Origin: Parcubacteria group bacterium
GTDB lineage: Bacteria; Patescibacteriota; Minisyncoccia; Phycocordibacterales; DATDWN01
Assembly (NCBI GenBank): GCA_035438705.1
Contig: DAORIV010000003.1
Location: forward strand, 4,699-68,698
Direction: 5' to 3'
Length of the DNA: 64,000 nt
Positions 1 through 64,000 of the stretch are shown piece by piece. Positions within the stretch are counted from its first letter, which is position 1. Each line of letters begins with the position of its first letter. Made by a program: the position numbers and the translations under genes. The notes beneath the pieces were generated by a model that worked only from the letters and a program-made list of their open reading frames with translations, made no database searches and was not told the origin of the DNA.

Positions 1-2558
1 ACTGCAGTTAAAGTGATGTTTGATCCAGCAGATACACTTTCAGAACAGTCTGCTCCACAGTTGATACCTGGGCCTGTGATTCGGCCACCCAAAGATGCTG
101 CGGCATTAACAGTTAATACATATGTCGAAGGAGCTGTAACAGTAACTGTGTTTGAAACTGCATGTTGTACAAGGATGTTGTCATTGTCCCATAGTCTGAA
201 ATTGTAGTTACCAGGTGTTACTGGTGCTGTAAATGTACAACTACCAGAGCTTCTAGATGAACCAGGTACTGTTTGAGTACATGGTGATACACCTTCATAT
301 TTCCAATCTAAGAATGAGTTACCTGTGTTGCCTAATATATACATTCCAATCCAGTCTCTTACAGTAGGTGTTGGTACGTTTGCAAATGTAACTGTTACTG
401 TACCTCCTGGTGCAATTGAAGATGGTGAAGCAGATAGTGTTGGTGCAGGAACAGAAGTTGTTGTAAATGAACTTACTGTAGAGTAACCAGTCCCTGTTGT
501 GTTAGTTGCATATCCTCTGTAGTAGATAGTTGTTCCTGATGGCATACCAGTTCTAGCATGTGTGAATACTCCAGTTGTAAGTCCTGATGCTGGTGTACAG
601 TTGGTTACCGGTGGATTGACTGTTCCCCAACATGTTCCTCGAGCAGATATTGCAGCTGGTACACCTAGTGATGTTACGTTTGCACCAAGTGTTGCACCTG
701 TTGTGGTGATGCCGGAGACTGTTGGAGAAACTACTGTTGGTACACCAGTATTCAAGCTAAAGTTAATATCGCTATTAACCCAGTTAGTGTTATTACCAAA
801 TTTATTTTGTACAAATCCAGATATATCGTTATTTGTTAAAGGATTTATAAACGAACTATCAAATCTGACATTGAAAACTGTAGTTCTGGTATTGCCATTA
901 ATAGTGTTTGTACAACTATCCAAATTTAAATATGTATCTCCATATCCAGTCTGTATAGCCGCAACTCCTCCTCCGGTGCAAGACATTTTATTTTTTAATG
1001 CATTCCATCCAGAATATAAGGAATCAAAATACCAAGTAACATAACCTCTATATTGGCCAGAATTACTTCCTTGATAATTTATAAGTGCATACTCATGAGA
1101 AATATTGCCACCACCCCTTGAATCTGTACTATTAACTGTAATCTGATATTGAGTTGAATTATCAGCAAAAACAGTTGGAGAACTTATTGTTACAGTAGGA
1201 CTAGTAGGTGTTGTGATAAGTGCAAAATTAATATCGAAATTCACCCAACCATTCCAATTATTATCAGTGTTTGATGTATACCCAGAAATATCGTTTAGAG
1301 TCCAAGGACCATTTGTTCCAAATAATGGATTAAAACTGACGTTAAATGTAGTTGTTCTGGTGCCCCCATTTACTGTAGTTGAACAACCATGTAACTCGAT
1401 ATAGTCATGACCATATACCGTGTTTCCGCCAGTTGATTGAATAGCCGCATATCCACCGCCCGAACACGACATCGCATCTTTGTTTCCTGCAAAAGAATAA
1501 CTAGCCCATGTTAAATAACCTCTATACTGTCCCGCATTAGTTCCCTGGTGATTAATTAGGGCATATTGTTGATTTATTTTATTTCCACCACCTGAATCAG
1601 ATGCAACAGCTGTTACTGTATATTGAGTTCCATTTGGATTTATATCTGATGAACTTATAGAAATATTATTTACGACTGGCGTTGTTACACCAACAAATGT
1701 AACTCCTGCAGAATAATCTGCATTAAGAGACCCCTCACAGCGTGCTCCTACTCCAAGTGCAGGACAAACGGCTTGCCAATTAAAAGCTCCTCCAAAGATA
1801 TCGTGTACCGCATCTATAGTTACATATGTATTTACTGGAAGTGCAATTACACAAGTTCCCCCCCTACAACTACCTGCATATGTCAGTGGTTGCCCAGCAG
1901 CAGTACTTGTATATCCCAGTGCTGTTCCAGGTCCACTTGCAGTAAACGTTAAAGTTCTAGTTGTACCACCACAACTATTTACTGTACAAGAATTACTACA
2001 AGTTCTTGGGCAACTTCCGTTATTTACTCCTGTATCACATTGCTCCCCTGGGTCAATTGAACCATTGCCACAAGTTGGTGCTGGTGGATTACAATTTATA
2101 AATGTACAACTCAAACTACATCCTCCAGGACAACTACCGTTATTAATTCCTAAGTCACATTGTTCTCCAGCATTAACCACACCATTACCACAATTCGGTG
2201 GCGGAGATGGATAAGTACAACTGCCGTCATCGACACTTGCATTTGGATTATAATTTGTGGCCCCAGGATCTGTACAACCAGAAATAACAACTGGTGGTGC
2301 ACATTCACACCTCTCGCCTGCCCAACAAGTCATAGCATCTCCACCATTTGGGCCAGCGCATTGAATGGTTCCCATATCCTGACAACTTGCTACCCCTGTT
2401 CCACAATTACAACTTATCCCAATATCCAATCCACATGAAGCTTGATTTGCCCCACAACCATTAACTACAGAACATTCAATCGTGTCAGCTACAACAAAAT
2501 TAATATTGAACAAAAAAAATAAAAATAGAAAGGCAATAAAAAATTTATTTTTAAACAT
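1..2558 (-). CDS. Large secreted Cys-rich-repeat surface protein, paralog of 3805..6885. The N-terminus is complete (ATG at 2558..2556) and the C-terminus runs off the window start.
   Basis: Reverse-strand hand translation from 2558 gives MFKNKFFIAFLFLFFLFNINFVVADT (a signal peptide) followed by repeated CGNG..GEQCD..C motifs. Positions 1..~725 are nucleotide-identical to 3947..~4672 of the intact 1026-aa gene, and the middle region is diverged but alignable. The ORF track omits it because no stop lies in-window. Confidence 0.55.
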   Translation of the reverse strand, partial: MFKNKFFIAFLFLFFLFNINFVVADTIECSVVNGCGANQASCGLDIGISCNCGTGVASCQDMGTIQCAGPNGGDAMTCWAGERCECAPPVVISGCTDPGATNYNPNASVDDGSCTYPSPPPNCGNGVVNAGEQCDLGINNGSCPGGCSLSCTFINCNPPAPTCGNGSIDPGEQCDTGVNNGSCPRTCSNSCTVNSCGGTTRTLTFTASGPGTALGYTSTAAGQPLTYAGSCRGGTCVIALPVNTYVTIDAVHDIFGGAFNWQAVCPALGVGARCEGSLNADYSAGVTFVGVTTPVVNNISISSSDINPNGTQYTVTAVASDSGGGNKINQQYALINHQGTNAGQYRGYLTWASYSFAGNKDAMSCSGGGYAAIQSTGGNTVYGHDYIELHGCSTTVNGGTRTTTFNVSFNPLFGTNGPWTLNDISGYTSNTDNNWNGWVNFDINFALITTPTSPTVTISSPTVFADNSTQYQITVNSTDSRGGGNISHEYALINYQGSNSGQYRGYVTWYFDSLYSGWNALKNKMSCTGGGVAAIQTGYGDTYLNLDSCTNTINGNTRTTVFNVRFDSSFINPLTNNDISGFVQNKFGNNTNWVNSDINFSLNTGVPTVVSPTVSGITTTGATLGANVTSLGVPAAISARGTCWGTVNPPVTNCTPASGLTTGVFTHARTGMPSGTTIYYRGYATNTTGTGYSTVSSFTTTSVPAPTLSASPSSIAPGGTVTVTFANVPTPTVRDWIGMYILGNTGNSFLDWKYEGVSPCTQTVPGSSRSSGSCTFTAPVTPGNYNFRLWDNDNILVQHAVSNTVTVTAPSTYVLTVNAAASLGGRITGPGINCGADCSESVSAGSNITLTA

Positions 2559-2617
2559 ATTTACTTAATAATAAAACATATTAATAGTCTAAACAATTTA
2601 CTTATGTGTATAAAAGA

Positions 2618-2660
2618 GAAAAGGCACAGTCGAATTCTATTCAACCGTGCCTTCCAATTT
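2618..2660 (-). terminator. Rho-independent terminator downstream of the GC-rich lipoprotein gene
   Basis: On the minus strand there is a GGCACGG..CTGTGCC hairpin with a ~14-nt loop, followed by TTTTCTCTTTT, immediately 3' of the stop at 2663. Confidence 0.4.
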
Positions 2661-2662
2661 CC

Positions 2663-3145
2663 CTAAGGTAGCGGGACGTATGAGATTGACCCATTACCAG
2701 ATACTAGAACTGGTGACCTGTTGGAAACCAGCACATTGTATATGAGACCAGAAACCCTTTCTGGGAACACGATTCTGGTGCCACCAGTCTTTGTCAGAGA
2801 GATGGTGGTTGGTTCCACAGAGGTGAGAGACATCTCGCCACCACTCTGTGTCTGTGTGAAGAGGCCGATATAGATTCGACGCTCTTCTGAATCAGTCAGG
2901 TTTACCTGCACATCCAGGACTGTGCCTTGACGAACATCCATCGGGACCGTTTTGTAAACCCCACCGAATGGGGTGTTGGGAACAAAAGGGTTCAGGGTGA
3001 AGTTGTTGATACTGATTGTCACCGGCTGAGAAACAGTCGGTGTGGAATTTGTGGGAGAAGTTGGACTCTGCAATCCACTCCCACCACATGCAGTACACAG
3101 ATTCGCCAGAAAGGCGACGAGGGCAACGAAAACGAGCTTGCGCAC
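2663..3145 (-). CDS. Putative lipoprotein in a GC-rich cassette. The likely start is GTG at 3145; the ORF track extends it to an ATG at 3175.
   Basis: The ORF is about 50% GC against roughly 33% in the flanks. A strong SD (AAAGGAGG) lies 7 nt upstream of the GTG. The N-terminus (M)RKLVFVALVAFLANLCTACGG looks like a signal peptide followed by Cys. Confidence 0.5.
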   Translation of the reverse strand: MRKLVFVALVAFLANLCTACGGSGLQSPTSPTNSTPTVSQPVTISINNFTLNPFVPNTPFGGVYKTVPMDVRQGTVLDVQVNLTDSEERRIYIGLFTQTQSGGEMSLTSVEPTTISLTKTGGTRIVFPERVSGLIYNVLVSNRSPVLVSGNGSISYVPLP

Positions 3146-3246
3146 GACACTGCCTCCTTTCGCCCCTTTGGGCATAAGTCTTCAGGGAACTTCTATCTAT
3201 ATTTAAACCCCAATATACCAAAAAGTCAAACTGCTATCCACAATAA

Positions 3247-3780
3247 CTACTTATTTAGAATTCTTAGGTTAACCTCGGTTTCCCCAGAAACATTGTTTTG
3301 CAAATATACCTTATAAATTGAACTATCATTTTCTGCCATTAGTATTGCACCAATATTTGCTCTAGTTGCTGATGAAGTGGCAAAATTCTCACGCAAAATA
3401 GTGTTTCTCAATGTTATATAAACATTTTTCATATCTTGTTTAATCGTATAATAAATATTTAAGCCTTTAGAACCGTCGTTGTAAGTTTCTTCTTTTATAC
3501 TTAACCCTTCTCCACCATCCAAAATGAAAATATTATTTTCTTCAACAGCTTGGGAATTTAATTCCTTTGTATCTTTAACAACCTTATTTGGGAATGAGAT
3601 TTTTGATTCCAAAATACTTTTAACTTCGTAAGGAGTATTTGTATCTTCATTAGATATTTTTTTTGTTTCATTTATTCTTTTTGCTTTTTCTAGCTCAAGA
3701 AAAACAACGTAGCCTAAAACCATAATTAACAAAACTACACCAATAGTAATAATAATTTTTTTAAATTTTTGTGTCTCCAT
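3247..3780 (-). CDS. Hypothetical membrane-anchored protein
   Basis: A 177-aa ORF with an N-terminal hydrophobic helix (IIITIGVVLLIMVLGYVVF) and low GC like the host. Confidence 0.5.
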   Translation of the reverse strand: METQKFKKIIITIGVVLLIMVLGYVVFLELEKAKRINETKKISNEDTNTPYEVKSILESKISFPNKVVKDTKELNSQAVEENNIFILDGGEGLSIKEETYNDGSKGLNIYYTIKQDMKNVYITLRNTILRENFATSSATRANIGAILMAENDSSIYKVYLQNNVSGETEVNLRILNK

Positions 3781-3804
3781 TGTTAAGATTATAACACTTT
3801 AATT

Positions 3805-6800
3805 TTAAAACTCTTTGTATATAAATGATCTCGCAACAAAATTCGCCGTCACACTCGTATCAGCATTCACAGTAATATTACATGTTGTAGATGTTCCTGA
3901 ACATGCACCAGACCACCCTGTGAATTTCCAATATGATGATGAAGGTACTGCAGTTAAAGTGATGTTTGATCCAGCAGATACACTTTCAGAACAGTCTGCT
4001 CCACAGTTGATACCTGGGCCTGTGATTCGGCCACCCAAAGATGCTGCGGCATTAACAGTTAATACATATGTCGAAGGAGCTGTAACAGTAACTGTGTTTG
4101 AAACTGCATGTTGTACAAGGATGTTGTCATTGTCCCATAGTCTGAAATTGTAGTTACCAGGTGTTACTGGTGCTGTAAATGTACAACTACCAGAGCTTCT
4201 AGATGAACCAGGTACTGTTTGAGTACATGGTGATACACCTTCATATTTCCAATCTAAGAATGAGTTACCTGTGTTGCCTAATATATACATTCCAATCCAG
4301 TCTCTTACAGTAGGTGTTGGTACGTTTGCAAATGTAACTGTTACTGTACCTCCTGGTGCAATTGAAGATGGTGAAGCAGATAGTGTTGGTGCAGGAACAG
4401 AAGTTGTTGTAAATGAACTTACTGTAGAGTAACCAGTCCCTGTTGTGTTAGTTGCATATCCTCTGTAGTAGATAGTTGTTCCTGATGGCATACCAGTTCT
4501 AGCATGTGTGAATACTCCAGTTGTAAGTCCTGATGCTGGTGTACAGTTGGTTACCGGTGGATTGACTGTTCCCCAACATGTTCCTCGAGCAGATATTGCA
4601 GCTGGTACACCTAGTGATGTTACGTTTGCACCAAGTGTTGCACCTGTTGTGGTGATGCCGGAGACTGTTGGGGTTGTAACAGTAGGAACAGTTGGAACAA
4701 GAAGATCGAACAATGACCCTTGAATCCAACCACTTGGATGACCAAACAAATTATATACATGGCCAGAAATAACATTACCAGTTGTAGGTGTAGTAAATGA
4801 TGGATCATACCTTACTACAAAATTAACTGTTCTATTGTTACCTGATGTTGATGTTGAACATGAATCAAGATTTACATAACCATGACCAAATCCCGTATTA
4901 CCTCCAGTGGACTGTATCACAGCCCAACCACCCCCAGTACATGCTATATGATTTTTGTCAGATGGCCACCAATCAGTACTACCCCAAGTTAAATATCCTC
5001 TGTATGTTCCTGCGTTTGCACCTTGAATATTTGTAAGTGCATAAACTTGAGAAACATTTGTGCCTGCAGTTGGATCATACGCAACAGCAGTTATGGTGTG
5101 TTGGGTAGAATTGTTTGTTGTCACAGGTGAAGGACTTATTGTTACAGAATTTATGGTCGGCATATTCAATCCGAAATTGATATCAAAATGTTCCCAAGGA
5201 CTATAATTGTTATTTGAGTTATAAGTAATACCGTGAATATCATTATTGGTAACTGTTGTTGAATATGCGGGTTCAAAAACCATTACAAAATTTACTGTTC
5301 TTGAATTAGATGTGTTTGTGGTATTACAACTTATAAGTCTTACATATTGATCTCCATATCCTGCCCAACCTCCAGCAGAAAGAATCGCTCCATAACCCCC
5401 ACCTGTACAAGCCATTGGATTCTTGTGACCAGTAAATGCACTGACTGATGTCCAAGCAAACCAACCCTTATTTATTCCATTTCCATCTCTCAGTAGTGCG
5501 TATTGATATGTTATTTTTGAAGAACCTCCAGTGTCTGCCCCAGTATGTGAAATTGTGTATTGAGTAGTTCCATTTGGAGTAACCATTGGTGAACTTATAG
5601 TCACATTATTTGTTGTTGGGGTTGTAACTCCAGTAAATGTAACCCCTGCACTATAGTTTGCATTAAGCAGGCCTTCACAACGAATGCCAACACCACTAGC
5701 TGGACACAGAGGTGTCCAAACAAATGGACCTCCGGTAGTATCGTGAACAGCGTCAATAGTTACATATGTATTGGTTGGAAGGGGTAGAGAACATGTTGCA
5801 TTTCTACATGAACCTATGTATGTAAGTGGCTGTCCTGCTCCAGTGCTTGAGTACCCCATTGCCGTTCCAGGTCCACTTGCGGTAAAAGTAAGTGTAGATA
5901 TTGTTCCACCACAACTATTTACCGTACATGAATTACTACAAGCCCTAGGACATGAACCATTATTTACACCTGTGTCACATTGCTCTCCAGCTTCAACCAC
6001 ACCATTACCACAACTAGATGATGAGCATGAATTTACCGTACATGAATTACTACAAGCCCTAGGACATGAACCATTATTTACACCTGTGTCACATTGCTCT
6101 CCAGCATTTATAATATTATTACCGCAATTTACTGGAGGCGATACAATAGCGACATTTATTGGTTGTGAATTTACATTTTTTGTTCCATAACCACCATATC
6201 CAGTTGCTTGTAAATTAAAAGTTGCCGTACCGACTGCTGTACCGGTACATGTTGTACCGTTAGTATCACCTGCAACCGATGCTCCATCAGCTATATCACA
6301 GCTGACAGGACCACTATAGCTTAGCACTGAATCACCTGTCCTTTCTGTTGCATTCCATGTTATATCAAACTGTCCACCTACTGCCATTGTTGAATTTGTA
6401 GTGTTAAATCCATTTATGGAAACTTCTCTACCATTCATATTAAAATTCACACTTGCATCTGCGTCATTTACATAAACATCAGCACTGACATAATTAAAAT
6501 TATTTGATGTAGCCCCAATACTTACAGTATTATTTGGTATACTCCCACTTGCATCACCTATATTTCCGGCTCCATTTGCATCAACAACATTCCAACAAGA
6601 ACCTGTCCACATACCTCCACCGCTGTTTATACAGACACTGATACCATACTTTCCCCCAGATGGACCTAGTGCTCCGTGTCCATCATATGTACCAGAAATA
6701 TCTACCGAATATACTTGTTTCTCTGTTCCAAAAGGTGGTGTGTTTATTACTGAAGATGCACTACTTCCATGCCTTGATATTGAAACTGTTTGAGAATATG

Positions 6801-6885
6801 AACCAGTAGATCCATTAACCACTGATTGTGTGAAAAAAAATGTTATAACTATTATTAATACTTTAATAAAATTAATTTTTTTCAT
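3805..6885 (-). CDS. Large secreted cell-surface protein with CGNG..GEQCD cysteine-rich repeats and tandem Gly/Trp-rich repeats
   Basis: A 1026-aa ORF with the N-terminal signal peptide MKKINFIKVLIIVITFFFTQSVVNGS. It has two tandem copies of GEQCDTGVNNGSCPRACSNSCTVNSC, which resemble Myxococcales-type Cys-rich repeats. It is rich in Thr, Ser, Gly and Asn. Confidence 0.8.
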   Translation of the reverse strand: MKKINFIKVLIIVITFFFTQSVVNGSTGSYSQTVSISRHGSSASSVINTPPFGTEKQVYSVDISGTYDGHGALGPSGGKYGISVCINSGGGMWTGSCWNVVDANGAGNIGDASGSIPNNTVSIGATSNNFNYVSADVYVNDADASVNFNMNGREVSINGFNTTNSTMAVGGQFDITWNATERTGDSVLSYSGPVSCDIADGASVAGDTNGTTCTGTAVGTATFNLQATGYGGYGTKNVNSQPINVAIVSPPVNCGNNIINAGEQCDTGVNNGSCPRACSNSCTVNSCSSSSCGNGVVEAGEQCDTGVNNGSCPRACSNSCTVNSCGGTISTLTFTASGPGTAMGYSSTGAGQPLTYIGSCRNATCSLPLPTNTYVTIDAVHDTTGGPFVWTPLCPASGVGIRCEGLLNANYSAGVTFTGVTTPTTNNVTISSPMVTPNGTTQYTISHTGADTGGSSKITYQYALLRDGNGINKGWFAWTSVSAFTGHKNPMACTGGGYGAILSAGGWAGYGDQYVRLISCNTTNTSNSRTVNFVMVFEPAYSTTVTNNDIHGITYNSNNNYSPWEHFDINFGLNMPTINSVTISPSPVTTNNSTQHTITAVAYDPTAGTNVSQVYALTNIQGANAGTYRGYLTWGSTDWWPSDKNHIACTGGGWAVIQSTGGNTGFGHGYVNLDSCSTSTSGNNRTVNFVVRYDPSFTTPTTGNVISGHVYNLFGHPSGWIQGSLFDLLVPTVPTVTTPTVSGITTTGATLGANVTSLGVPAAISARGTCWGTVNPPVTNCTPASGLTTGVFTHARTGMPSGTTIYYRGYATNTTGTGYSTVSSFTTTSVPAPTLSASPSSIAPGGTVTVTFANVPTPTVRDWIGMYILGNTGNSFLDWKYEGVSPCTQTVPGSSRSSGSCTFTAPVTPGNYNFRLWDNDNILVQHAVSNTVTVTAPSTYVLTVNAAASLGGRITGPGINCGADCSESVSAGSNITLTAVPSSSYWKFTGWSGACSGTSTTCNITVNADTSVTANFVARSFIYKEF

Positions 6886-6889
6886 ATTA

Positions 6890-7324
6890 TTAATATTCAG
6901 GGCCTATATATACAACTTCTAAAGCCTTACTCTGAACCCTTCCTAAAAAATTTTTAATTAGAATTGTCTCTACCCCAATAGATATATTCTGTGAATCTTT
7001 TTTTAGTGTTTCAAAATCTACTTCCTGGGTTTTCTTTGGTAAATCCTCAACAACAAACATTTCACCATTTTTTGGCAATACAAAAGAATTCTTGGTAATT
7101 TTGGTATCTTGATCCACTTCTATACCATACTCATACTGTGGCTTGCCTTTTTTTAATTCATCTTCAAAAGCTCCCAATATCAAGATTGAATTATCCCCCA
7201 CCGAAACAACTGAACCCGAAAATTTAATAATCTTTCCACTATCTACTAACCCAGCAATTAAATAAAAAAATACAAATAATATTAATAGAAACAAAATAGA
7301 AATAATTTTTTTCATACTAGACAT
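6890..7324 (-). CDS. Hypothetical small exported or membrane protein
   Basis: A 144-aa ORF with the N-terminal hydrophobic segment IISILFLLILFVFFYLIAGL. Confidence 0.5.
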   Translation of the reverse strand: MSSMKKIISILFLLILFVFFYLIAGLVDSGKIIKFSGSVVSVGDNSILILGAFEDELKKGKPQYEYGIEVDQDTKITKNSFVLPKNGEMFVVEDLPKKTQEVDFETLKKDSQNISIGVETILIKNFLGRVQSKALEVVYIGPEY

Positions 7325-7378
7325 TGTAGAATAAATATTCTTAATGTATATTTTAGTTTATTTAGAAAAATTGTAAAC

Positions 7379-7425
7379 GAAAAAAGGTGGACAACTAGCA
7401 TATAGCTGTTGCCCACCTTTCCCAT
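7379..7425 (-). terminator. Rho-independent terminator of the second GC-rich lipoprotein gene
   Basis: On the minus strand GGTGGGCAAC and GTTGTCCACC form a 10-bp stem with one G-U pair, followed by TTTTTT, directly 3' of the stop at 7437. Confidence 0.45.
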
Positions 7426-7436
7426 TAGCTTGTTCA

Positions 7437-8009
7437 CTACTGTGAGTAGCCGACTTCGAAGGAGTGATGTGCCCACAGGACACCCTCACCAGTAGAGGAT
7501 GTTCTCATCTCGACCAGGATGTACTTAAATGGGGGTACCATCATGAACATCCTTCCATCACCGAAGAAATAATCCTTGTCTGGAATGTCGATATAACCAT
7601 TCCCGAACTCAGGACCACTCTTTGACGTGCCATCACTTGATGGATAAATCGAGTAGTTCACACTATTCCCAGTGCGAAGATTGAGATTGTCCATCCGAAT
7701 ACGAATCATCGGAGAAAAACGGACGGTCCCATTCTGAACGACACCAGCTGAAGGACTGAGACTCACGAGCTCCACCACAGCGATGAAATCACGTGACGGA
7801 TCGTGATCCATCTTGGGACGAATCGCTCCAGTTGGAACAGTGAGAGCACCAGAAGGTGGCGGGGTGTTCGAGATGCAGCTGGGCGAGGTCATGAGAACAC
7901 CCTCGCAGTATTGCTTAGAGGTGGAATCGAGACCACCCTCAGCACAACCGATCGTGGTTGTGATACCCGCAAGGGCAAGAGCGACGAAAGCCGAACGAAA
8001 CGACGACAT
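7437..8009 (-). CDS. Putative lipoprotein in a GC-rich cassette
   Basis: A 190-aa ORF at about 50% GC. A strong SD (AAAGGGAGG) lies 5 nt upstream of the ATG. The signal peptide MSSFRSAFVALALAGITTTIGC carries a lipobox-like TIGC. Confidence 0.55.
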   Translation of the reverse strand: MSSFRSAFVALALAGITTTIGCAEGGLDSTSKQYCEGVLMTSPSCISNTPPPSGALTVPTGAIRPKMDHDPSRDFIAVVELVSLSPSAGVVQNGTVRFSPMIRIRMDNLNLRTGNSVNYSIYPSSDGTSKSGPEFGNGYIDIPDKDYFFGDGRMFMMVPPFKYILVEMRTSSTGEGVLWAHHSFEVGYSQ

Positions 8010-8131
8010 GGTGCCTCCCTTTGCCCTTATGGGCCGATGGTGGTTTGTGTGACAGAACTTGTGAACAAGTGCAGATCTAAATTAAGAATATACTAATATA
8101 AACAAAAATGTCAAGTAGCCTTATCCACACC

Positions 8132-9499
8132 CTATATACCACTTCTAGAAAGTAATGATTTCACAGTCTTTAGAGCAATTTTAATATCTAACCAGAATGA
8201 ACGATTTTTAATATAGTAAATATCGTATGTAAGTTTTTCTTTGGTAAGATTTACCTCTGGACCATGGTGGGGATGTAATTCCTGATGAGTTTGAGCCCAA
8301 CCAGAAAGCCCGGGTTTGATTAAGTGTCTAATGTTGTAGTAAGGAATCTCTTTATCATATATTGCAACACCTGTTGGAAGTTCTGGTCTTGGGCCAATAA
8401 GTGAAATGTCTCCTGCTAAAACATTCCAAAGTTGTGGGAGCTCATCTATACGAGTTTTTCTTAAAAAATTTCCAACACGAGTAACTTTGTTTTCCTTACT
8501 TGAATTCAAATCAACTTCATTTCTACTCATTGATCTAAATTTATACAACTTAATACTCTTTCCATCCTTTCCTACCCTATCCTGAGAAATAAATATCCTA
8601 CCTCCATCATCTACTTTTATTGCAACATATACAAAAGGATAGAAAACCAAAGATAACAAACCTAACACCATAGAAACAGAAATATCCATTAGTCTTTTTA
8701 GAAAATCATAGGTGTAATTCGGAGAAATGGATATGTTTTCTAAAAACCAACTATATGTAACCAAAGAAAGAGGTATCCGATCAAAGATATCTTCATAGAT
8801 TTTGTGTGAATCAATAAATTTTACTTTCGAGAAAATTAGGTTGTATAAGTGCGGCAAAAGTGGAGCGACTTTTTCATTTGAAAAATCTATAGCAACTATT
8901 TTTATATCATTGGAATATACTGGAGTTATAATGTCCTCTAGTACATTTATTGATTCCATGTCATGCACATCAATAGATGACACAAAATTCAAATCATATC
9001 TGTTATTTCCATTTACCTCCAGAAGCAACTCTTTCATTTCATCTCCAGTACCAATAAGAAATGCAGGTTGTTTGTCTTTAGAGCTAATCAAGTTTTTACC
9101 ATACAATCTCCAGAACAAAATACCCCCGAAAGAAATAATCAAATAGATGAACAATATTGTTTTCGGAGTAATGCGAAAAGTAGTAAAAGAATAAAAGAAA
9201 ACAATCGCAATTACACTGTTTACCAACTGTGCATTGAATATAACACTAGGGAGTTTACTTTTCAGTATTAGAGTATGTTTTTCATAAAGTCCAGCTATAA
9301 AATACACCAAAACCCAAACAGCAAATAGTATTGAAAAAGGAATTATGTGTACTGTGAATCTTTCTAATGTTGGGACTTCGGCAAATCTAATATACAAAGA
9401 AAACCACAAAGAAAAAACAAAGAAAAATACATCTCCGAAAAACAAGATTACGGCTTCTTTCTTTGGAAGTATGCTCATAAAATTATGTATTGAAAACAA
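8132..9499 (-). CDS. Polyprenyl-phosphate sugar phosphotransferase (bacterial sugar transferase, WbaP/CpsE-like)
   Basis: The C-terminal motifs SQDRVG.DG..I.LYKFRSM and RIDELPQLWNVLAGDISLIGPRP match the sugar-transferase catalytic domain, after multi-TM N-terminal helices. Confidence 0.8.
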   Translation of the reverse strand: MFSIHNFMSILPKKEAVILFFGDVFFFVFSLWFSLYIRFAEVPTLERFTVHIIPFSILFAVWVLVYFIAGLYEKHTLILKSKLPSVIFNAQLVNSVIAIVFFYSFTTFRITPKTILFIYLIISFGGILFWRLYGKNLISSKDKQPAFLIGTGDEMKELLLEVNGNNRYDLNFVSSIDVHDMESINVLEDIITPVYSNDIKIVAIDFSNEKVAPLLPHLYNLIFSKVKFIDSHKIYEDIFDRIPLSLVTYSWFLENISISPNYTYDFLKRLMDISVSMVLGLLSLVFYPFVYVAIKVDDGGRIFISQDRVGKDGKSIKLYKFRSMSRNEVDLNSSKENKVTRVGNFLRKTRIDELPQLWNVLAGDISLIGPRPELPTGVAIYDKEIPYYNIRHLIKPGLSGWAQTHQELHPHHGPEVNLTKEKLTYDIYYIKNRSFWLDIKIALKTVKSLLSRSGI

Positions 9500-9535
9500 T
9501 ATTATGCTAAAATTAATTAATAAGCAAATACTCTA

Positions 9536-10672
9536 ATGAAAACAAAAATTTGTTTTTTGATAACCAAGGGCACATGGGGAGGAGCCCAAAGATATGTATA
9601 CAACCTTGCAGTGAATTTGCCTTCAAATAAATATGATGTTTTGGTAATTACAGGTTCCGGAGAAATACTAAGAGATAAATTGAGAGAAAAAGGAGTAAGG
9701 GCTTTTGAAATTAATAACCTAAAAAGAGACGTATCTCTACTATCCGAAATTAAAAGCTTTATAAAAATACTAAAAATACTTCACAATGAAAAACCCGATG
9801 TTCTTCATTTAAATAGTCCTAAAGCTAGTGGATTAGGATCATTAGCTGGAAAACTATTAGGGGTAAAAAAGATTATACAAACGGTACATGGATGGTCATT
9901 TAATGAAGACAGGAACATATTTTCTAAATCTTTAATCTACATTTTTTCAAACATTACTACTATTCTATGTGATAAGACTATTGTCATAGCCAAAAAAGAA
10001 AAAAATCAGGCTCTTAAGATGCCGTTTGTGAACGATGAAAAGATTGTTCTTATAAGAAACGGGGTAGAAAAATTAGATTACATAAATAAAACTATCGTTA
10101 GAGAAGCATTGATAAATAGAACAGATGGAAAAGTAAGAGAACATATAAACAGTAAAACACTATGGATTGGAACCGTATCCGAACTTCATAATAATAAAGG
10201 GTTAGAATATATGATAAACTCACTTTCAAAAATAAAAAGTAATTTTGTATTTTTTATAATAGGTGAAGGTGAAGAAAGAAAAAAATTACACAAACTCATT
10301 AGACAAAAAGGCTTGGAAAACAAAGTTTTCCTCGTTGGCTTTATTGATATAGCAAATCTCTATCTAAAGGCATTCGATATTTTTACTCTGACCTCCAAAA
10401 AAGAAGGTCTCCCATATGCTGTACTAGAGGCTGGTGGTGCTGGAGTTTGTGTGTTGGCAAGTAATGTTGGAGGTATACCAGATATTATTGATCACAACAG
10501 GAACGGTTTATTAGTAAGTGTTGGGAATGAAAAAGAAATCCAAAAAAATATTGAATTTCTAGAAACAAATACCCACAGAAGAGCTGAACTTGGTAAAAAT
10601 CTAAAACAGAAAATTGATAAAGAATTTAGCATAGATCAAATGCTTAAAAAAACCTTCTTACTTTACAAATAG
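9536..10672 (+). CDS. Glycosyltransferase, family 4 (GT-B fold)
   Basis: The ORF is 378 aa, and its C-terminal EGLPYAVLEAGGAGVCVLASNVGGIPDII is the classical GT4 E..E motif region. Confidence 0.8.
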   Translation: MKTKICFLITKGTWGGAQRYVYNLAVNLPSNKYDVLVITGSGEILRDKLREKGVRAFEINNLKRDVSLLSEIKSFIKILKILHNEKPDVLHLNSPKASGLGSLAGKLLGVKKIIQTVHGWSFNEDRNIFSKSLIYIFSNITTILCDKTIVIAKKEKNQALKMPFVNDEKIVLIRNGVEKLDYINKTIVREALINRTDGKVREHINSKTLWIGTVSELHNNKGLEYMINSLSKIKSNFVFFIIGEGEERKKLHKLIRQKGLENKVFLVGFIDIANLYLKAFDIFTLTSKKEGLPYAVLEAGGAGVCVLASNVGGIPDIIDHNRNGLLVSVGNEKEIQKNIEFLETNTHRRAELGKNLKQKIDKEFSIDQMLKKTFLLYK

Positions 10673-10747
10673 GTTCTCAGATATTTCTTAGAATTTTCTT
10701 TATTTCCACATCCTTTCAGCGCAGAAATCGTACAAAAATACCAGAAA

Positions 10748-11881
10748 TTATTGAACGCCAACCAGTTCGTTGGAAACAGTGTCTTTATGCACACTCCGAG
10801 AATTTTTTCGTAGACCCATTAGTATTCCTAAACCAAAAAATTCAGCTAGCAAATGACTGCCTCCGTAACTCATAAATGGCAAAGTGTTTCCAGTAACTGG
10901 CAAAAGTCCAATATTCATTCCTATGTGAATTATCGAATGAACCAAAAATAATATAACCAATCCTAAACCAAATAATATCTCAAAATTACTCCCCCCTTGA
11001 AATGAAATTTTAAGCATTCTCCAAAAAACTATCCCATACAAAACCAAAAGCAATGTGACCCCGAAAAACCCCCATTCTTCAGCAAATGCTGCGAATATAA
11101 AATCTGTCTGATACTCTGGCAAAAACTGAAGTTTGGACTGTGTTCCATAACCAATTCCCTTTCCAAAAAACTGCCCAGAACCTACTGCAATCGTAGATTG
11201 ATAAGCATTATAGCCTGTACCTCTTATGTCTGTTAGTGGGTTGAGAAAAGTCATTATTCTTGCCTTTTGATAGGGTTTAAATGCAAACAACCATAAACCA
11301 CTAAATGCCAAAGCTCCTAATAGAAATACTGCTAGTAAATGCTTTTTGGATATCCCAGAAACCAGAACCATACCCAACCAAACACAAAATATAATTATTG
11401 CTGAACCGAAATCAGGTTGTAATAGAACCAGCAGAAAAATAGTAAATACATATGCGCCAGACACCAGTATGTGTCTAATGTTTGCTATTTCAATATGTCT
11501 TCTGGAAAAATATTTCGCTAGTAAAAGTATGATAACAATTTTAACAGGATCAACAGGTTGAAATGAGAAAGCACCAAAATCAAACCAACTTTGAGCTCCC
11601 TTTGTGACCGTTCCTAGAATAAAAAGTAAAAATAATAATCCAGTAGAAATTAAAAAAAGTGTTACTATTACCCTACTATTTTTAAGAAAACTCCAATCAA
11701 ACGTACTTGAAACAAAAAACACTAAACTTGAGACAAGTATCCATATTATCTGCCTATCAAAAAAACTACTTTGTCCTGAAAATGAATTCATGGTAAAAAG
11801 TCCCGCCAAGCATATACAAAGCACACTAATATATAGAACCCAATCAACATCCTTAAAGATATTACGAATTAAATTTATCAT
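10748..11881 (-). CDS. SEDS-family peptidoglycan polymerase (FtsW/RodA)
   Basis: A 377-aa polytopic membrane protein with FLPEYQTDFIFAAFAEEWGFFG and LPFMSYGGSHLLAEF, which are typical of FtsW/RodA/SpoVE. Confidence 0.8.
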   Translation of the reverse strand: MINLIRNIFKDVDWVLYISVLCICLAGLFTMNSFSGQSSFFDRQIIWILVSSLVFFVSSTFDWSFLKNSRVIVTLFLISTGLLFLLFILGTVTKGAQSWFDFGAFSFQPVDPVKIVIILLLAKYFSRRHIEIANIRHILVSGAYVFTIFLLVLLQPDFGSAIIIFCVWLGMVLVSGISKKHLLAVFLLGALAFSGLWLFAFKPYQKARIMTFLNPLTDIRGTGYNAYQSTIAVGSGQFFGKGIGYGTQSKLQFLPEYQTDFIFAAFAEEWGFFGVTLLLVLYGIVFWRMLKISFQGGSNFEILFGLGLVILFLVHSIIHIGMNIGLLPVTGNTLPFMSYGGSHLLAEFFGLGILMGLRKNSRSVHKDTVSNELVGVQ

Positions 11882-11923
11882 TTATTTATAAATTGTAGAT
11901 ACACATACCAGCCGAAACAGAAG

Positions 11924-13276
11924 CTACTTATAAATTACATTTATAACATTAGGTTTTTTCTGGCACAAATTAGATGCAATGTTTGCATAAACCGTTGAAA
12001 GAGTCTCTTTTGTTGGTGATAGAAAATAATAACTATCTTTCGTAGAAATAGACTTTAGAAAACCGTCACTGACATTTTTACCCAAACCAACAGTGTATAT
12101 CTCAATGTTTGAATTTTTTATAGTTTCTGCTGTCTGTTGTGCAGAAAGCGTTGGAAAATCAGGATTATTTGGGTCCACTGGCAAAGTAGGTAATCCATCT
12201 GTTAAAAATATTATTGCTTTCTTTGATGATGATCTTGCAACTCCTGAGGTCAATTCAGTTAGTGCATCCTGTAAACCAGCATGGATATTAGTATTTTCTT
12301 GTGTAGTCGTACTCAAAGATAAATTCTCTATAGACGTAATTACACTCTGTTTATCTAAAGATAAGTTATTTTCTATCTTAGATAAATTTCCAAAAGTAAC
12401 TATAGAAACCTGATCATCTGTTTTTAGATTCTTAACAAAATTCTTTGCAGTATTTACCACGGTAGTGAATGGTTCTGGTGGAAACAGTCCTTCACTTCTC
12501 ATGCTTCCTGACCTGTCTAATGCTAATACAACATCTAATGGAGCAGTGCAAGATTCCACACCAAGGTCAAATGGTTTAGGCCATGTAAAAACAAAATCCT
12601 GTGTACTTTTTCTTATTAGATTTTCAACAAAGGATCTACTTGCTGCCACCACATTCTGATTGCCATCCAAAACAAAAACTGCTAATTCTATTTCTTTAAT
12701 ATTGGTTGAGGAGTTATTGGTTATAGTTCCAGAAATTCTTGGAATTGTGCTAGTAGATATTAAAGTACCATATTTTAGAGTTACATCAGGTTCAGGCTCA
12801 GTATCCTTTAGCCAAGATGAAAACGCTGTAAAATCCATATCTACACTTTTTGGCTTACTACCTTTCAACACTAAACCATTTTCAAAAACCGCGAATTTTT
12901 TTCCTTTTGGAATACTTGTTTGCCCTTCTTTGACAGTTATCAGCTTGTTACTTTCATCGTATATTTTGAATTCATAATTAGCTCTTTCATTTCGAGAATT
13001 AATATTTGGATTTTCTACATAAGAAACTAAAGTATACACATCACCTGAAACATTAAATATTTTGGACCACAAAACAATTGGTTCCAATGTCTCAGCACTA
13101 CAAAGATTTACACAACCGCCCCCACAGTCAACACCTGTTTCATCTCCATTTTTCAAACCATCCATACAAGTAGGAGCTTTATAAAAAACCTTATAGAAAA
13201 TAGTTAAACTTATAATTAATAATATAAGAACAAAAGTTCCTCCATATATTAGTCTTCCTCTAGATGCCCATGACAT
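11924..13276 (-). CDS. Membrane-anchored von Willebrand factor A (vWA) domain protein
   Basis: It has an N-terminal TM helix and a Cys-rich stretch. DVVLALDRSGSM matches the MIDAS (metal-ion-dependent adhesion site) start of a vWA domain. Confidence 0.7.
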   Translation of the reverse strand: MSWASRGRLIYGGTFVLILLIISLTIFYKVFYKAPTCMDGLKNGDETGVDCGGGCVNLCSAETLEPIVLWSKIFNVSGDVYTLVSYVENPNINSRNERANYEFKIYDESNKLITVKEGQTSIPKGKKFAVFENGLVLKGSKPKSVDMDFTAFSSWLKDTEPEPDVTLKYGTLISTSTIPRISGTITNNSSTNIKEIELAVFVLDGNQNVVAASRSFVENLIRKSTQDFVFTWPKPFDLGVESCTAPLDVVLALDRSGSMRSEGLFPPEPFTTVVNTAKNFVKNLKTDDQVSIVTFGNLSKIENNLSLDKQSVITSIENLSLSTTTQENTNIHAGLQDALTELTSGVARSSSKKAIIFLTDGLPTLPVDPNNPDFPTLSAQQTAETIKNSNIEIYTVGLGKNVSDGFLKSISTKDSYYFLSPTKETLSTVYANIASNLCQKKPNVINVIYK

Positions 13277-13326
13277 AACAACATTATACAGGGATTAGTT
13301 GTTAGTTTCTAGTTATTTTAAAAATA

Positions 13327-13352
13327 AAAAACACCTTTCGGTGTTTTTTGTT
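13327..13352 (-). terminator. Terminator downstream of the 5S rRNA
   Basis: AAAAAACACCTTTCGGTGTTTTTTG: a GC stem flanked by A and T tracts, just 3' of the 5S end. Confidence 0.45.
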
Positions 13353-13363
13353 TTTAAAAACTT

Positions 13364-13470
13364 AGTTCTGGCGCCTAGCTACTCTCCCACATAGTAGTAC
13401 CATCGCCTCAACAGAGCTTAACTGCCGTGTTCGGAATGAGAACGGGTGTGACCTCTGCGATAAAGCACCA
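13364..13470 (-). rRNA. rrf: 5S ribosomal RNA
   Basis: The reverse complement reads ...CCCGTTCTCATTCCGAACACGGCAGTTAAGCTCTGTTGAGGCGATGGTACTACTATGTGGGAGAGTAGCTAGGCGCCAGAAC, which are canonical 5S motifs. Ends are approximate. Confidence 0.85.
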
Positions 13471-13506
13471 AAACTAAATTTTCAAAGTAAAACTTCATGG
13501 CTTCAT

Positions 13507-13526
13507 ACCATGTAACAGAACAAAGT
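13507..13526. repeat. 3' arm of the long-range inverted repeat flanking the 23S gene (presumed RNase III processing stem)
   Basis: ATGTAACAGAACAAAGTA is the reverse complement of the segment at 17431..17452. Confidence 0.5.
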
Positions 13527-13833
13527 AGTGATTGTTAAATTTCCTAATAGAAATCGGCTAATTAGTACACCTCGGCTACACATATTGCTATGCTTCCACC
13601 TAGTGCCTATCACGTGATCATCTCTCACGGGCCTCAAACGATTCCTAATCTTGAAGTTGGTTTCACTCTTAGATGCTTTCAGAGTTTATCCATTCCCGAC
13701 TTAGCTACTCTGCGGTGCCCTTGGCAGGACAGCAGACACACCAGAGGTCAGTTCACCCCGGTCCTCTCGTACTAGGGGCAAATCTTCTCAAGAATCAACG
13801 CCCACAGTAGATAGGAGACCAACCTGTCTCACG

Positions 13834-14409
13834 CATGTTTCCACAAATTACTTTGTGCATTGGACTATAACTTCATGTACCGAAAGGCACACTGTTGATG
13901 TTTAGTCTCTACGGGCGTTTATGAATTTCATCAAGAATGCGATACAAAATCGCAAATGTTTTGTTGCCACCCAAAAAAGGGTGGCGACCCTAACTGGATT
14001 CGAACCAGTGTCCTCGCTTTTCTTTTGGATGAGCAAGTGTCCTAGGCCTCTGGACGATAGGGTCCTAACAAAACGAAAGAACGACATTTCTCACTTGAGA
14101 AATGGCGGTAGTGAAAATGAGATCCCTGTACTAGCGGTCCTCGCTCTTCGAGCCAACGGCGTGCCAGTCTGGTCTATCTTCACTACCTCAACAATTCTTG
14201 ATGAAATTCACAAACTTCCCTCGGTATTATCCAAAACAAAAAATTAAATTGTTTGGACTCCACCGATATAAATCAACTTTAATCGCACGAATGCGACCGC
14301 CGTGATTTGATTGGTTCCTTATCTTTATTCATAAACGAAAATTCCTCTGAGGATTCAGATTGTGGAGAAATCCAGATTTTTTAGCAAGCTAAAAAGAAAT
14401 GAAATTCTC
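13834..14409 (-). other. Putative ORF-less self-splicing intron (group I-like), ~576 nt, inserted in 23S at the I-CreI/I-CeuI-type site (E. coli ~2593)
   Basis: The exon sequence CTGTCTCACG | ... | ACGGTCTGAACCCAGCTCGCGTAAG is contiguous in all uninterrupted 23S rRNAs (GGGTTTAGAACGTCGTGAGACAG). The insert has no sense-strand ORF longer than 61 aa. Confidence 0.6.
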
Positions 14410-15042
14410 CACGGTCTGAACCCAGCTCGCGTAAGATTTTAAATGGCGAACAGCCATACCCTTGGGAGCTTCTTCACCCCCAGGATATCTTGAGCCGACA
14501 TCGAGGTGCCGAACTGTGCCGTCGCTATGGACGCTTAGGCACAACCAGCCTGTTATCCCCAGGGTAGCTTTTATCCGATAATCTCCGGCCGCCTCTAAAA
14601 CGGACCGTCGGTTCACTATGTTCCACTTTCGTGTCTGTTTGACAAGTACGTCTTACAGTTAAGCCAGCTTATGCCATTACACTATCGGTATGGTTTCCAT
14701 TCACACCTAGCTGACCTTAATAAACTCCTCCGTTACTCTTTAGGAGGATAGCGCCCCACTAAAACTGCCCACCAGAAACTGTCTCTGTCCGTTTTTTCCG
14801 TACAGGTTAGAAAGTATATCAAACAAGATGGCTATTTCACTGACGACTCCAGGCTACCCGAAAGTGCCCTTCAAAGTCTCACCACTATGCTACGCATGCA
14901 AAACATACCCTCAATATCAAGTTGCAGTAAAGCTCCTGGGGTCTTTTCGTCTAACTGCGGGTAACCGGCATCTTCACCGGTATTGTATTTTCACCGAGCA
15001 AATCCCCGAGACAGTTCTCCAGTCATTATACCATTCGTGCAC

Positions 15043-15390
<348 letters not shown>

Positions 15391-16802
15391 CAGGGCTTAT
15401 ATAATCAACCTAAAATCTTGCGACTCTCGGCTACCATATTTGACCTTCTGGCATTGGTCAGGCATCACCCCCTATACATCCTCTTACGAGTTCGCAGGGA
15501 GCTGTGTTTTTGATAAACAGTTGCCAGAGATACTTTAGCTGCGGCCCACCGAAGTGGGCAAGCCTTATTCCGAAGTTACGGCTGCTTTTTTGCCGAGTTC
15601 CTTGGGGATCTCTCACTCGTTCGCCTTGGTCTACTCGACCTGACTACCTGTGTCGGTTTACGGTACGGATCTTATGTGATTAAGCTTAGAAATTTTTCTT
15701 GAAAGCGTGCTTTGTATAATCCCCTAGACTTACGCCCGGGTTTAAATACTGCTTGGTATTATCATTTAAGAAAGTGTGCGGATTTACCTACACAGCTACC
15801 TCACAGTACATACTCAAATCCAATAATGAGCTATACATACTACCCTCCGTCCTTCCATCGCATCACACAAAAGTGCAGGAATATTAACCTGCTGTCCATC
15901 GGCTGCGACTCTCGTCATTGCCTTAGGCCCGACTAACCCTGCTCTGATTGACATTGAACAGGAAACCTCAGTCTTTCGGCGCTGGGGGTTCTCGCCCCAG
16001 TTGTGGTTACTTGTGCCAACATTCTTACTTCGCAACGCTCCAGCGTGGGTCACCCCTTCGCCTTCACAGCAGATACGAATACTCTCCTACCGCTTGTCTT
16101 TTCCGAAGAAAAAACAAACCCTCAGTTTCGGTACATAACTTAGCCCCGATTATTTGCGGCGCGGAATCTCTTACTGAGTGAGCTGTTACGCTATCTTTCA
16201 AGGGTGGCTGCTTCTAAGCCTACCTCCTCAGTGTCTACGAAATTCCACCACCTTAAGCGCACTTAGTTATGATTTAGGGACCTTAAATAGAGATCTAGGC
16301 TGTTTCCTTTTTGACGTACGGAGCTTAGCCCCCGCCGTCTAACTGCCGTATAGTTAATCTTCCGTATTCGGAGTTTGATAGGTCTCACGAGATTGCTCCC
16401 TGTTGAGACCTTCCAGTGCTCTACCCCGGAAGGGTAAATACGACGCTAGCCCAAAAGCTATTTCGGAGAGAACCAGCTATTACCAGGCTCGATTAGCTTT
16501 TCACTTCTTACCACAAGTCATCCCAATGTATTGCACGGCAAACGGGTTCGGGCCTCCATCTATCTTTCGATAAACTTCACCCTGCTCATGGCAAGCTCGC
16601 TCTGGCTTCGGGTCTAATGCACACGATATATTCGCGCTATTCACACTCGGTTTCCCTGAGACTCCATCCGACAAAGGACTTAGTCAAACCGCGTACATTA
16701 ACTCGTTGGCTCATTCTTCAATAGGCACGCCGTGACGGATATAAATACCCGCTCCGACTCCTTGTAAGCATATGGTTTCAGATCTATTTCACTCCCCTTA
16801 TA

Positions 16803-16845
<43 letters not shown>

Positions 16846-17430
16846 ATCTTTAAATGTATTTAGCCTTACCGGTTAGTACCGGCAGATTCCTCCGAGCTAT
16901 TCATGTCTCGAAGTACTCAAGAACAGAAACAAAGAAGATATTATTTTTTCGCTCACGGGACCATTACCCTCTAGGGTTGTGCTTTCCAGCACATTAAACT
17001 AAAATAATATTTTTTAACTTCTCTCACAATAAATTGTGACGTCTCTGCCTTACAACCCCACCCCGCCATCCTCATTTCCAATTTCTCAGAAACAAAGATA
17101 GAAGGGTGGTTTGGGCTTTTGCGTTTTCGCTCGCCGCTATTTACGCAATAACAATTGTTCTCTTTTCCTCCAGGTACTGAAATGTTTTACTTCCCTGGGT
17201 GCACGATCTAGATAAACTCTAGACCAACGACATGTAGTCGTTAGGTTTCCCCATTCAGAAATTTTCGGATTAACGGTTGCTAGGCACCTCCCCGAAACTT
17301 ATCGCAGCCATGCTACGTCTTTCATCGCCATTTAAAGTCAAGGCATCCACCATACGCTCTTAAATTTCCCATTAGGAAATTTAAAAACCACAAGTTACAA
17401 AAAACGACCACTCGCTTTTTATAACAATTA

Positions 17431-17452
17431 CTTTGTTCTGTTACATATTATG
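17431..17452. repeat. 5' arm of the inverted repeat flanking the 23S gene (processing stem)
   Basis: TACTTTGTTCTGTTACAT is complementary to 13507..13526. It overlaps a local palindrome, CTGTTACATATTATGTAACAG. Confidence 0.5.
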
Positions 17453-17814
17453 TAACAGATGTTTGTTTTGTATTCCTACAATCAGAATACAAAACTGTTT
17501 TACTTTTTCCATCTACACTTTCCGAAAAGACCCCGGACCAAAGTCCGAAATTTTTAAATGTGTGATGGCATGAACCCTGGGAAAGATTGCGTCTTTCTTT
17601 CGGGAATATTTTCAAGGGACTCTTCAGATATCCTTGTTAAGAAAATCGCTCCTATTCAGAGCGATTTTCGAGCAACAACCTATTAGGCGTTTATCGTTTT
17701 GATCGCTTTGAATTTGGTTGAATTTTTAACATATCTGAGATAGGGGTAAGTATATAGGAGAGTGTTTGTAATGTCAAATACCATATTTGCTTTATTTGTG
17801 TGGACAAAATACAA

Positions 17815-17848
17815 ATAAAAAAGCCCATTTTATGGGCTTTTTTATAAA
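17815..17848 (-). terminator. Rho-independent (bidirectional-looking) terminator
   Basis: AAAAAAGCCCATTTTATGGGCTTTTTTAT lies directly 3' of the minus-strand gene ending at 17866 and separates it from the rRNA promoter region. Confidence 0.5.
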
Positions 17849-17865
17849 TCAAAAAATATATTATT

Positions 17866-18645
17866 TTAGTGATTTGAAGACATTTTCTCAGAAACTTTTG
17901 ACACAACCCTACTAGCAGCCTCTTGTCCTCCAAGTCCAAATGAAAGACCTAAAGCTAGAGAAACTGCTACTACAAATCCTGTAAATAGAGTTTGTATGAA
18001 AGCACCAGCAATACCCATTTGTGATAGGGCTACCAAAATAGCAAATACCCACACAGCCCATTTTGATACTAGACCCAAGAAGTTTGCTTGTGATACTTCT
18101 GCAGCTTTTGCTGAAGCAGTAACCACTCTTGATAGAACATCACCAACTACACCTCCTACCATAAGAACAAGAACTGAGATGATAAGTTGTGGTAGATATC
18201 CTGTTACGATTTGTCTTAGAAAGTTTGTAACTTGATCCAAACCAAGTACATCAAAACTTGCGATTAGGAAAACAACAATTACAAAATATTTAACTAGACT
18301 TCCAATAAAGTGTCCTGAATTTAATTCCAATCCAGATCGCTTTACTAGTTTTCCAACACCAGCTCTTTCTAGAGAGTCATCAAATTTTATCATTTGCATA
18401 AAATGTGAAATTCCCCTAGATATTAGTGCACCTATTGCCCAACCCAAGCACAATATAACTATTGCAACTACAAGGTTTGGAATAAATGTGATTACACCAA
18501 CCCAAAGTGATTGAAATGAAGCTTCTAAAACCTCACGCCATGTATTAAGAATCATATAAACAATATTAAATAATAATAAGTATATTATACCACCCCTGTA
18601 AAACCCCTTTCCATACCCTACTGTGCATAAGAGCAGAGTCTCCAA
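17866..18645 (-). CDS. Polytopic membrane protein with internally repeated TM-helix units (MscS-like or CmpX-like 'conserved TM helix' family)
   Basis: The 259-aa ORF contains two similar hydrophobic units (VGVITFIPNLVVAIVILCLGWAIGALISR and IISVLVLMVGGVVGDVLSR). The true start may be an internal Met. Confidence 0.5.
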   Translation of the reverse strand: METLLLCTVGYGKGFYRGGIIYLLLFNIVYMILNTWREVLEASFQSLWVGVITFIPNLVVAIVILCLGWAIGALISRGISHFMQMIKFDDSLERAGVGKLVKRSGLELNSGHFIGSLVKYFVIVVFLIASFDVLGLDQVTNFLRQIVTGYLPQLIISVLVLMVGGVVGDVLSRVVTASAKAAEVSQANFLGLVSKWAVWVFAILVALSQMGIAGAFIQTLFTGFVVAVSLALGLSFGLGGQEAASRVVSKVSEKMSSNH

Positions 18646-18649
18646 ATAT

Positions 18650-19243
18650 CTATTCTAAGCCTAATTTATTGAGTATTTTTTTATGAGGATAGTCTAAAAT
18701 GTCTCTAGTTAGCTTGTCGAACATGCTTAGTCTGTATTTAAAATCCTCAGTAGTGAAGTGGGCGTACTTTAGCTCCTTACCTATCTCTGCCTCCAAGCTA
18801 AGCATGAGACTTTCCAAGTTAGATCTTTTAATACCATCACCTACTATAAACACATCCACTCGACTTTCTGGATCTTGAATAAAAACACCAGCTACAATAA
18901 TAAGCTTTATCGAACCAAGTTTTGAAATCTTTTTTATTAATTCTTTTGGTTGTAGGGGCTCTAGATTAATCAAAAAATTTTGAAGCGGAAGTAAGTATGA
19001 AAAATTTGTATTCATAATATAACCTTGAACATGTTTTCCGTTTCTAGACCCCACTCTCCTTTTCAAAAAATCTATTTTCTCTAACAACAATATTTCTCTT
19101 CTAACTCTTGATGTGTCTTCATCAATTTTTTCACTTATAGTTTTTGAATCAAAAATTCTATCAGGACTGAACAAAAATAATCTCATTATTTTTACCTTTG
19201 TTTCCGATCCGAAAAGTTTCCCGAGCGTTTCCATGGGACTCAT
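18650..19243 (-). CDS. Hypothetical protein with an N-terminal winged-helix-like region
   Basis: A 197-aa ORF whose KIMRLFLFSPDRIFDSKTISEKIDEDTSRVRREILLLEKIDFLKRR segment resembles an HTH. The ORF abuts the upstream gene with a 4-nt gap. Confidence 0.45.
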   Translation of the reverse strand: MSPMETLGKLFGSETKVKIMRLFLFSPDRIFDSKTISEKIDEDTSRVRREILLLEKIDFLKRRVGSRNGKHVQGYIMNTNFSYLLPLQNFLINLEPLQPKELIKKISKLGSIKLIIVAGVFIQDPESRVDVFIVGDGIKRSNLESLMLSLEAEIGKELKYAHFTTEDFKYRLSMFDKLTRDILDYPHKKILNKLGLE

Positions 19244-19532
19244 TATAAGGATTTTTGTAATTAGGGAAAGAGTTGACTTTTCAACAGAAAATTACGAAAA
19301 ATAACAAAAAAACCGAACTAGAATGTTCGGTTTTTTGTTAATTTTAGTGTTACCTTGTCAGGAATATTTTGTTCGCCGACGCACGGTGGTTTTCCGCTTC
19401 CTTACAGGAACTGTACACCTATTCTATTTTTTACTTCATAAATTCGTAAAAAATTATCATAGGTCTTGCGTTTGGGTCCCAACCCAAACTCACCCCGCCT
19501 CGCAACCTGTCCGTAAAGTAACTTTGAAATTA

Positions 19533-19934
19533 CTATTTCAAAGTTACTTTCGCTCCTGCCTCCTCAAGAGATTTCTTTAGTTTCTCTGCGTCTTCTTTCT
19601 TCATTCCTTCCTTTAGCATTGCTGGAGCACCATCAACTAGATCCTTAGCTTCCTTTAGACCAAGTCCTAGAGCTTCTTTAACAACCTTAATAACTGCAAT
19701 TTTTTGTGCACCTCCATCTGTTAGTTCAACAGATTTTGTAGATGATTCATCTGCACCACCCGCTGCTGCACCTCCTGCTGGAGCTGCTACAGCTACAGCT
19801 GCTGCTGATACTCCGAATTTCTCTTCTAAGTGTTTTACTAGCTCATGTAGATCTAGTACTGACATTTTTTCTATTGCTTCTACTACAGCTTTGAATTTTG
19901 CTGGAGTTTCAACTATTTTGTTTTCTGTTTCCAT
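19533..19934 (-). CDS. rplL: 50S ribosomal protein L7/L12
   Basis: It has an Ala/Gly-rich hinge and the conserved C-terminal domain [33 protein letters not shown]. Confidence 0.95.
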
Positions 19935-19989
19935 AATAATATTTTAATTATTTTTTTCTGTTAAATTTATAAAATTATCTACGATAATT

Positions 19990-20487
19990 TTATGCTTGTG
20001 TCTCCTTCTTTTTTGCCACCTCACTTAGTGCCATAACGAAACCTTGTATTGGTGAATTGATAAGATTAACAAATTGAGCTTGTAGAGTTTTAAGACTTGG
20101 AATTTGTGAGATAACCAACATCTCTTCCTTTGTCATAAATTTATTTTCAAAAACTCCACCAACTATTTGTATCTTCTTTTCAAGTTTCTTTTGAAACTCG
20201 TAAACCCCTCTAGCTCCTTCAATAGGATCAGTACCATAAACTATACCGAGCTCACCTGGTAATTCTGGCATTTGACCTTCAAATCCAGCTTCACTAAGAG
20301 CTTTCTTAGTTAGTGTTTTCTTTGCAATGGTATATCCAACCCCTTTTTCTCTCAAAGCCTTTCTTATTATTGAAGACTCTGATACTGGAAGAGCATGAAA
20401 GTTTATAAAAACAATCGAAGAAGAGTCCTTAACTATTTTCTGTAGTTTAGATAGGATCTCCCCCTTTTTTTCTCTTGTTAAAGCCAT
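19990..20487 (-). CDS. rplJ: 50S ribosomal protein L10
   Basis: A 165-aa ORF immediately upstream of rplL with typical L10 sequence (ALTREKKGEILSKL..). Confidence 0.95.
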   Translation of the reverse strand: MALTREKKGEILSKLQKIVKDSSSIVFINFHALPVSESSIIRKALREKGVGYTIAKKTLTKKALSEAGFEGQMPELPGELGIVYGTDPIEGARGVYEFQKKLEKKIQIVGGVFENKFMTKEEMLVISQIPSLKTLQAQFVNLINSPIQGFVMALSEVAKKKETQA

Positions 20488-20489
20488 AT

Positions 20490-20840
20490 TTATTAAAACC
20501 TGTAAATTTGGCGAACTCCTTCGTTAAAAGTTTAAAAATTCTCGTCAATGTACAATGTGTACACCTCCTCGCCTTTTCAAACTTTTGCCTTGGATTTCAT
20601 CCAAATTAATAAGTTTTAGATATATTAATTTATAATGTGCGACCTTTTCTAAGGTGGGATTGGGTTGAAACCCAATCGCAAGACTTTCTTCTAATCTTTT
20701 ACGAATTCAATGAAGTAAAAGATTGAAAAAGTGTACTGATCCTGTAAGGATAAGTAAGATTTTACAATCTCGGGCGGACTTACAATTGCCACCTGTCTTT
20801 GACCTTATGGGTAACACTTTATAAAAAATAGGGAAGTTTG
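20490..20840 (-). promoter_or_regulatory. Long 5' leader of rplJ-rplL (candidate L10 leader autoregulatory RNA plus promoter)
   Basis: A ~350-nt non-coding region lies upstream of rplJ with local stem-loops. The L10(L12)4-binding leader is a known bacterial arrangement. Its structure has not been verified here. Confidence 0.3.
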
Positions 20841-20844
20841 TCAA

Positions 20845-20880
20845 CAAAAAAGAGGGAAGTCACTTCCCTCTTTTTTGTTA
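20845..20880 (-). terminator. Rho-independent terminator
   Basis: AAAAAAGAGGGAAGTCACTTCCCTCTTTTTTGTT has a perfect 9-bp stem and overlaps the stop of the ORF at 20878. Confidence 0.5.
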
Positions 20881-21099
20881 ATTTTTTGAATTCATTATTT
20901 CTTCAATTTTACTCTTTTCTCTTTTTAGTGCTTCAATCCGAGATTTGAGAGAATCGTCATACCTATCCTCTAAAGTTTGAATCTCTGTCTCCAAAGCCTT
21001 AATTTGTCCTTGCAAATCCTCTCCACCCACTTCAACTGCCCCACTCTCAACAACTTCTATTTCTGGAACATCATTTTGAAATATTTCTCCTTCATTCAT
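20878..21099 (-). CDS. Small acidic coiled-coil protein, hypothetical
   Basis: A 73-aa ORF, Glu/Leu-rich with a heptad-like pattern, starting 4 nt after the upstream small ORF. Confidence 0.45.
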   Translation of the reverse strand: MNEGEIFQNDVPEIEVVESGAVEVGGEDLQGQIKALETEIQTLEDRYDDSLKSRIEALKREKSKIEEIMNSKN

Positions 21100-21103
21100 A
21101 GTT

Positions 21104-21262
21104 TTATTTATTATTGTTAATCACACTTGCTGTCTGACTACTATTTATATTCTGTTGTGCTTCATATAGTCGTGCAGCCAACAAAATAATTATGCTCGTA
21201 CATATTATAGCAATAAAGCCAAGTAAAAACTTAAAGAAATCTCTGTCGAAGTATTTCAACAT
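21104..21262 (-). CDS. Small single-TM protein (52 aa), translationally coupled to the TPR gene
   Basis: Hand translation gives MLKYFDRDFFKFLLGFIAIICTSIIILLAARLYEAQQNINSSQTASVINNNK. Its ATG overlaps the TAA of the upstream gene (TAATG) and it ends 4 nt before the next ATG. It is below the ORF-track size cut-off. Confidence 0.35.
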   Translation of the reverse strand: MLKYFDRDFFKFLLGFIAIICTSIIILLAARLYEAQQNINSSQTASVINNNK

Positions 21263-21954
21263 TAGTTTAAGTTTTTCTTAAAGTCTGATAATGCCGGATC
21301 GTTAGGTATAACTTTCAAGCCTTGCTCAATTATCGCTTTTGCTTTAGAAATATCCCCAAATACATCTCTATACGCCTCAGCAAGTTGAATGTAAAGATAT
21401 GTTTGTTTTGGATCTTTTGATATAGCCTCTTTGTAATACATTTCGGCCATGGCATTATCCTTCAAATGATATGCATACAAGAAACCTAAGTTACCACGAG
21501 ATATAAAATCTGTTGGAGCTTTTTCACTTACATATTTCCAAGATATTTTCGCCCCCTCATAGTCACCTGCCATTTTTTGGTACATACCAAGATCTATCCA
21601 AGGCAAAAGTTTATTTGGATCAGCTTTTATTTGTGTTTGAAGTCCAACTATTTTTGAAGTAATCATTGTTTTTACTTCTGGAGTAAAAACTAGCTTACTA
21701 TCAAAAACTACTGCCCTGTTTAAATCTGGTACAGGAATTTTTTTAACATTTTCAGTTATTGGAACTTGTTCTATGGTGTAATTCGGATTATTTTTACTTA
21801 ATTCATCTATTATTACTTGTTCAGTTGTGCTTGCGTTTGTATTTTCAGTTTCAGTTTTATTTGTTTTTTTATTCATAACCATATACACACCCAATATAAG
21901 TATTACAATAAAAACTATTAACGAAATCACTTTTTGTGTTTTTGTCATTTCCAT
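21262..21954 (-). CDS. Membrane-anchored TPR-repeat protein
   Basis: It has an N-terminal TM helix and a C-terminal TPR-like run of repeats (AEMYYKEAISKDPKQTYLYIQLAEAYRDVFGDISKAKAIIEQGLKVIPNDPA). Confidence 0.65.
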   Translation of the reverse strand: MEMTKTQKVISLIVFIVILILGVYMVMNKKTNKTETENTNASTTEQVIIDELSKNNPNYTIEQVPITENVKKIPVPDLNRAVVFDSKLVFTPEVKTMITSKIVGLQTQIKADPNKLLPWIDLGMYQKMAGDYEGAKISWKYVSEKAPTDFISRGNLGFLYAYHLKDNAMAEMYYKEAISKDPKQTYLYIQLAEAYRDVFGDISKAKAIIEQGLKVIPNDPALSDFKKNLN

Positions 21955-22136
21955 CCCGTTTGAAATAGGAGATCACTTATATATTGATGACCCCTTAGTT
22001 GATAGTTAAACTTAACTGAATAATTTTGATATTGATCTCCGCTATTTCTTACGGGATCCATATTCAGAATATTAGCATATTTTTATATAACAAAAAACCA
22101 CCCATTGGGTGGTTTTTTGAAACACTAATCTAAGTA

Positions 22137-25100
22137 TTAGTTAGATCTTGTTTGGATTAGGCCTGAAGCAGATAGGCCTGGTAGACCGTATCCGTTTGAC
22201 CAGTCAGCATCGAACAATCCTGATGTAGATGTAGCGTTACCTGACCATACGAAGTTACTTGTTGAAGTAGCTGCAGATGATGTAGATACGTTATATCCTG
22301 GAGTCAAGTTTGTTTGGTAAGCTGAGTCACCTAGAAGTGTTGCCACTACTGATGAACCTGTAGTTACACCAGATACTGAACCCTTAAGCTCGAAGTATAC
22401 TGTTGAACCAGCTGAAACTTGAACTGGAGAAATTGAACCAAGTGATGGTGCAATTGCAAATGCAGTTCCGTTTGTAGCTGTTGATACAGTTGATCCGATT
22501 TGACCTGATGTACCTTGACCAGAAACTGGTGAAGAGTATGAAGCATCAGTGTATCCGAACAATTGTATGTTTGTAACTGTAGCTGATGTTGTTGATAGAG
22601 TGAACTTGAATTGAGAAACTCCGATAGAGCCGTTTGAATTAGCTGTAACTTTGAATCTCATTAGTCTTCCATCAGCAATACCTGTTGATGCTAGTGTATC
22701 AAGCGCTAGAACTGGGTATGACTTGAATAGTCTTAGACCAGCAACAGATGTTGAACCTGTAGCGTTGATTGTTGAACCAGAACCAACTCCTGTACCTTGA
22801 GTACCTGTTGAGTCTGAACCGTTAAAGTCAACTCTGATTAGACTTCCCTGTGTTCCAGGTTGTGAAGTTCCAACTGAAGCTGTATCTACTTTAACTGTTA
22901 GAGTCTTGTCAGCATCCTTAGGTAGAGAAACTGGAGTTGCAAATGTTGATGTAGCGTATGCACTTGTTCCAGTGAATACTGCTGAACCAATTTGAACAGC
23001 ACCGTCCCAGATAGAAACTGAAACTAGATCAGCTGATGAGCCAGATGTTAGTTTTAGTCCTAGTCTGTTTAGGTTAACTCCTTCGTTTGTAGCTCTGAAC
23101 TTCAATACTGCTGCTGTTGATCCTGTTGAACCAGCTGCAACAACTCCGTATGAAGGAGATGAAGAATCTGTAGATACAACTAGAGAACCTGTTCCAACAG
23201 TCATTGTAGAACCTGCTGCGTTAGTAACTGTCTCTGAAACATCATTTGATGAAGTTACTCCAGTTACTGTTATTGATGGAGATGATAGTCCCCATGCTAG
23301 TGTTCCAGAAGCTGCTGAAGTCACATTACATTTTAGTGCAAGTGTCTTAACAGTTCCCTTTGTTACAACTAGAGATTGATCTAGTGTAAATGTATTGTTT
23401 CCTGTTGCTGAAGGATTAACAACATTTGAACCTGTGTTCAATGCTACTGATCCATCAAACAATTGACATGAGTTTACATGAGAAGCACTTACTGATGCTG
23501 ACAATGATAGTGGGATAGAAGAGAATCTTACATCCTCACCAGATTGTGAAGCATCGAATTGGAAGTTACTAAATGTAAATCCTTGTGCACCAGCTACGAT
23601 ACTTTGAGCAGCTGGAGTTGCAGAAACTCTTATATCAAGAGCTGCAGCTCTAACTGTCATAGTGTTCATAGTGAATACAGCGTTTGTCAAAGTTAGGTTG
23701 TTACCTGTTGTTTGACCTGTAACGTTTGTCCAATCAGATGAAGGTGTTGTTGATGCAACAATTGTTGAATTGTTTGACAAAGTTGAAGGAAGTTTACCCT
23801 TTAGAGTATATGTCTTCATTCCAACTGGGTATGTAATTGTATCTGTGAATGTTACTTTTTGTGCAACACCACCTACGTTTACTGCATCAACTGGTCCTGC
23901 AACTACTGCACCGTTTTGATCAACGATTGAAACGTTTGTCAAAAGGTTTGAAGAAGCAGCTACACCAGCATTGTAGTTAAACCAGAATACAGCACTTTGT
24001 ACTGAGATTGGTTCACCCTTGATGTCTGTTTGGTATCCTCCAAGTACTTGGTTAGGAACGTTAAGTGCTACGTTTTGAGCAGCTACTGAAGTTGCCTTTT
24101 GGATAGTTGTTACTGATCCACCAGATACTGTTACTAGAGAACCTGAGAAGAATGGTGTACCTGTTGTAAATTCAGAACCTGTTGTTACTGAACCAGTTGA
24201 ACCTGGAGTTGGTGTTATACCATATCCATAAGTTACACCTGATACATAAACATCAGTGTTTCTGTAAATATCAAATTGTACTGTTCTTCCTGAAGCTCCT
24301 GATCCAACGATATCTCCTTGGATGTAAACATCCTTAGAAAGACCTTTGTCTAGAAGAATTCCACCAGGGAAGTTAGCAGAGAAATACTTACCATCAGAAG
24401 AAACTTCTGTTGGATAAGATGTTCCATCTACATAAACCATTACATTAGCAAGGTCGTTTGCTGAAGCAGAACCTGTTTGGTTCCATCTTACTGACCAAAG
24501 TTTAACTTGCTCTGCTGAGCCAGCTGTAACTCTGATACCAGCAAATTTGTATGCTGTTGTACCAATTTCTTTTGTTTGAGCTGTGTTTGGATCAAATGAA
24601 GAAACTGCTAGTTGTGATGTTCCAAGTGTTAATGAAGCGTTAACAGTGTGTTGAGCACCTGTTACTGGAAGTGATCCAGCAACTGAAGCTGAAGTGTTAA
24701 CTGCGATAACATTTAGTCCTCCAACTTGTCCTGCATATGAAGACAATGAAGAATTCATGTTACCTGCTACAGTAACAGTTTGTGAAGTACCAGCTTTGAT
24801 CACCCAAGGCTCACCTACCATTGCTTGGTGGTTTGAGTTAAGTGTCTTTGCGATACCAATTTGTGTTCCATCACTCTTTAGTAGAACAACTCCTGACAAT
24901 GCAGCGTCTTGCATTAGTCCAACTCTTTCAACTGTCAATGAATTAACAGTTACATCAGATGAACCAGCTGTAAGAACAACTGTAGTGAAAGGAACTCTTG
25001 AAGCACTTTGTGGTGCTAGAGAGTTAGCAGGTTGTGAACCAGCTGAAACTGTAAGTGATCCACCTTGTGGATTACCTGGAGTAACTGGAGTTGTAACAAC

Positions 25101-25553
25101 TGAATTCATTGAATTCAATTTTGCTCTAGTTATAGCTCCTACATATCCAGCAGCTGGAGTAATTCCATATTTATTTTGGAATTTGATTACAGCAGCTTTT
25201 GTAGCTGGACCGAAAGTTGAAGTCTCCATACCTGGTGAACCAGCGCCTGTAGATGCAACTTTTGTGTCAGCACTCATGTTAAGAACCTTTTGTAGATTCA
25301 TAACATCAGTACCCTTACTACCAACTGTTAAATTTGTGTTGAATGTGTAGCCAGTTGAAGCTGTACTACCACCCGTTGTTGCTGAAAGTTGTGCTTGTAG
25401 CGCTGAAATAGTCGCTAGCAAACTGTTGATTTGAGCTTGTAGGTCAGTTGCTGATTGAGCACTTGCAAGTGCTGGTACAAATGCACCAGCTGCCATTGCG
25501 ATACCTACAAAACCAGATACCAACTTTGCAGTTGTTGATTTTGTTAAATTCAT
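22137..25553 (-). CDS. Giant secreted surface protein (1138 aa) with an N-terminal peptidoglycan-binding domain and a Thr/Ser/Val-rich beta-repeat body (S-layer-like)
   Basis: It has a signal peptide and a coiled coil. GSKGTDVMNLQKVLN..FGPATKAAVIKFQNKYGITPAAGYVGAITRAKL matches PG_binding_1. A ~640-nt AT-rich upstream leader is consistent with high expression. Confidence 0.8.
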   Translation of the reverse strand: MNLTKSTTAKLVSGFVGIAMAAGAFVPALASAQSATDLQAQINSLLATISALQAQLSATTGGSTASTGYTFNTNLTVGSKGTDVMNLQKVLNMSADTKVASTGAGSPGMETSTFGPATKAAVIKFQNKYGITPAAGYVGAITRAKLNSMNSVVTTPVTPGNPQGGSLTVSAGSQPANSLAPQSASRVPFTTVVLTAGSSDVTVNSLTVERVGLMQDAALSGVVLLKSDGTQIGIAKTLNSNHQAMVGEPWVIKAGTSQTVTVAGNMNSSLSSYAGQVGGLNVIAVNTSASVAGSLPVTGAQHTVNASLTLGTSQLAVSSFDPNTAQTKEIGTTAYKFAGIRVTAGSAEQVKLWSVRWNQTGSASANDLANVMVYVDGTSYPTEVSSDGKYFSANFPGGILLDKGLSKDVYIQGDIVGSGASGRTVQFDIYRNTDVYVSGVTYGYGITPTPGSTGSVTTGSEFTTGTPFFSGSLVTVSGGSVTTIQKATSVAAQNVALNVPNQVLGGYQTDIKGEPISVQSAVFWFNYNAGVAASSNLLTNVSIVDQNGAVVAGPVDAVNVGGVAQKVTFTDTITYPVGMKTYTLKGKLPSTLSNNSTIVASTTPSSDWTNVTGQTTGNNLTLTNAVFTMNTMTVRAAALDIRVSATPAAQSIVAGAQGFTFSNFQFDASQSGEDVRFSSIPLSLSASVSASHVNSCQLFDGSVALNTGSNVVNPSATGNNTFTLDQSLVVTKGTVKTLALKCNVTSAASGTLAWGLSSPSITVTGVTSSNDVSETVTNAAGSTMTVGTGSLVVSTDSSSPSYGVVAAGSTGSTAAVLKFRATNEGVNLNRLGLKLTSGSSADLVSVSIWDGAVQIGSAVFTGTSAYATSTFATPVSLPKDADKTLTVKVDTASVGTSQPGTQGSLIRVDFNGSDSTGTQGTGVGSGSTINATGSTSVAGLRLFKSYPVLALDTLASTGIADGRLMRFKVTANSNGSIGVSQFKFTLSTTSATVTNIQLFGYTDASYSSPVSGQGTSGQIGSTVSTATNGTAFAIAPSLGSISPVQVSAGSTVYFELKGSVSGVTTGSSVVATLLGDSAYQTNLTPGYNVSTSSAATSTSNFVWSGNATSTSGLFDADWSNGYGLPGLSASGLIQTRSN

Positions 25554-26195
25554 ATATATGTTTTTAATGAAACAAACTCTTCTATTGCTATTAATAATAT
25601 TTTTAGAAGAAGTTTGGGAAACGATTAACTACTTAATAATTTTCAGATGTGATCGTGTCTATGTTTGCAAATTGTTTTTTACACAACTTACAAACATTTT
25701 CCACGACCACATCTTTCATACTAACCCAAGATTTTAATTGTTTTGTTTTGCATTCAACATTGCCTTTATTTCAAAATAAATTTGAAATAAAAACGTACTG
25801 ACACAAACCAAATCGACACAAAAATGTTTGGGTAGATGGCATTTTTATTTTGAATTTCTGAAGTACTGAAAAAAGGAATAAATCTGAAAGTCAGAAATGA
25901 AACTGTAGACACTCTTTAAACAGTGCCTAAATTTGTGATCCATATTTAGTTGTCAAAAAACAATCAATTCAGAAATTGGAAAGTATATACAGCATTACAA
26001 CGTATATGAAGTATGAACCTCATATACATTACACATTATATATACTAGCCTTGGACTTTCAAATCTATTCGTGTGGATAACTTTAAATAATAAGCCCTAT
26101 TTTTCATAAAATTACAAAAAAATGGACCAAAATTCAAAAAAATACACACACGGGAAGGTTATCAAAAAATACGCAAAAAGTCAATTTGAACAAGA

Positions 26196-26918
26196 CTAAT
26201 TTTTTATAGAATATCTACTCCATCTTCTCTCTCCAGTTTTGAGAATTATTCCAGCTTCGATAAGTGATATAAGCTCTCTTTGAATGGTTTTTTCACTTAC
26301 GTCTTTTATCACAAGAGAAATATCTTTTATCGTAAGATCCTTCTTTTTCTTAAGTAGACCGAGGATGATTCCTTGACGATTGTTACTTTTGAAGCCTCCA
26401 TTGTCCTTTACAATTGAACTGTCTTTAAAAGAAGATGTTTCTCTGATAAATGTATTTTGAGGAGTATAATTTTGAGTGCTACCGAAAAATTCTTTGGGCA
26501 ATATTTCATTAGAATAATCAGTCTTTGATGTATGATTAAAAAGTTCTAGAAGTCTACCAAATTCTTCTTTAATAACTGTAAAGTTCATTTTAGAAATAAG
26601 TCCAGCGAGTAGTGACACTTCCAACAAAGAAACTATTTCTGAAACTCTTGTTTTAATATTGTGGAAAAAGTTTGGAAGCTCAGATTGTCTTATGTCTTTA
26701 TAAGTTATTGTAAAAGACAAAAGTTCAGAGACTTTTTTTCTTAAAGTCCATTTCATTGGTTCATTATCAGACAGTAGATTTGTTATCAAATAGACAGCGG
26801 AAGCAAGTTTCTCTGTCTTTTTACAAATAAAGATGAAGTCACTCCCACCTTCAAAAAATGACTTAATATCTGTATTGTTTGAGCTATTTGCAATGTTATT
26901 ATTTTCTGGGTTTTCCAT
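26196..26918 (-). CDS. Hypothetical protein with a C-terminal winged-helix DNA-binding domain (putative regulator)
   Basis: A 240-aa ORF. The C-terminal LTIKDISLVIKDVSEKTIQRELISLIEAGIILKTGERRWSRY is HTH-like. Confidence 0.5.
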   Translation of the reverse strand: MENPENNNIANSSNNTDIKSFFEGGSDFIFICKKTEKLASAVYLITNLLSDNEPMKWTLRKKVSELLSFTITYKDIRQSELPNFFHNIKTRVSEIVSLLEVSLLAGLISKMNFTVIKEEFGRLLELFNHTSKTDYSNEILPKEFFGSTQNYTPQNTFIRETSSFKDSSIVKDNGGFKSNNRQGIILGLLKKKKDLTIKDISLVIKDVSEKTIQRELISLIEAGIILKTGERRWSRYSIKN

Positions 26919-27167
26919 ATTTTGTACTTTATATGACTTTTGAGTCTTTTTAAGTCTTTAAATGGTGTATTTTATATGTCCTTATTGTCTTATATAATAC
27001 CATACTGTCCTTTATCAAGTCAAGTGTCTTTATAAATATATCAGTAAAAGACTATTGTTTGCAAGTGCTGTCTTTGTGGTTTATCTAACCATATTTGTTT
27101 GTGTATTTATGGCTATATTTTCTAGTGTATAATGTCTTAGTAACACATAGGACTTATTAGTAATAAT

Positions 27168-29411
27168 TTGATAAAATTAACAGAAATGTCACGACAAAGT
27201 AAGAAAGATAAAAAGGTTCGTTCAAAAGATAATCTGGATGAAGAAAGTGGTGGTGAAAGACTACTAAAAGAAGAGACTGTAAGAGCAATTGTTGCGGTAA
27301 TATTCTTTGTTTTTTCTGTGTTTTTCACACTTTCCGCATTTAATAAAGGGGGTATTGTAGGCGAAAAATCTTTCCATGGACTATCTTTCCTGTTTGGTGT
27401 TGGTTTCTATATACTGCCTATACTATTTTTGATTCTCTCTATTTCATTTTTTAGAACACTGCACAAAAAACTTGCCCTTACTCACAGCATTGGAGGATTA
27501 ATATTTTTTACCTCCTCTCTCTCATTAATAAATATTAGTATGCCTGAAAAAGGGGGTGTTGTTGGTAAATTTATATCTAACCCACTTATTAACTTATTTG
27601 ATACTTATGCAAGTGTAGTAATACTTATTGCACTAATAACCATTTCATTAATTGTTATATTTGATGCACCTCTAAGACTGTCATTCCTTGGGAACCTCTT
27701 TAAAAAGAAAGACAAGATCGAAGAAGAGGAAGATGGTTCTCCTGAACTACTTATCTCAAACGCAGAGCAACTTGGGATAACTCCAAAGGAATTGAAAGCT
27801 ATGGCCAATGAACCTTTAACTAAAACGACTGAAGCACAAGTTAAAAAAGAGGAAGTTGAAGTTAAAAAGGATGAGTTTGGAATTAATCCCCTTTTGTGGA
27901 ATGGAAAAGAATTCACCCCTCCTCCACTATCTTTACTTTCTCAAGACAAAGGCAAGCCTGGAGTTGGTGATATCAAATCTAACTCAAATATAATAAAAAG
28001 AACTCTGCAAAACTTCGGTATTAATGTTGAAATGGATGAAATATCAATTGGACCATCTATTACAAGGTATGCATTAAAACCTGCAGAAGGTGTAAAACTA
28101 TCTAGAATACTTGGTTTACAGAACGATCTTTCCCTAGCTCTAGCTGCACACCCAATTAGAATTGAAGCCCCAATACCCGGCAAATCTCTAGTAGGTATTG
28201 AAATCCCAAACACAACCAAAACCAAAGTTGGTCTTGGACCCCTACTAGCGTCAAATGAATTCCAGAATTCTGAAATGCCACTTCTTATGAGTCTTGGTAA
28301 AGGAACTTCTGGTTCTTCTTTCTATGCAAACTTAGCAAAGTCACCTCACCTTCTAATAGCTGGAACAACTGGATCAGGAAAATCAATTACCATCCACGCA
28401 TTAATTACATCTCTTTTGTACAGAAATTCTCCAGACAATCTAAAATTTATAATGGTTGATCCAAAAAGAGTTGAACTTACTCTTTACAACAAAATACCCC
28501 ACTTACTTACACCTGTAATAACAGACGCAAAGAAAACCATCTTGGCTCTTAAATGGGCAGCTAAAGAAATGGATAGAAGATATGAAATACTCCAAAAACA
28601 CAGTCTGCAGAATATAGCTTCTTATCATAAAAATGTTTTAGAGCCAGCTATTAAAAAAATGGAAAAGGACAGAGGTGCATCTGAAGATGGTGAACCTAAA
28701 ACAGAAACAATGCCTTACATCGTAATTGTAGTTGATGAGTTGGCTGATATTATGCAAGCATATCCTCGTGAACTAGAATCTGCGATAGTGAGACTGGCTC
28801 AAATGTCCCGTGCTGTCGGAATTCACTTAATACTTTCTACACAAAGACCTTCAGTTAATGTTATTACTGGTCTTATTAAAGCAAACATACCTTCAAGAAT
28901 CGCTCTTCAAGTAGCAAGTCAAATAGATTCAAGAACAATTCTTGATATGCCGGGCGCTGAGAAACTTCTTGGTGCCGGAGACATGCTTTACCTTTCTGGA
29001 GAGATGAGTCAACCACAGAGAATTCAATCTGCTTTTATTTCTGAAAATGAAGTTAAGGATGTGGTAAAATTCCTCGCACAAGGTTATGAAAATGATATTC
29101 CGAGTGAAATTAATCTTGATGCAAATAACAATAACGTCAAAAACAGTATCTTCGAAGCAACTCTAGACGATGAAAAAATGGAAGAAGAGGATGATTTGTA
29201 TGAAGAAGCTAAACAGACAGTACTAGAAGCCGGCAAAGCTAGTACATCTTATCTACAAAGAAAGCTTGGGGTTGGATACGCCAGAGCAGCAAGACTAATT
29301 GATATTCTAGAGGAAAGAGGTGTTGTTGGTCCTGGCTCAGGTGCAAAACCTAGAGAGGTCTTCGGTGCTAGTCCTACCTCAAACGACGAGGACACAGGAG
29401 AAACTGTATGA
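27168..29411 (+). CDS. ftsK: DNA translocase FtsK/SpoIIIE
   Basis: It has N-terminal TM helices and the Walker A motif LLIAGTTGSGKS, plus the C-terminal gamma-domain winged helix (TSYLQRKLGVGYARAARLIDILEERG). Confidence 0.9.
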   Translation: MIKLTEMSRQSKKDKKVRSKDNLDEESGGERLLKEETVRAIVAVIFFVFSVFFTLSAFNKGGIVGEKSFHGLSFLFGVGFYILPILFLILSISFFRTLHKKLALTHSIGGLIFFTSSLSLINISMPEKGGVVGKFISNPLINLFDTYASVVILIALITISLIVIFDAPLRLSFLGNLFKKKDKIEEEEDGSPELLISNAEQLGITPKELKAMANEPLTKTTEAQVKKEEVEVKKDEFGINPLLWNGKEFTPPPLSLLSQDKGKPGVGDIKSNSNIIKRTLQNFGINVEMDEISIGPSITRYALKPAEGVKLSRILGLQNDLSLALAAHPIRIEAPIPGKSLVGIEIPNTTKTKVGLGPLLASNEFQNSEMPLLMSLGKGTSGSSFYANLAKSPHLLIAGTTGSGKSITIHALITSLLYRNSPDNLKFIMVDPKRVELTLYNKIPHLLTPVITDAKKTILALKWAAKEMDRRYEILQKHSLQNIASYHKNVLEPAIKKMEKDRGASEDGEPKTETMPYIVIVVDELADIMQAYPRELESAIVRLAQMSRAVGIHLILSTQRPSVNVITGLIKANIPSRIALQVASQIDSRTILDMPGAEKLLGAGDMLYLSGEMSQPQRIQSAFISENEVKDVVKFLAQGYENDIPSEINLDANNNNVKNSIFEATLDDEKMEEEDDLYEEAKQTVLEAGKASTSYLQRKLGVGYARAARLIDILEERGVVGPGSGAKPREVFGASPTSNDEDTGETV

Positions 29412-29755
29412 GAAATGTAACTATTCTTCGCAAATTTCTACTTTATTCGTTTTTCGTAATTATTATACTCTATTCCCTTTTTCAAGCACAAAAAATAATT
29501 AAAGGTCCTAGTATTGAAATATTTAATCCGAAAAGTGGAGCTACCTACAGCCAGACTTTGATAGAAGTAGAAGGAATGGCCAAAAATGTTGCATATCTTA
29601 ATATGAATGGACGACCTATATTTACTGATAAAAATGGGTATTTTAAAGAAAAATTCTTATTGTCCCCCGGTTACAATGTCATAAAATTAGATGCTGAAGA
29701 TAAGTTCAAAAAATATACCGAACAAAAACTAGAGATTATACTAAAAGAATACTAG
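29408..29755 (+). CDS. Hypothetical small membrane protein
   Basis: A 115-aa ORF with ATGA overlap to the ftsK stop and an N-terminal TM helix. Confidence 0.5.
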   Translation: MRNVTILRKFLLYSFFVIIILYSLFQAQKIIKGPSIEIFNPKSGATYSQTLIEVEGMAKNVAYLNMNGRPIFTDKNGYFKEKFLLSPGYNVIKLDAEDKFKKYTEQKLEIILKEY

Positions 29756-29838
29756 TGCCCAACAAGACCTGATGCTAGTCAATTGTATAATTTAATACTA
29801 GGTATAAAATACATTTATTATTATAAACACTTAAAAAC

Positions 29839-30921
29839 ATGATGAAGAAAAAGGCACCAAAAGAGCCGAAAAAAATGATGAGTGATGCGGGAGGTGTAAA
29901 TGTTGAAAATACACTTCGAGAAATTAGAACTAAATTTGGTGATGACTCAATCATGATGCTTGGAGACAAACCTCATGTAGATGTAAATTCAATATCTACT
30001 GGTTCTATTGGATTAGACACAGCACTTGGAGTTGGAGGATTGCCACGTGGAAGAATAATTGAAATTTTTGGTCCTGAATCTTCAGGAAAAACCACCCTAT
30101 CGCTACATGTTGTAGCAGAAGCACAGAAAAAAGGAGGTATATGCGCATTCATTGATGCTGAACATGCTATGGACCCAGAATATGCCCAAAGACTAGGTGT
30201 TAATATAAATCAATTACTCATATCTCAACCAGATAACGGCGAACAAGCTTTGGAAATTGTTGAATCTTTGGTTAGATCAGGAAAATTAGATGTTATTGTC
30301 ATTGACTCTGTTGCAGCCTTAACTCCTAGAGATGAAATCGAGGGAGATATGGGTTCTCACCATGTTGGTAAACAAGCTCGTCTAATGTCACAGGCACTAA
30401 GGAAACTAACTGCGATAGTGGCTAAATCCAAAACAATAGTCATTTTCCTAAACCAAATCCGAATGCAAATAGGTGTTATGTTTGGAAACCCAGAGACTAC
30501 TCCAGGTGGAAAAGCTTTGAAATTCTACACTTCTGTACGTATAGACATACGCCGAATAGCCCAGATAAAAAAGGGTGAAGAAATAATGGGAGGAAGAATA
30601 AGAGTAAAGGTTGTAAAAAACAAAGTCGCTGCTCCTTTCAAACAGACAGAGTTTGATCTAATGTATAACGAAGGAATCTCCCGTGAAGGTGAACTCATCG
30701 CTTTGGGAGAAAAAATGGGAGTCATTACAAAATCTGGAACGAGTTATAGCTTTGGAGAAGAAAAACTTGGGCGTGGATATGATGCAACAAGACAGTTTTT
30801 GAAAGACAAAGCTAACAAAAAAATAGCTGATGCCATCTTAAAGGAGATTCGCTCAGGACTAGATAAGAATGGAGGTTCTGTGGTTGCAAGCTCTGGTAGT
30901 GAATCTGAAAGCTCTGAATAA
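29839..30921 (+). CDS. recA: Recombinase RecA
   Basis: Walker A motif GPESSGKTT, plus the L1/L2 loops and the typical RecA core. An extended -10 (TGTATAAT) lies ~40 nt upstream. Confidence 0.95.
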
Positions 30922-30926
30922 AATAT

Positions 30927-31322
30927 ATGAAATATAATAAAAATAGAGGTTATATAGCACTTATAACCTCTATTTTTATATCTGTAATTCTTTTTTCCAT
31001 TACACTAAAACAAAATATTGATGGTTGGAATAGTAACTATGGAATAATTGAAAATGAATCAAAATTTCAATCCAAGACACTTGCAGAAAGGTGTGTAGAT
31101 GTATCAATAATAAAAATACTAAATGATACTTATGTGGAAGGTACAACAAATTATGATAATGGATCTTGTAAAAGTTTTATCAAAGAAACAAATTCCCCTG
31201 AAATAGGTTTGACTAAATTTAAAACACAAGCAGTAGTAAACAAATCTTTTACAAACATAGAAACTGTTTTAAATCATCAAACAATGAAAATTATTTCAAA
31301 AAAAGAAATACCGAAAATTTAG
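30927..31322 (+). CDS. Hypothetical protein with an N-terminal TM helix (possible divergent pilin-like protein)
   Basis: A 131-aa ORF starting MKYNKNRGYIALITSIFISVILFS, positioned between recA and the pilin gene. Confidence 0.4.
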   Translation: MKYNKNRGYIALITSIFISVILFSITLKQNIDGWNSNYGIIENESKFQSKTLAERCVDVSIIKILNDTYVEGTTNYDNGSCKSFIKETNSPEIGLTKFKTQAVVNKSFTNIETVLNHQTMKIISKKEIPKI

Positions 31323-31421
31323 CTCGAAACACACAACACAATAGAAAATTTGGTCAACTTGTATATAAAAACAATAGGAGTAAAGTGGTATCAATTAATA
31401 AGTTTGATTAATGTAAATTTT

Positions 31422-31922
31422 ATGAAAAAATTGAAAAAATCAGGTTTTACTCTTATAGAAATACTGATAGTAATAGGTATTATTGCGATCCTTGCCTCAA
31501 TAGTTATCATTGCCATAAACCCGAGTAAACAGTTTGCCCAAGCCAGAAATACTCAAAGACAAGCAGGAGTAAATGCAATATTAAATGCAATAGGTCAAAG
31601 AATAGCCGACAATAAAGGTGTATTTGCTGGAACATTTGCTGTAAACGGTGCAACTTATACATGTGGGCCCCTACCTACTGGAGCAACCACGACAATAACA
31701 ACAACAATGGCAACTGACACCACGACTCAGACTGGGAGCTTGGGGTGCCTTATTCCTACATATATACCCACTCTACCGTCTGACCCTGACTCTACCGTAA
31801 TTCCCCCAGCAACAGGTTTTGATGTCGTAGTAGATGGTTCTGGCAGAACAAAAGTATGTGCCAGTCTGGCCTCAAACGAAACTTCAATACCGAATTCTGG
31901 TCCGATTTGTGTTACTAGATAA
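31422..31922 (+). CDS. Type IV pilin (prepilin with a class III signal peptide)
   Basis: MKKLKKSG|FTLIEILIVIGIIAILASI is the canonical prepilin peptidase motif (G/FTLIE). The ORF track starts it at an upstream TTG (31350). Confidence 0.75.
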   Translation: MKKLKKSGFTLIEILIVIGIIAILASIVIIAINPSKQFAQARNTQRQAGVNAILNAIGQRIADNKGVFAGTFAVNGATYTCGPLPTGATTTITTTMATDTTTQTGSLGCLIPTYIPTLPSDPDSTVIPPATGFDVVVDGSGRTKVCASLASNETSIPNSGPICVTR

Positions 31923-31955
31923 AATTGGTTTTTAGGGTTGATGTATAATTAAAAA

Positions 31956-34127
31956 ATGGAAATCAATTCCCTTCTTGAAAAAGAGTTTAGATTAAATCCT
32001 GGGCAAAAAAGTGCTTTAAAAAAATTAGGCTTAAGTAGTCTAGAAGATTTACTTTATCACTTTCCAACTAGATATGGAGACACTAGCGAAATAAAATATA
32101 TTCAAAGCCTAAAAAAAGGCGATACCTCTGTTATATTTGGTAAAATCTCTGGACTAAAAACATCCAAAGCTTTTATCAAAAAAATCCCAATGTCTGAAGC
32201 TTATTTAACAGATGAAACTGGGAAAATTAAACTTGTTTGGTTTAACCAACCCTACATAGCAAAAATGATAGCTGAAGGCAGTACTGTAAGAATTGAAGGT
32301 AAGGTATCAGAAAGAAAGAATGAACTGTATATAAACAACCCTAAGATTGAAATGGTTGGAAATATACCAGATGCAGTGGGTAATTCCCTATTCGGACAAG
32401 ATGCAAAAGACGAGCATACAATGTACCCCGTGTATCCAGAATCAAAAGGTATTTCATCTTTATGGTTTTATCATGCAATACAAAAAATATTTAATTCGAA
32501 GTTGCTAGATACAATAAAAGATCCCATTCCTGAGGATATACTTAAAAAATATAATCTTCCCAACATTAGAACTGCATTCATTTGGATTCATACACCAAGA
32601 AAAACCGATGATAGCTTGTCAGCAAAAAAAAGATTTGCTTTCCAAGAGATATTTTTTATACAAATTCAAAAACAACAAGAGAAAAAAATATGGTCTGAAA
32701 AAAGTAGTTGGTCACTTGAAACCAATAATAATGACATTCTGGACTTCGTTAATAGATTCCCATTTAAACCGACTTCGTATCAGCTTGATGCAATCAAATC
32801 TATAACTCTAGACTTTAAAAGAGGCTACCCCATGTCGAGACTACTTGAAGGAGATGTAGGCTCTGGTAAAACTGCTGTTGCAGCAGCAACAATATATGCA
32901 ATTACAAAATCAAGACCAACAGATGACTCTGGTGAAAAAATTACTGGTAATCTACAAACTGCTTATATGGTACCCACCGAAATTCTAGCTAAGCAACATT
33001 ATGAAAATTTTATAAATTATTTTAGTCATTTACCTATTAAAATTGGCCTACTCACTGGAAGTGAATGTAGAATATTTCCATCAAAAAGTGAACCCACAAA
33101 ATCTACTAAAATTTCAAAAGCTCAGCTATTAAAATGGGTAGCAAATGGAGAAATCCCTATACTCATTGGAACACATGCATTAATCCAAAAAAGTGTGACT
33201 TTTAAGCATTTAGCATATGTGGTAATCGACGAACAGCATAGATTCGGAACATTGCAGAGACAAAAAATTACTCTCAAAAGTGACAAGACTCCACACCTTT
33301 TATCTATGACAGCAACTCCAATACCTAGAACACTTGCACTTACAATATATGGTGATCTGGATATCACAGTTTTAGAAGGAATGCCTCATGGTAGGAAACC
33401 AATAATTACAAAAGTTGTTCTGCCAACAGACAGAGAAAAAGTTTACTCGGAAATTAAAAATGAACTAAACTCTGGTAGACAACTATATGTAATATGTCCA
33501 AGAATTGATGAGCCAGATCCAACAAAAGAAATGGCTGTGATGGCTAAATCAGTAAAACTAGAAGCCGAAAGATTAAGCAATGATGTTTTCCCAGATTACA
33601 TGATTGATATTCTTCATTCAAAAATGACACCAACTGAAAAAGAAGAGGTTATGAATGATTTTGAAGAAAAGAAAACTGACATACTGGTAGCAACTTCAGT
33701 TGTAGAAGTTGGTGTAAATGTTCCGAATGCGACCATGATAATTATTGAAGGTGCAGAAAGATTTGGTCTTTCACAATTACACCAACTAAGAGGAAGAGTC
33801 ATAAGATCCACTCATCAGGCATATTGTTATATTTTCCCTGAAAGCACCGGGCAAAAAACTAAAGATAGAATGAAGGCATTAACTACAGCCAAAAATGGTT
33901 TCGAATTGGCAGAATTTGATTTACAACAAAGAGGTGCTGGAGAGCTATACGGCAGAAAACAATGGGGCATCTCTGATATAGCAATGGAAGCAATCAAAAA
34001 TATTAAAATGGTAGAAGCAAGTAGGACAGAAGCTTCGAGAATAGTTGATTCTGGTGTAAACCTTGAAAAATATATTGAAATAAAAAAATATATTGAAAAT
34101 CAAAACAGTAAAATTCACTTTGAATAA
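31956..34127 (+). CDS. recG: ATP-dependent DNA helicase RecG
   Basis: A 723-aa ORF with an N-terminal wedge/OB region, helicase motif I LLEGDVGSGKT, motif II DEQHRFG and the C-terminal helicase domain. Confidence 0.9.
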   Translation: MEINSLLEKEFRLNPGQKSALKKLGLSSLEDLLYHFPTRYGDTSEIKYIQSLKKGDTSVIFGKISGLKTSKAFIKKIPMSEAYLTDETGKIKLVWFNQPYIAKMIAEGSTVRIEGKVSERKNELYINNPKIEMVGNIPDAVGNSLFGQDAKDEHTMYPVYPESKGISSLWFYHAIQKIFNSKLLDTIKDPIPEDILKKYNLPNIRTAFIWIHTPRKTDDSLSAKKRFAFQEIFFIQIQKQQEKKIWSEKSSWSLETNNNDILDFVNRFPFKPTSYQLDAIKSITLDFKRGYPMSRLLEGDVGSGKTAVAAATIYAITKSRPTDDSGEKITGNLQTAYMVPTEILAKQHYENFINYFSHLPIKIGLLTGSECRIFPSKSEPTKSTKISKAQLLKWVANGEIPILIGTHALIQKSVTFKHLAYVVIDEQHRFGTLQRQKITLKSDKTPHLLSMTATPIPRTLALTIYGDLDITVLEGMPHGRKPIITKVVLPTDREKVYSEIKNELNSGRQLYVICPRIDEPDPTKEMAVMAKSVKLEAERLSNDVFPDYMIDILHSKMTPTEKEEVMNDFEEKKTDILVATSVVEVGVNVPNATMIIIEGAERFGLSQLHQLRGRVIRSTHQAYCYIFPESTGQKTKDRMKALTTAKNGFELAEFDLQQRGAGELYGRKQWGISDIAMEAIKNIKMVEASRTEASRIVDSGVNLEKYIEIKKYIENQNSKIHFE

Positions 34128-34638
34128 CTGTTTGATGTAAATCAAATCGCTCGGCACAACTTAGTGCCGAGCGAGTTAAACTCCTATACCTTACGTCTTG
34201 AAAATCGTCTCGGGGCTTGTTTTGTGGCTCTCTCAAACCTCTTACTCTCTCCATTTTTTTGCTGTTGCTTTCTTGCGGGATGTTGCAACTGTTCCCTTGT
34301 TTTGGGGTTACCCGACATGGCAATAACCACCAACACTGGCAACACGGTATAACTACGATGTCTTTCATTCCCCATTAAAGAACCTCCTTAGTAAGGGAGT
34401 TTATCATTATAATATATTTTGTAAATAAACCAGATTACATTTGAAAAGACCCTAAATTTAATTGGACTTTAGGTTATTTTTTGGTATATTTCAGAGGTGT
34501 ATGGTCAGGGATATTTTTCTTGTCGACACAAGAAAAATTCCACGACCCTGCCTCGTCCGTTTTCCTTACTAGGAAAACATGACTCCGGCTCGCATTAGTC
34601 CTAACCGACTTAATGCGGATTAAGTCGGTTAGGCTAAC

Positions 34639-34712
34639 GCGCCTGTAGCTCAGTTGGTTAGAGCACAGAGCTTATACCTCTGGGGTCCCTGGTTCGAGTC
34701 CAGGCAGGCGCA
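34639..34712 (+). tRNA. tRNA-Ile with anticodon UAU (reads AUA)
   Basis: The sequence GCGCCTG-TA-GCTC-AGTTGGTTA-GAGC-A-CAGAG-CTTATAC-CTCTG-GGGTC-CCTGG-TTCGAGT-CCAGG-CAGGCGC-A folds into a full cloverleaf with a perfect 7-bp acceptor stem. The backbone closely resembles bacterial tRNA-Ile. CCA is not encoded. Confidence 0.75.
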
Positions 34713-34720
34713 CACGATTC

Positions 34721-34748
34721 AAAAACAGCATAGGTATGCTGTTTTTGT
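34721..34748 (+). terminator. Rho-independent terminator after the tRNA
   Basis: AAAAACAGCATAGGTATGCTGTTTTTG. Confidence 0.5.
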
Positions 34749-35157
34749 TTACGTGTGCGGGGCACAGGCCGACGGGCCGAGCCGGGGTTGCACAAAAATT
34801 CACCAGAATTTTATGTGTGACCACACGAAAAAACCGCAGTACAACACCTGTTATACCACGGTTTCCTTAATGCTTAGTCGAGCCAACATGGCCGATAAAG
34901 TCGTCATGGGATGATGAATCCAGAATTACATTTTCACCCCCCAAATTGAGAGGTTCATTGTGAGACAATCTCCCACACTTGTCACAAACACTTTCAAGTG
35001 AGGATTTATTGCCCACTGTTATGACGATTTCGACCATCCTTCCTGTGCAAACCTGTTCTTTACCTGAAGGTGAAATGGTCAATTTCATGCAAAACTGGTT
35101 CATTTGTTCTACTCCTTTCTGGCTACACAATAACACTATTTTAAATAATAATCAACC

Positions 35158-37107
35158 CTAATCTTGATGCTCTATATCCAACTTCTTTTTTGGTGTTATT
35201 CCATTTGCAACTAGAATAGTTTCAAACTCTGCCCTTTCAATCGTTTCAACCTCCATTAACCTATTTGCTATTGCATCTAACAACTTTCTATTTTCTTTTA
35301 TAACTCTTTCAGCTTTCTCATGTGCCTCTTTCATTATTTTTGAAACCTCTGAATCAATTTCACTTGCGACTTTCTCAGAAAATTCTTTATCTTCTACCCC
35401 CCTTCCAAAAAGAGTTTTTCCACCTTCACCTTCAAGTGCTATCGGTCCAAGCAAATCTGACATACCGTATTTTGTTACCATATCCCGAGCGAGCGCAGTT
35501 GAAACTTGCAAATCATTTGATGGACCAGTTGTTAAATCATCAAAAAGCATTTTTTCAGTTACATAACCACCCAAAGATACAGCAATATCATCTAGAAACT
35601 CTTTTTTAGATTGCAATTTCTTTTCTTCGAGAGCCAGTTTAAAAACATAACCCAATGCTCTTCCTCTAGATATTATAGTTATTTTGTGAACTGGATCAGC
35701 ATAAGGGAGAATAGAGGCAAGTACAGCATGACCCGCTTCATGATAAGCAGTGACTTCTTTTTCTTTTTTCGAAAGTAAATGACTTCTTCTTTCAGGACCG
35801 ATAATAACTTTTTCAATTGATCTTATTAAATCATATTGAGAAATTTTTGTTCTATTTTCTCTAGCAGCAAGTATTGCACCCTCATTCATAAGTGAGTACA
35901 AATCTGCCCCACTAAATCCTGGAGTTCTTTCTGCAATTACTTTCAAATTTACATCTTCAGCAAAAGGCTTTTTAACACTGTGAACTTTCAGTATTTCTTC
36001 TCTATCACTTCTATCAGGCAAATCCAAAGTAACTCGTCTATCGAACCTTCCCGGTCTAAGAAGAGCAGAATCTAGAACATCAGGTCTATTTGTAGCAGCC
36101 ATTACAATAACTTTCTCATTTGGTTCGAAACCATCCATTTCAACTAGTATCTGGTTTAATGTTTGCTCTCTTTCATCGTTACCTCCACCAGCACCAACAC
36201 CACGAACTCTTCCAACTGCATCGATCTCATCTACGAAAATTATTGATGGTGAATTTTTCTTTGCTATTAAAAATAAGTCTCGCACCCTACTTGCTCCCAC
36301 ACCCACAAACATTTCCACAAATTCTGAACCCGATATAGAGAAAAATGCTACTCCAGCTTCTCCTGCAACTGCACGCGCTAGTAATGTTTTTCCAGTACCA
36401 GGTGCTCCCATAAGTAAAATTCCTTTTGGAATTCTAGCTCCAATATCTAAAAACTTTTTAGGATTCTTTAAAAAATCTACTATTTCAGCCAACTCTTCTT
36501 TTGCCTCTTTCGCACCCGCAACATCTTTAAAGGTGACGCGCTGACTTTTATCATTTGGATCAATCATTCTTGCTTTTGATTGGCCGAAAGTTAAAGCCTG
36601 AATACCGGCACCCTTCATCTGTCTTGTGATAAACCAAATAAACACCGCAATAAAAAGAATTGGGAAAATTATTGGTGACAAATTCATAACCCAATAACCA
36701 AACCCCCCTTGATTTTTTATCTCAATCTTTACAGTTGAAACCTGATCTTTTGTTACACCATAGTTAACCAAAGTCTGAAGCAATGCTTCTCCCTCCTCTT
36801 TCTTTGAGACTTTCTTATCTCCATTTTTATATTCAACTTCCAAGGCATCCCCTTTAACTAAAACTGATTTTACTAATCCAGATTTAATGTCTGTAGATAA
36901 TTCAGAGATGGGTACCTGAACCGGACTATTTGAACCAAAACTAGAAACCACTGAATATATAAGAGAGAGAATAACAAATATTGTAATTACAGAAAAAACA
37001 TAATTTAAAAATGAACCTCCATCTCCCCCGCCCTTGTTACCTCTTTTTAACAATACTTTGTTTTTATCTTGCGGTTTAGGTTTTTCCATAGTAGAACAAT
37101 TATACAT
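35158..37107 (-). CDS. ftsH: ATP-dependent zinc metalloprotease FtsH
   Basis: An AAA+ module with Walker A motif GAPGTGKT, the second region of homology (SRH), and the HEAGHA zinc-binding motif. Confidence 0.95.
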
Positions 37108-37165
37108 AATTTACAGCAAAACGAAAGAAAAATATTCGACCTATAAATGTGTTATAATCATAAAA

Positions 37166-37609
37166 ATGAGCTTGATTACCAATAAAAAAGCCGGCTTCAA
37201 TTACGAAATTAAAGAGAAATACTCTGCAGGTATTGAGCTTTTTGGTTTTGAGGTAAAAGCCGTGAGAAAGGGTCAAGGAAATTTGGATGGTTCATATATT
37301 ACAGTCAGAGGTGGTGAAGCATACCTAATTGGGGCATTTATACCTCCATTTCAAGAGAAAAATGCTCCAAAGGACTTTGACCCTAGGAGAAATAGAAAGC
37401 TTATTTTGACCGCAAAAGAGATAAGGGAGTTAGAAAAAATTGAAAAAACAAAAGGATTGACAATAGTACCTATTTTGGTGTATAATAAGGGAAGATTTCT
37501 AAAGCTTGAAGTGGGTATAGGCTCAGGAAAAAAGAAGTTTGATAAAAGAGAAAGTATTAAAAAACATAATGTCGAACGAGACATTAGACGAGAATACTCA
37601 GATAGATAA
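37166..37609 (+). CDS. smpB: SsrA-binding protein SmpB
   Basis: The ORF is 147 aa from the ATG at 37166 (MSLITNKKAGFNYEI..GFEVKAV..). The ORF track begins it upstream, overlapping ftsH. Confidence 0.9.
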   Translation: MSLITNKKAGFNYEIKEKYSAGIELFGFEVKAVRKGQGNLDGSYITVRGGEAYLIGAFIPPFQEKNAPKDFDPRRNRKLILTAKEIRELEKIEKTKGLTIVPILVYNKGRFLKLEVGIGSGKKKFDKRESIKKHNVERDIRREYSDR

Positions 37610-37656
37610 ATGAAATTCGCTTAAAGCAAATCTCGGTATTGCTAGGTTTATTTTAA

Positions 37657-38047
37657 GGGGATGACAGGTATAGACAGATAAGTTCATTGAAAATTGTGCA
37701 TGGTAGAGTTGTGATAACTCTTTAAACTTTCACAAAGCATAGATGCTAAAAACACCTTTGCAAAAGCTATCCCTTCACCATTTATGGCGAATGGATACGC
37801 TCTCGCTTTCGCTTAATCTATAAGATTTAAGCCAAAGCGGCGGCCACTCCCCTAAGTCTGTTACGGGAAATGGTTGATATATCTTCGGACTAGAAATTAT
37901 TTGTGTTTCCAAATAATTTTGAAACAAAGAAAACAAAAATCTGATTTATTTTGTTTATTTGAAGAATTAGATTAAATTAAATAAACTAAACCATGTAGAT
38001 CGATTCTCAAAATTTATTTGCACCCGGCTTCAATGCCGGCTTCTCCA
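37657..38047 (+). ncRNA. ssrA: Transfer-messenger RNA (tmRNA)
   Basis: It lies immediately downstream of smpB. The 5' GGGGAUG pairs with the 3' CUUCUCC-A, forming an acceptor stem that includes a G3-U pair (the Ala identity element). There is a T-arm-like CCGGC-UUCAAU-GCCGG. The in-frame tag ORF GCG AAT GGA TAC GCT CTC GCT TTC GCT TAA encodes ANGYALAFA. Confidence 0.7.
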
Positions 38048-38181
38048 CAAATTAAAACATTAGCGCCCAAAAGGGTGCTTTTGTTTTTATTTAAAGAACC
38101 GCCTTCGGGCGTGCTTTTCTGTTTGACACCCAACTCAAATTCCTGTAATACAAGGCAATGAGAGACTTTTAAGTTAAGTCC

Positions 38182-38640
38182 ATGAAAGAACCCAAATACA
38201 CAAAACAGGGGTTTACACTAACAGAAATACTCATAGTTGTAGGTTTAATCACTATGATTGGTATCATAGTCCCAATTTTTAATTCAAACACTCTACACAA
38301 AGAATCTTTTGAAGCAGAGATAGAGAAAATTACCGACCTTCTTTTCAAAGCAAGACATAATTCTCAAAACAATATAAACCAAAGCAAACATGGAGTATTT
38401 ATACAAAATGAAGGATACACTTTGTTTGAGGGAAATTCATTTGCATTAAGTGAACCTCAAAATAATATTTTTATTAAAAGTGAATACCCTATCCAAATAG
38501 CAACAACTTCAATAGTTGAAATAATTTTTAATGAATCAAGTGCTGAAGTCACAAACAAAGGCGAAATAATGGTAACTGATAAATTCACAAATAAAGTAGT
38601 TAGTATAAAAATAAATCATGAAGGACAAATCAACTATTAA
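38182..38640 (+). CDS. Pseudopilin / minor type IV pilin (prepilin-type N-terminal methylation domain)
   Basis: The N-terminus MKEPKYTKQG|FTLTEILIVVGLITMIGII carries the prepilin cleavage motif. Confidence 0.65.
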   Translation: MKEPKYTKQGFTLTEILIVVGLITMIGIIVPIFNSNTLHKESFEAEIEKITDLLFKARHNSQNNINQSKHGVFIQNEGYTLFEGNSFALSEPQNNIFIKSEYPIQIATTSIVEIIFNESSAEVTNKGEIMVTDKFTNKVVSIKINHEGQINY

Positions 38641-40111
38641 TTTTTCGGGTTTCTCTACTATAGAAATAGTGATAGCGCTTGCTGTTTTGTCTTCTGCATT
38701 AGTTCTCGGAATGTATGGAACTTACAGTGGTCAGTACTGGAGAGAAGCATCATCAGTACGACTAGAAGCTGTATATGAAAATCAAAGTATAAATGAGGAA
38801 CTAAAAAAATACACAGACAGTAACTTCTACAACAGTACATCATCAGATTTCACAATAGTAGACCCGAATTGTATCCAAGGCAACCTTTGTTATTACACAG
38901 AAATACATACCGAAGAAATATCTATTTGCTTAAAAAACACTGAAATTACAACACAGTTCAAATTAAGCAATTATCCAACCACCAGTATTGATAGCACCAT
39001 TTATCCACTTAACAACTCTGAATATATTAAAAATAGTGGAGACTGCATATTAAAAACTCCAAGTGGTGACTGGAACAGCCCCCTACATAGCATTGGCTAT
39101 TTAGAGTCTCCGGGTTTAGGTCAAAACGATTCCAAAAGTATCGGAGACTACATTTATATTGCCAATAATAACTCCCCTACATTTGTTATTTACAAAAAAG
39201 AGAATGACACTTTAGTTAAAATTAGTACTTTTGATGTTCAAATAAATAATTTTAGTACAAAAATTAACGCTTTTGATATATACAAAAACTACACAAGTAA
39301 TAGGACCTATGTTTTTGCCACACTCGCAACAAGCACTAAACAACTTGCCGTGTTAGATATAACTGATCCTGAAAACATACAATCAAAATCGTTTTTAAGT
39401 TTCAAAAACGTAAACCCTTCAGGATCATTCCCCCAAGGGTACAAAGTACTTGTATATGATAACCGTGTATATGCTGTCACCAGAGAAACATCAGGATATG
39501 AATTTCATATCTTCAATATTGAGAATGTAGATAATATTTTTGAAATTGGAAATGGTTTTGAATTAAACAGAACAGTTAATGAAATACTTGTTAGAGACCA
39601 GATGGTAAACAATCAAGAAAAAAGATTGGTGTTTTTAGCCTCAGATTCAAATATTAAAGAGCTAAGTATATTGGATGTTACAAATGATGTTGTGTCGGAA
39701 ATAAATTCAATCAACTTGCCTGGCAATCAAGACGGCCTAAGTTTATTCTCTTCAGGTGAACTATTATACTTGGGAAGAAGTAGTAACACTCAAGGAGGTG
39801 AACTGTATGCATTTAACATAAAGCATCCACAAAACCCAATCAGCATTTTGTCACAAGCAGAAGTTTCAGCAAATGTAAACCACATAAAAGCATCGGGGGA
39901 ATATATTTTCTTGAGCACCAATCGTGCGGGAGAAACCTTTCAGGTGTGGGATAGAAACCATGATATTTGGAATAGCACTTTAAATACAGGTAGACTAAAC
40001 AGCCACAACTTCCCCAACCTGAACAATATTGAACTAAACGAGGGTTGGATAAGCTTGATTAACAACTCAACTATTTCTGACAAAATTCAGTTGCTAAAAG
40101 GATATGAGTAG
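38618..40111 (+). CDS. Pilin-like protein with a large C-terminal beta-propeller-like (LVIVD/YVTN-type) repeat domain; candidate pilus-tip adhesin
   Basis: It starts with the prepilin-like N-terminus SG|FSTIEIVIALAVLSSALV. About 450 aa follow with repeated blades (YVFATLA..LAVLDITDP, LVFLASD..LSILDVTND, LYLGRSS..LYAFNI) that look like a beta-propeller. It overlaps both neighbouring pseudopilin genes. Confidence 0.55.
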   Translation: MKDKSTINFSGFSTIEIVIALAVLSSALVLGMYGTYSGQYWREASSVRLEAVYENQSINEELKKYTDSNFYNSTSSDFTIVDPNCIQGNLCYYTEIHTEEISICLKNTEITTQFKLSNYPTTSIDSTIYPLNNSEYIKNSGDCILKTPSGDWNSPLHSIGYLESPGLGQNDSKSIGDYIYIANNNSPTFVIYKKENDTLVKISTFDVQINNFSTKINAFDIYKNYTSNRTYVFATLATSTKQLAVLDITDPENIQSKSFLSFKNVNPSGSFPQGYKVLVYDNRVYAVTRETSGYEFHIFNIENVDNIFEIGNGFELNRTVNEILVRDQMVNNQEKRLVFLASDSNIKELSILDVTNDVVSEINSINLPGNQDGLSLFSSGELLYLGRSSNTQGGELYAFNIKHPQNPISILSQAEVSANVNHIKASGEYIFLSTNRAGETFQVWDRNHDIWNSTLNTGRLNSHNFPNLNNIELNEGWISLINNSTISDKIQLLKGYE

Positions 40112-40556
40112 AACAAACAAAACAAAAGGCATAACACTTATTGAAACCATAATCTACATTGGTCTATTAGGTATTATTATTTATGGTGGAATTTTCACCA
40201 CTTTCCACATGGTTGAAATTGGCAACAAAAACTCAAACTATTCAAAAATACTAAATGAAGCTATTTTTATAAATAATAAAATCAACTGGATACTTACGAA
40301 CAGCACTTCAATTGAAGTTTTAAACAATTCACTTATTGTTAACAAAGAAGGTTTAAATGAGAATAATCCCTTAGTGCTAAAACAAAATAGTAAAAATATA
40401 ACTTTAAAACGCGGGCAAAATGAAGATAATATACTAAACAATGAAAGATATATAATAAGTGATGTAATTATTGACCACAACCCTACTCAAAAATTCATTA
40501 CTATAAAATATAAAATTAATAACCAAAACTTTAGTTATAAAAAATATTTAAATTAG
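40104..40556 (+). CDS. Pseudopilin / minor pilin
   Basis: The N-terminus is KG|ITLIETIIYIGLLGIIIYG. Confidence 0.6.
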   Translation: MSRTNKTKGITLIETIIYIGLLGIIIYGGIFTTFHMVEIGNKNSNYSKILNEAIFINNKINWILTNSTSIEVLNNSLIVNKEGLNENNPLVLKQNSKNITLKRGQNEDNILNNERYIISDVIIDHNPTQKFITIKYKINNQNFSYKKYLN

Positions 40557-40615
40557 GTTGATTTTTCTCACCAAATCAGCTATATTTTAAGCCTTGATTA
40601 TTTAATGAAAAACCT

Positions 40616-41194
40616 ATGGCAATGCTTGAATACAACGAAATAGTAGAAAGAAAGTACATCGTTTTTAACGGTGAACCTTGGGAAGTACTCTCCTCTCACG
40701 TTTTCAGAAAACAACAAAGAAAGCCTGTTAATGCCACAAAACTTAAAAACCTTATTACTGGAAAAGTTACAGAACAATCTTTCCACGTATCTGAAAAAGT
40801 CGAAGAGGCAGAAATAGACAGTAAAGAGGCAAAGTACCTGTACAACAACAAAGGCGAATACTGGTTCTGTGAACCTAATGATCCTTCAAAAAGATTTTCT
40901 CTTTCAGATTCAGTTATGGGTCCTAGAGGAAAATTTCTTAAGGTCAACTCTGTTATTGAAGTACTATCATTTGAAGACACTACTATTGGTATTAAAATGC
41001 CAATCAAGGTAGAACTAAAGGTGGTTGAAGCACATCCAGCAGTTAAAGGTAACACTGCTCAAGGTGCAACAAAAATTGTAAAACTAGAAACAGGTGCTGA
41101 AATAAATGTTCCAATGTTTATCAAAGAAGGTGAAATTGTAAGAGTAAACAGTGAAACTGGAGAGTATGCAGAACGAGCTGAAGCTGGTTTTTAA
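40616..41194 (+). CDS. efp: Elongation factor P
   Basis: It has the three-domain EF-P architecture: N-terminal KOW-like region GEPWEV..KLKNLITG and the C-terminal OB folds. The modification loop is divergent (FRKQQRKP). Confidence 0.8.
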   Translation: MAMLEYNEIVERKYIVFNGEPWEVLSSHVFRKQQRKPVNATKLKNLITGKVTEQSFHVSEKVEEAEIDSKEAKYLYNNKGEYWFCEPNDPSKRFSLSDSVMGPRGKFLKVNSVIEVLSFEDTTIGIKMPIKVELKVVEAHPAVKGNTAQGATKIVKLETGAEINVPMFIKEGEIVRVNSETGEYAERAEAGF

Positions 41195-41217
41195 ATTTCT
41201 AAGACTCTGAAAAAACA

Positions 41218-41250
41218 AAAACCACCGAATGGTGGTTTTTGTTAACCTTC
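41218..41250. terminator. Bidirectional rho-independent terminator
   Basis: AAAAACAAAAACCACCGAATGGTGGTTTTTGTT. Confidence 0.5.
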
Positions 41251-41392
41251 ACAAAGTATTAAAATGAAGAATCTCTTAGGTTTTTTGGCGAAGGTCGCGT
41301 ATAAAATAAAAACTGGAGCCTGAGATGTACAAGTAGTACTTCGATGGACCAGTTTTTATTTTAGACGATGAGATTTGTCAAAAAGACAAGAG

Positions 41393-41599
41393 CTATCTAG
41401 AAACATATGGGAGTAACCCCATAAAGCGAGCCCTCTTTATAGCCATAGCCAAATTTCTCTGATTCTTTGCAGTAACACCTGTTCTCTTTCTTGCAATCAT
41501 TCTTGCGTGTGGATTTAGAAACTTCTTAAGAAGCTCTACATCTTTGTAGTCTATATGTTTTATATTATTCTCAGTGAAGTAACAGTTTTTTGAATTCAT
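41393..41599 (-). CDS. rpsR: 30S ribosomal protein S18
   Basis: A 68-aa ORF with [50 protein letters not shown]. Confidence 0.9.
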
Positions 41600-41658
41600 A
41601 TTATTTATTTAAATTTTCTTAATTTTTTCTATTTAATTTATTTTAATTTCTAACGAAA

Positions 41659-42102
41659 TTAAAATGGAATATCTTCTGGGTTTATCTCCTCCTCAGGATA
41701 CTCTATCGTATCCATCGCCTTCTTATCATCCTCTGCAGGAGCTGGAGAGGCAAATCCCCCAGAAACTGCCCCATCTCTTTTAGGTCCGAACTGCATTCTG
41801 TCTACAACAATCTCAGTTCTATATTTTTTAACACCTGATGCATCATCCCAACTTCTTGTTTGCATTCTACCTTCCACTAAAATTGAAGAGCCTTTCTTCA
41901 TGTATTGTCCCACCATTTCTGCTTGTCTTCCGAAAACAACTACATTGTGATAGTCGACATTCTCTTGTTTAACACCATTTTTATCTTTCCAAACTCTATT
42001 TGTAGCCACTGAGAAACTTGCAACCTTAATACCAGATGGAAGAGCTTTGATTTCTGGATCTCTTGTTATATTCCCTATTACTATTGCTTTGTTTAAATAC
42101 AT
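41659..42102 (-). CDS. ssb: Single-stranded DNA-binding protein
   Basis: It has an OB fold (NKAIVIGNITRDPEIK..) and an acidic C-terminal tail ending DIPF. Confidence 0.9.
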   Translation of the reverse strand: MYLNKAIVIGNITRDPEIKALPSGIKVASFSVATNRVWKDKNGVKQENVDYHNVVVFGRQAEMVGQYMKKGSSILVEGRMQTRSWDDASGVKKYRTEIVVDRMQFGPKRDGAVSGGFASPAPAEDDKKAMDTIEYPEEEINPEDIPF

Positions 42103-42107
42103 ATTTT

Positions 42108-42644
42108 TTATGCTACAGCTAGGTCTTCCTCCACCTTATCCTCTACCACCTCTTCTTTTACTTCCTCAACAAAGTCATCACTCATTTCGTCTAGTTTCTT
42201 TGGCTTATCTTCAGATTTTAACTTCATTTTACCATTCAAAAGTGTGTTCTCTTTTACAGTCTTGATTAACAAGTATCTCAAAACATCTACATTGTTATCA
42301 AGGAATTTTTTTACTGAATCTATATTTTCACTAGATAATTGAAACTTAATCCATCCAAAATAACCCTTATCAGCCTTAAATCTTGATGTTTGTACAACTT
42401 TTACCATTTCATATGCTAGATCAATAAGAACTGGATCCTCTGAAGATATAACTTCACCTTGCACAGAAGTCACTGCATTTTTTATAGCTGAAACCTTCTC
42501 AGGAACTTGCTCTTGAGAAAGTGTTGGTAGGAGTAGATAAGACACCTCGTACACAGTTGAGTTGCCTTCTTTTGCACTTTTTACTTCGTCATTTAATTCT
42601 TTTTCCATGAAGTAGAGACTATCATAATAAACCAAAAGAGGCAA
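42108..42644 (-). CDS. rpsF: 30S ribosomal protein S6, with an acidic C-terminal extension
   Basis: It is the first gene of the conserved rpsF-ssb-rpsR arrangement. The start codon is ambiguous (M1 or M13). Confidence 0.7.
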   Translation of the reverse strand: MPLLVYYDSLYFMEKELNDEVKSAKEGNSTVYEVSYLLLPTLSQEQVPEKVSAIKNAVTSVQGEVISSEDPVLIDLAYEMVKVVQTSRFKADKGYFGWIKFQLSSENIDSVKKFLDNNVDVLRYLLIKTVKENTLLNGKMKLKSEDKPKKLDEMSDDFVEEVKEEVVEDKVEEDLAVA

Positions 42645-43464
42645 GGGATTCTTTAATTTTTGGGAAACGTTTTAAAACATTGTCAAATAAGGCTTTTTTC
42701 ATATTTTCTTCACTTTCCCCCTTAATTTCAGCCATTTTTTTAACAATATCCGGTATATACATTGGTGAATTTCTTTTACCCCTGTGTGGTACTGGAGCAA
42801 CAAATGGAGCGTCTGTCTCGACCATTATCATGTCTATTGGAGTTGATTTTATTAACTCATTATAATCATTTGTAAAAGTAATGACACCTGTAAATGATAC
42901 AGTAAAACCTATATCTAAAAACCTCTTAAGAATATTTAAATCCCCAGCAAAGAAATGAGCGTTTCCTTTTAGTTTACCGCCTGAAGTTTTTTGATGATGC
43001 TCAAGAATAGTCAATGCATCTAAGTATGCATCCTGTGTCCCCTTACTGCTTCTTATGTGTAGCATAAGTGGTTTGTCTACTGTAAGTGCCAGATCTACAT
43101 GATACTCAAAAATAGTCTTCTGAATCATTTTTATTTTTAATACATCCTCTTCATTTTCTGGCAACCTGAAATAATCAAGCCCACACTCACCTATTGCAAC
43201 CACTTTTTCTTCCAGTGCCAATTTTGTTAAGTGTTCATCAAAAACAGAGTCTACAGTTAAATCCCCAGGATGCTGTCCAATACATGCAAATAGATTTTTA
43301 TGCTCATTAGCAAGTCTCACACACTCCCTAGATGTTTTGATGTCTGTCCCAATATTTATCACCGCAATACCTGCTTTTTTAGTTCTTTCTATCTCTTCAT
43401 TTCGATCTTCATCAAAATCAGGAAAGTATAAGTGTGAGTGTATATCAAAATATTCAATCTTCAT
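42622..43464 (-). CDS. tatD: TatD-family metal-dependent hydrolase/DNase
   Basis: The N-terminus reads FDIHSHLYFPDFDEDR.., matching the TatD histidine motifs. Confidence 0.85.
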   Translation of the reverse strand: MKIEYFDIHSHLYFPDFDEDRNEEIERTKKAGIAVINIGTDIKTSRECVRLANEHKNLFACIGQHPGDLTVDSVFDEHLTKLALEEKVVAIGECGLDYFRLPENEEDVLKIKMIQKTIFEYHVDLALTVDKPLMLHIRSSKGTQDAYLDALTILEHHQKTSGGKLKGNAHFFAGDLNILKRFLDIGFTVSFTGVITFTNDYNELIKSTPIDMIMVETDAPFVAPVPHRGKRNSPMYIPDIVKKMAEIKGESEENMKKALFDNVLKRFPKIKESLASFGLL

Positions 43465-43465
43465 T

Positions 43466-44899
43466 TTAATCTTTGCGCAAAAATAATGGAGCCTCTGGTT
43501 TTTTGTTATCTAAAAGAAGTTGTTTTATATTCTTATGAGTATCGTACATAATTGGTTCTAATAGTTCGGCGATCTCATGTAGTTTTCTAACCATTTCCAA
43601 AATAAGCTCTTTACCTTTTTGTTCATCCGTTTTTACAACCTTAAATGGTTCAGTATTTTGTATAAACAAATCCAATTCTCCTATTTTCTTCCAAACAAAC
43701 TCTACTGCCATACTAATGTTGTATGTTTCCAATATTGCAAAATATTCTTCAAATTTAGTCTTTTCAAAACTAATCTCATTTTTATCTAAGTATTTCTCAG
43801 AAAGTGTTAATATTCTACTAGTTAAATTTCCTAATCCATTTGCCAAATCAGCATTATATAACTCTTTAAGTCTAGGCATAGTTATATCACTGTCTTCAAA
43901 CGGATGTACGTGTCTTAATAAAAGATATCTAACAGAATCTGAACCAAATTCATTAACAAGATCGAAAGGACTAATTACATTTCCCAAAGATTTACTCATC
44001 TTTTGTCCTCCAGAGTTAATGAATCCATGATAAACAACCCTATCAGTATTTTTAATATCTGCTGACATTAACATTGCCTGCCACATAATTGATTGAAATC
44101 TAACCTGGTCTTTTCCTGCAAGTTGGACTACTTCACCTTCTGTCCAATATTTCTTAAAGTTTCCACCCTCTTCTGGCCAATCCAAAGTTGAAATATAGTT
44201 AGTTAGTGCATCAAACCAAACATACATAACCTGATTTTGATCTCCAGGCACAGGTATGCCCCATGAAAGTCTTTCTTTCTCACGTGAAATACTAAAATCC
44301 TCAAGTCCAGCTTTTACAAAATTTATAGCCTCAACTGCTCTCCACTCTGGTAGTACAGAATTTTCCCTTTGCAAATACTCCAATAATTTATCCTCGTAAT
44401 TACTCAATTTGAAGAAATAATTTTCTTCTTCAATATTTTTTATTTCTAAATGGGGGTGTATAAAACATTTTCCATCTTCATTTAAATCCTTTGGTGTTTT
44501 AAATGATTCACAACCAACACAATATTTACCTGTATATGATTTTTTATAAATATCACCCTTAGATTCACATCTCTTCCATATTTCTTGAGCGGCCTTAATG
44601 TGTTTTTCATCTGTAGTTCTAATGAACACATCGTTAGATAGATTCAGAAGCTCTTTTAGTTTTTGAAATTCAGAAGAAAAATGGTCAGTATACTCTTTAA
44701 CATCTCTACCTTCTTTTTGACTTGCTTCCCATATTTTCTGACCGTGCTCATCGGTGCCTGTAGTGAAAAAAACATTATCGCCCCTTAGTCTTTTGTAACG
44801 TGCCACAACATCTGCATTTATGATTTCTGTAGCAAAACCAATATGTGGGTCAGAGTTCACATATGGAAGAGTTGTTGTAATATAAAAATTTTTAGACAT
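43466..44899 (-). CDS. metG: Methionyl-tRNA synthetase (short form)
   Basis: A class I fold with the HIGH-variant motif PHIGF and a KMSKS motif. It also has a CxxC zinc knuckle (CVGCESF) and overall MetRS-like order. Confidence 0.8.
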   Translation of the reverse strand: MSKNFYITTTLPYVNSDPHIGFATEIINADVVARYKRLRGDNVFFTTGTDEHGQKIWEASQKEGRDVKEYTDHFSSEFQKLKELLNLSNDVFIRTTDEKHIKAAQEIWKRCESKGDIYKKSYTGKYCVGCESFKTPKDLNEDGKCFIHPHLEIKNIEEENYFFKLSNYEDKLLEYLQRENSVLPEWRAVEAINFVKAGLEDFSISREKERLSWGIPVPGDQNQVMYVWFDALTNYISTLDWPEEGGNFKKYWTEGEVVQLAGKDQVRFQSIMWQAMLMSADIKNTDRVVYHGFINSGGQKMSKSLGNVISPFDLVNEFGSDSVRYLLLRHVHPFEDSDITMPRLKELYNADLANGLGNLTSRILTLSEKYLDKNEISFEKTKFEEYFAILETYNISMAVEFVWKKIGELDLFIQNTEPFKVVKTDEQKGKELILEMVRKLHEIAELLEPIMYDTHKNIKQLLLDNKKPEAPLFLRKD

Positions 44900-44930
44900 C
44901 TGGGTATTTTAAAACTGTAAGACAGAAAAA

Positions 44931-45998
44931 CTACTGTGAATTCATCATCCTTTCTATAGCCTCGATTTTATCTTTCTCAAAATCATTGAAAAACTCAATA
45001 ACAGCAGAAGCTATAGGGACAGATAGTATCATACCTATAAATCCTGCCAATTCCCACCCTGCAGTAAGTGCCAATATTGAAACCACTGGAGAAACCCCAA
45101 TAACCTTTTTAACAACTAAAGGATAAATCAACTGGTTCTCAAACTGGTGAATAATAATATACAACCCAATAACCACTAATGCCAAAGGCATACCTCCTGT
45201 AACAAATGCAATCATTATTGCTGGTATTGAAGCAAGTATGGGGCCAAAAAGAGGAATAATTTCCAAAATAGCAGCGAGTGTTGCTAAAAGTAGTGCGTTA
45301 GGAACTCCAATAATTAGAAGCCCTAAATATACCAACATTCCAATAATAACAGCCAGTACCAATTGCCCCTGCATCCACAAACCGATTTTCTTCTGAGATC
45401 TTTTCCACAACTCAACAACATATCTTTCGTGCTTTAGTGTTGTTATGGCTTTTAGAAACTTTCCAACTCCATCTTCTTCCACCGCAAGATAAAAAGAAAG
45501 AATAATTGTAAGTAAAAATGATAACAAACCTCCGAAAAATGTTGTTATACTTCCCAATGTATTTGAAGCAATAGAAGAAGTGATAGTATTGATTTGAATA
45601 ATTAGTTTCTCAAGATCAAAACTGTCTGTTAACTCTGCCACAAAAGGCTGTGAAGTAAAAAAACTACTATTTATTATTGTGCTTGGACTAAAGTATAAAG
45701 AAGAATTCGCTAGAAAATCAGATGACTCTCCTAGAAGTGGGACGAGTAAGAAAAAAACTGCGCCAACCATAAATAGAGCTAAACAAAGATATATCAGAAT
45801 AACTCCAAATAGTCTTGGTACACCTCTTCTCAAAAACCACTGTGTTCCAGGCTCAACGGCGGAAGCAATAACAATAGAAAGCAAAACCACAAGAATTAAA
45901 TCTTTTAGTAAATATGCTACATAAAACAAAATTATTACAACAATTGCCTTTGCTATAGTACCAACACTTATATTTATAGTGTTTTCTTTTAGATTCAT
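44931..45998 (-). CDS. AI-2E family transporter (PerM/UPF0118)
   Basis: A 355-aa polytopic membrane protein with the typical AI-2E topology and sequence. Confidence 0.7.
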   Translation of the reverse strand: MNLKENTINISVGTIAKAIVVIILFYVAYLLKDLILVVLLSIVIASAVEPGTQWFLRRGVPRLFGVILIYLCLALFMVGAVFFLLVPLLGESSDFLANSSLYFSPSTIINSSFFTSQPFVAELTDSFDLEKLIIQINTITSSIASNTLGSITTFFGGLLSFLLTIILSFYLAVEEDGVGKFLKAITTLKHERYVVELWKRSQKKIGLWMQGQLVLAVIIGMLVYLGLLIIGVPNALLLATLAAILEIIPLFGPILASIPAIMIAFVTGGMPLALVVIGLYIIIHQFENQLIYPLVVKKVIGVSPVVSILALTAGWELAGFIGMILSVPIASAVIEFFNDFEKDKIEAIERMMNSQ

Positions 45999-46035
45999 AA
46001 CTAAATATTACCACTCAAAAAAATATTTGTACAAA

Positions 46036-47361
46036 TTATGAGTTAAGTTCTGCTTTCACAAAACTAATTAGATCTAAAACTGACATTCTTTTTTGCTCTC
46101 CAGTATCTCTATCTCTTACAGTAACCCCTGCATCCTTTTCAATAGTTTCAAAATCAACAGTTACACACCAAGGAGTTCCTATTTCATCCTGTCTCCTGTA
46201 TCTCTTTCCAATATTTCCATTGTCATCAAACATAACCGCACCAAATTCTTTTTTAAGCTGTTTGAATACTTCTCTAGCTTTATCTACAAGCTCTGGTTTG
46301 TTTTTAAGTAGTGGAAACACTGCAATTTTAACTGGAGCTATTTTAGGTTTGAATGATAAATAAACTCTTGTATCTTCTCCATTTTCCTCCTCTCTATATG
46401 CATCACACAATACAGCAAGTATAGTTCTATCTAATCCCAGTGATGGTTCAATTACGTGAGGAGTATATCGTTCCTTATTTTCTTCATCAAAATAAGACAG
46501 ATCAACATTAGAACCAGCTGAGTGGCTTTTTAAATCAAAATCAGTTCTATATGCCAAGCCATATAACTCTTTTCTGCCGAATGGATAATCGAACTCAAAA
46601 TCTATTGTTCTCTTAGAATAGTGTGCTAAATCTGATTCAGAAACTTCAAGTTCGTGTACATGATTCATATCCAATCCTATTTCATTACACCAATTAAGCA
46701 TTGTTTTTCTCCATTCTCCAAAAGCACTCTCCCATTCAGTTGGCTTAACAAAATATTCAACTTCCATTTGTCTAAACTCTCTCGATCTAAAAACAAAATC
46801 TCTCGGAGCAATTTCATTCCGAAATGCCTTACCAATTTGTGCCATACCGAAAGGAATTTTTGGGTGTATTGAGTCTTGAATATTTTTATAATTTACAAAC
46901 ATACCCCCAGCAGTTTCTGGACGAAGATAAGTTACTGAAGACTCATCTTCTGAAGCTCCGATGTTAGTTTTAAACATCATATTAAATTGTTTTGGACTAC
47001 TTAATTTTCCACCACAATCAGGGCACTTATTTTTATCTTCTAATTGATCTTCTCTGAATCGATGTCCGCACTTTTCACAAATTACTAATGGATCGGAGAA
47101 ACCTGAAACATGACCTGATGCTTCCCATACTTTTGGGTTCATTATTATTGCAGCATCAACTCCATACATATCTTCTCTATCAGATACAAACATCTTCCAC
47201 CACAGATTTTTCAAGTTATTAGATAACTCTGCTCCATAAGGACCGTAATCCCAAGTACCTGCAAGTCCCCCATAGATTTCAGAGCCTTGAAAAACAAAAC
47301 CTCTTCTTTTACAAAGAGACACTATTTTCTCCATTAAGTTGTCATTTTTTGAACTTTCCAT
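46036..47361 (-). CDS. glyQS: Glycyl-tRNA synthetase, dimeric class II type
   Basis: It has class II motifs (FRNEIAPRDFVFRSREFRQMEVEYF) and an anticodon-binding C-terminus. Confidence 0.9.
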   Translation of the reverse strand: MESSKNDNLMEKIVSLCKRRGFVFQGSEIYGGLAGTWDYGPYGAELSNNLKNLWWKMFVSDREDMYGVDAAIIMNPKVWEASGHVSGFSDPLVICEKCGHRFREDQLEDKNKCPDCGGKLSSPKQFNMMFKTNIGASEDESSVTYLRPETAGGMFVNYKNIQDSIHPKIPFGMAQIGKAFRNEIAPRDFVFRSREFRQMEVEYFVKPTEWESAFGEWRKTMLNWCNEIGLDMNHVHELEVSESDLAHYSKRTIDFEFDYPFGRKELYGLAYRTDFDLKSHSAGSNVDLSYFDEENKERYTPHVIEPSLGLDRTILAVLCDAYREEENGEDTRVYLSFKPKIAPVKIAVFPLLKNKPELVDKAREVFKQLKKEFGAVMFDDNGNIGKRYRRQDEIGTPWCVTVDFETIEKDAGVTVRDRDTGEQKRMSVLDLISFVKAELNS

Positions 47362-47404
47362 ATTTAACCTATACTAACCTATCTATGAGTTAGATTCAAA
47401 CAAA

Positions 47405-49333
47405 TTAATTCGCAACAATATCACCCCCAGCAGGCATACCATCCTCAAATTTTGTATTTGTTTGAGAAGCAAATGTCTTTAATTCTGCCCCAGTGTGAGA
47501 ATCTATTGATGTAAGATTTGAAGAAAGTAATAAATTTGGCACAGTAGAAACCTGATTAAGACTTGGGACAATTCCTAGTTTAAAATACACCTGCTTAGCT
47601 GAAGAAGTAAAACCAGATCCAGCAGATACATTTCCTATATCCCAAGTTACAACCCTAGTATCTGGATCAAAGGTAATTTTTTCACTACTTGGAGAAGTTT
47701 CACCTTTCCACGACACACCTTGTGGCAAAACTGCCCTAACACTGGTACCTCTAAGGTCACTTGTAGTATTAGTCAAAGTCCAACTTATTGTATATGTAGT
47801 TTCCATATCGGCCTTTGGAGGTATTGGCCCAGAATTTGAAAATGGTCCTGTACTTCTAAGAGACTTACTCGTAAGATTCGCAACTGATGATATTTTTATT
47901 GTAACGTCCTCTGTTGAAGAAACTTTTCCACCGTCTCTACCTACCCTTTCCCCTGATATAACTATTTTAAGATCTATATATGGATTTTTAATTAACTTTG
48001 GTTGGACCAAATTAGAAATAGAAGCAACAGAAAATGAAACCCTGCCTGAATCTCCAGGTGACATATCCCCAAGATTACTTGTTGTATTTTTATCCCAAAC
48101 TATTTTATCCTCTACTGATCGATAAAATCCCTGATCTGCCACAGTTACCCTTGATCTATCTAGTGCATTTCCAGAAAGCTTTACTTCGATTGTACTATCT
48201 ACAATCTTATCCGGAAGAGTGTTTTGCCAACTTATGGAAGTACCATTTGTTGCCCCGGGGTTTGCTACTCCATTGTTGTAAGAATCAACTTCTAGATCAA
48301 AGAAGGACTTTCTAATTCCCATAGTTATCAAATTAGAAACAAGCGGAGTATCAAAATCAAAAACCCCACCAGACTTTGTTCCAGCGGATATTCTAAAAGA
48401 TCTATCTTCAAGGTTTTGACCGATCAAAACTCCATTTATACTGATTATTTTTTTGTCTCCATTTTTTAAGTCTCCTATACTCCAAACTGAATCGTCTCTA
48501 ACTGGTTTAATGTTTGATCCTTTGTAGGTAAATCCGTATGGGTATTCAATCTTCACTATTGCATCTTTTATTGGAACAGATGAATTTGAGGTTACGGAAA
48601 CATCTATTGTTATATTCTGTCCTGAATTTACTTCCTTTGGATAATCAAGTTCTAATATTATCGGCGAAGAACCAATTAAAACTTCATAGGTTTTTTCTTT
48701 TGAAAAGGTAGCATTAGAACCTGTTACCTTATATTCGATTCTGAAAGAAAAAGTTTTAACAGTATCTTTCTCTCCAAACAAAACCACTCTCAAACTATGA
48801 TCTTTTATTTGACCATTTTCAATCACTCCCAATGCGACTTCTTCATGTGAAATAGGTTTGTTTTCTTCAAGTACCGACTCTGTTCCATCTGGATAATCTA
48901 TAAACAAAGTTGCGTCTTCTAGTGTGGTTCTATTACCATTTTTAATAGAAAGTCCTATAGATAACTCTTCTCCAGAAGAAACGGAAGTTGGAGCAATTAT
49001 GTCCATTGTTATGTTATTTGAAGAAATTGTATTCAATCCCCCAAGGAATATAAAAGCAGCCACCCCAACTGATACCAAAAAGAATACAACTGAACCAAAA
49101 AAATACTTATTAAAAAATGCATTATTCCTCTTTATTATCACTTCAGGGGGTAAATCATAGTTTGGTTTACTGCCCCAATCAGTCGGAACATCGTACTCTT
49201 TCGGAGCAACAGGAGTCCTTTTTTCTTTTGGAATTATATCTTCGTTTCTTGAATAAAGAGTTCTTTTTAGTCTTTCTATACTACTTTCTTCTGGATTCAT
49301 ATTGGTATTAATTATAACACTATTTATTTTCAA
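47405..49333 (-). CDS. Large membrane-anchored hypothetical protein with repeated Ig-like or DUF11-like extracytoplasmic domains
   Basis: A 642-aa ORF with a cytoplasmic N-terminus, one TM helix (VVFFLVSVGVAAFIFLGG) and a repetitive beta-rich ectodomain. Confidence 0.5.
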   Translation of the reverse strand: MKINSVIINTNMNPEESSIERLKRTLYSRNEDIIPKEKRTPVAPKEYDVPTDWGSKPNYDLPPEVIIKRNNAFFNKYFFGSVVFFLVSVGVAAFIFLGGLNTISSNNITMDIIAPTSVSSGEELSIGLSIKNGNRTTLEDATLFIDYPDGTESVLEENKPISHEEVALGVIENGQIKDHSLRVVLFGEKDTVKTFSFRIEYKVTGSNATFSKEKTYEVLIGSSPIILELDYPKEVNSGQNITIDVSVTSNSSVPIKDAIVKIEYPYGFTYKGSNIKPVRDDSVWSIGDLKNGDKKIISINGVLIGQNLEDRSFRISAGTKSGGVFDFDTPLVSNLITMGIRKSFFDLEVDSYNNGVANPGATNGTSISWQNTLPDKIVDSTIEVKLSGNALDRSRVTVADQGFYRSVEDKIVWDKNTTSNLGDMSPGDSGRVSFSVASISNLVQPKLIKNPYIDLKIVISGERVGRDGGKVSSTEDVTIKISSVANLTSKSLRSTGPFSNSGPIPPKADMETTYTISWTLTNTTSDLRGTSVRAVLPQGVSWKGETSPSSEKITFDPDTRVVTWDIGNVSAGSGFTSSAKQVYFKLGIVPSLNQVSTVPNLLLSSNLTSIDSHTGAELKTFASQTNTKFEDGMPAGGDIVAN

Positions 49334-49335
49334 AT

Positions 49336-49920
49336 CTACAATTGACTCTCCTTCAAAGCTTTATTTATCACGGAGACTATTTTTGTTTTCTCACTATCTA
49401 TTTTTTCTAATAGAGAATAATCCCACAAACACGCTTCGTCAAAAAATATTTCTGTATTTTCATCTTTTGCAATATATCCTAGTCTATTTAATATTCTTAA
49501 AACCATAAGAATCTCAAACTCTGTTGTATTGTCTTCTTGAAGTTTTTTAAGATAATTAAAACCGGAAGATACCACTTCAAATGTTTTACTATCTGGAGAT
49601 TCCCCCACTATCATTTTAAGCAACATCTTAAATACTTGAGCCACCACCTTGTGAGTATATTTAGGTAAATCAAAAAATAAAGATGATTGGTATGTTGCAT
49701 TGGTAACTTTCCAACCTCCTTTTCCCTTTACACAAGAAATGATCACAAAAGAACCTTCCTGCAAAGCCGTTCGGAGTTTTGAAACGGACAACCTCGCTGA
49801 TCTGGCACTTGCAATTATTAACCCGAGATCTTTTGTGAATATGTGCAACAGAATATTCGCCTCACCAAACGGTGTTCGTTTTAAAATAATACCTTCTGTG
49901 GTGTAAACATGATAAGACAT
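49336..49920 (-). CDS. recO: DNA repair protein RecO (short form)
   Basis: It has an N-terminal OB fold (TEGIILKRTPFGEANILLHIFTKDLGLIIASARSARLS). The stop is 2 nt after the ileS stop codon. Confidence 0.7.
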   Translation of the reverse strand: MSYHVYTTEGIILKRTPFGEANILLHIFTKDLGLIIASARSARLSVSKLRTALQEGSFVIISCVKGKGGWKVTNATYQSSLFFDLPKYTHKVVAQVFKMLLKMIVGESPDSKTFEVVSSGFNYLKKLQEDNTTEFEILMVLRILNRLGYIAKDENTEIFFDEACLWDYSLLEKIDSEKTKIVSVINKALKESQL

Positions 49921-49921
49921 T

Positions 49922-52900
49922 TTATCTCAGAATAGAGAAAGTGGTCTCTCCACCAATATCTGGAACGTTATACTTCTGTTTTTCTTCTGTATAAGAAATA
50001 TCATTAACTCCAGTTGGAGATTTAATCATTTCCAGGTGTTTATATATAATTCCCTGCTTGTCTGTACAAAAAACAATGTTTACTACATCACTAGGATTTA
50101 ATTTTTCTGTTTTCCTTGCATCTTGAATAGCTCGAATAATATCTCTAGCAACACCTTCTTCTATAAGTTCTGGGGTTAAGTTGGTATCAAGTTTCACCTC
50201 ATCACCAACCACTACCTCTTTTACATTAACCTCATCAGCTATGATACTTAGTAACTCCTCTGAAAAACTTTCCTTTATTATAAGTGTGTTTAATGGCTGT
50301 CTTACCTTGTGGCCAGACTTTTGTCTAAGCTCCAAAGCCAAAGTAACATTCTCTCTAACCTTACTCATACTATCTATCAAAGAAGAATCAGTATCTCCGC
50401 CATTTGGCCAGAAGTCTAAATGCACACTTTCTTTTGATTCTGGATTCTTCATTTTTTGGTACACTTCTTCCGCAAAGAAAGGTGTAAATGGTGCCATATA
50501 TTTTGAAAGTTCGATTAGTACAAAGGCTGTTGTTGCCAGTGCTTCATTTCTTTCTTCAGCATTCTCAGATTTAAATCTATCTCTTGAGCGTCTTACATAC
50601 CAAGTAGAAAAATCGTTTACAAAATCCCTTATTGGCCTAGCAGATTCAAAAACTTGAAACTTCTCTAATGTTTTTGTTCCACCCTCAACCAACTCGTTTA
50701 GTCGTGACAAAATCCATTTATCCAAAACATTTTGACTTTTGTTATGTGGTAGTGTTTTGTCATCTTTGTACAACTCATAGAATGCAACAATGTTTAGAAG
50801 TGGGTTGAAAACTTTTTTAACTATTTCATCGACAGTTTTCTCATCAAAGTTTTTTGAATCCCCTGGCTGGTTAACCATATACATCCAAAGTCGTAGTGCA
50901 TCTACTCCGTATTTATTCATAAGCTCCCAAGGATCAAGAATGTTTCCAACAGACTTAGACATTTTCTTTCCGTCTTTATCTAGAATATGCCCAAGACAAA
51001 TTACATTCTTAAATGCCCTACCCTTACCCATAAGTATTCCTATTGCATGTAATGTATAGAACCATCCACGAGTCTGATCTATTGCTTCAGAAATAAAGTC
51101 TGCTGGGTATGCAAGCTCATTTTTATTCCAAGGGAAATGATCTTGTGCAAAAGGCATCGAGCCAGAGTCAAACCAAACGTCCATAACTTCCCTAACCCTT
51201 TTAAGTGAGCTTCCTTTTTCATCAACAAGCTCAACACCATCTATATATGGCTTATGCAGATCAACTTCATATTCTGAATTGTGTGGTAGTGGAATAAAAG
51301 AAATTTCGTGAACTTCTGCATTTCTTATAAACTCTTCTTTATCCTTTCCAAATAATGACGTTTCTACTCTGTTGTATCCTCTACTTGCAGATTCCAAAGC
51401 CCAAGCTGTGTGTTCGTGGGTCACAAAAAGTATCACTTCATTTGTATTTGTTTTATCTACATCATACAAAAGGTTTCCTGTTCTATTTTTAACATCAGAC
51501 AAATTTTCACCCTGCTCAGGCCTAATATCAAAAATATCCTCATCAGTTTTTATTAACTTATGATACTCATCTACCGACTGTCCTGACATAACCCCCAAGT
51601 CATGTTCTCCAAGTCTATCATCGAAAGTGAGTTTATCCTCTGTTAGCCCAAGTACTTCTCTTATTATTTCTGCAGTTTCTGTAGTGCGCACAAAAGGAGA
51701 AGAGATTATTTTTGTAATACCTTTTTCTTTCAAAACTTTTGCCGACTCTTCTACTTGTTTCCTGCCTTTTTCAGTAAGGTGAAAATTGTCTTCTTTTTTA
51801 CAACTCAAAATATTTGCAACATTATGTTCACCTTCACCGTGTCGAACTAGGAAATATTTATTTCCATTAGTTTTTATATATTTCTTTAAATCATCCAAAC
51901 CTCCTATTACTTTTATATTTCCTTCAGAATCTTGCCAAACTGGGAGTGGAGTTCCCCAATATCTCTCCCGAGAAATAGCCCAATCTTTTATTTCTCGAAG
52001 CCACTCTCCAAAACGTCCTTCTTTTATGTGTGAAGGTTCCCAGACTATGTTTTCATTCTCTTTCACAAGTTCTTCACGAAGTTTTGACATAGCGATATAC
52101 CATGAATCCCTTGCATAATAGATAAGTGGAGTTTTACATCTCCAGCAGTGTGGATATGAGTGCTCGTATTTTTCTTTCTTAAATAGCAATCCTCTGTGAG
52201 CCAAATCTTTTATTATATCTACTGCGACTTCTTCATCTTTAACAAATCTGTTAGACAAAAAATCCATACCATCTAGAAAATTCCCATCATCTTTAACTAA
52301 GTGAAACTTAGGGAGACCGATTTGTGTTCCCAAAATAAAATCATCTTGTCCGTACATTACTGCTGTATGAACAATTCCTGTTCCATCGGTTGTGGTTACA
52401 AAATCTGCAGAGTAAACCTTATACGCTTTTGCAAACGATTCTTTGTCTTTCTCCTCAAACTTCTGCACGAGGAATGGATACAGTGGTTCATACTCCATTC
52501 CAACCATTTCACTACCCTTATGTTCGGCAATAATCTCATATTCACCCTGTATCACTGAAAGTCTTTCTTTTGCTAAAACTAAAATCTCGCTGCCATTTTC
52601 TGTAGCGATTTTTACTTCTACATATACCACATCCTTTCCAACAGCAAGACCTACATTTCCTGGAAGTGTCCAAGGTGTAGTTGTCCACGCAAGAAAATAT
52701 CCATTTTCAGTTCCTCTTATTTTAAACTTTGCAGTTACAGAAAGATCTTTATCATCTTGATAACCTTGTGCTAGTTCATGTGATGACAATGCTGTTCCAC
52801 AACGTGGACACCAAGGTAGGACTTTGTAGTCTTTATATAACAACCCTCTATCATTTACAGTTTTTACAATATTCCAAACAGACTCTATATAGCTTGTATC

Positions 52901-53350
52901 GAAAGTATAATATGCATCTTTTTTATCAACCCAGTAACCTATTCTATCTGTAAATTTTTCCCAGTCGCCAATGTATTCAAACACACTGTCTTTACACTGC
53001 TTATTAAACTCTTCTACTCCATATTGTTCTATTTCTTTTTTAGATTTAAGACCAAGTTTTTTCTCAATCTGGAGCTCAACAGGAAGTCCATGTGTATCCC
53101 AACCTGCCTTTCTTCTCACGTTAAAACCTTGCATCGTTTTGAAACGAGGAATGATGTCTTTAAAAACCCTAGACTCTAAGTGGTGTAGAGCTGGTTTAGC
53201 ATTTGCAGTTGGAGGACCTTCATAGAAAACAAACTTACCTTTTGGAGCATCTTTTTCCAATGTTTTTTTAAACACTTCTTTTTCTTGCCAGAATTTTAAA
53301 ACTTCTTCTTCTTTGAGTGCTGTTTGTGATTTTTGTGTTTCTGGATTCAT
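49922..53350 (-). CDS. ileS: Isoleucyl-tRNA synthetase carrying an inserted histidine-phosphatase (phosphoglycerate-mutase-like) domain
   Basis: The IleRS core is recognisable: a HIGH-region, the CP1 editing domain (WTTTPWTLP), WGTPLPVW, DVWFDSGS and KMSKS. Between WGTPLPVW and DVWFDSGS lie ~240 extra residues with all four histidine-phosphatase motifs: LVRHGEGEHN, SSPFVRTTETA, DDRLGEHDLG and FVTHEHT. The total length is 1142 aa. Confidence 0.85.
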   Translation of the reverse strand: MNPETQKSQTALKEEEVLKFWQEKEVFKKTLEKDAPKGKFVFYEGPPTANAKPALHHLESRVFKDIIPRFKTMQGFNVRRKAGWDTHGLPVELQIEKKLGLKSKKEIEQYGVEEFNKQCKDSVFEYIGDWEKFTDRIGYWVDKKDAYYTFDTSYIESVWNIVKTVNDRGLLYKDYKVLPWCPRCGTALSSHELAQGYQDDKDLSVTAKFKIRGTENGYFLAWTTTPWTLPGNVGLAVGKDVVYVEVKIATENGSEILVLAKERLSVIQGEYEIIAEHKGSEMVGMEYEPLYPFLVQKFEEKDKESFAKAYKVYSADFVTTTDGTGIVHTAVMYGQDDFILGTQIGLPKFHLVKDDGNFLDGMDFLSNRFVKDEEVAVDIIKDLAHRGLLFKKEKYEHSYPHCWRCKTPLIYYARDSWYIAMSKLREELVKENENIVWEPSHIKEGRFGEWLREIKDWAISRERYWGTPLPVWQDSEGNIKVIGGLDDLKKYIKTNGNKYFLVRHGEGEHNVANILSCKKEDNFHLTEKGRKQVEESAKVLKEKGITKIISSPFVRTTETAEIIREVLGLTEDKLTFDDRLGEHDLGVMSGQSVDEYHKLIKTDEDIFDIRPEQGENLSDVKNRTGNLLYDVDKTNTNEVILFVTHEHTAWALESASRGYNRVETSLFGKDKEEFIRNAEVHEISFIPLPHNSEYEVDLHKPYIDGVELVDEKGSSLKRVREVMDVWFDSGSMPFAQDHFPWNKNELAYPADFISEAIDQTRGWFYTLHAIGILMGKGRAFKNVICLGHILDKDGKKMSKSVGNILDPWELMNKYGVDALRLWMYMVNQPGDSKNFDEKTVDEIVKKVFNPLLNIVAFYELYKDDKTLPHNKSQNVLDKWILSRLNELVEGGTKTLEKFQVFESARPIRDFVNDFSTWYVRRSRDRFKSENAEERNEALATTAFVLIELSKYMAPFTPFFAEEVYQKMKNPESKESVHLDFWPNGGDTDSSLIDSMSKVRENVTLALELRQKSGHKVRQPLNTLIIKESFSEELLSIIADEVNVKEVVVGDEVKLDTNLTPELIEEGVARDIIRAIQDARKTEKLNPSDVVNIVFCTDKQGIIYKHLEMIKSPTGVNDISYTEEKQKYNVPDIGGETTFSILR

Positions 53351-53351
53351 A

Positions 53352-53590
53352 AATTATTTCTTTGCAATTTATTATTCTTTTAAAATTAAAATCCGTCCTA
53401 ACCAAACAAATAAAATTTGTTTAGCAAGGACGGATTTCATTCCGTGGTACCACCTTGTTTTATCTGCCGATTAGGCAGAACTCTTACTGCTATAACGGGC
53501 TTACCCGTCAGGTTCTACTTTTCATGTATCAGATGAATTTCTTCCTGAAACTTGAGGTTGATTAGTCCTCTTTACGTTTGTAAAGATACT
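53352..53590 (-). promoter_or_regulatory. T-box riboswitch leader of ileS (candidate AUC specifier)
   Basis: On the minus strand AACAAGGUGGUACCACGG matches the conserved T-box sequence AAUUAGGGUGGUACCGCGG. It is followed by an 11-bp terminator hairpin (AAAUCCGUCCU...AGGACGGAUUU) plus a U-tract. Upstream hairpin loops contain UAAUCA. Confidence 0.55.
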
Positions 53591-53599
53591 ATAACATAT

Positions 53600-55276
53600 T
53601 TACATTTTTTCTGGAACTTTGATGCCAAGTAAATGTAGCCCCCCTATCATCCAATGCAAGAAAGTCCTTGTAATTGCCAAACGATATGGTGAAGTAACAT
53701 CATTTTCATCTATTATTTTTCCACTTGCATAGAAACTATTAAACTCTGCTGCAAGTTCTGTGAGGTAAGTGGTTATATAATGAGGAGCAAACTCTTTTCC
53801 AGATCTCTCTACCACATCAAAAAACCTATCCAACATTCTTTCTAGATTAGTAGTTTGCCAACCTTCTGGCTTATCTCCAGAAATCTCTACAATATCTTCA
53901 GCCTTTTTTAATATTGAATTCGCTCTAACAGCTGAATACTGAAGATATGGACCCGAATCACCATCAAATGAAATAGACTTATCAAAATCAAAAATAATAT
54001 CACCTCCTATTGCCTGTCGCAGTATAGTGTATTTTATAGCCCCAAGCCCTATTGTTTCAGCGATTACACCCCTTTCACTTTCTGGAATATCACCGTCTTT
54101 CATTTTTTCTAAAACTTTTTCAGTAACTTGATTAATCAAAGCAGTGGCTGTAATAACATTTCCTGTTCTTGAAGACATCTTTCCTTCTGGAAGCTTGAGC
54201 ATGCCATGAGAAATATGTTTTGTTTTTATAGCGAGTTCTGGGAAAACTAGCGACATAGCTTTAAGAAGAACTTTGAAATACTCATTTATCTCATTGCCAG
54301 TAATCACTATTGAAGTGTCATATTGATATGTATCGTATTTCAGTTTTGCCAAGCCAAGTTCTTTTGCTTCATATGTAGGCAAACCTTCTTTGTTTACAAA
54401 AACTCTAGTATGAAGTTTCTTGTCGTGATTTTCCCCTTTGAAAACAACAGCCCCGTCACTTTCTTCAAAAACTTCACCTACATTTTTCAAAACAGTCTCC
54501 TTTCCAAAATCTGCTACTTCACTTTCGAAAAAGTAGTGATCAAACTTAGTACCCAGAATTTTATACATTACTTCAAAATAAAGAAGTGATTTCTGTCTAC
54601 CAGTTTCATACAACTCATTTATTTCTTCATCCGAATGGTCGTATATCTTTTTATTTATTTCTATAATTTCTATTTTTGCCTCCTCATCTTCCTCGTATGC
54701 TTTATGTCCCTCAGCATATGCCTGCATCAAGTCTGTACCTTTTTTCATAGCCCAAACAGCTTTGGCGACATGAAGACCAACATCTCCTTGATAGTTTGCC
54801 CTTTGTATTTCAGCACCATTTTTCTCAAGTATTCGTGAAATAGATTCACCAATAACATTTGGCATAAGGTGTCCAATATGAAACTCCTTGAATGGATTAG
54901 GATCTGTATACTCTATAATTATTTTTTGACCAGAAAATATTAAATTTTCAGTTTTTCCATTTTTAAGTTCTTGCAATCTTTTTGCATAATAGTCTGGTGT
55001 TAAAAAGAAATTTAAAAACCCTGGTTTAGCCACTTCAATTTTTAAAATATTCTCCAGTTCTTTTGCTCTTATTTTGTCCTTACTTTCTAATTCTTTTTTG
55101 ATTTCTTCTGCTAAATCAACTGGATTTTTCCCTAATTCTTTTGCATGAACCATAGCAACTGAAGTAGTATAATCCCCTTTATCCAAATACACCGAAGAAA
55201 CAACGGACACATTCAAATCCTTTGCTCCAAGATCAATTAATATTTTTTCTATTTCTTTTTGTAATATTTCTTTCAT
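53600..55276 (-). CDS. argS: Arginyl-tRNA synthetase
   Basis: A class I HIGH-type motif (EFHIGHLM) and the characteristic ArgRS C-terminal DALR-like anticodon-binding domain. Confidence 0.85.
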   Translation of the reverse strand: MKEILQKEIEKILIDLGAKDLNVSVVSSVYLDKGDYTTSVAMVHAKELGKNPVDLAEEIKKELESKDKIRAKELENILKIEVAKPGFLNFFLTPDYYAKRLQELKNGKTENLIFSGQKIIIEYTDPNPFKEFHIGHLMPNVIGESISRILEKNGAEIQRANYQGDVGLHVAKAVWAMKKGTDLMQAYAEGHKAYEEDEEAKIEIIEINKKIYDHSDEEINELYETGRQKSLLYFEVMYKILGTKFDHYFFESEVADFGKETVLKNVGEVFEESDGAVVFKGENHDKKLHTRVFVNKEGLPTYEAKELGLAKLKYDTYQYDTSIVITGNEINEYFKVLLKAMSLVFPELAIKTKHISHGMLKLPEGKMSSRTGNVITATALINQVTEKVLEKMKDGDIPESERGVIAETIGLGAIKYTILRQAIGGDIIFDFDKSISFDGDSGPYLQYSAVRANSILKKAEDIVEISGDKPEGWQTTNLERMLDRFFDVVERSGKEFAPHYITTYLTELAAEFNSFYASGKIIDENDVTSPYRLAITRTFLHWMIGGLHLLGIKVPEKM

Positions 55277-55608
55277 TATCTATTGTCTCCAATACCCTTA
55301 ATAACTCCTCTTTTGTTTCTAGATGCTAATTTTTCAATATTTGCCTTAGCTATATCATCAAAATTATAACCTAAATCTTTTGCTAAAACTGATAAATACC
55401 ACAATACATCACCTAGTTCAAACTTCAAAGCTTCCTTCCTCTCTTTTGTCATCTTTTCAGTTCCATCATCACCCCTAAGCCATTTCTTAATTTTACCTAT
55501 AACTTCCCCAGTCTCATCAGCCAATCCTAATGCAGGATAAACCACCTTATATTGTTTTGGATATTTTGCTGTTTTTAAAGCATTTTTCTGATATTCATTG
55601 AATTGCAT
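55276..55608 (-). CDS. MazG-like nucleoside triphosphate pyrophosphohydrolase
   Basis: YQKNALKTA...GLADETGEV...ELGDVLWYL matches the all-alpha NTP-PPase (MazG) motifs. The likely start is the internal Met MQFNEYQ. Confidence 0.65.
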   Translation of the reverse strand: MQFNEYQKNALKTAKYPKQYKVVYPALGLADETGEVIGKIKKWLRGDDGTEKMTKERKEALKFELGDVLWYLSVLAKDLGYNFDDIAKANIEKLASRNKRGVIKGIGDNR

Positions 55609-55681
55609 ATGCAAATAATAACATTGACCTCTTTGTTTATAAAGCGAAGCGCGGTGGTAATCATACCACCGCGCAAAAGAG

Positions 55682-56284
55682 TTAGTTATCAAGAGCATGG
55701 CCAAGTGCCACCAATGCTACTGAAATCATTCTCTCTTCAGGAACATCGGCATCAACCTGAATAGAAACAATTCCTTCTCTCGAAAAGAACTTATCGTAGA
55801 AAACACGAGTCATTCGTCTGTCTTCTTCACTTCTACGATCAAAATGGTTTTCACCTCCACGTGCTTTTAATCTACGAGTTGCTTCTGCTGGTGAAACCTT
55901 GAAATCAAGATAGATACAAGGAACACCTCTAAGACAGACTTCTCTTGTGTGCCAGAAAAGTTCCTCGAGGTCTGGGTTTTTCCCGATTTGATATGCATAA
56001 GTTGAAGCATCAAATCTATCTGAGATAACTACTTGACCCGCAGTAATTGCTGGTCGAATAATTTTCGCTACATTCTCTGCGCGAGAGGCCCAGAAAAGAT
56101 TGAACATAGTCAGAGGATCTGCTTGTTCTGCATCGTCTGACAAAACCAGCTCTCTAACTTTCTGACTCAACCCCAAACCACCAGGTTCACGAGAAAAAAT
56201 AAAGTCAGGTCTTGCTGACTTAAGATGGTTTATGAAGGTAGTTTTACCACAACCATCCAATCCTTCAAGGAATACTGCTTTCAT
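55682..56284 (-). CDS. tmk: Thymidylate kinase
   Basis: It has the P-loop LEGLDGCGKTT, a DR motif and a lid region. GC is about 43%, clearly above host level. A strong SD (GGAGG) precedes it. Confidence 0.85.
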   Translation of the reverse strand: MKAVFLEGLDGCGKTTFINHLKSARPDFIFSREPGGLGLSQKVRELVLSDDAEQADPLTMFNLFWASRAENVAKIIRPAITAGQVVISDRFDASTYAYQIGKNPDLEELFWHTREVCLRGVPCIYLDFKVSPAEATRRLKARGGENHFDRRSEEDRRMTRVFYDKFFSREGIVSIQVDADVPEERMISVALVALGHALDN

Positions 56285-56413
56285 ACGAAACCTCCAGTAA
56301 AAAGAATATCACTTAGTAAATAAATTGTAAGATTGACCTACACCTAGATAAAAGGTAGAAATATACCAGAACTTTGTGTGGATTCCTCCACCAAAAACAA
56401 GGAGCTCTTTTAC

Positions 56414-57235
56414 ATGAGTAATGTAGACATTAAGATTTTCAACATCGCAAGAACTGAAGTTGATCGAGAAGAAGTTCGAAGGTGGCTCGACCATGTTGGA
56501 GCAAATGGATACGAAATCCCAGATGAAGCAACTGCTTCGAGTCCAGCCCTCCTCATCGCTCTGGCAGCCAAGCGCTGCTATATGAGCTTTGAGCCTGGTC
56601 TCAATCCCAATGTGACAAAAGTCCGAAGGGATATGGTCGCGTACTTCGACAACATCCTGTTGTCGCGACATGGATCAGTCCTCGAACACGCAGTTTACTC
56701 GTTTGCAATCGAAGGGATCAGCCGAGTTTTCACTGCTGAGATGAACCGCCATCGAGCTGGCTGGGCAATCTCGGAAGGAAGTCTCCGCTACATTCGTTTC
56801 GACAAGGATATCCCTTGGTGGTTGCCGACATCACTGCAACCCAATGAAAAAGACGACCCGGATCTCGCTCTGAGAAAAGCGAGGTCGGTTGAAATCTTCC
56901 GTCGTGCATTTGGTCACCAGGAAGAATGTTACGCTGAACTCTTGCAAGTCTGGGACATGGATGCCAGTCACCACAACTTCCACTACAAAAAAGTTGTGAC
57001 TTCATGCCTGCGAAGAATTGTGGGGCTTGGTGTTGCAACAGGAGGTGTTTGGACTGGAAACATGCGTGCACTCAGACACGTCATTGCCATGCGTGCAACT
57101 GAAGCAGCAGAAGAAGAGATCTTCTATGTGTTCGACCAGATCGCAAGGATGATGGTTGCAAAAGAACCTCTCATCTTTAACGACTTCAAGACCGACGAAA
57201 ACGGTTTCTGGACTCCCGAACACTGGAAGGTGTAA
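56414..57235 (+). CDS. thyX: FAD-dependent thymidylate synthase ThyX
   Basis: It carries the ThyX signature RHRAGWAISEGSLRY (RHR..S..S.RY). GC is about 50%. An SD (AAGGAG) lies upstream of the ATG at 56414; the ORF track starts 36 nt earlier. Confidence 0.75.
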   Translation: MSNVDIKIFNIARTEVDREEVRRWLDHVGANGYEIPDEATASSPALLIALAAKRCYMSFEPGLNPNVTKVRRDMVAYFDNILLSRHGSVLEHAVYSFAIEGISRVFTAEMNRHRAGWAISEGSLRYIRFDKDIPWWLPTSLQPNEKDDPDLALRKARSVEIFRRAFGHQEECYAELLQVWDMDASHHNFHYKKVVTSCLRRIVGLGVATGGVWTGNMRALRHVIAMRATEAAEEEIFYVFDQIARMMVAKEPLIFNDFKTDENGFWTPEHWKV

Positions 57236-57239
57236 CAAG

Positions 57240-57284
57240 AAAAACCCGCGTGCAGTCATTGACTGCTCGCGGGTTCGTTTTTTA
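57240..57284. terminator. GC-rich bidirectional terminator shared by the convergent thyX and dcd genes
   Basis: AAAAACCCGCGTGCAGTCATTGACTGCTCGCGGGTTCGTTTTTTATT: a long near-perfect hairpin with an A-tract before it and a T-tract after it. Confidence 0.5.
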
Positions 57285-58385
57285 TTCCCATTCCTTGAAT
57301 TGTTTACCGAGTTTTGGACCATTCTGACGTCCATACGTCGGAGACTTTTCATCGTAATGAGCATCCGGAACACCAAAGACTTTTTCATAGCGAACTTTTG
57401 CTATGGGCTGTCCATCTTGAATGATGATTCCGTTATCGAAAGAACGAACTTCCAAAGTCAGGGTGCGACCAAAAGTGCTAACCTGTTGAGTTACTCCCCA
57501 ACCCGGATCGATGAATCCTGCATAATGAGAACGCAAGTCCCCACTACGCTCGTCCATCGGCACCATCTCACAAGTGAGATGTGGTGGAACTACCACATGT
57601 TCCTTTGTTGAAAGGATGTAGAAAGTACCAGTATTAAGTGTGAGTGACCTGTTGAAAACAGTGATGGGCCTGAAGTAATACTTCGGATCATAGTGACTCC
57701 GAAGAGAAAGATCAATCGGATCCCCTCCCTCAATCGCTTCAAAACCAGGATTTTGAAATCCAAGTCCAAGCGAAAGAAGAATTGATCCGTCTCTATCTGA
57801 ATGTCTTTGATCTTCGTATTTGGCTTGTTCTCCGTCACAATCAAAGATCAAACCATTGAAGTTCATTCGCAAATCCCATTCATCAAAACGGGTATCTGCT
57901 GTGAAAAACCTGATTTGATTCAAAGACAAACCCGGAGAAACAATCACTGGAAAAGTCTTAGGAACCACAAGAATCCAGAGGTTTCCAGAGTACGCCTGCT
58001 CTACTGCATCGTAACGAGAACAGCTATCCACAAGCAAACGCACATGCATATCGACCCGACCACTTGAAGACTTCGGATTACAATATGCATACACACCTTC
58101 AGGCAACTTTGAAACGGCCTCATTTAGTGGCAGAACATAACAGCAACCTCTTTCAAGGAGAATCTTTTCTCCTGTTAGTTTGGTACTCCCAACACGTCTC
58201 AATGCACTGAAAACTGATTCACCAATTGCAGGAAGAAAAGCTCCCCGTACACGAAACACTTCACCTGTTACGGTGAGATCCAAGGAGCTAGGCCGAACAC
58301 TGTCGATGTTTGTTACACCACTCAAGAATCCACTATTAATCAGATACTGAATCTTGTGATCAGGTAATGCTCCACCTTGTCTCAT
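57282..58385 (-). CDS. dcd: dCTP deaminase-like protein, long (~360 aa) form of the Dcd/dUTPase beta-clamshell family
   Basis: Its N-terminus aligns with E. coli Dcd (HKIQYLINSGFLSGVTNIDSVRPSSLDLTV versus RDIEAWLDEGRLSINP..VDVRL) and it has the FIDPGWG motif. GC is about 45-50%. Confidence 0.6.
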   Translation of the reverse strand: MRQGGALPDHKIQYLINSGFLSGVTNIDSVRPSSLDLTVTGEVFRVRGAFLPAIGESVFSALRRVGSTKLTGEKILLERGCCYVLPLNEAVSKLPEGVYAYCNPKSSSGRVDMHVRLLVDSCSRYDAVEQAYSGNLWILVVPKTFPVIVSPGLSLNQIRFFTADTRFDEWDLRMNFNGLIFDCDGEQAKYEDQRHSDRDGSILLSLGLGFQNPGFEAIEGGDPIDLSLRSHYDPKYYFRPITVFNRSLTLNTGTFYILSTKEHVVVPPHLTCEMVPMDERSGDLRSHYAGFIDPGWGVTQQVSTFGRTLTLEVRSFDNGIIIQDGQPIAKVRYEKVFGVPDAHYDEKSPTYGRQNGPKLGKQFKEWE

Positions 58386-58435
58386 GAACCCTCCTAAAAG
58401 TTTCTCGTGCTACTCTAACATAAGCATTATCAATA

Positions 58436-58470
58436 AAAAAGACCATCAAATGATGGTCTTTTTTTATTAT
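58436..58470 (-). terminator. Rho-independent terminator after rplK
   Basis: AAAAAAGACCATCAAATGATGGTCTTTTTTTATT. Confidence 0.5.
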
Positions 58471-58492
58471 TTTAAAATTTATTTATATTCTC

Positions 58493-58915
58493 TTATTTCA
58501 CATCCACGCCCATACTTCTAGCTGAACCTGCGATAATCTTCATCGCTGCCTCAACATCGTTAGCGTTAAGATCTGCCATTTTCTTTTCTGCGATTTCTTG
58601 AAGTTGAGCTTTTGAAAGAGTTCCTACTTTTGAAACTGCATTTTTACCTGATCCTTTTTCTTTTCCGATAGCTTTTAGAATAAGAGCTGATGCTGGAGAA
58701 GTTTTAAGTACGAAAGTGAAAGTTCTATCTTCATAAACAGACACTTCTACAGGCACAGTTTCACCGATCATTTTCTGTGTAGCATCGTTGAATTGCTTTA
58801 CAAATTCACCAATATTAACACCCGCCTGTCCAAGTGCTGGTCCCAAAGGTGGAGCTGGTGTAGCTTTACCTCCTATCGCCAAAAGCTTTAGTTTTTTTGT
58901 TACTTTTTTTGCCAT
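58493..58915 (-). CDS. rplK: 50S ribosomal protein L11
   Basis: The conserved N-terminal domain reads [28 protein letters not shown]. Confidence 0.95.
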
Positions 58916-59085
58916 AATTTTAGTTCAAATACATTACTATAAATACCCTATTTTTGCAAACTTCATAAAGTTTCAAATTCAGATGAAATCCGAGGCAGAC
59001 AAGGAATTTTATTGGAGCCGTACAAATAGTACGGTGACAATCAAATTGCCGAAGTCCAACAAAGGAGTTAGCTGAATTTGAGACT

Positions 59086-59631
59086 TTATATCTTTTTTAC
59101 TTGTAAGAAATCTAGTTCAACCGGTGTCTCTCTTCCAAACATAGCAACTAGTACCTTCACCTTACCTCTCTCCTCATCAACCTCGTTTACTTTTCCATCC
59201 AAATCCTTAAATGGTCCGTCTACAATAGAAACAGTGTCATTAATAGACAAATCTATCTTATGTTTAACATTTCCTGAATCCATTCTCTTAAACAAATCAT
59301 CTATCTCTTTTTTATCAATTGGAACTGGGTAAACACCAGAACCTACGAATCCAGTAACTCTAGGAGTGTTTCTTACTACGAACCATGAATCTTCTGTAAC
59401 AATCATGTCTACCAATATGTAACCAGGGTAAATTTTTTCTTCCTCCTCAACCCTCTTTCCACCTTTAATTTTTATCTTTTTTTCAGTAGGAACGATAACA
59501 TTAAAAATCTTATCTTCCATTCCTAAAGATTCAATACGCTGTTTTAGATTTCTCATCACAGCATTTTCATATCCTGCATATGTGTGAACCACATACCAGT
59601 TTCTTGTGTTATCTAATTGTTGTTTTGCCAT
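59086..59631 (-). CDS. nusG: Transcription antitermination factor NusG
   Basis: It has an NGN domain (WYVVHTYAGYENAV) and a KOW domain (VDGPFKDLDGKVNEVD). Confidence 0.95.
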   Translation of the reverse strand: MAKQQLDNTRNWYVVHTYAGYENAVMRNLKQRIESLGMEDKIFNVIVPTEKKIKIKGGKRVEEEEKIYPGYILVDMIVTEDSWFVVRNTPRVTGFVGSGVYPVPIDKKEIDDLFKRMDSGNVKHKIDLSINDTVSIVDGPFKDLDGKVNEVDEERGKVKVLVAMFGRETPVELDFLQVKKI

Positions 59632-59644
59632 ATGATTTTGAGTA

Positions 59645-59824
59645 TTAGATTACAAATTTCTCAATTACCATTTTAAATAGATAATCAAAAAAACCAAGAA
59701 GAAATGATACAAAAACAGATATTAGAACCACAACAATTGTAAAAGCTATAGTTTGATTTCTTGTGGGCCAAGAAACGTGTTTAAGCTCTCCTTGTGTATC
59801 TTTAAAGTATGTTATTAATGACAT
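59645..59824 (-). CDS. secE: Preprotein translocase subunit SecE (59 aa)
   Basis: Hand translation gives MSLITYFKDTQGELKHVSWPTRNQTIAFTIVVVLISVFVSFLLGFFDYLFKMVIEKFVI, with a single TM helix. It sits 13 nt upstream of nusG, the canonical secE-nusG-rplK order. Confidence 0.7.
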   Translation of the reverse strand: MSLITYFKDTQGELKHVSWPTRNQTIAFTIVVVLISVFVSFLLGFFDYLFKMVIEKFVI

Positions 59825-59974
59825 GATATTTTTTTAGTTTTTAGAAAGTTCATAATTTAATTAATATCAAGGCGGAAGAAAAATTTAATTGGTGACGTAT
59901 TAATATACGATGACAAATAAATTTTGAATTCCAACACAGATAGTGATTAAATTTTGAGCTCTCTGGTAGTAAAA

Positions 59975-59995
59975 AACCCCTCGGGGGGTTAATTA
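59975..59995 (-). terminator. Short GC hairpin terminator after the SIMPL gene
   Basis: AAAAAACCCCTCGGGGGGTT. Confidence 0.35.
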
Positions 59996-60028
59996 CTATA
60001 CTACTTTATTTACCCCACTTAGTCAATC

Positions 60029-60853
60029 CTATTTAACCTCGTAAGTAATTGTTACATTACTTACAATCTTATTTTCTCCAGTAGGTAATGAAGGTGCAAC
60101 TGAAGCACTTCCTGCCATATTCATAACCTTAGCATCTGCTGACATTTCTGATCTATACATTATTGGATAAGCTCCATCTCCATTTTCATAGAAATTTACA
60201 ATAGTATCAAGCCTTACTCCTAATGTTTTTGAAAGTATTTTTGCTTTAGCTTTAGCATCTGCTACAGCTTTTTCTCTAGCTTCGGCCTTAACTTTTTCTA
60301 AATCGTCAACCACAAAATCTAGTCCTGAAATATTTCCTGCACCCAATTCACCCACTTTAGTTAGAGCTTCCCCAGCTTTTTCAGTATCTCTTACTTTTAC
60401 AGTAACAGATTGATTTACCTCATAACCAGTAAGAACTTGTTTACCTGGAGGACAGTAGTTCATAGAACAAGCACCTTGAGTATATTCATATTTTGGATAT
60501 GAATTATAACTTGTAGTTTTAATATCTTTCTTATCAACACCCAAAGCCTCAACTGCTTCAAGAATTGAGTTAATCTTTTTGGTTGCTTTATCTTGAGCAT
60601 CCTTAACTGTTTTACCCTCTTCCACAACTGAGAAAGAAAAAGATGCAACATCTGGAACAGCCAAAACCTCTCCTGTACCATTTACAGATATTACATTTGA
60701 AGGATAAACCCCCTTACCTATATATGAAAGTTCTTTCAATGATGAAAGCGCTTTTATACCAAGGAAAACAGCTAGTAATACGAACATAGCAAGAACTGCA
60801 TTGAAAAGTCTTTTTTTTGATACAGCATCTAAACTATTTAAGAAATCATTCAT
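60029..60853 (-). CDS. SIMPL-domain protein (DUF541/YggE/BP26-like)
   Basis: A 274-aa ORF with an N-terminal TM/signal anchor and the typical SIMPL two-lobed sequence. Confidence 0.7.
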   Translation of the reverse strand: MNDFLNSLDAVSKKRLFNAVLAMFVLLAVFLGIKALSSLKELSYIGKGVYPSNVISVNGTGEVLAVPDVASFSFSVVEEGKTVKDAQDKATKKINSILEAVEALGVDKKDIKTTSYNSYPKYEYTQGACSMNYCPPGKQVLTGYEVNQSVTVKVRDTEKAGEALTKVGELGAGNISGLDFVVDDLEKVKAEAREKAVADAKAKAKILSKTLGVRLDTIVNFYENGDGAYPIMYRSEMSADAKVMNMAGSASVAPSLPTGENKIVSNVTITYEVK

Positions 60854-60908
60854 AATTTTATGTTAACTAATAATTTACAATTTGTATGACTATTCTAACA
60901 CGAATATA

Positions 60909-61463
60909 TTACAAACTAAGGTGGTGTTTTTTAAAAATGTTGATAGAAATATGACACACAAAACCCCCGAGCAAAATACCGAAAATCACATCTGTTAACC
61001 AGTGCACCCCGAGATAAATTCTCGAAAATGAAACAAGGATTACCATTAATATGGATACCGAATACAATATTCGTTTATAATTGCCATCCAATTTTTCTTT
61101 AAACGAATAGTATAGACTTATAAAAAATACTGTAGACATAGTTGCGTGATAACTTGGGAAACTACCTCCAAAAGCATACACCAGCCCCTCGACAGGACGA
61201 GTTGTATTGAAAACACTTTTTAGTAAATAAACCAAAACCATGGTTACTAATATATTTGTGAGAAAAAATATAGAGTAATTCTTCCCTCTTATTTTATGTA
61301 CAAAATAAATCACCACCATCGTCATAAGGAAAAAGAAAACAGAAACATCAAACATACTAGTAATAAAATAAAAGATACCATTAAATTCGGACGTCCTAGA
61401 TGATATTAAGTAGTCTTGTACAAATAAATCTAGCTTGTTCATTTTATTTTTCCCATCTAGCAA
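60909..61463 (-). CDS. PAP2-family phosphatase (undecaprenyl-diphosphatase/PgpB-like)
   Basis: It has the three PAP2 motifs: KSVFNTTRP, PSYHAT and SRIYLGVHWLTD. Confidence 0.8.
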   Translation of the reverse strand: MLDGKNKMNKLDLFVQDYLISSRTSEFNGIFYFITSMFDVSVFFFLMTMVVIYFVHKIRGKNYSIFFLTNILVTMVLVYLLKSVFNTTRPVEGLVYAFGGSFPSYHATMSTVFFISLYYSFKEKLDGNYKRILYSVSILMVILVSFSRIYLGVHWLTDVIFGILLGGFVCHISINIFKKHHLSL

Positions 61464-62307
61464 ATATACCTGAAGACAACAATCTTCCAGCTGATGACTC
61501 TTTTATAGCAAGCTCACCTGAAGAATACTTTCCATTTTCTAGACCAAAAATCTCTTCAAGTATATTTTTATAAGTAATGTGAGAATAGACTGATGCATAG
61601 CCATTTAACACTACAGCTAGCTTATCGTCTGATAAAACATTCTTTACTTTATGTAGAAGTGGCAGTAAGTCTTCTTCTATTTTCCAAACCTTATCATTTG
61701 TACCCTTGCCATAAACCGGCGGATCCATGATAACCACTTCGTACTTATTACCTCTTTTTATTTCTCTTTCAATAAATTTCCTCACATCATCCACAATAAA
61801 ACGAACTGGGTTTTTACCCATTCCACTATCTTCCAAATTTTTCTTCGCATAAGTTACCGGAAATTCTGATGCATCAAGATGAACTACCTCTGCTCCAGCA
61901 CGACTGCATGCCAAAGTGGCACCACCAGTGTGAGCAAAAAGATTAAGAACCTTAATTTTTCTTTCACTCTGTTCTATTTTATCTTCTAGCCACTTCCAAT
62001 TTTGTGATTGCTCAGGAAACAAACCTAGATGTTTTGAAGGTAACAGTTTTAGATTAAATTTAAATCCTTCATATTCTATTTGAAACTCATCATCTATACT
62101 ATTTTTTTTATTCCATCTTCCTGAATGCTCTCCATGCGTAAAGACCGCATCGACATTATCCCAAATCTCTTTTGAAAGTGTCTTACTCCAGATAGCCTGA
62201 TTATCCGGTCTTGAAAACACCAAAGAACCGTACCTCTCGAGTTTCATTCCTTCCCCACTATCTAAAAGTTCGTAACCTTCTGACTTTTCAGTAATTAAAA
62301 TTTCCAT
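61444..62307 (-). CDS. Class I SAM-dependent methyltransferase (RlmI/RlmK-like rRNA methyltransferase fold)
   Basis: VLNLFAHTGGATLACSRAGAEVVHLD is a SAM-binding motif I, and IMDPP is motif IV. Confidence 0.6.
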   Translation of the reverse strand: MEILITEKSEGYELLDSGEGMKLERYGSLVFSRPDNQAIWSKTLSKEIWDNVDAVFTHGEHSGRWNKKNSIDDEFQIEYEGFKFNLKLLPSKHLGLFPEQSQNWKWLEDKIEQSERKIKVLNLFAHTGGATLACSRAGAEVVHLDASEFPVTYAKKNLEDSGMGKNPVRFIVDDVRKFIEREIKRGNKYEVVIMDPPVYGKGTNDKVWKIEEDLLPLLHKVKNVLSDDKLAVVLNGYASVYSHITYKNILEEIFGLENGKYSSGELAIKESSAGRLLSSGIFARWEK

Positions 62308-62310
62308 AAA

Positions 62311-62787
62311 TTATTTATTATTAATTATCACAATCGACAAAGCCCCACCATTTGATTCAGAATAGTCTGACCAATTAACCCAATTAGGTTTTATTCTATA
62401 CATAACAAAATTTTCAAAAGAATCTATTTTTGTCACTGGGGCATTCTCTTTCATTCCATATGAAGCCACATCAACATAATTTGCAAGAGAATTTTTAAGA
62501 ATTTCTTTATCTTGTACCTCAGAAATCTCTCCCTCAATTTGTATTGTTTTTGGCGGTTCAATTGTGTTAACTACAAATGCAACCTTTTTATTGATTTTTA
62601 TATTCTGATTTTTTCTAGAATTCACAGAAGTAGCAAAATATATACTAAAATCCTCATCTGCATCATAAAAAACAAAAGCTGACTCTGGACCTTCTTTACC
62701 CACAGTAGAAACAACTCCCCCTTTTTGAGACATTAAAAATGCTAAAGCGTCTTGTTTTGTTTTATTATCCATATAGACATTATACAC
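62311..62787 (-). CDS. Pyridoxamine 5'-phosphate oxidase-like FMN-binding protein (general stress protein 26 family)
   Basis: A 158-aa ORF with a split-barrel PNPOx-like sequence (VVSTVGKEGPESAFVFY..). Confidence 0.6.
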   Translation of the reverse strand: MYNVYMDNKTKQDALAFLMSQKGGVVSTVGKEGPESAFVFYDADEDFSIYFATSVNSRKNQNIKINKKVAFVVNTIEPPKTIQIEGEISEVQDKEILKNSLANYVDVASYGMKENAPVTKIDSFENFVMYRIKPNWVNWSDYSESNGGALSIVIINNK

Positions 62788-62794
62788 CCTTCAT

Positions 62795-62885
62795 GTAAAA
62801 AACTAGGCAGGTCTTGCGAAGCAATAACATTGCTTCTCACCCCACCTCGGCTCGTCAGCCTTCCGGTCTTGCGAGAGTGTCCCTA
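62795..62885 (-). repeat. Two tandem GC-rich hairpins, each followed by CGCAAGACC
   Basis: On the minus strand GAGAGTGTAGGGACACTCTC-GCAAGACC is followed by GAAGCAATGTTATTGCTTC-GCAAGACC. Confidence 0.3.
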
Positions 62886-64000
62886 CACTCTCTCACCAAT
62901 TTGTTGACGCCACATAGCATAATACAAACCCTTTTGAGAAAGCAGATCATCATGTGTTCCGGATTCTGAAACAACACCTTTCTCCAATACATATATTTTA
63001 TCGGCGTGCATTATTGTAGATAACCTATGTGCAACTAAAACCGTAATATGTTCCTTAGTGCTAGTAACATCTCTAACTGTTTTAGTAATTTCTTCCTCTG
63101 TTATTGAATCAAGTGAAGATGTGGCCTCATCAAACACAAGTAATGTGGGTTTTCTGAGCAATGCTCTTGCAATAGAAAGTCTTTGCTTTTCACCTCCTGA
63201 TATTTTTACACCTCCCTCACCAATAACAGTGTCCAAACCTTCTTTTGCTCGTGACATTAATGAATCACATGCACTCCTATGTAAGACATCTAAACACTCT
63301 TCATCTGTAGCATTTGGATTAACAAAAAGTAAATTCTCGCGAATAGACCCCGCAAAAAGTTGGGTGTCTTGAGTTACAAATCCTATTTGAGACCTTAAAT
63401 CATTTAGATTAATATTTGCACTATTAACTCTATTGTAACTTACTTCACCTTTTGTTGGGTTGTATAGACCAACAATAAGTTTAATCACGCTTGTTTTCCC
63501 AGAACCTGAAGGGCCAACAAAAGCTACTGTCTCCCCCTTACTTATATCAAAAGAAATATTATCAACTGCATTTTCAACATTATCACTGTAAGAAAATGAG
63601 ACATCCTGGAATTTTATATTTTCTAAATGTCCTACATGCTTAGAATCTACGGGAATTGGCTCAATTGGCTTATCAATTATCTCCTTATATCTTTTCAATG
63701 AAACTTCCGTCTCTCGGTAACTATTCATAACCGTACCCAACATTTGCAACGGTTCAAAGATAAAGTATGAATAAATTAGTAGTGAGAAAAATTGACCGAC
63801 AGTAATTATTCCCTTAAAAATTAATACGAACATAAAAAGCTGTATACCAGTTCTAAGGAAATTTATTATCGTCCCCTGAATAAAACTAATACTTCTAATA
63901 TACTTAAGTTTTTGAAGTTCTAGGCTAAGTATCTTTTCAGTTGTATTGTTAAGTCTTCCTATTTCCTGATCACTGAGACCTAGACTTTTTACCAACTCAA
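62883..64000 (-). CDS. ABC transporter, fused permease/ATPase exporter (MsbA-like); the 5' end lies beyond the window
   Basis: It has Walker A motif GPSGSGKTS, the ABC signature LSGGEKQRLSIARAL and Walker B LLVFDEATSSLD, and the TM region continues to the window edge. Confidence 0.85.
   Translation of the reverse strand, partial: ELVKSLGLSDQEIGRLNNTTEKILSLELQKLKYIRSISFIQGTIINFLRTGIQLFMFVLIFKGIITVGQFFSLLIYSYFIFEPLQMLGTVMNSYRETEVSLKRYKEIIDKPIEPIPVDSKHVGHLENIKFQDVSFSYSDNVENAVDNISFDISKGETVAFVGPSGSGKTSVIKLIVGLYNPTKGEVSYNRVNSANINLNDLRSQIGFVTQDTQLFAGSIRENLLFVNPNATDEECLDVLHRSACDSLMSRAKEGLDTVIGEGGVKISGGEKQRLSIARALLRKPTLLVFDEATSSLDSITEEEITKTVRDVTSTKEHITVLVAHRLSTIMHADKIYVLEKGVVSESGTHDDLLSQKGLYYAMWRQQIGERV

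Follow-up and report, generated by a model that had tools for sequence, protein, structure and literature searches.

The locus described here raises the question of how two paralogous genes with diverged upstream parts come to share a 3′ end base for base, and whether this identity provides a means to vary an exposed adhesin, as a sequence-only reading had proposed. The genes lie at one edge of the window, by which we mean the whole 64-kb stretch of DNA analyzed, attributed here to an uncultured Candidatus Saccharibacteria (TM7) genome. Taken as a whole, the patterns at the locus are very probably best explained by gene conversion between the paralogs at their 3′ end, combined with exchange of a cassette between strains.

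Organization of the locus

The locus consists of one or two large secreted-protein genes placed between envelope-polysaccharide genes (GT4, Bac_transf) and secDF. Each large gene is accompanied by small membrane-anchored and lipoprotein ORFs. The elements seen in the window are the following.

8132..9499, minus strand: polyprenyl glycosylphosphotransferase (Bac_transf), the conserved left flank
6130..8128, minus strand: strain-specific cassette, comprising two small ORFs and 252 codons from the N-terminal end of gene 2
7437-8009: 190-aa lipoprotein-like ORF within the cassette
6890-7324: 144-aa membrane-anchored ORF within the cassette
3805..6885, minus strand: gene 2, encoding a 1026-aa secreted multidomain protein (ORF and translation)
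3247..3780, minus strand: 177-aa ORF with an N-terminal membrane-anchor-like hydrophobic segment, beginning 24 nt past the gene 2 stop
2663..3175, minus strand: 170-aa ORF with a lipoprotein-like signal (…LANLCTAC…)
2619..2655, minus strand: terminator-like hairpin (17 pairs, then a T run) located between gene 1 and the 170-aa ORF (consensus scan only)
3..2558, minus strand: gene 1, an 899-aa paralog of which the first 852 codons lie in the window (translation)

Both large genes are complete ORFs on the minus strand, each with a start codon and a signal peptide. The 3′ end of gene 1 (47 codons plus the stop) falls past the left edge of the window, and the full-length gene is present in contigs L001 and L002 and as proteins P0046 and P0004. 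The gene 2 protein is identical in sequence to NCBI HRH26746.1 (P0040). An earlier description of the pair as tandem giant genes for Cys-rich-repeat proteins overstates the arrangement: two small ORFs (3247-3780 and 2663-3175) sit between gene 2 and gene 1, products of 1026 and 899 aa are large rather than giant, and the Cys-rich repeats occupy about 76 residues of each protein.

The hairpin at 2619..2655, recognized by consensus scan, suggests that gene 2 forms one transcription unit with the 177-aa and 170-aa ORFs, and gene 1 another. A promoter scan returned 22 candidates against 28 expected in shuffled sequence, which does not exceed expectation. The NCBIfam model 'invert_tail' was considered for the 170-aa ORF and dismissed, as it scored 20 bits against a cutoff of 37 and fell on the signal-peptide region.

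Domain composition of the encoded proteins

Both proteins are strings of beta-sandwich domains that bear a signal peptide. In the gene 2 protein, the signal peptide is followed by an allele-specific region of ~250 aa, two Cys modules, a beta domain, two Ig-like domains of ~155 aa, an Fn3-like domain, a 'DWIGMY' beta-sandwich, an InlB B-repeat, and the tail FIYKEF. The InlB B-repeat (PF18998, Flg_new_2) spans residues 943-1018 and scores 43.1 bits, above the gathering cutoff of 23.6; the isolated domain reaches 52.6 bits. Neither protein has a C-terminal LPXTG signal or membrane anchor of the kind expected for sortase anchoring, and both end (…NFVARSFIYKEF or …NFTPRAFIYREF) straight after the last beta domain. 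Across the family as a whole, both the C-terminal domain and its tail, F-x-P-R-x-F-I-Y-[KR]-E-F, are conserved. Less closely related modular proteins (P0176, P0163, and P0159) carry the same tail at their very C-terminus, and a looser form, F-N-Y-[SQ]-E-F, occurs in others (P0078 and P0126). Signal peptides, domain types, and genomic context together suggest that both proteins are located at the cell surface, and they point to a possible role as adhesins in attachment to a host bacterium.

Confidence in the structure models was low to moderate. The full-length AlphaFold model has a mean pLDDT of 49, and its Foldseek matches to complement and macroglobulin proteins (TM<=0.16, rmsd>20 Å) indicate a beta-sandwich string and no more. 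A model of the central domains (pLDDT 65) gave generic Ig/nanobody-like matches only, none of them at E<=0.001, and the family profile matched no PDB sequence at E<=1. A profile search against 1.8 billion representatives returned mostly InlB B-repeat proteins of the multi-copy kind, with full-length matches in only about four clusters. When the last 95 residues alone served as the query, the homolog search returned short fragments that carried no useful information.

The Cys modules occupy the following positions.

5902..6129, minus strand: two 38-aa Cys modules of gene 2, CGN-x4-GEQCD-x-G-x-NNGSCPRACSNSCTVNSC
1968..2198, minus strand: two Cys modules of gene 1, with DNA 72-77% identical to the gene 2 module

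Within the gene 2 modules, the direct repeat previously placed at 5935-6009 with a spacing of 96 nt is indeed perfect, in frame, and 75 nt long, but its period is 114 nt (38 codons) and the copies occupy 5917-5991 and 6031-6105. TRF detected no tandem array in these modules, since the repeat does not reach two full 114-nt units. A length variant of 988 aa with a single module (L001) exists beside the two-module form of 1026 aa. Homology to the alternative allele of another assembly, L022, also restarts at the gene 2 modules.

The resemblance to a Myxococcales-type repeat is sustained by alignment and falls short in profile scores. Modules align in register with the DUF4215/TIGR02232-type 'Myxococcus cysteine-rich repeat' of Myxococcota, with which they share the 38-aa pattern CGNG-x-[IV]-[DEN]-x-GE-x-CD-x-G…C…C…CG at 33-45% identity, and in BLASTP comparisons with the PF13948-annotated proteins P0021 and P0014 the pairwise E is about 1e-12, in multiple registers. 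However, TIGR02232 scores 19.8 bits on the gene 1 modules, under its cutoff of 20.8, and has no match in gene 2 at E<=0.01, while PF13948 (DUF4215) reaches 18.4 bits on the gene 2 modules against a cutoff of 27. Proteins of the DUF4215/TIGR02232 type carry long module arrays, whereas two modules are present per protein here, and the rest of the architecture is unrelated to theirs.

Extent of the shared 3′ segment

The segment shared by the two genes, termed R, and the short tracts that interrupt or border it are listed below.

3839..4671, minus strand: R, gene 2 copy and putative converted tract; 833 nt, of gene-1 type except for a 31-nt patch
1..725, minus strand: R, gene 1 copy, in-window part; 108 nt more lie left of the window
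3805..3838, minus strand: locus-specific and apparently unconverted end of gene 2; 34 nt (11 codons and the stop), VARSFIYKEF
4036..4066, minus strand: 31-nt polymorphic patch, gene 2 copy; AAASLGG allele, of gene-2/gene-A type on an otherwise gene-1-type R
90..120, minus strand: 31-nt patch, gene 1 copy, which would mark a reverse transfer from gene 2 to gene 1

In self-alignment, positions 1-725 equal 3947-4671 base for base, both copies being read from a short-read assembly. The first mismatch (726 vs 4672) shows that the end originally given as 4672 was one base too far. The gene-1-spanning contigs L001 and L002 extend the repeat to its full 833 nt (window 3839-4671) and the identical C-terminal stretch, real but first put at ~240 residues, to 277. 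Nucleotide identity across R is 100%, synonymous sites included. R encodes the Fn3-like and DWIGMY domains together with most of the InlB B-repeat domain, and its 3′ limit lies 34 nt short of the stop codon; the final 11 residues differ at 4 positions (VARSFIYKEF in gene 2, TPRAFIYREF in gene 1). Past the R boundary, identity falls to 55-58% and then to about 30% ungapped. The upstream parts are diverged, as had been claimed, and a colinear stretch (1626-1925 vs 5566-5865) is only 68% identical. No additional copies of R or of the Cys modules were found within the 64-kb window.

Evidence for gene conversion and cassette replacement across assemblies

The comparison set comprised six other assemblies of the locus, all of them short-read metagenome assemblies. 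Locus contigs were retrieved by exact-protein look-up of the 177-aa and 144-aa ORFs; queries with gene 2 and with the flanking transferase gave no match. The exact 177-aa protein occurs in 23 contigs from many samples, and a metagenome contig scan contributed one extra locus only, which is truncated (L028).

Across three lineages, the central domains cluster by orthology and the last ~870 nt cluster by genome. Central domains are 77-100% identical between gene 1 copies and 68-89% between gene 2/gene A copies, and paralogs are 56-64% identical. Within-genome paralog identity over the last 870 nt amounts to 97.7% in the window (divergent tail included), 99.7% in L021, and 77.4% in L020, against 71-81% between lineages. 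The exact tract of L021 covers 871 nt at 100% identity. Despite their ~77% identity, the L020 paralogs share a lineage-specific C-terminal domain architecture that is absent from their orthologs. Paralog tests thus found similarity within genomes to exceed that between genomes in the tract, with orthology in the neighboring segments. Because the adjoining segments keep their orthology, the duplication is older than the identity of R.

A MAG of the same species, L022, supplies an unconverted reference. It is 98.6% identical to the window in the flank (from 8132 onward) and 100% identical in gene 1, and its own paralogs are 86.9% identical in R. When typed at the 183 sites that separate the two L022 genes, window gene 2 is of gene-A type upstream of R and of gene-1 type inside R, with a return to gene-A type over the 31-nt patch and over the final 34 nt. 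The mosaic tracts have an identifiable donor, sharp boundaries, and homogenized synonymous sites. The patch is absent from both copies in L001. Its alleles AAASLGG, VNPVNGG, AVTSLGG, and YTNPTNGG are the same in both paralogs of a contig in five contexts and differ only in L022; among themselves they vary at all base types, synonymous changes included, which is the pattern that imported sequence should give. Each of the four junctions that join unique sequence to the repeat is found again in independent assemblies (ENA, JGI, NCBI, and Logan) of different samples. The data themselves show the sequence patterns, how these are distributed across assemblies, and which way the transfer went. Within- versus between-genome identity, donor-typed mosaic tracts, and co-varying patch alleles in five contexts bear out the earlier proposal of recent gene conversion.

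The suggestion that conversion varies an exposed adhesin fares differently, since conversion homogenizes the 3′ block. The strain-to-strain variation observed comes instead from replacement of the 5′ part along with the upstream genes. In place of the cassette at 6130..8128, L022 carries DsbA, ORFs of 184 and 167 aa, and a different N-terminus. The cassette replacement amounts to ~5.5 kb between these near-identical strains, and one breakpoint lies at the Cys-rich module.

Alternative explanations

The exact 100% identity of the copies within one genome is read from assemblies built on de Bruijn graphs, which merge near-identical repeats. An assembler could have threaded one collapsed graph edge through both positions, or the two-gene arrangement could be a strain chimera. 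Many contigs end k-1 bases into R or into the 75-nt module repeat; the main contig of sample 3300014059 (L029) crosses R once, and the intervening loop forms a separate contig (L004); coverage of L001 is just 5.8x, and mixed strains could yield consensus artefacts. Such an origin is nevertheless improbable. Collapse itself presupposes near-identity, and assemblers kept the 13%-diverged copies of L022 separate. Where a sample has a single patch allele, both unique flanks are nonetheless assembled, which requires that allele in each copy. The L020 copies, only 77% alike, cannot collapse, and graph collapse is no explanation for their clustering by genome or for the architecture that their orthologs lack. 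Moreover, the path from the downstream side of gene 2 through the 177-aa and 170-aa ORFs to the upstream part of gene 1 is linked in more than eight independent contigs. The assembler-prone sites also bear on programmed variation, in which an expression site would be fed by a donor cassette, or R would drive regulated deletion and duplication, with frequent clonal switching of the N-terminus. Fusion junctions joining the gene 2 5′ part through R to the gene 1 tail (L029, P0041), a reciprocal junction from the gene 1 5′ part through R to the gene 2 downstream region (L008), and the 988-aa one-module variant beside the 1026-aa two-module form would fit such a scheme. However, each variant junction lies exactly at an assembler-prone site, and the three junctions and the L001 allele can be products of unequal crossing-over or of the assembler at the repeat. 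Both genes are complete, only two copies exist, and an array of promoterless cassettes is absent. The annotated neighbors of the locus include no recombinase, invertase, or reverse transcriptase, and conversion makes the genes more alike. Programmed variation therefore deserves little credence, and its cassette-type antigenic form, which needs one expression site and silent promoterless copies, was rejected in view of the two complete ORFs.

Two further explanations were weighed. A diversity-generating retroelement (DGR), or another form of targeted mutagenesis, could in principle produce the 31-nt patch, with R as the template and variable repeat pair, and the short stretch that opens the last domain does have at least four alleles among close strains. 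Yet the two repeats are identical and show no adenine differences, the patch alleles vary at every base type with synonymous changes, 833 nt far exceeds a typical variable repeat, and no reverse transcriptase was found among the annotated neighbors (part of the window ORFs scanned). The locus hence lacks the features of a DGR target, and this origin is very improbable. Still harder to credit is purifying selection on an essential C-terminal anchoring region as the force that keeps the 3′ ends identical without recombination. The family-wide conservation of the C-terminal domain and tail would agree with it, but synonymous sites are identical as well, orthologous R blocks differ by 18-28% between lineages, and the L022 paralogs differ by 13% while mosaic tracts are sharply bounded. 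Synonymous-site identity and ortholog divergence contradict selection alone, and its probability is close to nil.

Proposed mechanism

Under the preferred reading of paralog gene conversion plus cassette exchange, gene 1 and gene 2 would be old paralogs, duplicated before at least three lineages diverged. Homologous recombination, probably by RecA-type machinery, would have repeatedly copied the 3′ ~830-870 nt of one paralog onto the other in a non-reciprocal manner. In the window lineage, gene 2 would have been overwritten by gene 1 sequence over 833 nt, in a tract that starts in the linker ahead of the Fn3-like domain and ends 34 nt ahead of the stop. With only ~57% identity between the paralogs upstream of this linker, a heteroduplex would be unable to extend further. 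The 31-nt gene-2-type patch would have been retained and later handed back to gene 1. The cassette, consisting of the 5′ part of the first gene and the upstream accessory ORFs, appears to have been exchanged between strains otherwise 98.6-100% identical, for which natural transformation followed by homologous recombination would be a likely route.

A more far-reaching interpretation, which we consider rather unlikely, assigns a function to this division. The C-terminal block, made up of the Fn3-like and DWIG-x-Y domains, the terminal InlB B-repeat, and the invariant tail PR-x-F-I-Y-[KR]-E-F-COOH, could do more than supply passive homology and form a lineage-specific surface-display or anchoring module of Saccharibacteria/Patescibacteria that is recognized by a partner common to both paralogs. 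Conversion would then keep the paralogs compatible, and N-terminal, host-facing cassettes would be swapped by transformation. If so, the partner might be found among the co-encoded small membrane-anchored and lipoprotein ORFs.

Relation to known systems and biological significance

As a phenomenon, concerted evolution of genes for paralogous surface proteins is already well established in bacteria. In cassette systems such as Neisseria pilE/pilS, Borrelia vlsE, Mycoplasma genitalium MgPa, and Treponema tprK, one expression site is served by many silent partial cassettes, and the variable region is diversified at high frequency. The present locus resembles these systems in non-reciprocal homologous recombination between repeats of surface genes. 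It differs in that two complete genes are involved and the conserved region is the one transferred.

The closest analogue is provided by babA/babB and homA/homB of Helicobacter pylori. A review describes gene conversion between these loci that gives chimeras (PMC3960876, citing Pride & Blaser 2002). In both organisms, the receptor-facing part is diverged and the 3′ segment is similar within a strain, and other segments of the bab and hom genes cluster between strains, as the upstream parts do here. The H. pylori loci, however, are dispersed in the genome, whereas 1 kb separates the two genes here, which belong to a monoderm-type CPR bacterium. The conserved 3′ part is an outer-membrane beta-barrel in H. 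pylori and three soluble beta-sandwich domains here. Conversion has been demonstrated experimentally in H. pylori, where it alters adhesion, while here it is known from sequence alone. Cassette exchange has its own parallel in capsule and O-antigen switching, where recombination replaces a surface-structure locus between conserved flanks, as with the group 3 capsules of E. coli (PMC10433991). The likeness lies in a hypervariable block between conserved flanks that is exchanged whole among near-identical strains. Unlike those loci, the block encodes a surface protein and small accessory proteins with no glycan synthesis genes, and one breakpoint falls within coding sequence, at the conserved Cys module.

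Saccharibacteria live attached to other bacteria, and to our knowledge little has been established about how they recognize and bind their hosts. One Tn-seq study reports that they are naturally competent, that homology arms of ~1 kb recombine, and that protein adhesins are needed for epibiotic growth (PMC10633639). A literature search found no account of this locus, nor of gene conversion in Saccharibacteria.

The locus represents a clean natural case of homologous recombination in a CPR genome. At its 833-nt repeat, most short-read assemblies break or collapse, and gene content at the locus will thus often be misreported in MAGs. Given its conserved position, its highly variable content between near-identical strains, and its clear traces of intragenomic recombination, the locus is a reasonable candidate for a strain-specific determinant of host interaction. 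If the C-terminal block does act as a display module, the locus would be a strain-level determinant of the host bacterium to which the epibiont attaches.

Organization of the locus

The left end of the window carries gene 1 and gene 2, paralogous genes for large secreted proteins, between the conserved flanks secD/secDF and Bac_transf (a polyprenyl glycosylphosphotransferase).

Features of the locus (window coordinates)
3805-6885, minus strand: gene 2, 1026 aa
3247-3780: 177-aa ORF, between gene 2 and gene 1
2663-3175: 170-aa lipoprotein-like ORF, between gene 2 and gene 1
2619-2655: terminator-like hairpin of 17 pairs, separating the 170-aa ORF from gene 1
From 2558 past the left window edge, minus strand: gene 1

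A sequence-only reading had described the two as tandem genes. Both are present, on the minus strand, but they are not adjacent, as the 177-aa and 170-aa ORFs intervene. The 170-aa frame is called as 119 aa in two JGI contigs, L002 (2950-3309) and L005, which are otherwise 99.97% identical; a single-base difference alters its start or frame. No gene is called at this position in the MAG L022. Upstream, 56 nt at 6834-6889 and 7264-7319, covering the start codon and 5' leader of gene 2 and of a 144-aa ORF, are 71% identical, and the translation-start and signal-peptide regions of the two are similar.

The gene 2 product matches NCBI HRH26746.1 exactly, a protein of a MAG that carries the label 'Parcubacteria group bacterium', and all species-representative relatives are labelled 'uncultured Candidatus Saccharibacteria'. 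Window content fits a CPR chromosome, with a 23S rRNA carrying about 900 extra nt, 5S, tmRNA, and housekeeping genes. The Bac_transf-secDF site is kept in other Saccharibacteria species, where it holds either one or two large genes whose domains are shuffled.

Concerted evolution of the 3' ends

The identity reported for window positions 1-725 holds against 3947-4671 with zero mismatches. The first difference falls at 726/4672, beyond which ungapped identity is 55-58% and then background. Exact look-up with the small ORFs led to about 20 contigs in ENA, JGI, and Logan assemblies, which came from different samples. Two of them, L001 and L002, cover both genes and extend the shared repeat, R, to 833 nt (window 3839-4671). 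R stops 34 nt short of the stop codon, which leaves the last 11 residues specific to each locus.

The comparison drew on four further versions of the locus: L021 (~77% nucleotide identity to the window), L020 (~72%), L001 (99.4-99.5%), and L022, which is the same species (flank 98.6%, gene 1 100% identical). Central domains group by orthology (gene 1 orthologs 77-100%, gene 2 and its counterpart gene A 68-89%, paralogs 56-64%), and the duplication therefore predates these lineages. The last 870 nt group by genome, not by orthology: the window pair is 97.7% identical, divergent tail included, and the L021 pair 99.7%, with an exact tract of 871 nt ending one base beyond the stop codon. The L020 pair reaches 77.4%, and comparisons between lineages give 71-81%. 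The two lineages that have exact tracts share the position of the 5' boundary, at the linker ahead of an Fn3-like domain, where paralog identity drops to ~57%.

Assembly collapse is a rival account of such identity. Many contigs terminate k-1 bases into R, as expected of a true repeat; each of the four junctions that join R to unique sequence was seen again independently, and the sequence downstream of gene 2, the two small ORFs, and the 5' part of gene 1 are linked in >8 contigs. The case that matters most is L020, whose two copies have diverged too far for an assembly graph to merge them. Even so, each is closer to the other than to any ortholog, and their common C-terminal architecture, with an extra Ig-like domain and without the Fn3-like domain, is absent from the window lineage. 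A pure assembly artefact is unlikely to explain the overall pattern, though it may have inflated the '100%' figure.

In R, identity between the L022 paralogs is only 86.9%, and this strain can therefore serve as an unconverted reference. Typed at the 183 sites distinguishing its two genes, window gene 2 is of gene-A type upstream of R and of gene-1 type across R, and it returns to gene-A type in a 31-nt patch (4036-4066) and in the last 34 nt. The same patch occurs in gene 1 of the window strain, at 90-120, and in neither copy of L001. By this typing, gene 1 overwrote gene 2, and a short piece returned in the opposite direction in the window lineage. Among close strains, at least four alleles of the patch occur, and in five genome contexts the two paralogs match in their allele. 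Since synonymous changes are included, the patch was imported rather than mutated in place. The recent gene conversion first proposed from the repeat is borne out by the genome-wise grouping, the donor-typed tracts, and the matched patch alleles.

Allelic replacement and possible unequal crossing-over

Window 6130-8128 has no detectable homology to L022. The window side holds 190-aa and 144-aa ORFs and the first 252 codons of gene 2; the L022 side holds DsbA, 184-aa and 167-aa ORFs, and a different Cys-rich N-terminus. Homology restarts at the Cys module, and the rest of gene 2 is a mosaic of 60-97% identity, followed by 92-97% across the two small ORFs and 100% at gene 1. Overall, about 5.5 kb has undergone allelic replacement between genomes that are otherwise near-identical.

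A perfect internal repeat had also been reported in gene 2. It exists, but it lies elsewhere, at 5917-5991 and 6031-6105, with a period of 114 nt (38 codons); the doubled segment is GEQCDTGVNNGSCPRACSNSCTVNS. Exactly one 114-nt module is missing from L001. Contig L029 (73 kb, JGI 3300014059, Ga0119868_1000048) and protein P0041 show a fusion of the gene 2 5' part, R, and the gene 1 tail, with secD directly after, and L008 carries the reciprocal junction. Each of these forms is a product that recombination between the repeats would yield, and each could also have been made by the assembler at a repeat: the loop missing from L029 is present as separate contig L004 of the same sample, nearly all Logan contigs end within the module repeat, and L001 coverage is 5.8x. 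L004 corresponds to the 3.2-kb inter-repeat stretch, and the single fused gene of L029 reflects either assembly collapse or a deletion variant that coexists in the sample.

Protein architecture

Both products have signal-peptide-like N-termini. The suggested likeness of the Cys module to the Myxococcales-type repeat is sustained by in-register DUF4215/TIGR02232 alignment, with two 38-aa modules in each protein, but scores stay under the curated cutoffs. After the modules come a beta domain and two domains of ~155 aa that model as Ig-like sandwiches; R encodes the Fn3-like and 'DWIGMY' domains, followed by a terminal InlB B-repeat (PF18998, 43 bits). Neither an LPXTG signal nor a membrane anchor was found in the two proteins. 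Component domains are common; close homologues form only about nine clusters, and full-length matches only about four at 50% identity.

The family members (P0002-P0009) all have F-x-[PA]-R-[AS]-F-I-Y-[KR]-E-F at their extreme C-terminus (window 3805-3830 in gene 2). Taken together with some more distant modular secreted proteins, the shared tail is PR-x-F-I-Y-[KR]-E-F or a looser version of it; looser tails (…PRIFNYSEF, …VRLFNYQEF, …PRAFIYKEQ) terminate more distant proteins, and C-termini of this kind belong to P0176, P0163, P0159, P0078, and P0126. The tail may serve for sorting or anchoring, or be just the last strand of the domain. Two other candidate secreted or wall-associated proteins of the window, unrelated to gene 1 and gene 2, lack the FIYKEF tail: a 1138-aa protein with a peptidoglycan-binding domain (22137-25553, minus strand) and a 642-aa DUF11 protein (47405-49333, minus strand).

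Other features of the window

The 23S rRNA match (13541-17376, minus strand) covers 3836 nt where the model has 2925 positions, an excess of about 900 nt in one or more insertions. Within it, Rfam (40.6 bits) and ARAGORN detect a tRNA-like element (13982-14064, minus strand) with a 4-base anticodon loop, 'tcca'. The 5S lies at 13366-13472, and no 16S adjoins the 23S. A 1142-aa class I tRNA synthetase of isoleucyl type (49922-53350, minus strand) has an unusual architecture, with a histidine-phosphatase domain (PF00300, E 1e-28, residues 500-653) between catalytic segments. The window also encodes a tRNA-Ile with anticodon TAT (UAU; 34639-34713, plus strand), possibly relevant to this synthetase; the usual route is CAU plus lysidine.

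Mechanism and significance

Purifying selection, a DGR, and cassette-type antigenic variation were considered and fail specific tests. The best explanation combines gene conversion with cassette replacement: homologous recombination would have converted 3' sequence between the old paralogs, and imported DNA would have supplied the replaced cassette. Saccharibacteria display natural competence and recombine through arms of ~1 kb, and their epibiotic growth depends on protein adhesins (PMC10633639). The nearest described case is that of babA/babB and homA/homB in H. pylori, where within-strain similarity of the 3' segments has been put down to concerted evolution (PMC3960876). The feature is real, and the comparative data support it well. 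The evolutionary process is a known one, of which this locus is a new example, in a CPR bacterium.

Follow-up and report, generated by a model that had tools for sequence, protein, structure and literature searches.

A modular pilin with an LVIVD-type beta-propeller in a probable type IV filament operon conserved among Patescibacteria

By what means Patescibacteria locate hosts and stay attached to them is a central open question in this large and mostly uncultured group, for which genetic evidence on host attachment has so far come only from Saccharibacteria. Three overlapping genes in a 64-kb stretch of DNA from a Parcubacteria group bacterium (hereafter the window, that is, the whole 64,000 nucleotides analysed) bring this question down to one protein: is the product of the middle gene, which we call PROP, a pilin that carries its own beta-propeller, and where in a filament could such a protein act? 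The original prediction had read all three genes, P1, PROP and P3, as beginning with prepilin-peptidase sites, and this reading was exact in its coordinates and motifs: the sites are TKQG/FTLTE in P1, NFSG/FSTIE in PROP and KTKG/ITLIE in P3 (the slash marks the cut), they are conserved in homologues, and the cluster is a minor-pilin group (Table 1). P1 and PROP overlap by 23 nt and PROP and P3 by 8 nt. In 21 of 24 sequences (17 of 20 distinct loci) PROP starts exactly 23 nt ahead of the stop codon of P1, a fixed overlap that suggests coupled translation of the two genes. The TTGACA hexamer upstream of P1 is followed, 15-17 nt downstream, by a -10-like element (TGTAAT/TAATAC), and between the tmRNA gene and this candidate promoter lie two hairpins that resemble terminators, with a terminator-like site at 38062-38079; a consensus promoter scan retrieved none upstream of P1 and fewer sites overall than in shuffled sequence.

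Table 1. Positions in the window of the pilin genes, their modules and a candidate promoter.
Feature	Position	Strand	Description
P4	30927-31322	+	131-aa pilin-like protein; N-terminus NRG/YIALITS, no Glu at +5
Probable major pilin	31422-31922	+	166 aa; MKKLKKSG/FTLIE; displaced last operon gene
Possible promoter of the three-gene unit	38113-38141	+	weak candidate; perfect -35 TTGACA, read by eye
P1	38182-38640	+	ORF, 152 aa; minor pilin; leader MKEPKYTKQG/FTLTE
PROP	38618-40111	+	ORF, 497 aa; modular pilin: pilin module plus seven-bladed LVIVD-type beta-propeller
PROP leader	38618-38650	+	MKDKSTINFSG; predicted prepilin-peptidase cleavage after G11
PROP pilin module, residues 12-145	38651-39052	+	alpha-1 helix, four strands, all four Cys
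PROP seven-bladed beta-propeller, residues 157-494	39086-40099	+	28 strands in seven groups of four
P3	40104-40556	+	ORF, 150 aa; minor pilin; leader MSRTNKTKG/ITLIE

The N-terminus of PROP reads MKDKSTINFSG/FSTIEIVIALAVLSSALVLG and combines a short hydrophilic leader ended by Gly with a stretch of some 20 hydrophobic residues that has Glu at +5. An alignment of 52 homologues shows no variation at G11 (-1) or E16 (+5), and a G-x4-E pattern occurs near the N-terminus of 164 of the 191 family proteins of 440-600 aa, so that these signal sites are not chance matches; the remaining 27 are, by eye, mostly N-terminally truncated gene calls or GGSTLE/GQSxxE variants, which the pattern used excluded. 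The signal is followed in the AlphaFold2 model by a lollipop-shaped pilin fold with a helix of 55 residues (14-68) and strands at 78-81, 91-100, 105-115 and 122-128, a block modelled with pLDDT of 61-91. All the cysteines of the protein (85, 91, 104 and 143) fall within this module; C104 and C143 are invariant in the 52 sequences and C85 and C91 in a closer set of 12, and they probably pair in disulfides. PROP of the window has no Pfam match at E<=1, hence neither PF07963 (N_methyl) nor LVIVD, and TIGR02532 reaches E 0.3 on its pilin module; PF07963 matches 22 of the 52 homologues (best E 1.2e-5).

The C-terminal region was borne out as a propeller by structure prediction, which gave seven blades made of 28 strands in a model with an overall pLDDT of 89.7 and a pTM of 0.85; the propeller is closed, and pLDDT exceeds 90 over most of its range. 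It is smaller than the ~450 aa first proposed, about 340 aa (157-494), and residues 12-145 are instead a complete pilin module. The blades had been likened to LVIVD and YVTN repeats, of which the first likeness held and the second did not. Pfam LVIVD (PF08309/IPR013211) matches 34 of the 52 homologues (best E 1.5e-13), Beta_propel matches also being seen among them, whereas YVTN is found neither in PROP (Pfam, NCBIfam) nor in the 52 homologues (Pfam). The assignment of the window protein itself, which has no LVIVD match of its own, follows from these homologue matches and from the structure model, in which the blades end in the LVIVD-like strands FVIYK, LAVLD, FHIFN, LSILD, LYAFN, FQVWD and IQLLK. 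A Foldseek search of the PDB retrieved mainly beta-propeller proteins, with the EPTP domain of LGI1 (TM 0.72 on the target) and WD40 proteins as the best. In each of blades 3-6 the last strand is preceded by a conserved motif with a Glu, which recurs from blade to blade and looks structural; no ligand-binding site was identified among the conserved residues checked, those of this motif. With the two-module model, the invariant G11 and E16 and the LVIVD matches of the homologues, the proposed covalent fusion is upheld: PROP is a true pilin, with a class III signal, whose chain continues into a seven-bladed propeller of LVIVD type.

The fusion recurs in related genomes, where a test of its co-occurrence had been suggested. 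A homologue search with PROP retrieved 62 homologue clusters of about 490-540 aa, and 1,304 representatives (50% identity clusters) match at E<=1e-30, which makes PROP a member of a large Patescibacteria family; among the 150 best of these 1,304 representatives, the majority are full-length proteins in a single stretch, about 445-600 aa long. Loci were scanned with a profile of a 12-sequence PROP subset, the alignment of 52 sequences being too diverse. Synteny with pilus machinery, likewise suggested as a check, is seen in relatives and not in the window. In 19 of 21 distinct loci the genes follow the order GspE/PilB-like ATPase, GspF/PilC-like platform protein, P1, PROP, P3. In 13 of these 19, P4 or a P4-fusion gene comes after P3, and in the other six the sequence ends or continues into efp. 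An orthologue of the major pilin of the window follows in eight loci, and in one other it is found upstream of the ATPase. The operon ATPase, which has none of the domains that form the N-terminus of PilB, gets its best score with GspE, and PilT and PilMNO are missing from the operon in relatives. Some 1,200 additional residues extend P4 in five loci, of which four are distinct, since L011 duplicates L004; the three of these fusions that were scanned contain vWA and/or SpaA-like domains, typical adhesin modules. A vWA protein of the window (11924-13276) was considered as a P4-type fusion and rejected, its N-terminus not being pilin-like.

The operon is split in the window. Neither an ATPase, nor a platform protein, PilM or prepilin peptidase was found among its ORFs of at least 120 aa, and none of the best 120 matches of an ATPase orthologue search falls on the 175,226-bp sister contig. 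In the window clade (the window, L001-L003, L007 and L024/L025), smpB and the tmRNA gene lie upstream of the cluster, where the related L010 and L026 have the ATPase and the platform. The last two operon genes, P4 and the probable major pilin, lie 6 kb upstream of the triad, adjoining recA and between recA and recG, and it is their matches to operon counterparts in other loci that identify the split. P4 has no Pfam or NCBIfam match, and its profile search against PDB sequences returned nothing relevant; by phmmer it matches the gene that follows P3 elsewhere, as well as the N-termini of the ~1,330-aa fusions (E 1e-6 to 1e-25), its G8 and L12 are invariant and its +5 position is hydrophobic. 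Judged by these matches, P4 is the minor pilin that comes fourth in the triad's operon and has been displaced here. Its neighbour, the probable major pilin, matches N_methyl (E 1.4e-7) and, above cut-off, TIGR02532 (E 2e-7), and gives full-length phmmer matches (E 1e-33 to 1e-60) to the operon-end pilin of seven loci (L004, L006, L009, L012, L015, L017 and L020).

The two small pilins that flank PROP are recognizable as such. P1 matches Pfam N_methyl (E 3.4e-4) and, under the curated cut-offs of both families, NCBIfam ComGD (E 9.1e-5, residues 9-132) and GspH (E 3.9e-3), which it weakly resembles; its 19 orthologues all keep G10, F11 and E15. P3 matches N_methyl (E 1.5e-3), has an invariant E14 and Y18 and a nearly invariant cleavage-site Gly in its 19 orthologues, which show weak GspJ and ComGF matches, and is modelled as a lollipop with a helix (12-64) and seven strands (pLDDT 75.9, six homologues having been found for it). 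A fold search with P3 found nothing significant, its best pseudopilin match being the XcpVWX complex (E 1.2), and profile searches against PDB sequences with P1, P3 and the PROP family matched at most the generic pilin alpha-1 helix, which gave no assignment to a GspH/I/J/K class. The pilin module of PROP, second in the row of four minor pilins, gives matches to the GspI/PilV/ComGE class that are all below cut-off (ComGE in 19 of 19, PilV in 9 of 19, XpsI/GspI in 8 of 19 and 3 of 19). Gene order, the Glu5-less P4 and these below-cut-off HMM trends (P1 to GspH/ComGD, PROP to GspI/PilV/ComGE, P3 to GspJ/ComGF) point, if weakly, to the GspH/I/J/K classes. As in GspH-I-J-K of type II secretion and in ComGD-GG, four minor pilins come after an ATPase and a platform protein, the last is devoid of Glu5 and one has a large extra domain; in type II secretion, however, the enlarged subunit is GspK, which bears an alpha-helical insertion, whereas here it is the second subunit, with a C-terminal propeller. 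CofB and TcpB of type IVb systems are likewise large minor pilins with C-terminal beta-rich tip domains that initiate assembly (PMC8179133), although these are beta-repeat and beta-sandwich domains, form homotrimers and belong to another class of machinery.

The architecture itself was already on record, which makes it less new than the original prediction implied. Raynaud et al. catalogued modular pilins in 2021, including a pilin plus LVIVD architecture, and proposed them as tip-exposed adhesins; about 30 proteins of their Dataset S1 have IPR012902 followed by at least one IPR013211 (LVIVD) repeat (PMC8179133). PROP, with a pilin module (1-145) and an LVIVD propeller (157-494), is built like the modular pilins of that study, such as Streptococcus sanguinis PilB (vWA) and PilC (lectin), in which a pilin module, a short linker and a bulky module not specific to pili succeed one another, although the added folds of PilB and PilC differ from the propeller of PROP. 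The LVIVD class was only listed there, its repeat as a motif of unknown function, without modelling, operon placement or study. A propeller-bearing minor pilin has also been tested genetically: deletion of PilX2, which belongs to the thin pilus (T4P-2) of TM7x (Nanosynbacter lyticus, Saccharibacteria), roughly halved host binding, and PilX2 was proposed as a tip adhesin (PMC11623550). PilX2 and PROP are both Patescibacteria minor pilins with a C-terminal seven-bladed propeller, encoded among other minor pilins and away from machinery genes. However, PilX2 has RCC1 repeats and a non-canonical signal peptide, whereas PROP is of LVIVD type, with no RCC1 family among the Pfam matches of the 52 family members, and has a canonical, invariant G/E+5 signal. 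On the published description of PilX2, it looks as if the fusion arose separately in each.

The pilin signature, the two-module fold, the conservation of the family and the operon synteny are established here. We consider the best explanation, with a probability of about 0.65, to be that PROP is a modular type IV minor pilin, the second of four, in a filament operon that is conserved in Patescibacteria and split in this genome, with the propeller at the filament tip binding a ligand; P4 and the major pilin lie apart from the triad, and the motor genes outside the window. The prepilin peptidase would cut PROP after G11, and the four minor pilins would then come together by way of their alpha-1 helices, forming on the platform protein a priming complex with the Glu5-less P4 probably on top. 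Polymerization of the major pilin below this complex would push it outward and bring the propeller to the distal tip, where it may bind a surface ligand, most likely on the host cell. Analogy with other systems is the ground for the tip-adhesin role, in which display at the tip is most likely and function as an adhesin or attachment module is what we infer.

The same genes could be read as a machine for another purpose. Their content (an ATPase, a platform protein, four minor pilins and one major pilin) resembles comGA-GG. Together with the GspE-like ATPase, the missing PilT and PilMNO and the location of P4 and the major pilin of the window between recA and recG, this likeness would suit a short pseudopilus of Com or type II secretion type that serves DNA uptake or secretion, the propeller binding DNA or a substrate or capping the filament. 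We regard this as unlikely, given that the recA neighbourhood is not conserved, most loci being a single operon away from recA, that the vWA and SpaA-like modules on P4 of relatives point to adhesion, and that the thin pilus of TM7x, with its propeller pilin, had no effect on competence (PMC11623550). The absence of motor genes beside the triad also raises the prospect that the three genes are an orphaned remnant, left after loss of the adjacent ATPase and platform, with proteins no longer assembled into a filament, as the presence of smpB and tmRNA at the site of these genes in the window clade might indicate. This appears very improbable in view of the three ORFs that remain intact in lineages whose PROP is 59% and 46% identical to that of the window, the 23-nt overlap kept in L007, the retention of P4 and the major pilin, and the pilin loci of TM7x, which are functional apart from the machinery loci (PMC11623550).

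The nature of the propeller invites comparison with PilY1/PilC of Pseudomonas, Neisseria and Myxococcus, a seven-bladed propeller protein of type IVa pili that is found at the tip together with four core minor pilins and acts in priming and adhesion (PMC8179133). PilY1 is a non-pilin that docks non-covalently, whereas in PROP the propeller is within the pilin polypeptide; vWA, the other type of PilY1 module, is present in relatives of the PROP operon, but on P4. True homology between the propeller of PROP and the C-terminal domain of PilY1/PilC, with later fusion to a pilin, would accord with the seven blades and the link to tip minor pilins that both share (PMC8179133), and one pilin plus IPR008707 architecture does occur in Dataset S1 of Raynaud et al. 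Even so, we hold this homology to be most doubtful: none of the 52 family members matches the PilY1/PilC Pfam family (IPR008707), as against 34 that match LVIVD, PilY1 was not found by a PROP-family profile search of PDB sequences, and it is outside the top 50 Foldseek PDB matches of PROP. The match to PilY1 that had been looked for thus did not appear, and the resemblance is likely one of role only, with no detectable relationship in the searches run. Least probable of all, in our estimate, is that PROP is no more than an LVIVD surface protein, either secreted or anchored in the membrane, whose N-terminus resembles that of a pilin by coincidence. LVIVD repeats are indeed common in cell-surface proteins (PMC10210494), and the window protein is devoid of an N_methyl match; against this, neither G-1 nor E+5 varies, the modelled fold is that of a pilin, the genes on both sides of PROP encode pilins and overlap it, and the synteny with the ATPase and platform is conserved.

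Taken as a modular minor pilin, PROP involves no new principle, since modular tip pilins and propeller-bearing minor pilins have been described before. A wider proposal, which we advance as tentative and would not bet on at even odds, is that a minimal type IV filament of seven genes, dedicated to this use, is common to Parcubacteria-type lineages (Nomurabacteria, Kaiserbacteria, Zambryskiibacteria and relatives), and that in its tip complex both PilY1 module types have been built into pilins: the LVIVD propeller on the second minor pilin, at the GspI/PilV position, and, in some lineages, vWA/SpaA-like modules on the fourth, Glu5-less one. Such a tip, adhesive in itself, might be the chief means by which these uncultured episymbionts recognize hosts, with variable modules setting their host range. 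The analysis defines a large conserved family of propeller pilins and a seven-gene operon in these lineages, and the confident PROP model, with domain boundaries (146-497) for expressing the propeller alone, makes ligand screens and modelling of the tip complex possible for organisms not yet grown.

The three overlapping minor-pilin genes P1, PROP and P3 are all present, with their prepilin sites, exactly as in the original prediction, which had read them as a minor-pilin operon with a pilin-propeller fusion and candidate pilus-tip adhesin; this reading proved essentially right and the finding real. PROP combines, in one polypeptide, a pilin bearing a class III signal and a seven-bladed LVIVD propeller. 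Its homologue search retrieved 62 clusters, nearly all of 490-540 aa, the named ones carrying the labels Patescibacteria, Minisyncoccia or Paceibacterota. The 52-sequence PROP alignment has just six invariant columns, among them G11 and E16, positions -1 and +5 of the class III signal peptide, which argues for a prepilin signal at the PROP N-terminus and against the signal peptidase I signal that would have refuted the original prediction. A G-x4-E motif near the N-terminus occurs in 164 of 191 family proteins (440-600 aa); the others, judged by eye, seem to be mostly truncated gene calls or GGSTLE/GQSxxE variants, which the search pattern left out. The Pfam N-methylation motif is detected in P1 (E 3.4e-4) and P3 (E 1.5e-3), and PF07963 in 22 of 52 PROP family members; the window PROP itself had no Pfam match at E<=1. 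Residues 12-145 make up a full pilin module that contains all four PROP cysteines (85, 91, 104 and 143), probably engaged in pilin-type disulfides; C104 and C143 are invariant across the family.

The AlphaFold2 model of PROP, built from the family alignment, is confident (mean pLDDT 89.7, pTM 0.85). Its N-terminal part comprises a 55-residue helix (14-68), a four-stranded sheet (78-128) and a short helix. Residues 157-494 carry 28 strands in seven groups of four, the last strand of each group being LVIVD-like (FVIYK, LAVLD, FHIFN, LSILD, LYAFN, FQVWD, IQLLK), so that the predicted propeller is borne out as seven-bladed and LVIVD-type but measures ~340 aa instead of ~450 aa. Pfam LVIVD is matched by 34 of 52 PROP homologues (best E 1.5e-13) and Beta_propel by three. 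A Foldseek search of the PDB with the model returned mainly beta-propeller proteins, the best matches being LGI1 EPTP (TM 0.72 on target) and WD40 proteins, with lactonases also present. Homology of this propeller to PilY1 found no support: the Pfam PilY1/PilC family matched none of the 52 family members, the family profile search of PDB sequences retrieved pilin alpha-1 helices only, and PilY1 is missing from the top 50 Foldseek PDB matches. No ligand site was identified on the propeller among the conserved residues checked, namely a Glu-containing motif preceding the last strand in blades 3-6, which repeats blade after blade and looks structural. Of 1.84 billion cluster representatives searched with the PROP profile, 14,796 match at E<=1e-3, and 1,304 of them reach E<=1e-30. 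The top 150 consist mostly of full-length proteins of about 445-600 aa matched in a single stretch; a few longer variants (P0086, P0103, P0144 and P0158; 795-1,998 aa) start with the same pilin-propeller unit, and the 12 matched stretches in P0086 suggest pilins with several propellers or extra domains.

Coordinates of pilin genes and other features (window positions unless a related locus is named)
Feature	Position	Strand	Remarks
P1	38182-38640	+	152 aa; ORF; QG|FTLTE
PROP	38618-40111	+	497 aa; ORF; SG|FSTIE
P3	40104-40556	+	150 aa; ORF; KG|ITLIE
P1/PROP junction	38618-38640		same in 20 related sequences
tmRNA gene	37657-38050		86.9 bits; adjoins smpB, directly upstream of pilin cluster
tmRNA gene and terminator-like hairpins	37657-38112		two hairpins after the gene
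P4 orthologue	30927-31322		131-aa ORF just after recA; phmmer E 1e-6 to 1e-25
Probable major pilin	31422-31922		KKSG|FTLIE; orthologous over its full length to the pilin that ends the operon, E 1e-33 to 1e-60
recA to recG	29839-34127		
P4 fusions	L004:10041-14069, L009:5897-9895, L011:10020-14048, L015:9977-13921, L017:10065-14105		~1,200 extra residues each
23S rRNA match	13541-17376	-	3,836 nt
tRNA-like Rfam match	13985-14064		
Isoleucyl-tRNA-synthetase-like protein	49922-53350	-	1,142 aa
Secreted protein	3805-6885	-	1,026 aa
vWA-domain protein	11924-13276	-	450 aa

PROP lies inside a conserved operon of ATPase, platform, minor-pilin and major-pilin genes. We gathered 26 related loci, of which 21 are distinct after leaving out the window clade (L011 is identical to L004), and 19 of these 21 have the order ATPase (~400 aa), platform (about 350-420 aa), P1, PROP, P3. 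Both motor genes are absent from L007, and in L019 the major pilin is upstream of the ATPase. P3 is followed in 13 of the 19 loci by P4 (134-172 aa) or a ~1,330-aa P4 fusion; in the other six the available sequence ends after P3, or efp comes next. A 154-183-aa pilin orthologous to the window major pilin follows in eight loci. The ATPase matches GspE (E 2e-149) and PilB (E 3e-142), and the platform protein GspF and PilC, all below equivalog cut-offs; the ATPase lacks the N-terminal regions of GspE and PilB. P4 begins with G-[YF]-[IVL]-[AT]-L, its +5 position being hydrophobic; in this respect it resembles GspK and PilX, which lack Glu5 as well. P1 weakly resembles ComGD and GspH in HMM matches below cut-offs; in NCBIfam its ComGD match is near full-length (E 9.1e-5), those to ComGE and GspH being weaker, all below cut-off. 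Also below cut-offs, the PROP pilin module matches ComGE in 19 of 19 members, PilV in 9/19 and XpsI/GspI in 8/19 and 3/19, GspJ matches occur in P3 only (9/19), and ComGF is matched by P3 in 7/19 versus 1/19 for the PROP pilin module, only P3 exceeding one. Together with the Glu5-less P4, these weak trends fit the GspH-I-J-K order and make such class assignments plausible rather than established. Profile searches of PDB sequences with the minor pilins matched alpha-1 helices at most and assigned no class, and the P3 model (pLDDT 75.9), a pilin-like lollipop, had no significant neighbour in the fold search. The genes overlap by 23 nt (P1/PROP) and 8 nt (PROP/P3). In 21 of the 24 sequences examined (17 of 20 distinct loci), the P1 stop comes exactly 23 nt after the PROP start. 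The start falls within codons that specify the N-[HYN]-E-G motif conserved at the P1 C-terminus, an arrangement that points to long-standing translational coupling.

Synteny with pilus machinery holds in the relatives, where ATPase and platform adjoin the triad, but not in the window: none of its ORFs of at least 120 aa encodes an ATPase, platform protein, PilM or prepilin peptidase. Here smpB, the tmRNA gene and terminator-like hairpins precede P1, in the position held in relatives by the ATPase and platform genes, and efp follows P3. L010 and L026 are intermediate, their order being ATPase, platform, P1, PROP, P3, efp. The operon is split in the window, where the P4-like Glu5-less pilin and the probable major pilin lie between recA and recG; the split is shared by lineages whose proteins are 97%, 59% and 46% identical to the window PROP. 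In Nanosynbacter lyticus TM7x (Saccharibacteria), T4P locus two also joins a RecAX operon with a pilin (PMC11623550), and such a recombination-pilin neighbourhood may be recurrent in Patescibacteria. Elsewhere in the window, the span of the 23S rRNA match, set against a 2,925-nt model, and its internal tRNA-like match suggest one or more insertions or introns. The isoleucyl-tRNA-synthetase-like protein carries a histidine phosphatase domain (His_Phos_1, residues 500-653) between two halves of the synthetase domain, and its L001 and L025 orthologues have the same domain list. In the 1,026-aa secreted protein, Cys-rich segments are duplicated (CGNN.INAGEQCDTGVNNGSCPRACSNSCTVNSC is present twice) and an InlB B-repeat domain forms the C-terminal part; small signal-peptide or lipoprotein-like ORFs flank it. 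The vWA-domain protein is membrane-anchored; checked as a possible pilin fusion, it proved to have an N-terminus that is not pilin-like.

Modular pilins with pilin-LVIVD architecture and a propeller minor pilin were already known. The definition of modular pilins comes from Raynaud et al. 2021, who listed 1,219 of them and referred to LVIVD only in connection with a Falkowbacteria protein, as a motif without known function (PMC8179133); by our own count, about 30 entries of their list consist of IPR012902 followed by one or more repeats of IPR013211, the LVIVD repeat. Full-text literature searches found no paper discussing LVIVD pilins. The closest studied analogue is PilX2 of TM7x, which differs from PROP in its RCC1-type propeller and non-canonical signal peptide (PMC11623550). 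Our analysis adds four points: how large the family is, that its seven-gene operon is conserved but split in this genome, that the 23-nt overlap is conserved too, and that no homology to PilY1 can be detected.

By analogy with GspHIJK, PilVWX-PilY1 and modular pilins (PMC8179133), the four minor pilins would form a priming complex beneath which the major pilin would polymerise; the propeller would thereby come to be displayed distally, at the tip, and bind a ligand there. P4 fusions occur in five loci (four distinct), and the three that were scanned (L004, L009 and L017) contain vWA and/or SpaA-like (prealbumin-fold) domains, so that vWA and propeller, both PilY1 module types, are found within one operon but on separate pilins. 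These domains, together with the deletion of PilX2 in TM7x, which halves host binding and leaves competence unaffected (PMC11623550), favour a role in adhesion.

Follow-up and report, generated by a model that had tools for sequence, protein, structure and literature searches.

The ileS gene lies on the minus strand at positions 49922-53350 of the window, the 64,000-nt stretch of Parcubacteria group DNA that was analysed, and consists of a single ORF of 1142 aa with a TAA stop at 49922-49924. The ORF had been described as continuous, and indeed no internal stop or frameshift was found. A tRNA-Ile(UAU) gene is present in the same window. The protein scored 867.8 bits against the ileS equivalog TIGR00392 of NCBIfam (cutoff 621.4), passing despite its insert, and Pfam recognized tRNA-synt_1 in two stretches, Anticodon_1, DUF5915 and His_Phos_1 (PF00300). 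DUF5915 covers residues 1052-1136, which indicates a type-2 C-terminal domain, without a C-terminal zinc-binding domain. The top matches of the protein are IleRS2, MupA and MupB, not IleRS1, and its nearest solved structures are P. megaterium IleRS2 (8c8w) and T. thermophilus IleRS (1ile). The domain order and fold of the synthetase body are like those of these type-2, eukaryote-like bacterial enzymes (Foldseek target TM-score 0.82-0.91, identity 33-36%), with which it also has the DUF5915 C-terminus, KMSKS and the CP1 editing motifs in common. A full-length AlphaFold model of the 1142-aa protein reached a pLDDT of 89 and a pTM of 0.82.

The synthetase is encoded in two parts, both on the minus strand. 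The N-terminal part (residues 1-492; 51875..53350) aligns with residues 11-459 of 8c8w and 13-478 of 1ile and comprises the first Rossmann half with the class I signature ALHH (residues 54-57; 53180-53191), the CP core cysteines CPRC (52799-52810) and CWRC (52136-52147), the CP1 editing domain and CP2, the WGTPLPVW strand (51935-51958) and the first CP3 arm (51875-51934). ALHH is also found in the IleRS2 of D. radiodurans, and in type-2 IleRS the G/AXHH form of the HIGH motif, which includes ALHH, is natural and functional (PMC10485003). The CP1 editing domain matches the solved editing-domain fragments 1wk8 and 1wny; its WTTTPWT and GTGIVHTAVMYGQDD motifs are kept across 119 full-length homologues, the longer AWTTTPWTL occurs in 118 of the 119, and GTGIVHTAVMYGQDDF is also kept. 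The second native CP3 arm (residues 692-723, SEYEVDLHKPYIDGVELVDEKGSSLKRVREVM; 51182..51277) leads into the C-terminal part (49925..51181; Anticodon_1 and DUF5915), which aligns with residues 480-983 of 8c8w and contains the second Rossmann half, the anticodon-binding domain and the type-2 C-terminal domain. The DVWFDSG strand (51161-51181) and KMSKS (residues 796-800; 50951-50965), the latter conserved among homologues, belong to this part.

Between the two CP3 arms lies a predicted branch-1 histidine phosphatase (residues 493-691; 51278..51874, minus strand), delimited by alignment with 1ile. The PF00300 match is strong and spans residues 500-653 (E 1.3e-28, 100.4 bits against a gathering cutoff of 21.7). 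Together with the TIGR00392 match, it supports the original prediction of a complete histidine phosphatase inside IleRS, between WGTPLPVW and DVWFDSG, and the interval 51281-51862 proposed for it (residues 497-690) is indeed the phosphatase domain. The wider span of residues ~475-715 that had been called foreign to IleRS was about 20 residues too generous on each side: because residues 473-492 and 692-723 align with the native CP3 arms (1ile 461-478 and 488-511), the foreign segment is confined to approximately residues 493-691. The insert of about 196-199 aa stands in place of a 9-residue tip that T. thermophilus IleRS has on its CP3 hairpin between two cysteine pairs, the CP3 zinc motif. Compared with the Thermus enzyme, the query has ~199 extra residues at the CP3 tip and has lost the zinc-motif cysteines, with D and K at the positions of Cys502 and Cys504. 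The N-terminal linker (K-x-x-G-N497) and the C-terminal one (P-L-P-H-N691) are both short and conserved; N497 is invariant and P-H-N at 689-691 is conserved in the 119-homologue alignment, and the junctions are modelled with high confidence in the full-length structure. This suggests a fixed rather than a floppy orientation of the domain.

All four phosphatase motifs quoted in the original prediction are present and align with the catalytic residues of PspA (4ij5) and PhoE (1h2e). The RHG motif is formed by R503-H504-G505 (51836..51844), the RH of which aligns with that of both enzymes, and H504 is the predicted phospho-accepting nucleophile. N510 (51821..51823) is the Asn of the RHGxxxxN motif, the segment S551-P-F-V-R555 (51686..51700) provides the conserved serine and the second phosphate-pocket arginine, E582 (51605..51607) is the predicted general acid/base glutamate and aligns with the catalytic-Glu region of PspA and PhoE, and H645 (51416..51418) is the second histidine of the catalytic core; all are encoded on the minus strand. 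No variation at all was seen at R503, H504, G505, N510, S551, R555 and H645 in the 119 full-length homologues, and the conservation of E582 there is 99%. In 70 species-representative sequences R503, H504, S551, R555 and H645 are likewise invariant, while position 505 is G in 69 and A in one, N510 is kept in 68 of the 70, and position 582 is E in 68 and D in two.

The insert as a whole is one of the most variable regions of the protein, with a mean majority frequency of 0.54 versus 0.80 for residues 1-474. It evolves faster than the synthetase body, catalytic residues excepted. The cap region, E582-E615, is poorly conserved in the 119-homologue alignment. In the histidine phosphatase superfamily the cap is the specificity determinant, and its variability here counts against deducing a substrate for the insert. 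The domain is acidic, with a pI of 5.3 and a net charge of -11 (family mean -6.8).

A predicted model of the insert alone (pLDDT 95, pTM 0.92) folds confidently as a histidine phosphatase, in line with the original assignment. Foldseek matched this model to many solved members of the superfamily with a probability of 1.00 and TM of 0.75-0.80. The nearest solved folds are the short-form phosphatases PspA, Rv2419c and PhoE (TM ~0.79, rmsd 2.5-3.0 Å), the riboflavin-pathway HFP and Rv3214. By score, motifs and predicted fold, we assign the insert to branch 1 of the histidine phosphatase superfamily, and its model resembles short-form small-molecule phosphatases such as PspA, PhoE and Rv2419c rather than phosphoglycerate mutase. 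The predicted fold is common to PspA (4ij5, a phosphoserine phosphatase), PhoE/YhfR (1h2e), the glucosyl-3-phosphoglycerate phosphatase Rv2419c (4qih) and the riboflavin-pathway HFP (9mmh); the length is comparable to the ~190-210 aa of the short forms, and RHG, the second Arg, the Glu and the second His are shared with PspA and PhoE. However, identity in the structural alignments is only 22-29%, and whereas those phosphatases are free-standing, the insert is nested in another enzyme and its cap is unconserved. It also scored below the equivalog cutoffs of PspA (NF045917, 52.1 against 350 bits), CobC (TIGR03162, 62.2 against 162.9) and a PhoE-like family (PRK13463, 44.7 against 277). Since the cutoffs of all characterised NCBIfam families were missed, a substrate is not transferable by homology.

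A branch-1 domain is also joined to a nucleic-acid enzyme in the Rv2228c-type bifunctional RNase H / acid phosphatase (NF005567). That protein is an end-to-end fusion with another partner enzyme, whereas the present case is a nested insertion, and the insert scored 67 bits against NF005567, below its cutoff of 326. An intein or intron was considered and rejected: the Pfam matches include no intein family, Rfam gave no match inside ileS, and the whole insert models as one histidine-phosphatase domain.

The risk of a chimeric assembly had been raised with the original prediction, and the junctions proved to be reproduced in independent assemblies. The identical 1142-aa protein occurs on 10 contigs in NCBI, JGI and Logan assemblies; the five places shown represent five separate samples (NCBI, two from JGI, two Logan runs), and the downstream neighbours are the same in at least four of these places. 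The GC content across the insert, 0.32-0.37, is the same as in the flanks, without a break in composition or skew, which also led us to reject a recent horizontal insertion. In a genome scan of species representatives based on a tight 7-sequence alignment, 78 of the 80 best-matching genomes carry the phosphatase domain at the same site and in one reading frame, so that the same insertion, a search for which had been suggested, is found in related genomes. All but one of the 80 are named Patescibacteria or unclassified. The other two loci (L019 and L046) have a frame change inside the gene, which may represent assembly errors there. The frame is continuous throughout in the 119 full-length homologues. 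PF00300 was detected in all of the 120 best full-length homologues (58-100% identity), which are mostly 1107-1185 aa long, with one truncated entry of 811 aa. A word-indexed protein search with the insert alone returned zero matches.

Relatives carry such domains, in one to four copies, at other IleRS loops and in ValRS. One additional site follows CWFESGSMPYA, another lies where the anticodon-binding domain begins, and two are in ValRS; in the multi-domain relatives the RH(G/A) motif is kept in every copy examined. The long proteins among the 150 closest cluster representatives comprise 94 IleRS and 3 ValRS, with no other host, and the domains at odd sites are closest to other synthetase-embedded domains. 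Members of this domain subfamily have spread to further surface loops of IleRS as well as to ValRS, in some cases in tandem. Synthetase-embedded and free-standing domains together gave 597 matches with E<1e-10. At least one short match of the exhaustive search, P0263, is a fragment of a fusion and clusters with a 723-aa member.

The fate of the CP3 cysteines gives the order of events. In 69 genomes, the CxxC...CxC pattern is kept in 27, absent in 39, as in the query, and partial in 3, and distant fusion members also keep CxxC...CxC around the insert. Because the 27 genomes and the distant fusions keep both features, the insertion is older than the loss of the CP3 cysteines in the query lineage. 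The insertion is old and persists in a broad spectrum of Parcubacteria/Paceibacteria. CP3 is peripheral, and IleRSs differ in the topology and the zinc content of this subdomain (PMC7191050); it is a permissive site for domain insertion.

Based on these data, we estimate a probability of roughly 55% that the ileS product is bifunctional, combining a working IleRS with an active phosphomonoesterase that would act on small metabolites and use the synthetase as its carrier. The host is a type-2 IleRS that retains ALHH, KMSKS and the type-2 C-terminus and whose CP1 editing site is intact. The guest is a branch-1 phosphatase of ~199 aa, predicted to fold independently and joined in frame to the CP3 hairpin tip by two short, conserved linkers. 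The invariance of the catalytic residues within a fast-evolving insert argues for an active enzyme, most likely an ordinary phosphomonoesterase of the PhoE/PspA/Rv2419c type. In such an enzyme H504 would attack the phosphate to form a phospho-histidine intermediate, R503, R555, H645 and N510 would hold the phosphate, and E582 would protonate the leaving group. Our best guess for the substrate is a small phosphorylated metabolite and not tRNA, since the acidity of the insert suggests that it is not an RNA binder. The synthetase would then offer constitutive co-expression, stability and co-localisation instead of a precise catalytic geometry, to which the phosphatase is probably insensitive, as the domain occurs at other places in IleRS and ValRS and in one to four copies. 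Ile-AMP analogues and phospho-tRNA ends, put forward as substrates with the original prediction, would be speculative candidates. A geometry-dependent action on the synthetic site or on tRNA is made slightly less likely by the acidic surface of the domain and by its varied insertion sites. On the other hand, the restriction to IleRS and ValRS among the long proteins of the 150 closest representatives hints at a functional link with class Ia synthetases and runs counter to a purely opportunistic scaffold.

Such a link is central to a second possibility, which we consider doubtful though it survives best among the alternatives, namely that the phosphatase is coupled to translation as a built-in repair or immunity module that removes phosphate blocking the synthetase or its substrates. 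Candidate targets would be a 2'/3'-phosphate or pyrophosphate that nucleases or toxins have left on the tRNA CCA end, a phosphorylated nucleotide in the active site, or a phospho-residue placed on the synthetase by a toxin kinase. HipA-family toxins phosphorylate synthetases, and toxSAS toxins pyrophosphorylate tRNA CCA ends. The exclusive occurrence in IleRS and ValRS among the 97 long proteins, the repeated placement in two paralogues with up to four copies that each retain RH(G/A) where examined, and the affinity of the odd-site domains to other synthetase-embedded domains are in favour of this coupling, as are the short, conserved linkers with confidently modelled junctions and the presence of other enzyme domains (GNAT) inside these IleRSs. 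A variable cap around an invariant core would also fit a substrate that is recognized mainly by its phosphate and presented by the host. However, an acidic domain is unfavourable for RNA binding, and because the insertion sites are spread across the enzyme, one of them where the anticodon-binding domain begins, the phosphatase is not placed uniformly with respect to the active site or the CCA end. To our knowledge, no branch-1 histidine phosphatase acts on RNA ends. CP3 itself, moreover, is peripheral (PMC7191050). A scan for defence systems with PADLOC produced only a meaningless match of 17.9 bits, and phage genomes contain only generic, distant homologues (~30% identity), which also count against coupling; direct links to defence systems and to phages or mobile elements were rejected on the same grounds. 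The more specific proposal that the module protects translation by clearing phosphate or pyrophosphate from the tRNA 3' end or from the synthetase, placed there by nucleases or toxin kinases in conflicts between the episymbiont and its host or phages, is less probable still; if true, it would explain why the domain is confined to IleRS and ValRS, where it occupies several loops and reaches as many as four copies.

It is very improbable that the insert is mainly structural, replacing or bracing the CP3 zinc knuckle, with its phosphatase chemistry irrelevant or lost. The site is exactly the cysteine-flanked CP3 hairpin of T. thermophilus (PMC7191050), and all four cysteines are gone in the query and in 39 of the 69 genomes, as if the metal site had become dispensable. 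But catalytic residues that have no structural necessity are invariant down to 29-46% identity of the insert, the 27 genomes mentioned above keep the cysteine pairs and the insert side by side, and tandem copies and other sites make no sense for a brace. In addition, neither the C. albicans nor the S. aureus IleRS has the CP3 zinc motif, and neither carries an insert (PMC7191050).

We attach just as little probability to the notion that the insert is the organism's cofactor-dependent phosphoglycerate mutase (dPGM), a glycolytic enzyme hidden in IleRS. Of the NCBIfam models, it matches best NF038349, which describes short archaeal-type dPGMs (82.5 bits, E 3.5e-23), and mutases and phosphatases have a common catalytic core. 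However, this score is far from the cutoff of 225, and the other dPGM cutoffs were missed as well (PRK01295, 42.3 against 316 bits; PRK03482, 56.3 against 261). The conserved residues that bind the second phosphate and the carboxylate of the dPGM substrate are Y92, K100, R116/R117 and N186 (E. coli/yeast numbering). L585, V593 and H647, aligned by eye as the equivalents of Y92, K100 and N186, are highly variable, with majority frequencies of 0.25-0.32, and phosphatases ranked above mutases among the structural neighbours. On these three grounds a phosphoglycerate mutase was rejected, and of the original description as PGAM-like, the histidine phosphatase part stands while the mutase part does not. 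An artefact of chimeric assembly, or of two genes merged by sequencing error, is already refuted by the independent samples, the uninterrupted frames and the unbroken composition described above.

Bacterial aminoacyl-tRNA synthetases are usually regarded as architecturally frozen, and extra catalytic domains other than those for editing are rare. The CP1 editing domain of IleRS, ValRS and LeuRS offers a parallel, as it is likewise hydrolytic, nested in a connective polypeptide of the Rossmann fold, and has ends that emerge from a hairpin. CP1, however, occurs in all of these synthetases and its target is mischarged tRNA, whereas the phosphatase is lineage-restricted and comes from an unrelated superfamily. 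The absence of precedent claimed at the outset holds for the literature: our full-text search, including work on IleRS structure and evolution, found no description of a phosphatase insert in IleRS. It does not hold for sequence databases, in which the architecture is abundant and in which NF040702 (IleRS, N-acetyltransferase domain-containing) sets a precedent for a bacterial IleRS with an unrelated second enzyme domain. The guest there is a GNAT at a different position; the present protein scored 317.6 bits against NF040702 (cutoff 1999), and no acetyltransferase domain was found in it by Pfam.

What sets the locus apart is that an essential synthetase contains, within its catalytic core region, an apparently active second enzyme from an unrelated superfamily. 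Many Parcubacteria species have kept this two-in-one protein, and such a phosphatase recurs in other IleRS loops and in ValRS. If the two activities are linked, they would represent a new way in which phosphate chemistry is coupled to the charging of tRNA or to its protection; otherwise, this is a clear natural case in which a minimal-genome organism lets an essential housekeeping protein carry a metabolic enzyme. The tolerance of CP3 to insertion is useful for synthetase engineering. Databases list the architecture only under generic names, for example "class I tRNA ligase family protein", and the phosphatase does not show up when the metabolism of these organisms is reconstructed. One relative, P0343, has both a His_Phos_1 and a GNAT domain.

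The ileS gene at window positions 49922-53350 (minus strand) is one open reading frame of 1142 amino acids without an internal stop, and its base composition is uniform across the insert region. Based on Pfam, the protein (the query) contains tRNA-synt_1 in two stretches, plus Anticodon_1 and DUF5915, with His_Phos_1 (PF00300) at residues 500-653 between both synthetase stretches (E 1.3e-28). The whole protein is classed as the ileS equivalog TIGR00392 by NCBIfam (867.8 bits; cutoff 621.4), the next best models being MupA and MupB, mupirocin-resistant type-2 enzymes. The original prediction of a phosphatase inside isoleucyl-tRNA synthetase (IleRS), at window 51281-51862 (residues 497-690), is thus borne out by the uninterrupted frame and by both profiles, and the search against PF00300 that it proposed scored 100.4 bits (gathering cutoff 21.7).

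The fusion is neither an artefact nor rare. An identical protein, HRH26781.1 at NCBI ("class I tRNA ligase family protein", Parcubacteria group bacterium), falls in a cluster of 10 members from NCBI, JGI and Logan. Ten contigs encode it, among them five from separate samples, at least four of which share the same downstream neighbours. PF00300 was found inside IleRS in all of the best 120 full-length database matches, which are mostly 1107-1185 aa long (one truncated entry has 811 aa) and whose named organisms are Parcubacteria, Zambryskibacteria, Pacebacteria, Minisyncoccia or Patescibacteria. Relatives are encoded in at least 272 stretches in a scan of one genome per species, the best 80 including Nomurabacteria, Vogelbacteria, Yonathbacteria, Tagabacteria, Paceibacterota and the RAAC4_OD1_1 genome. 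At 69 of these 80 loci, a pattern search located the domain between WGxPxPxW and DxWxxSG within one reading frame, the two motifs being 247-295 residues apart. Nine further loci matched the query with the frame unbroken through the insert, among them L066, on a 1.7-kb contig covering query residues 393-958 only. The possibility of a chimeric assembly, raised earlier, is answered by junctions that recur on 10 contigs and, in one frame, in 78 of the 80 best related loci. The frame changes within the gene at the other two, L019 and L046, could be assembly errors or genuinely split genes; that of L046 lies at about residue 697, at the C-terminal junction of the insert.

Among solved structures, the query is closest to type-2 IleRSs, namely IleRS2 of P. 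megaterium (8c8w and relatives) and the T. thermophilus enzyme (1ile). Residues 459-480 of the 8c8w chain align as the counterpart of query residues 474-690. In a focused alignment with 1ile, T. thermophilus residues 443-478 match query residues 455-490 and residue 488 onwards matches query residue 696 onwards (VDLHKPYIDGVELVDEKGSSLKRV...DVWFDSG), the gap between both arms of the CP3 subdomain being only nine residues in T. thermophilus. The foreign segment delimited by this alignment comprises ~199 aa, residues ~493-691 (window 51278-51874, minus strand); the limits of 475-715 first proposed contain it, but take in ~20 native CP3 residues per side. CP3 is defined as residues 473-534 of C. albicans IleRS and described there as peripheral (PMC7191050), and our alignments map the insert to C. 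albicans residues ~497-505, inside CP3. These alignments place the insert at the tip of a hairpin that is peripheral and naturally plastic.

Four cysteines lie in the CP3 arms of the T. thermophilus enzyme, C461 and C464 in the first arm, C502 and C504 in the second. None of these four positions is Cys in the query (51182-51277 and 51875-51934, minus strand), and the CP-core cysteines are kept as CPRC (residues 181-184, window 52799-52810, minus strand) and CWRC (residues 402-405, window 52136-52147, minus strand). CxxC...CxC still flanks the insert in fusion proteins that are more distant (36-48% identity across the insert region), and across 69 genomes both CP3 cysteine pairs are present in 27, none in 39 and an intermediate state in 3. 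The simplest reading is that the phosphatase entered at the tip of the hairpin while its cysteines (the zinc motif) were still intact, and that the cysteines were lost later in several lineages, that of the query among them.

Phosphatase domains were also detected at other sites. An exhaustive, insert-only HMMER search returned 6964 cluster representatives at E<=1e-3, of which 597 reached E<=1e-10 and 20 reached E<=1e-30; the best 150 of the 6964 comprised 94 IleRS, 3 ValRS and 53 short proteins, at least one of the latter being a fragment of a fusion, and included no host protein besides IleRS and ValRS. According to Pfam and direct reading, the IleRS relative P0343, from a JGI contig of 11.3 kb, bears the phosphatase at the same CP3 tip with the cysteines intact, together with an IS200-like Y1 transposase domain within the CP1 (editing) region and a GNAT domain that follows the WFESGSMPYA segment, making three guest domains in one protein. 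It ends within or just past the GNAT domain, where the synthetase may be split. In two further IleRSs, P0310 and P0323, the cysteine hairpin is intact and empty, and two phosphatase domains lie at other sites: the first follows CWFESGSMPYA and the second is found where the anticodon-binding domain begins. P0310 occurs on six contigs, including one of 1.06 Mb. In the ValRSs P0344 and P0241, one domain occupies the homologous WWGHxIPVW...DTWFSS site and a second follows PQWFI, with up to four copies in total. In P0344, ~290 aa without a Pfam match (residues ~610-905) extend from the first phosphatase domain to the resumption of ValRS and may represent another, uncharacterised guest domain. The RH(G/A) motif is kept in the copies that were read, and within a set chosen by similarity to the query insert, the odd-site domains are closer to other synthetase-embedded domains than to short proteins.

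The insert itself looks like a working phosphatase. Modelled alone, it reached pLDDT 95 and pTM 0.92, and its best structural matches were PspA phosphoserine phosphatase, a mycobacterial hydrolase, Rv2419c, PhoE, a riboflavin-pathway histidine-family phosphatase and Rv3214. The short-form phosphatases matched at TM ~0.79 and rmsd 2.5-3.0 A, with cofactor-dependent mutases lower in the ranking, and solved PspA and PhoE align over the whole insert, including the RH nucleophile motif, second Arg, Glu and second His. The insert fell below the cutoff of every characterised NCBIfam family, the best being short archaeal dPGM (82.5 bits versus 225), and the residues that correspond, in an alignment by eye, to mutase substrate-binding positions belong to the most variable columns. 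Based on these three observations, we filed the domain as a branch-1 histidine phosphatase rather than a phosphoglycerate mutase; of the earlier description "PGAM-like", the superfamily assignment stands, but it should not be taken to mean a mutase. Among 119 full-length homologues with 58-100% identity to the query, conservation is lowest in the insert and the C-terminal domain (mean majority-residue frequency 0.54 for the insert versus 0.80 for residues 1-474). The same set shows no variation at R503, H504, G505, N510, S551, R555 and H645 and 99% conservation of E582; in 70 species-representative sequences N497, R503, H504, S551, R555, E615 and H645 are 100% conserved. The R, H, S, R, E and H are likewise invariant across 22 aligned inserts, 29-68% identical to the query and including ValRS and odd-site copies. 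Fixed catalytic residues on a fast-evolving background are the signature expected under selection for enzyme activity.

Outside the insert, the query resembles a functional IleRS. It has KMSKS, and the editing-site motifs AWTTTPWTL and GTGIVHTAVMYGQDDF are conserved in the 119 homologues. The HIGH position reads ALHH (residues 54-57, window 53180-53191, minus strand), with GIHH in many relatives; G/AXHH is described as a natural, catalytically competent non-canonical form in type-2 IleRS, with up to 1000-fold higher mupirocin resistance, and ALHH itself is the motif of D. radiodurans IleRS2 (Brkic et al. 2023, PMC10485003). AlphaFold modelled the full-length protein at a mean pLDDT of 89 and a pTM of 0.82, with 10-residue block means of 78-96 over residues 491-690 and 94-95 at both junctions, and the body of the model matches IleRS2 structures at target TM-scores of 0.82-0.91.

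The models and alignments show a histidine phosphatase of predicted fold and apparently intact catalytic site, nested in a synthetase with all its own functional motifs, and this arrangement has been maintained long across many species. We infer that both activities operate. By the standard mechanism, H504 would become phospho-histidine, with R503, R555, H645 and N510 holding the phosphate and E582 acting as acid. Our favoured reading, at a probability of roughly 55%, is an autonomous small-molecule phosphomonoesterase for which the synthetase is a constitutively expressed carrier. A translation-coupled role, such as removal of phosphate from tRNA ends, bound nucleotides or the enzyme, is a clearly less likely alternative. 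The restriction of hosts to IleRS and ValRS among the best 150 of 6964 matches, the short, conserved linkers and the recurrence and multiplication of the domain within these hosts weakly favour a link with class Ia synthetases; however, the acidity of the domain (pI 5.3, net charge -11, family mean -6.8), the peripheral position of CP3, the scatter of other insertion sites over the enzyme and the unconserved specificity-determining cap weakly oppose a geometry-dependent role on tRNA or the synthetic site. A purely structural insert and a hidden mutase inside IleRS both have little probability.

Both parts of the fusion belong to well-known families, and nested domains are familiar in class Ia synthetases, as in the CP1 editing domain and the INS element reported for IleRS2 (bioRxiv 10.64898/2026.02.03.703510). 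The claim that the fusion lacks precedent holds for the literature searched, where neither full texts nor recent papers on IleRS structure and evolution mention a histidine phosphatase inside any aminoacyl-tRNA synthetase, but NCBIfam already has an IleRS with an embedded GNAT domain and the fusions themselves lie in public databases, named only generically. The fusion is real, widespread and apparently undescribed.

Elsewhere in the window, ARAGORN identified a tRNA-Ile with anticodon UAU (34639-34713, plus strand), a likely substrate of the query IleRS. Such a tRNA is uncommon in bacteria, where AUA is usually decoded by a lysidine-modified CAU tRNA. No 16S rRNA gene was found within the 64,000 nt. 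The 23S rRNA (13541-17376, minus strand) spans 3836 nt versus a 2925-nt model and contains group I intron-like segments at 15081-15321 (47.8 bits, slightly short of the 50-bit cutoff) and 13841-13990 (32.3 bits), the latter abutted by a tRNA-like match with a 4-nt anticodon (13982-14064); a 5S gene follows (13366-13472). On the minus strand, 46036-47361, 49922-53350, 53600-55276 and 55276-58385 include three aminoacyl-tRNA synthetase genes within 10 kb: a class II enzyme with an HGTP anticodon-binding domain, ileS and argS. Nucleotide-metabolism genes adjoin this cluster, namely a MazG-like gene and tmk, with thyX and dcd in the matching NCBI contig.

Follow-up and report, generated by a model that had tools for sequence, protein, structure and literature searches.

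The window analysed here, a 64,000-nucleotide stretch of a Parcubacteria genome, harbors a compact set of thymidylate-synthesis genes at 55682-58385, which profile searches of the open reading frames (ORFs) assigned as tmk, thyX and a long-form dcd. The dTMP kinase gene tmk (55682-56284, minus strand) and thyX (56414-57235, plus strand), which encodes a flavin-dependent thymidylate synthase of a 273-aa class, are divergently oriented, and thyX is convergent with the gene of a 367-aa long-form dCTP deaminase (57282-58385, minus strand). Each gene possesses the strong Shine-Dalgarno sequence reported in the initial annotation, namely GGAGG for tmk, AAGGAG for thyX and AGGAGG for dcd. Directly upstream of the block lie rplK, nusG and secE (58493-59824, minus strand; Pfam assignments), while on the other side the low-GC mazG-like neighbour that had been described was recovered at 55276-55608 (minus strand) with native GC content, followed by argS (53600-55276, minus strand; Pfam tRNA-synt_1d and DALR_1).

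The Tmk protein, designated here as type A, passed the equivalog cutoff of TIGR00041 (104.6 bits vs 83.25) and matched PF02223 with an E value of 2e-27. ThyX scored 108.6 bits against TIGR02170 (cutoff 87.9) and 116.4 bits against PF02511 (cutoff 24.8; E 1.8e-33), and it carries the ThyX signature RHR...S..S.RY in the form NRHRAGWAISEGSLRY, the spacing of which is one residue longer than that of the canonical motif. Among 30 homologues, the motif residues R112, H113, S120, S123 and R125 are invariant and R114 is conserved in at least 90%, and FAD- and NADPH-dependent methylation of dUMP is the predicted function. Its translation almost certainly begins at the ATG at 56414 rather than at the GTG at 56378 implied by the region previously assigned, because the resulting product has 273 aa like all homologues and AAGGAG is located 9 nt upstream. 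Both domains of the long-form deaminase, DCD_N (PF06559, E 6.8e-43) and DCD_C (PF22569, E 1.5e-35), are present in Dcd, which matches PDB 2r9q across its full length (E 1.4e-51) and misses the NF005734 equivalog cutoff (265.1 bits vs 283); it is regarded as a divergent long-form member that presumably retains the equivalent function.

The 110-aa MazG-like protein belongs to the all-alpha NTP pyrophosphohydrolases, as indicated by its MazG domain (PF03819, 42.4 bits vs 22, E 8.7e-11) and its similarity to the MazG-like pyrophosphatase family phrog_229 (E 5.7e-35). A profile search of the PDB gave only remote matches to MazG, YpjD and DCTPP1, and phmmer against the PDB gave no match. No dut was found within the 64-kb window, and the position of the MazG-like gene is taken by mazG in the related loci L129 and L135 and by dut in L134, L126, L127, L130 and L076. 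The MazG-like protein most likely performs the conversion of dUTP to dUMP, its substrate being deduced solely from this positional alternation. The four enzymes would thus constitute a route in which long Dcd converts dCTP to dUTP, the MazG-like protein delivers dUMP, ThyX forms dTMP and Tmk forms dTDP. These are the steps of the known dcd-dut/thyX-tmk pathway of de novo dTTP synthesis, with Dcd resembling 2r9q of Agrobacterium and ThyX resembling that of M. tuberculosis; the locus differs from that pathway in possessing a MazG-like protein where a dUTPase is expected and in the clustering of the genes beside rplK.

Every gene of the block would form a small transcription unit of its own, with conserved non-coding linkers in between. 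Directly 3' of tmk lies a GC-rich terminator-like hairpin (55649-55674, minus strand; 11-bp stem with 8 GC pairs; -22.9 kcal/mol, z -6.1). The divergent linker between tmk and thyX (56285-56413) displays native GC (0.34) and contains both Shine-Dalgarno sites as well as the conserved thyX 5'UTR AAGGAGCTCTTTTAC, which precedes not only the 273-aa thyX (thyX273) in L134 but also the thyX438 of unrelated length in L135. The GC-rich terminator thought to be shared by the convergent pair was confirmed as a bidirectional intrinsic terminator at 57243-57275 (about -26/-25 kcal/mol, z -5.8/-6.3). Its core, GCAGTC-N3-GACTGC, occurs once in the window and recurs at the equivalent position in L125, L127, L130, L134 and L135; compensatory changes were observed at 8 of its 12 pairs across seven lineages, and the hairpin is retained across relatives whichever thyX class adjoins. 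An integron or REP-like element was considered for this structure and rejected: since the core (with an N3-4 spacer) is confined to this locus in the window and in the relatives, the hairpin is not a dispersed repeat. Another, AT-flanked hairpin terminator with a 13-bp stem separates rplK from dcd (58435-58464; -16.5 kcal/mol, z -5.8). A promoter consensus scan yielded sites no more frequently than in shuffled sequence.

The elevated GC content that first drew attention to the block was borne out, with values of 0.415 for tmk, 0.488 for thyX and 0.438 for dcd (41.5%, 49% and 44%) compared with about 0.34 (34%) in 44 other genes. At fine scale, the GC plateau extends from 55.65 to 58.4 kb, dipping to the native level in the tmk/thyX intergenic region; the linkers inside the block are of native GC and shared with relatives, whereas the dcd and thyX ORFs are not of native GC. 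The additional claim of GC-rich third codon positions was upheld for thyX (GC3 0.50, z=7.1), which deviates most strongly of the three, and to a moderate degree for dcd (GC3 0.36, z=3.2), but it failed for tmk (GC3 0.28, z=1.2), whose surplus GC is located in codon positions 1 and 2. A recount of codon usage against neighbouring genes gave the same division, thyX (z=-5.7) and dcd (z=-3.4) being deviant and tmk being essentially native in synonymous composition. Elsewhere in the window, two further GC-rich ORFs (2663-3175 and 7437-8009) were observed; they were considered as part of the block and rejected, with no mutual similarity and no match to a Pfam or PHROG family.

The abrupt change of GC at 55.65 and 58.4 kb is what would be expected from an assembly or binning chimera, with a higher-GC fragment joined into a low-GC contig. 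Such an artefact is scarcely credible here: an NCBI MAG contig of 175 kb and an independently assembled Logan contig show identical gene order, the Tmk protein was found on 27 contigs, and the intergenic linkers within the block are native in GC and common to relatives.

The block had also been proposed to split the secE-nusG-rplK ribosomal cluster from its usual partners. The distance of rplJ-rplL from rplK was confirmed, both genes (rplJ 19990-20487, rplL 19533-19934; together 19533-20487, minus strand; Pfam Ribosomal_L10 and Ribosomal_L12) residing near the 23S rRNA (13541-17376), and no rplA follows rplK. A tblastn search with E. coli L1, however, detected rplA neither in the 64-kb window nor in any relative's locus compared, while L11, used as the positive control for this search, matched every syntenic locus. 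A 230-aa ORF upstream of rplJ (21262-21954) was considered as L1 and discarded, as it matches TPR families. Parcubacteria of the OD1-L1 group are described as having no ribosomal protein L1 in the part of PMC5220378 that cites Brown et al. (2015), and a window and related loci with rplK and no L1 are consistent with that group. The notion of a split cluster was accordingly abandoned, given that the order of rplK, module and argS is ancestral to the clade and rplA was found neither in the window nor in the relatives' loci.

The ancestry of this position was revealed by comparison with related genomes. At least 15 related Parcubacteria loci have their genes arranged as secE-nusG-rplK-[dcd, thyX, tmk, dut or mazG]-argS-ileS, and the extended order MTase-PAP2-SIMPL-secE-nusG-rplK-[module]-argS-ileS-recO is present in L003, L005, L008, L011, L014, L017, L073, L076, L082, L125-L135 and the P0002 contig. 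Each syntenic relative examined has a module in the rplK-argS interval, adjoining argS in all syntenic loci, so that rplK, nusG and secE serve as the conserved upstream anchor and argS as the downstream anchor of a slot whose position is ancestral to the whole clade. Its contents vary: dcd is long or short (dcdL or dcdS), thyX encodes 273, about 347 or 438-469 aa, tmk is of type A or B, and dut, mazG or neither is present.

This recurrence bears directly on the initial interpretation of a complete dcd-thyX-tmk island, taken up recently and in one piece from a high-GC bacterium or phage only distantly related and inserted after rplK in an organism that otherwise salvages thymidine. The raised GC and GC3 over a contiguous 2.7 kb and the occurrence of the 273-aa ThyX class in phages would suit an island, but a recent insertion is contradicted by the presence of the module at the identical position in at least 15 relatives. 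For each of the three proteins, the nearest named homologues are from Parcubacteria/Paceibacterota, an outcome that the initial annotation had itself listed as refuting its view; long Dcd had no homologue in viral scans or among the cultured phages of INPHARED, and the best identity of Tmk in the viral scan was at most 43%. Moreover, the codon usage of tmk is native, dcd identities roughly track the flanking genes, and the three genes differ in history. The ORFs inspected in 52-62 kb included neither an integrase nor a transposase, the nearest tRNA gene is more than 20 kb from the block, and rplA was found in no relative's locus. A recent en bloc island is consequently very improbable; what survives of the foreign-looking block is its deviant composition and the involvement of lateral transfer in the case of thyX. 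Compared with genomic islands and integron cassette arrays, the locus shares deviant genes, a hairpin after each gene and cassette-like exchange; it is distinguished from them by the lack of an integrase among the ORFs inspected, of an attC-type repeat family and of a tRNA boundary, by slot genes in both orientations with their own Shine-Dalgarno sequences, and by the presence of the module in all relatives.

The turnover of slot genes is most clearly exposed by the pair L134 and L135. These loci share rplK (100% aa), rplK with its terminator (93% nt), a 47-nt hairpin (100%), the thyX 5'UTR with tmk (96%) and argS (84%), and interleaved among these conserved segments are the non-homologous pairs dcdL/dcdS, thyX273/thyX438 and dut/mazG. 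Homology breaks off at the start codon of thyX and, for both dcd and thyX, a few bases from the stop codon. The window itself is a mosaic relative to both: its dcdL and thyX are 96% identical to those of L134, which has dut and an argS of 80% identity, while its argS (88%) and mazG (86%) resemble those of L135, whose dcd and thyX differ; its Tmk is 74% identical to both. A second Tmk class, type B, with 15-19% identity to type A, is present in three inner-clade relatives, so that the distribution of tmk among relatives is patchy by type.

Gene displacement in situ denotes the replacement of a gene by a xenologue or a non-orthologous gene while the surrounding operon or neighbourhood is conserved. 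Close relatives that fill the same function with non-orthologous or very distant genes demonstrate such displacement at this slot: the neighbourhood is conserved, L11 is 95-100% identical among relatives with swapped slot genes, and a pathway step keeps its position while the gene is unrelated or very distant. The locus departs from the known pattern in that several adjacent steps were displaced independently and in that the breakpoints, mapped in one pair, coincide with ORF ends or come within a few bases of them, in conserved linkers.

A lateral origin of the window thyX is supported by its phylogeny. The ThyX tree united the window with L134, L005, L004, P0002 and P0005 in 100/100 bootstraps, whereas a grouping of the window group with L005 appeared in 0/200 bootstraps of the flanking-gene tree, which recovered {window, L134, L135} in 199/200, a nine-member inner clade in 198/200 and L005 with L011 in 179/200; both trees were built by neighbour-joining from short alignments, and support at the deep ThyX nodes is lacking (30% or less). 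Besides the 96%-identical protein of L134, the closest ThyX proteins (79-83%) are cellular and belong to the syntenic L005 and P0002 contig, the latter being nearest at 83%. L005 has about 52% GC, and its thyX has a GC3 of 0.77 vs 0.50 in the window. These data point to derivation from a higher-GC Parcubacteria lineage, and parsimony over about nine inner-clade loci suggests the direction of transfer. The 273-aa thyX would have been imported into the common ancestor of the window genome and L134 and would since have been only partly ameliorated. The incongruence that the initial annotation proposed to look for was found for thyX; it was not evident for dcdL, and tmk was patchy by type.

Composition did not prove a simple guide to origin. 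Of 27 gene-by-locus comparisons covering dcd, thyX and tmk in nine inner-clade loci, 26 gave a GC3 above the median of the flanks, and high GC marks the three genes in nearly all low-GC relatives. The identities of dcdL to its relatives roughly track those of flanking genes, and dcd is probably older at the locus than the thyX import. The GC3 of dcdL follows host GC3 plus an offset, remaining enriched in every relative; simple un-ameliorated import does not explain the enrichment of such a roughly vertical gene. Furthermore, dut and mazG have been swapped as readily yet have native GC, so foreign origin is not always associated with high GC. These observations, including the lack of GC richness in the recently swapped dut and mazG, would fit a scheme in which all three genes are vertical and their GC richness is kept either by selection on synonymous sites or, the locus being prone to recombination, by GC-biased gene conversion, leaving composition silent on origin. 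The strong incongruence of the thyX tree with the flanks stands against that scheme, and non-homologous enzyme classes in the slot of near-identical relatives cannot be vertical. In addition, neighbouring ribosomal protein genes show no GC3 elevation, which makes general translational selection unlikely. Purely vertical descent of all three genes is, on balance, unlikely.

Lateral transfer of thymidylate synthases is widespread and involves viruses (Stern et al. 2010, PMC2826268), and horizontal transfer of thymidylate synthase into Patescibacteria has been reported (PMC12455944). The present case resembles the ThyA/ThyX transfers of PMC2826268 in the discordance between ThyX phylogeny and organism relationships and in the existence of phages with close homologues; it differs in that ThyX classes were exchanged, with no ThyA seen, within one class of Patescibacteria and at a fixed locus. 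Phage contigs carry the ThyX273 class at up to 71% identity to the window protein and encode PolA-UDG, UvsX, RNR, QueC/TGT and integrase; their thyX matches its flanks in GC. Close phage relatives were found only for ThyX273, the best viral matches being 33% for thyX347 and 39-45% for thyX450.

Phages presumed to infect Parcubacteria might be conceived as direct donors of thyX and perhaps of the MazG-like gene, considering that phage-contig ThyX is 69-71% identical vs 53-63% in some syntenic Parcubacteria relatives, that the MazG-like protein matches a phage family (phrog_229, E 5.7e-35), and that monophyly of all Parcubacteria ThyX273 was obtained in 0/100 bootstraps. Nevertheless, the closest ThyX proteins (79-83%) are cellular and syntenic, and the deep nodes joining phage and cellular ThyX are unsupported. 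No cultured phage donor of thyX was found in INPHARED, where the best match, in Streptomyces jumbo phages, reached only 41%. Direct donation by phages is quite unlikely.

The locus is probably an old, fixed thymidylate-synthesis slot common to a clade of tiny, L1-less Parcubacteria, the genes of which have been replaced one at a time, the thyX of the window being an import. The linkers, namely the rplK terminator, the covarying bidirectional hairpin and the thyX 5'UTR with the tmk promoter region, would provide a scaffold within which single genes are displaced by functional analogues or distant homologues of other lineages. Homologous recombination via these linkers may be the mechanism, and phages carrying the 273-aa ThyX class would be plausible vectors. 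A more far-reaching proposal, offered tentatively as one possibility, is that the rplK-argS interval acts as a "hot-swap" slot, in which the linkers serve as homology arms for exchanging entire ORFs of analogous dTMP-pathway enzymes among lineages and with their phages. An active force, such as GC-biased gene conversion or selection on synonymous sites, would then keep dcd, thyX and tmk rich in GC, in contrast to dut and mazG, and the high GC would not be a remnant of import.

Minimal genomes are typical of the CPR/Patescibacteria, which are considered reliant on partners for their nucleotides. In this clade, the whole route from dCTP to dTDP stays at a fixed locus while its enzymes are exchanged, and the locus represents a compact natural example of essential functions maintained through gene displacement. 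It also shows that high GC over a short stretch of an otherwise low-GC genome need not betray a recent island: the slot behind it can be old, common to relatives and overwritten many times. Meanwhile, the high similarity between phage and Parcubacteria ThyX provides a lead for linking uncultured phages to CPR hosts.

The identities of tmk, thyX and a long-form dcd at 55682-58385 were confirmed by Pfam and NCBIfam, the first two exceeding equivalog cutoffs. Of the three, tmk (55682-56284) lies on the minus strand. The longest reading frame of thyX, a plus-strand gene, opens with GTG at 56378, and an ATG at 56414, with an AAGGAG site 9 nt upstream, yields 273 aa, the length of essentially all homologues; M. 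tuberculosis ThyX structures were found among the matches. The dcd gene (57282-58385, minus strand) encodes a protein of 367 aa in which DCD_N and DCD_C domains are both present. Its alignment to 2r9q, an Agrobacterium structure, covers the full length (E 1.4e-51), and it scores 265 bits, slightly under the NF005734 cutoff of 283. Upstream of dcd lie rplK, nusG and secE (Pfam), and immediately downstream of tmk a 110-aa MazG-like pyrophosphohydrolase (55276-55608) is followed by argS. The features described in the initial annotation were recovered in the sequence, including an SD site before each gene (GGAGG for tmk, AAGGAG for thyX, AGGAGG for dcd), the GC-rich terminator shared by the convergent thyX and dcd, which is a bidirectional hairpin (57243-57275; about -25 kcal/mol, z about -6), and the remote location of rplJ and rplL at 19.5-20.5 kb, adjoining the 23S and 5S rRNA genes. 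The 23S rRNA (13541-17376, minus strand) measures 3836 nt against a 2925-nt model, corresponding to about 0.9 kb of insertions, and contains a 108-aa ORF (13921-14247) and a tRNA-like match (13985-14064) whose anticodon was called, oddly, as four bases. A tRNA-Ile gene at 34639-34713 on the plus strand bears the anticodon UAU, an uncommon bacterial way of reading AUA.

Base composition was measured against 44 background genes (mean GC3 0.234, sd 0.038; GC of the window 36%). The described block with GC-rich third codon positions was borne out for thyX (GC 0.49, GC3 0.50, z=7.1; codon-usage z=-5.7) and dcd (GC 0.44, GC3 0.36, z=3.2) but not for tmk (GC 0.415, GC3 0.28, z=1.2), whose surplus GC resides in codon positions 1 and 2. 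In a 200-nt profile, the plateau from 55.65 to 58.4 kb is broken by native-GC DNA between tmk and thyX; the deviation is thus real but uneven among the three genes. As deviant as thyX are two ORFs of 51% GC (GC3 z about 7.8) at 2663-3175 and 7437-8009 on the minus strand, which are each located downstream of one member of a paralogous pair of giant surface-protein genes and possess N-termini resembling lipoprotein signal peptides; neither a Pfam or PHROG match nor mutual similarity was found for them. A 300-nt repeat of 100% identity (1-300 and 3947-4246), together with other repeats of 66-91% about 3.9 kb apart, indicates tandem paralogous large surface-protein genes, and the identical copy could be an assembly issue.

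The module itself is shared with relatives. In contig CAYNPG010000001.1 (GCA_964399045.1), thyX and tmk are identical to those of the window and dcd is 99% identical, and the same gene order was found in an independent Logan assembly. The nearest homologues form long graded series of identity, which begin with 83, 81 and 79% for ThyX, with 96, 85, 82 and 76% for Dcd and with 74 and 62% for Tmk; all named members of these series are Parcubacteria, Paceibacterota or Minisyncoccota, contradicting a distant high-GC donor. Around the homologues, the order MTase-PAP2-SIMPL-secE-nusG-rplK-[dTMP module]-argS-ileS-recO-CLIPPER-proS recurs in relatives' loci L003, L005, L008, L011, L014, L017, L073, L076, L082 and L125-L135 and on the P0002 contig, so the module after rplK is ancestral to a clade rather than a recent en bloc acquisition. 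A search of the window and every fetched locus gave no homologue of L1, while the L11 positive control matched all syntenic loci. This is in keeping with the OD1-L1 Parcubacteria, named for the absence of rpL1 (PMC5220378). The lack of rplA is probably a trait of the lineage and not an insertion scar, and the supposed splitting of the ribosomal cluster falls away.

The contents of this slot between rplK and argS differ from relative to relative. Dcd is either long (about 367 aa) or short (about 232 aa); ThyX comes in lengths of 273, about 347 or 438-469 aa, classes that are mutually very distant although each matches Thy1; Tmk exists in two types only 15-19% identical; and the pyrophosphatase position is held by a dUTPase, a MazG-like protein or neither, SHMT sometimes being present as well. 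By established enzymology, Dcd would convert dCTP into dUTP, a pyrophosphatase would release dUMP, ThyX would methylate it to dTMP and Tmk would give dTDP. Since dut was not found within the 64-kb window and the MazG-like gene occupies the exact dut position of L134, L126, L127, L130 and L076, its product is the best candidate for the putative dUTPase step.

Exchange becomes visible in the two nearest relatives, L134 and L135. Compared with the window, L134 shows 96% identity in rplK, long dcd and thyX273, 74% in tmk and 80% in argS, with dut in place of mazG, whereas L135 matches the window in rplK (95%), tmk (74%), mazG (86%) and argS (88%) but has dcd of the short form and a thyX of 438 aa. 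Between L134 and L135 themselves (rplK 100% aa, tmk 96.5% nt), non-homologous dcd, thyX and dut/mazG alternate with linkers conserved in nucleotide alignment, namely rplK with its terminator (93%), a 47-nt hairpin (100%), the thyX 5'UTR with tmk (96%) and argS (84%), the edges of homology coinciding with the start codon of thyX and lying within a few bases of the stop codons of dcd and thyX. The thyX 5'UTR AAGGAGCTCTTTTAC is common to thyX273 (window, L134) and thyX438 (L135). The hairpin core GCAGTC-N3-4-GACTGC occurs once in the window, marks the 3' end of thyX in six independent lineages, to whichever class that gene belongs, and displays compensatory changes at 8/12 pairs.

Gene histories were compared with neighbor-joining trees (200 bootstraps) of the flanking nusG, rplK, secE, SIMPL and argS, which group the window with L134 and L135 (199/200) within an inner clade of nine syntenic loci (198/200) and pair L005 with L011 (179/200), the window group never joining L005 (0/200). 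In contrast, the ThyX273 tree unites the window, L134, L005, L004, P0002 and P0005 (100/100), leaving L003, L011, L014 and P0065 as a separate clade (100/100). A lateral relationship therefore links thyX273 of the window/L134 lineage with an L005-like lineage. As the rest of the inner clade carries thyX347 or thyX438-469, parsimony suggests import from that lineage into the window/L134 lineage. Composition is in line with an import that has been partly ameliorated: GC is about 52% in L005, whose thyX has a GC3 of 0.77, versus 0.50 in the window, and fourfold-site GC of thyX is 0.38-0.41 in the window and L134 versus 0.11-0.20 in native genes, with a fourfold-site identity of 0.55 between the two. 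The long dcd, whose identities to L125, L126, L127, L129 and L130 (77, 72, 70, 69 and 63%) roughly track the flanks, is probably an older resident, and type A tmk is patchy in the clade and compositionally native in the window; divergence from the flanking-gene tree is seen for thyX and is not evident for dcd.

Phages were considered as carriers. The 273-aa ThyX class occurs on many IMG/VR contigs at no more than 69-71% identity to the window protein, in company with phage replication and modification genes (PolA-UDG fusion, PIF1-like helicase, integrase, RNR, intein-bearing dUTPase, processivity factor, UvsX, SbcC, QueC/TGT); these contigs have no similarity to the window beyond thyX, and their thyX GC equals that of its own flanks. 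Monophyly of cellular ThyX273 received 0/100 bootstraps, deep nodes being weak. Because INPHARED and viral scans gave no viral homologue of long Dcd and only distant viral matches to Tmk, phages are plausible vectors for thyX only. On two such contigs, a UDG-PolA fusion adjoins thyX273 (L109, 10844-14395) and a dUTPase is split by a LAGLIDADG-type intein (L085, 15634-16875).

Across the nine inner-clade loci, GC3 of dcd, thyX and tmk exceeds that of the flanks in 26/27 comparisons, whatever the enzyme class, and dut, mazG and SHMT of the same slot are of native composition, including the L134 dut that very recently replaced mazG. This pattern could reflect genes imported repeatedly from a mid-GC pool, GC-biased gene conversion or synonymous selection that is specific to these genes.

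Neighboring genes display peculiarities of their own. IleS (49922-53350, minus strand; 1142 aa) harbors an inserted histidine-phosphatase domain (PF00300, His_Phos_1) with an RHGE motif in the translation, an architecture present in every listed relative with full-length IleS (precomputed Pfam). IleS of L126 and L132 is 46-52% identical to other inner-clade IleS, themselves 66-76% identical among one another, unlike nusG and rplK of these loci (84-94%), and their ileS is possibly another displaced gene adjoining the slot. Between argS and ileS, an IMP-cyclohydrolase-like gene in L130 (15513-16247; GC3 0.60 versus 0.40 in the flank) and a 225-aa ORF in L127 (about 15643-16320; GC3 0.61) suggest that further GC-rich accessory genes enter this neighborhood. 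One relative (L132/L133, 7139-7507) carries a 23S_rRNA_IVP-family gene between nusG and rplK.

Horizontal acquisition thus stands for thyX and as a general property of the slot, but not as a recent island. What takes place at the slot is gene displacement in situ, together with the already known tendency of thymidylate synthases to move laterally (PMC2826268, PMC12455944). The process is of a familiar kind, and the slot illustrates it clearly and in unusually fine detail.
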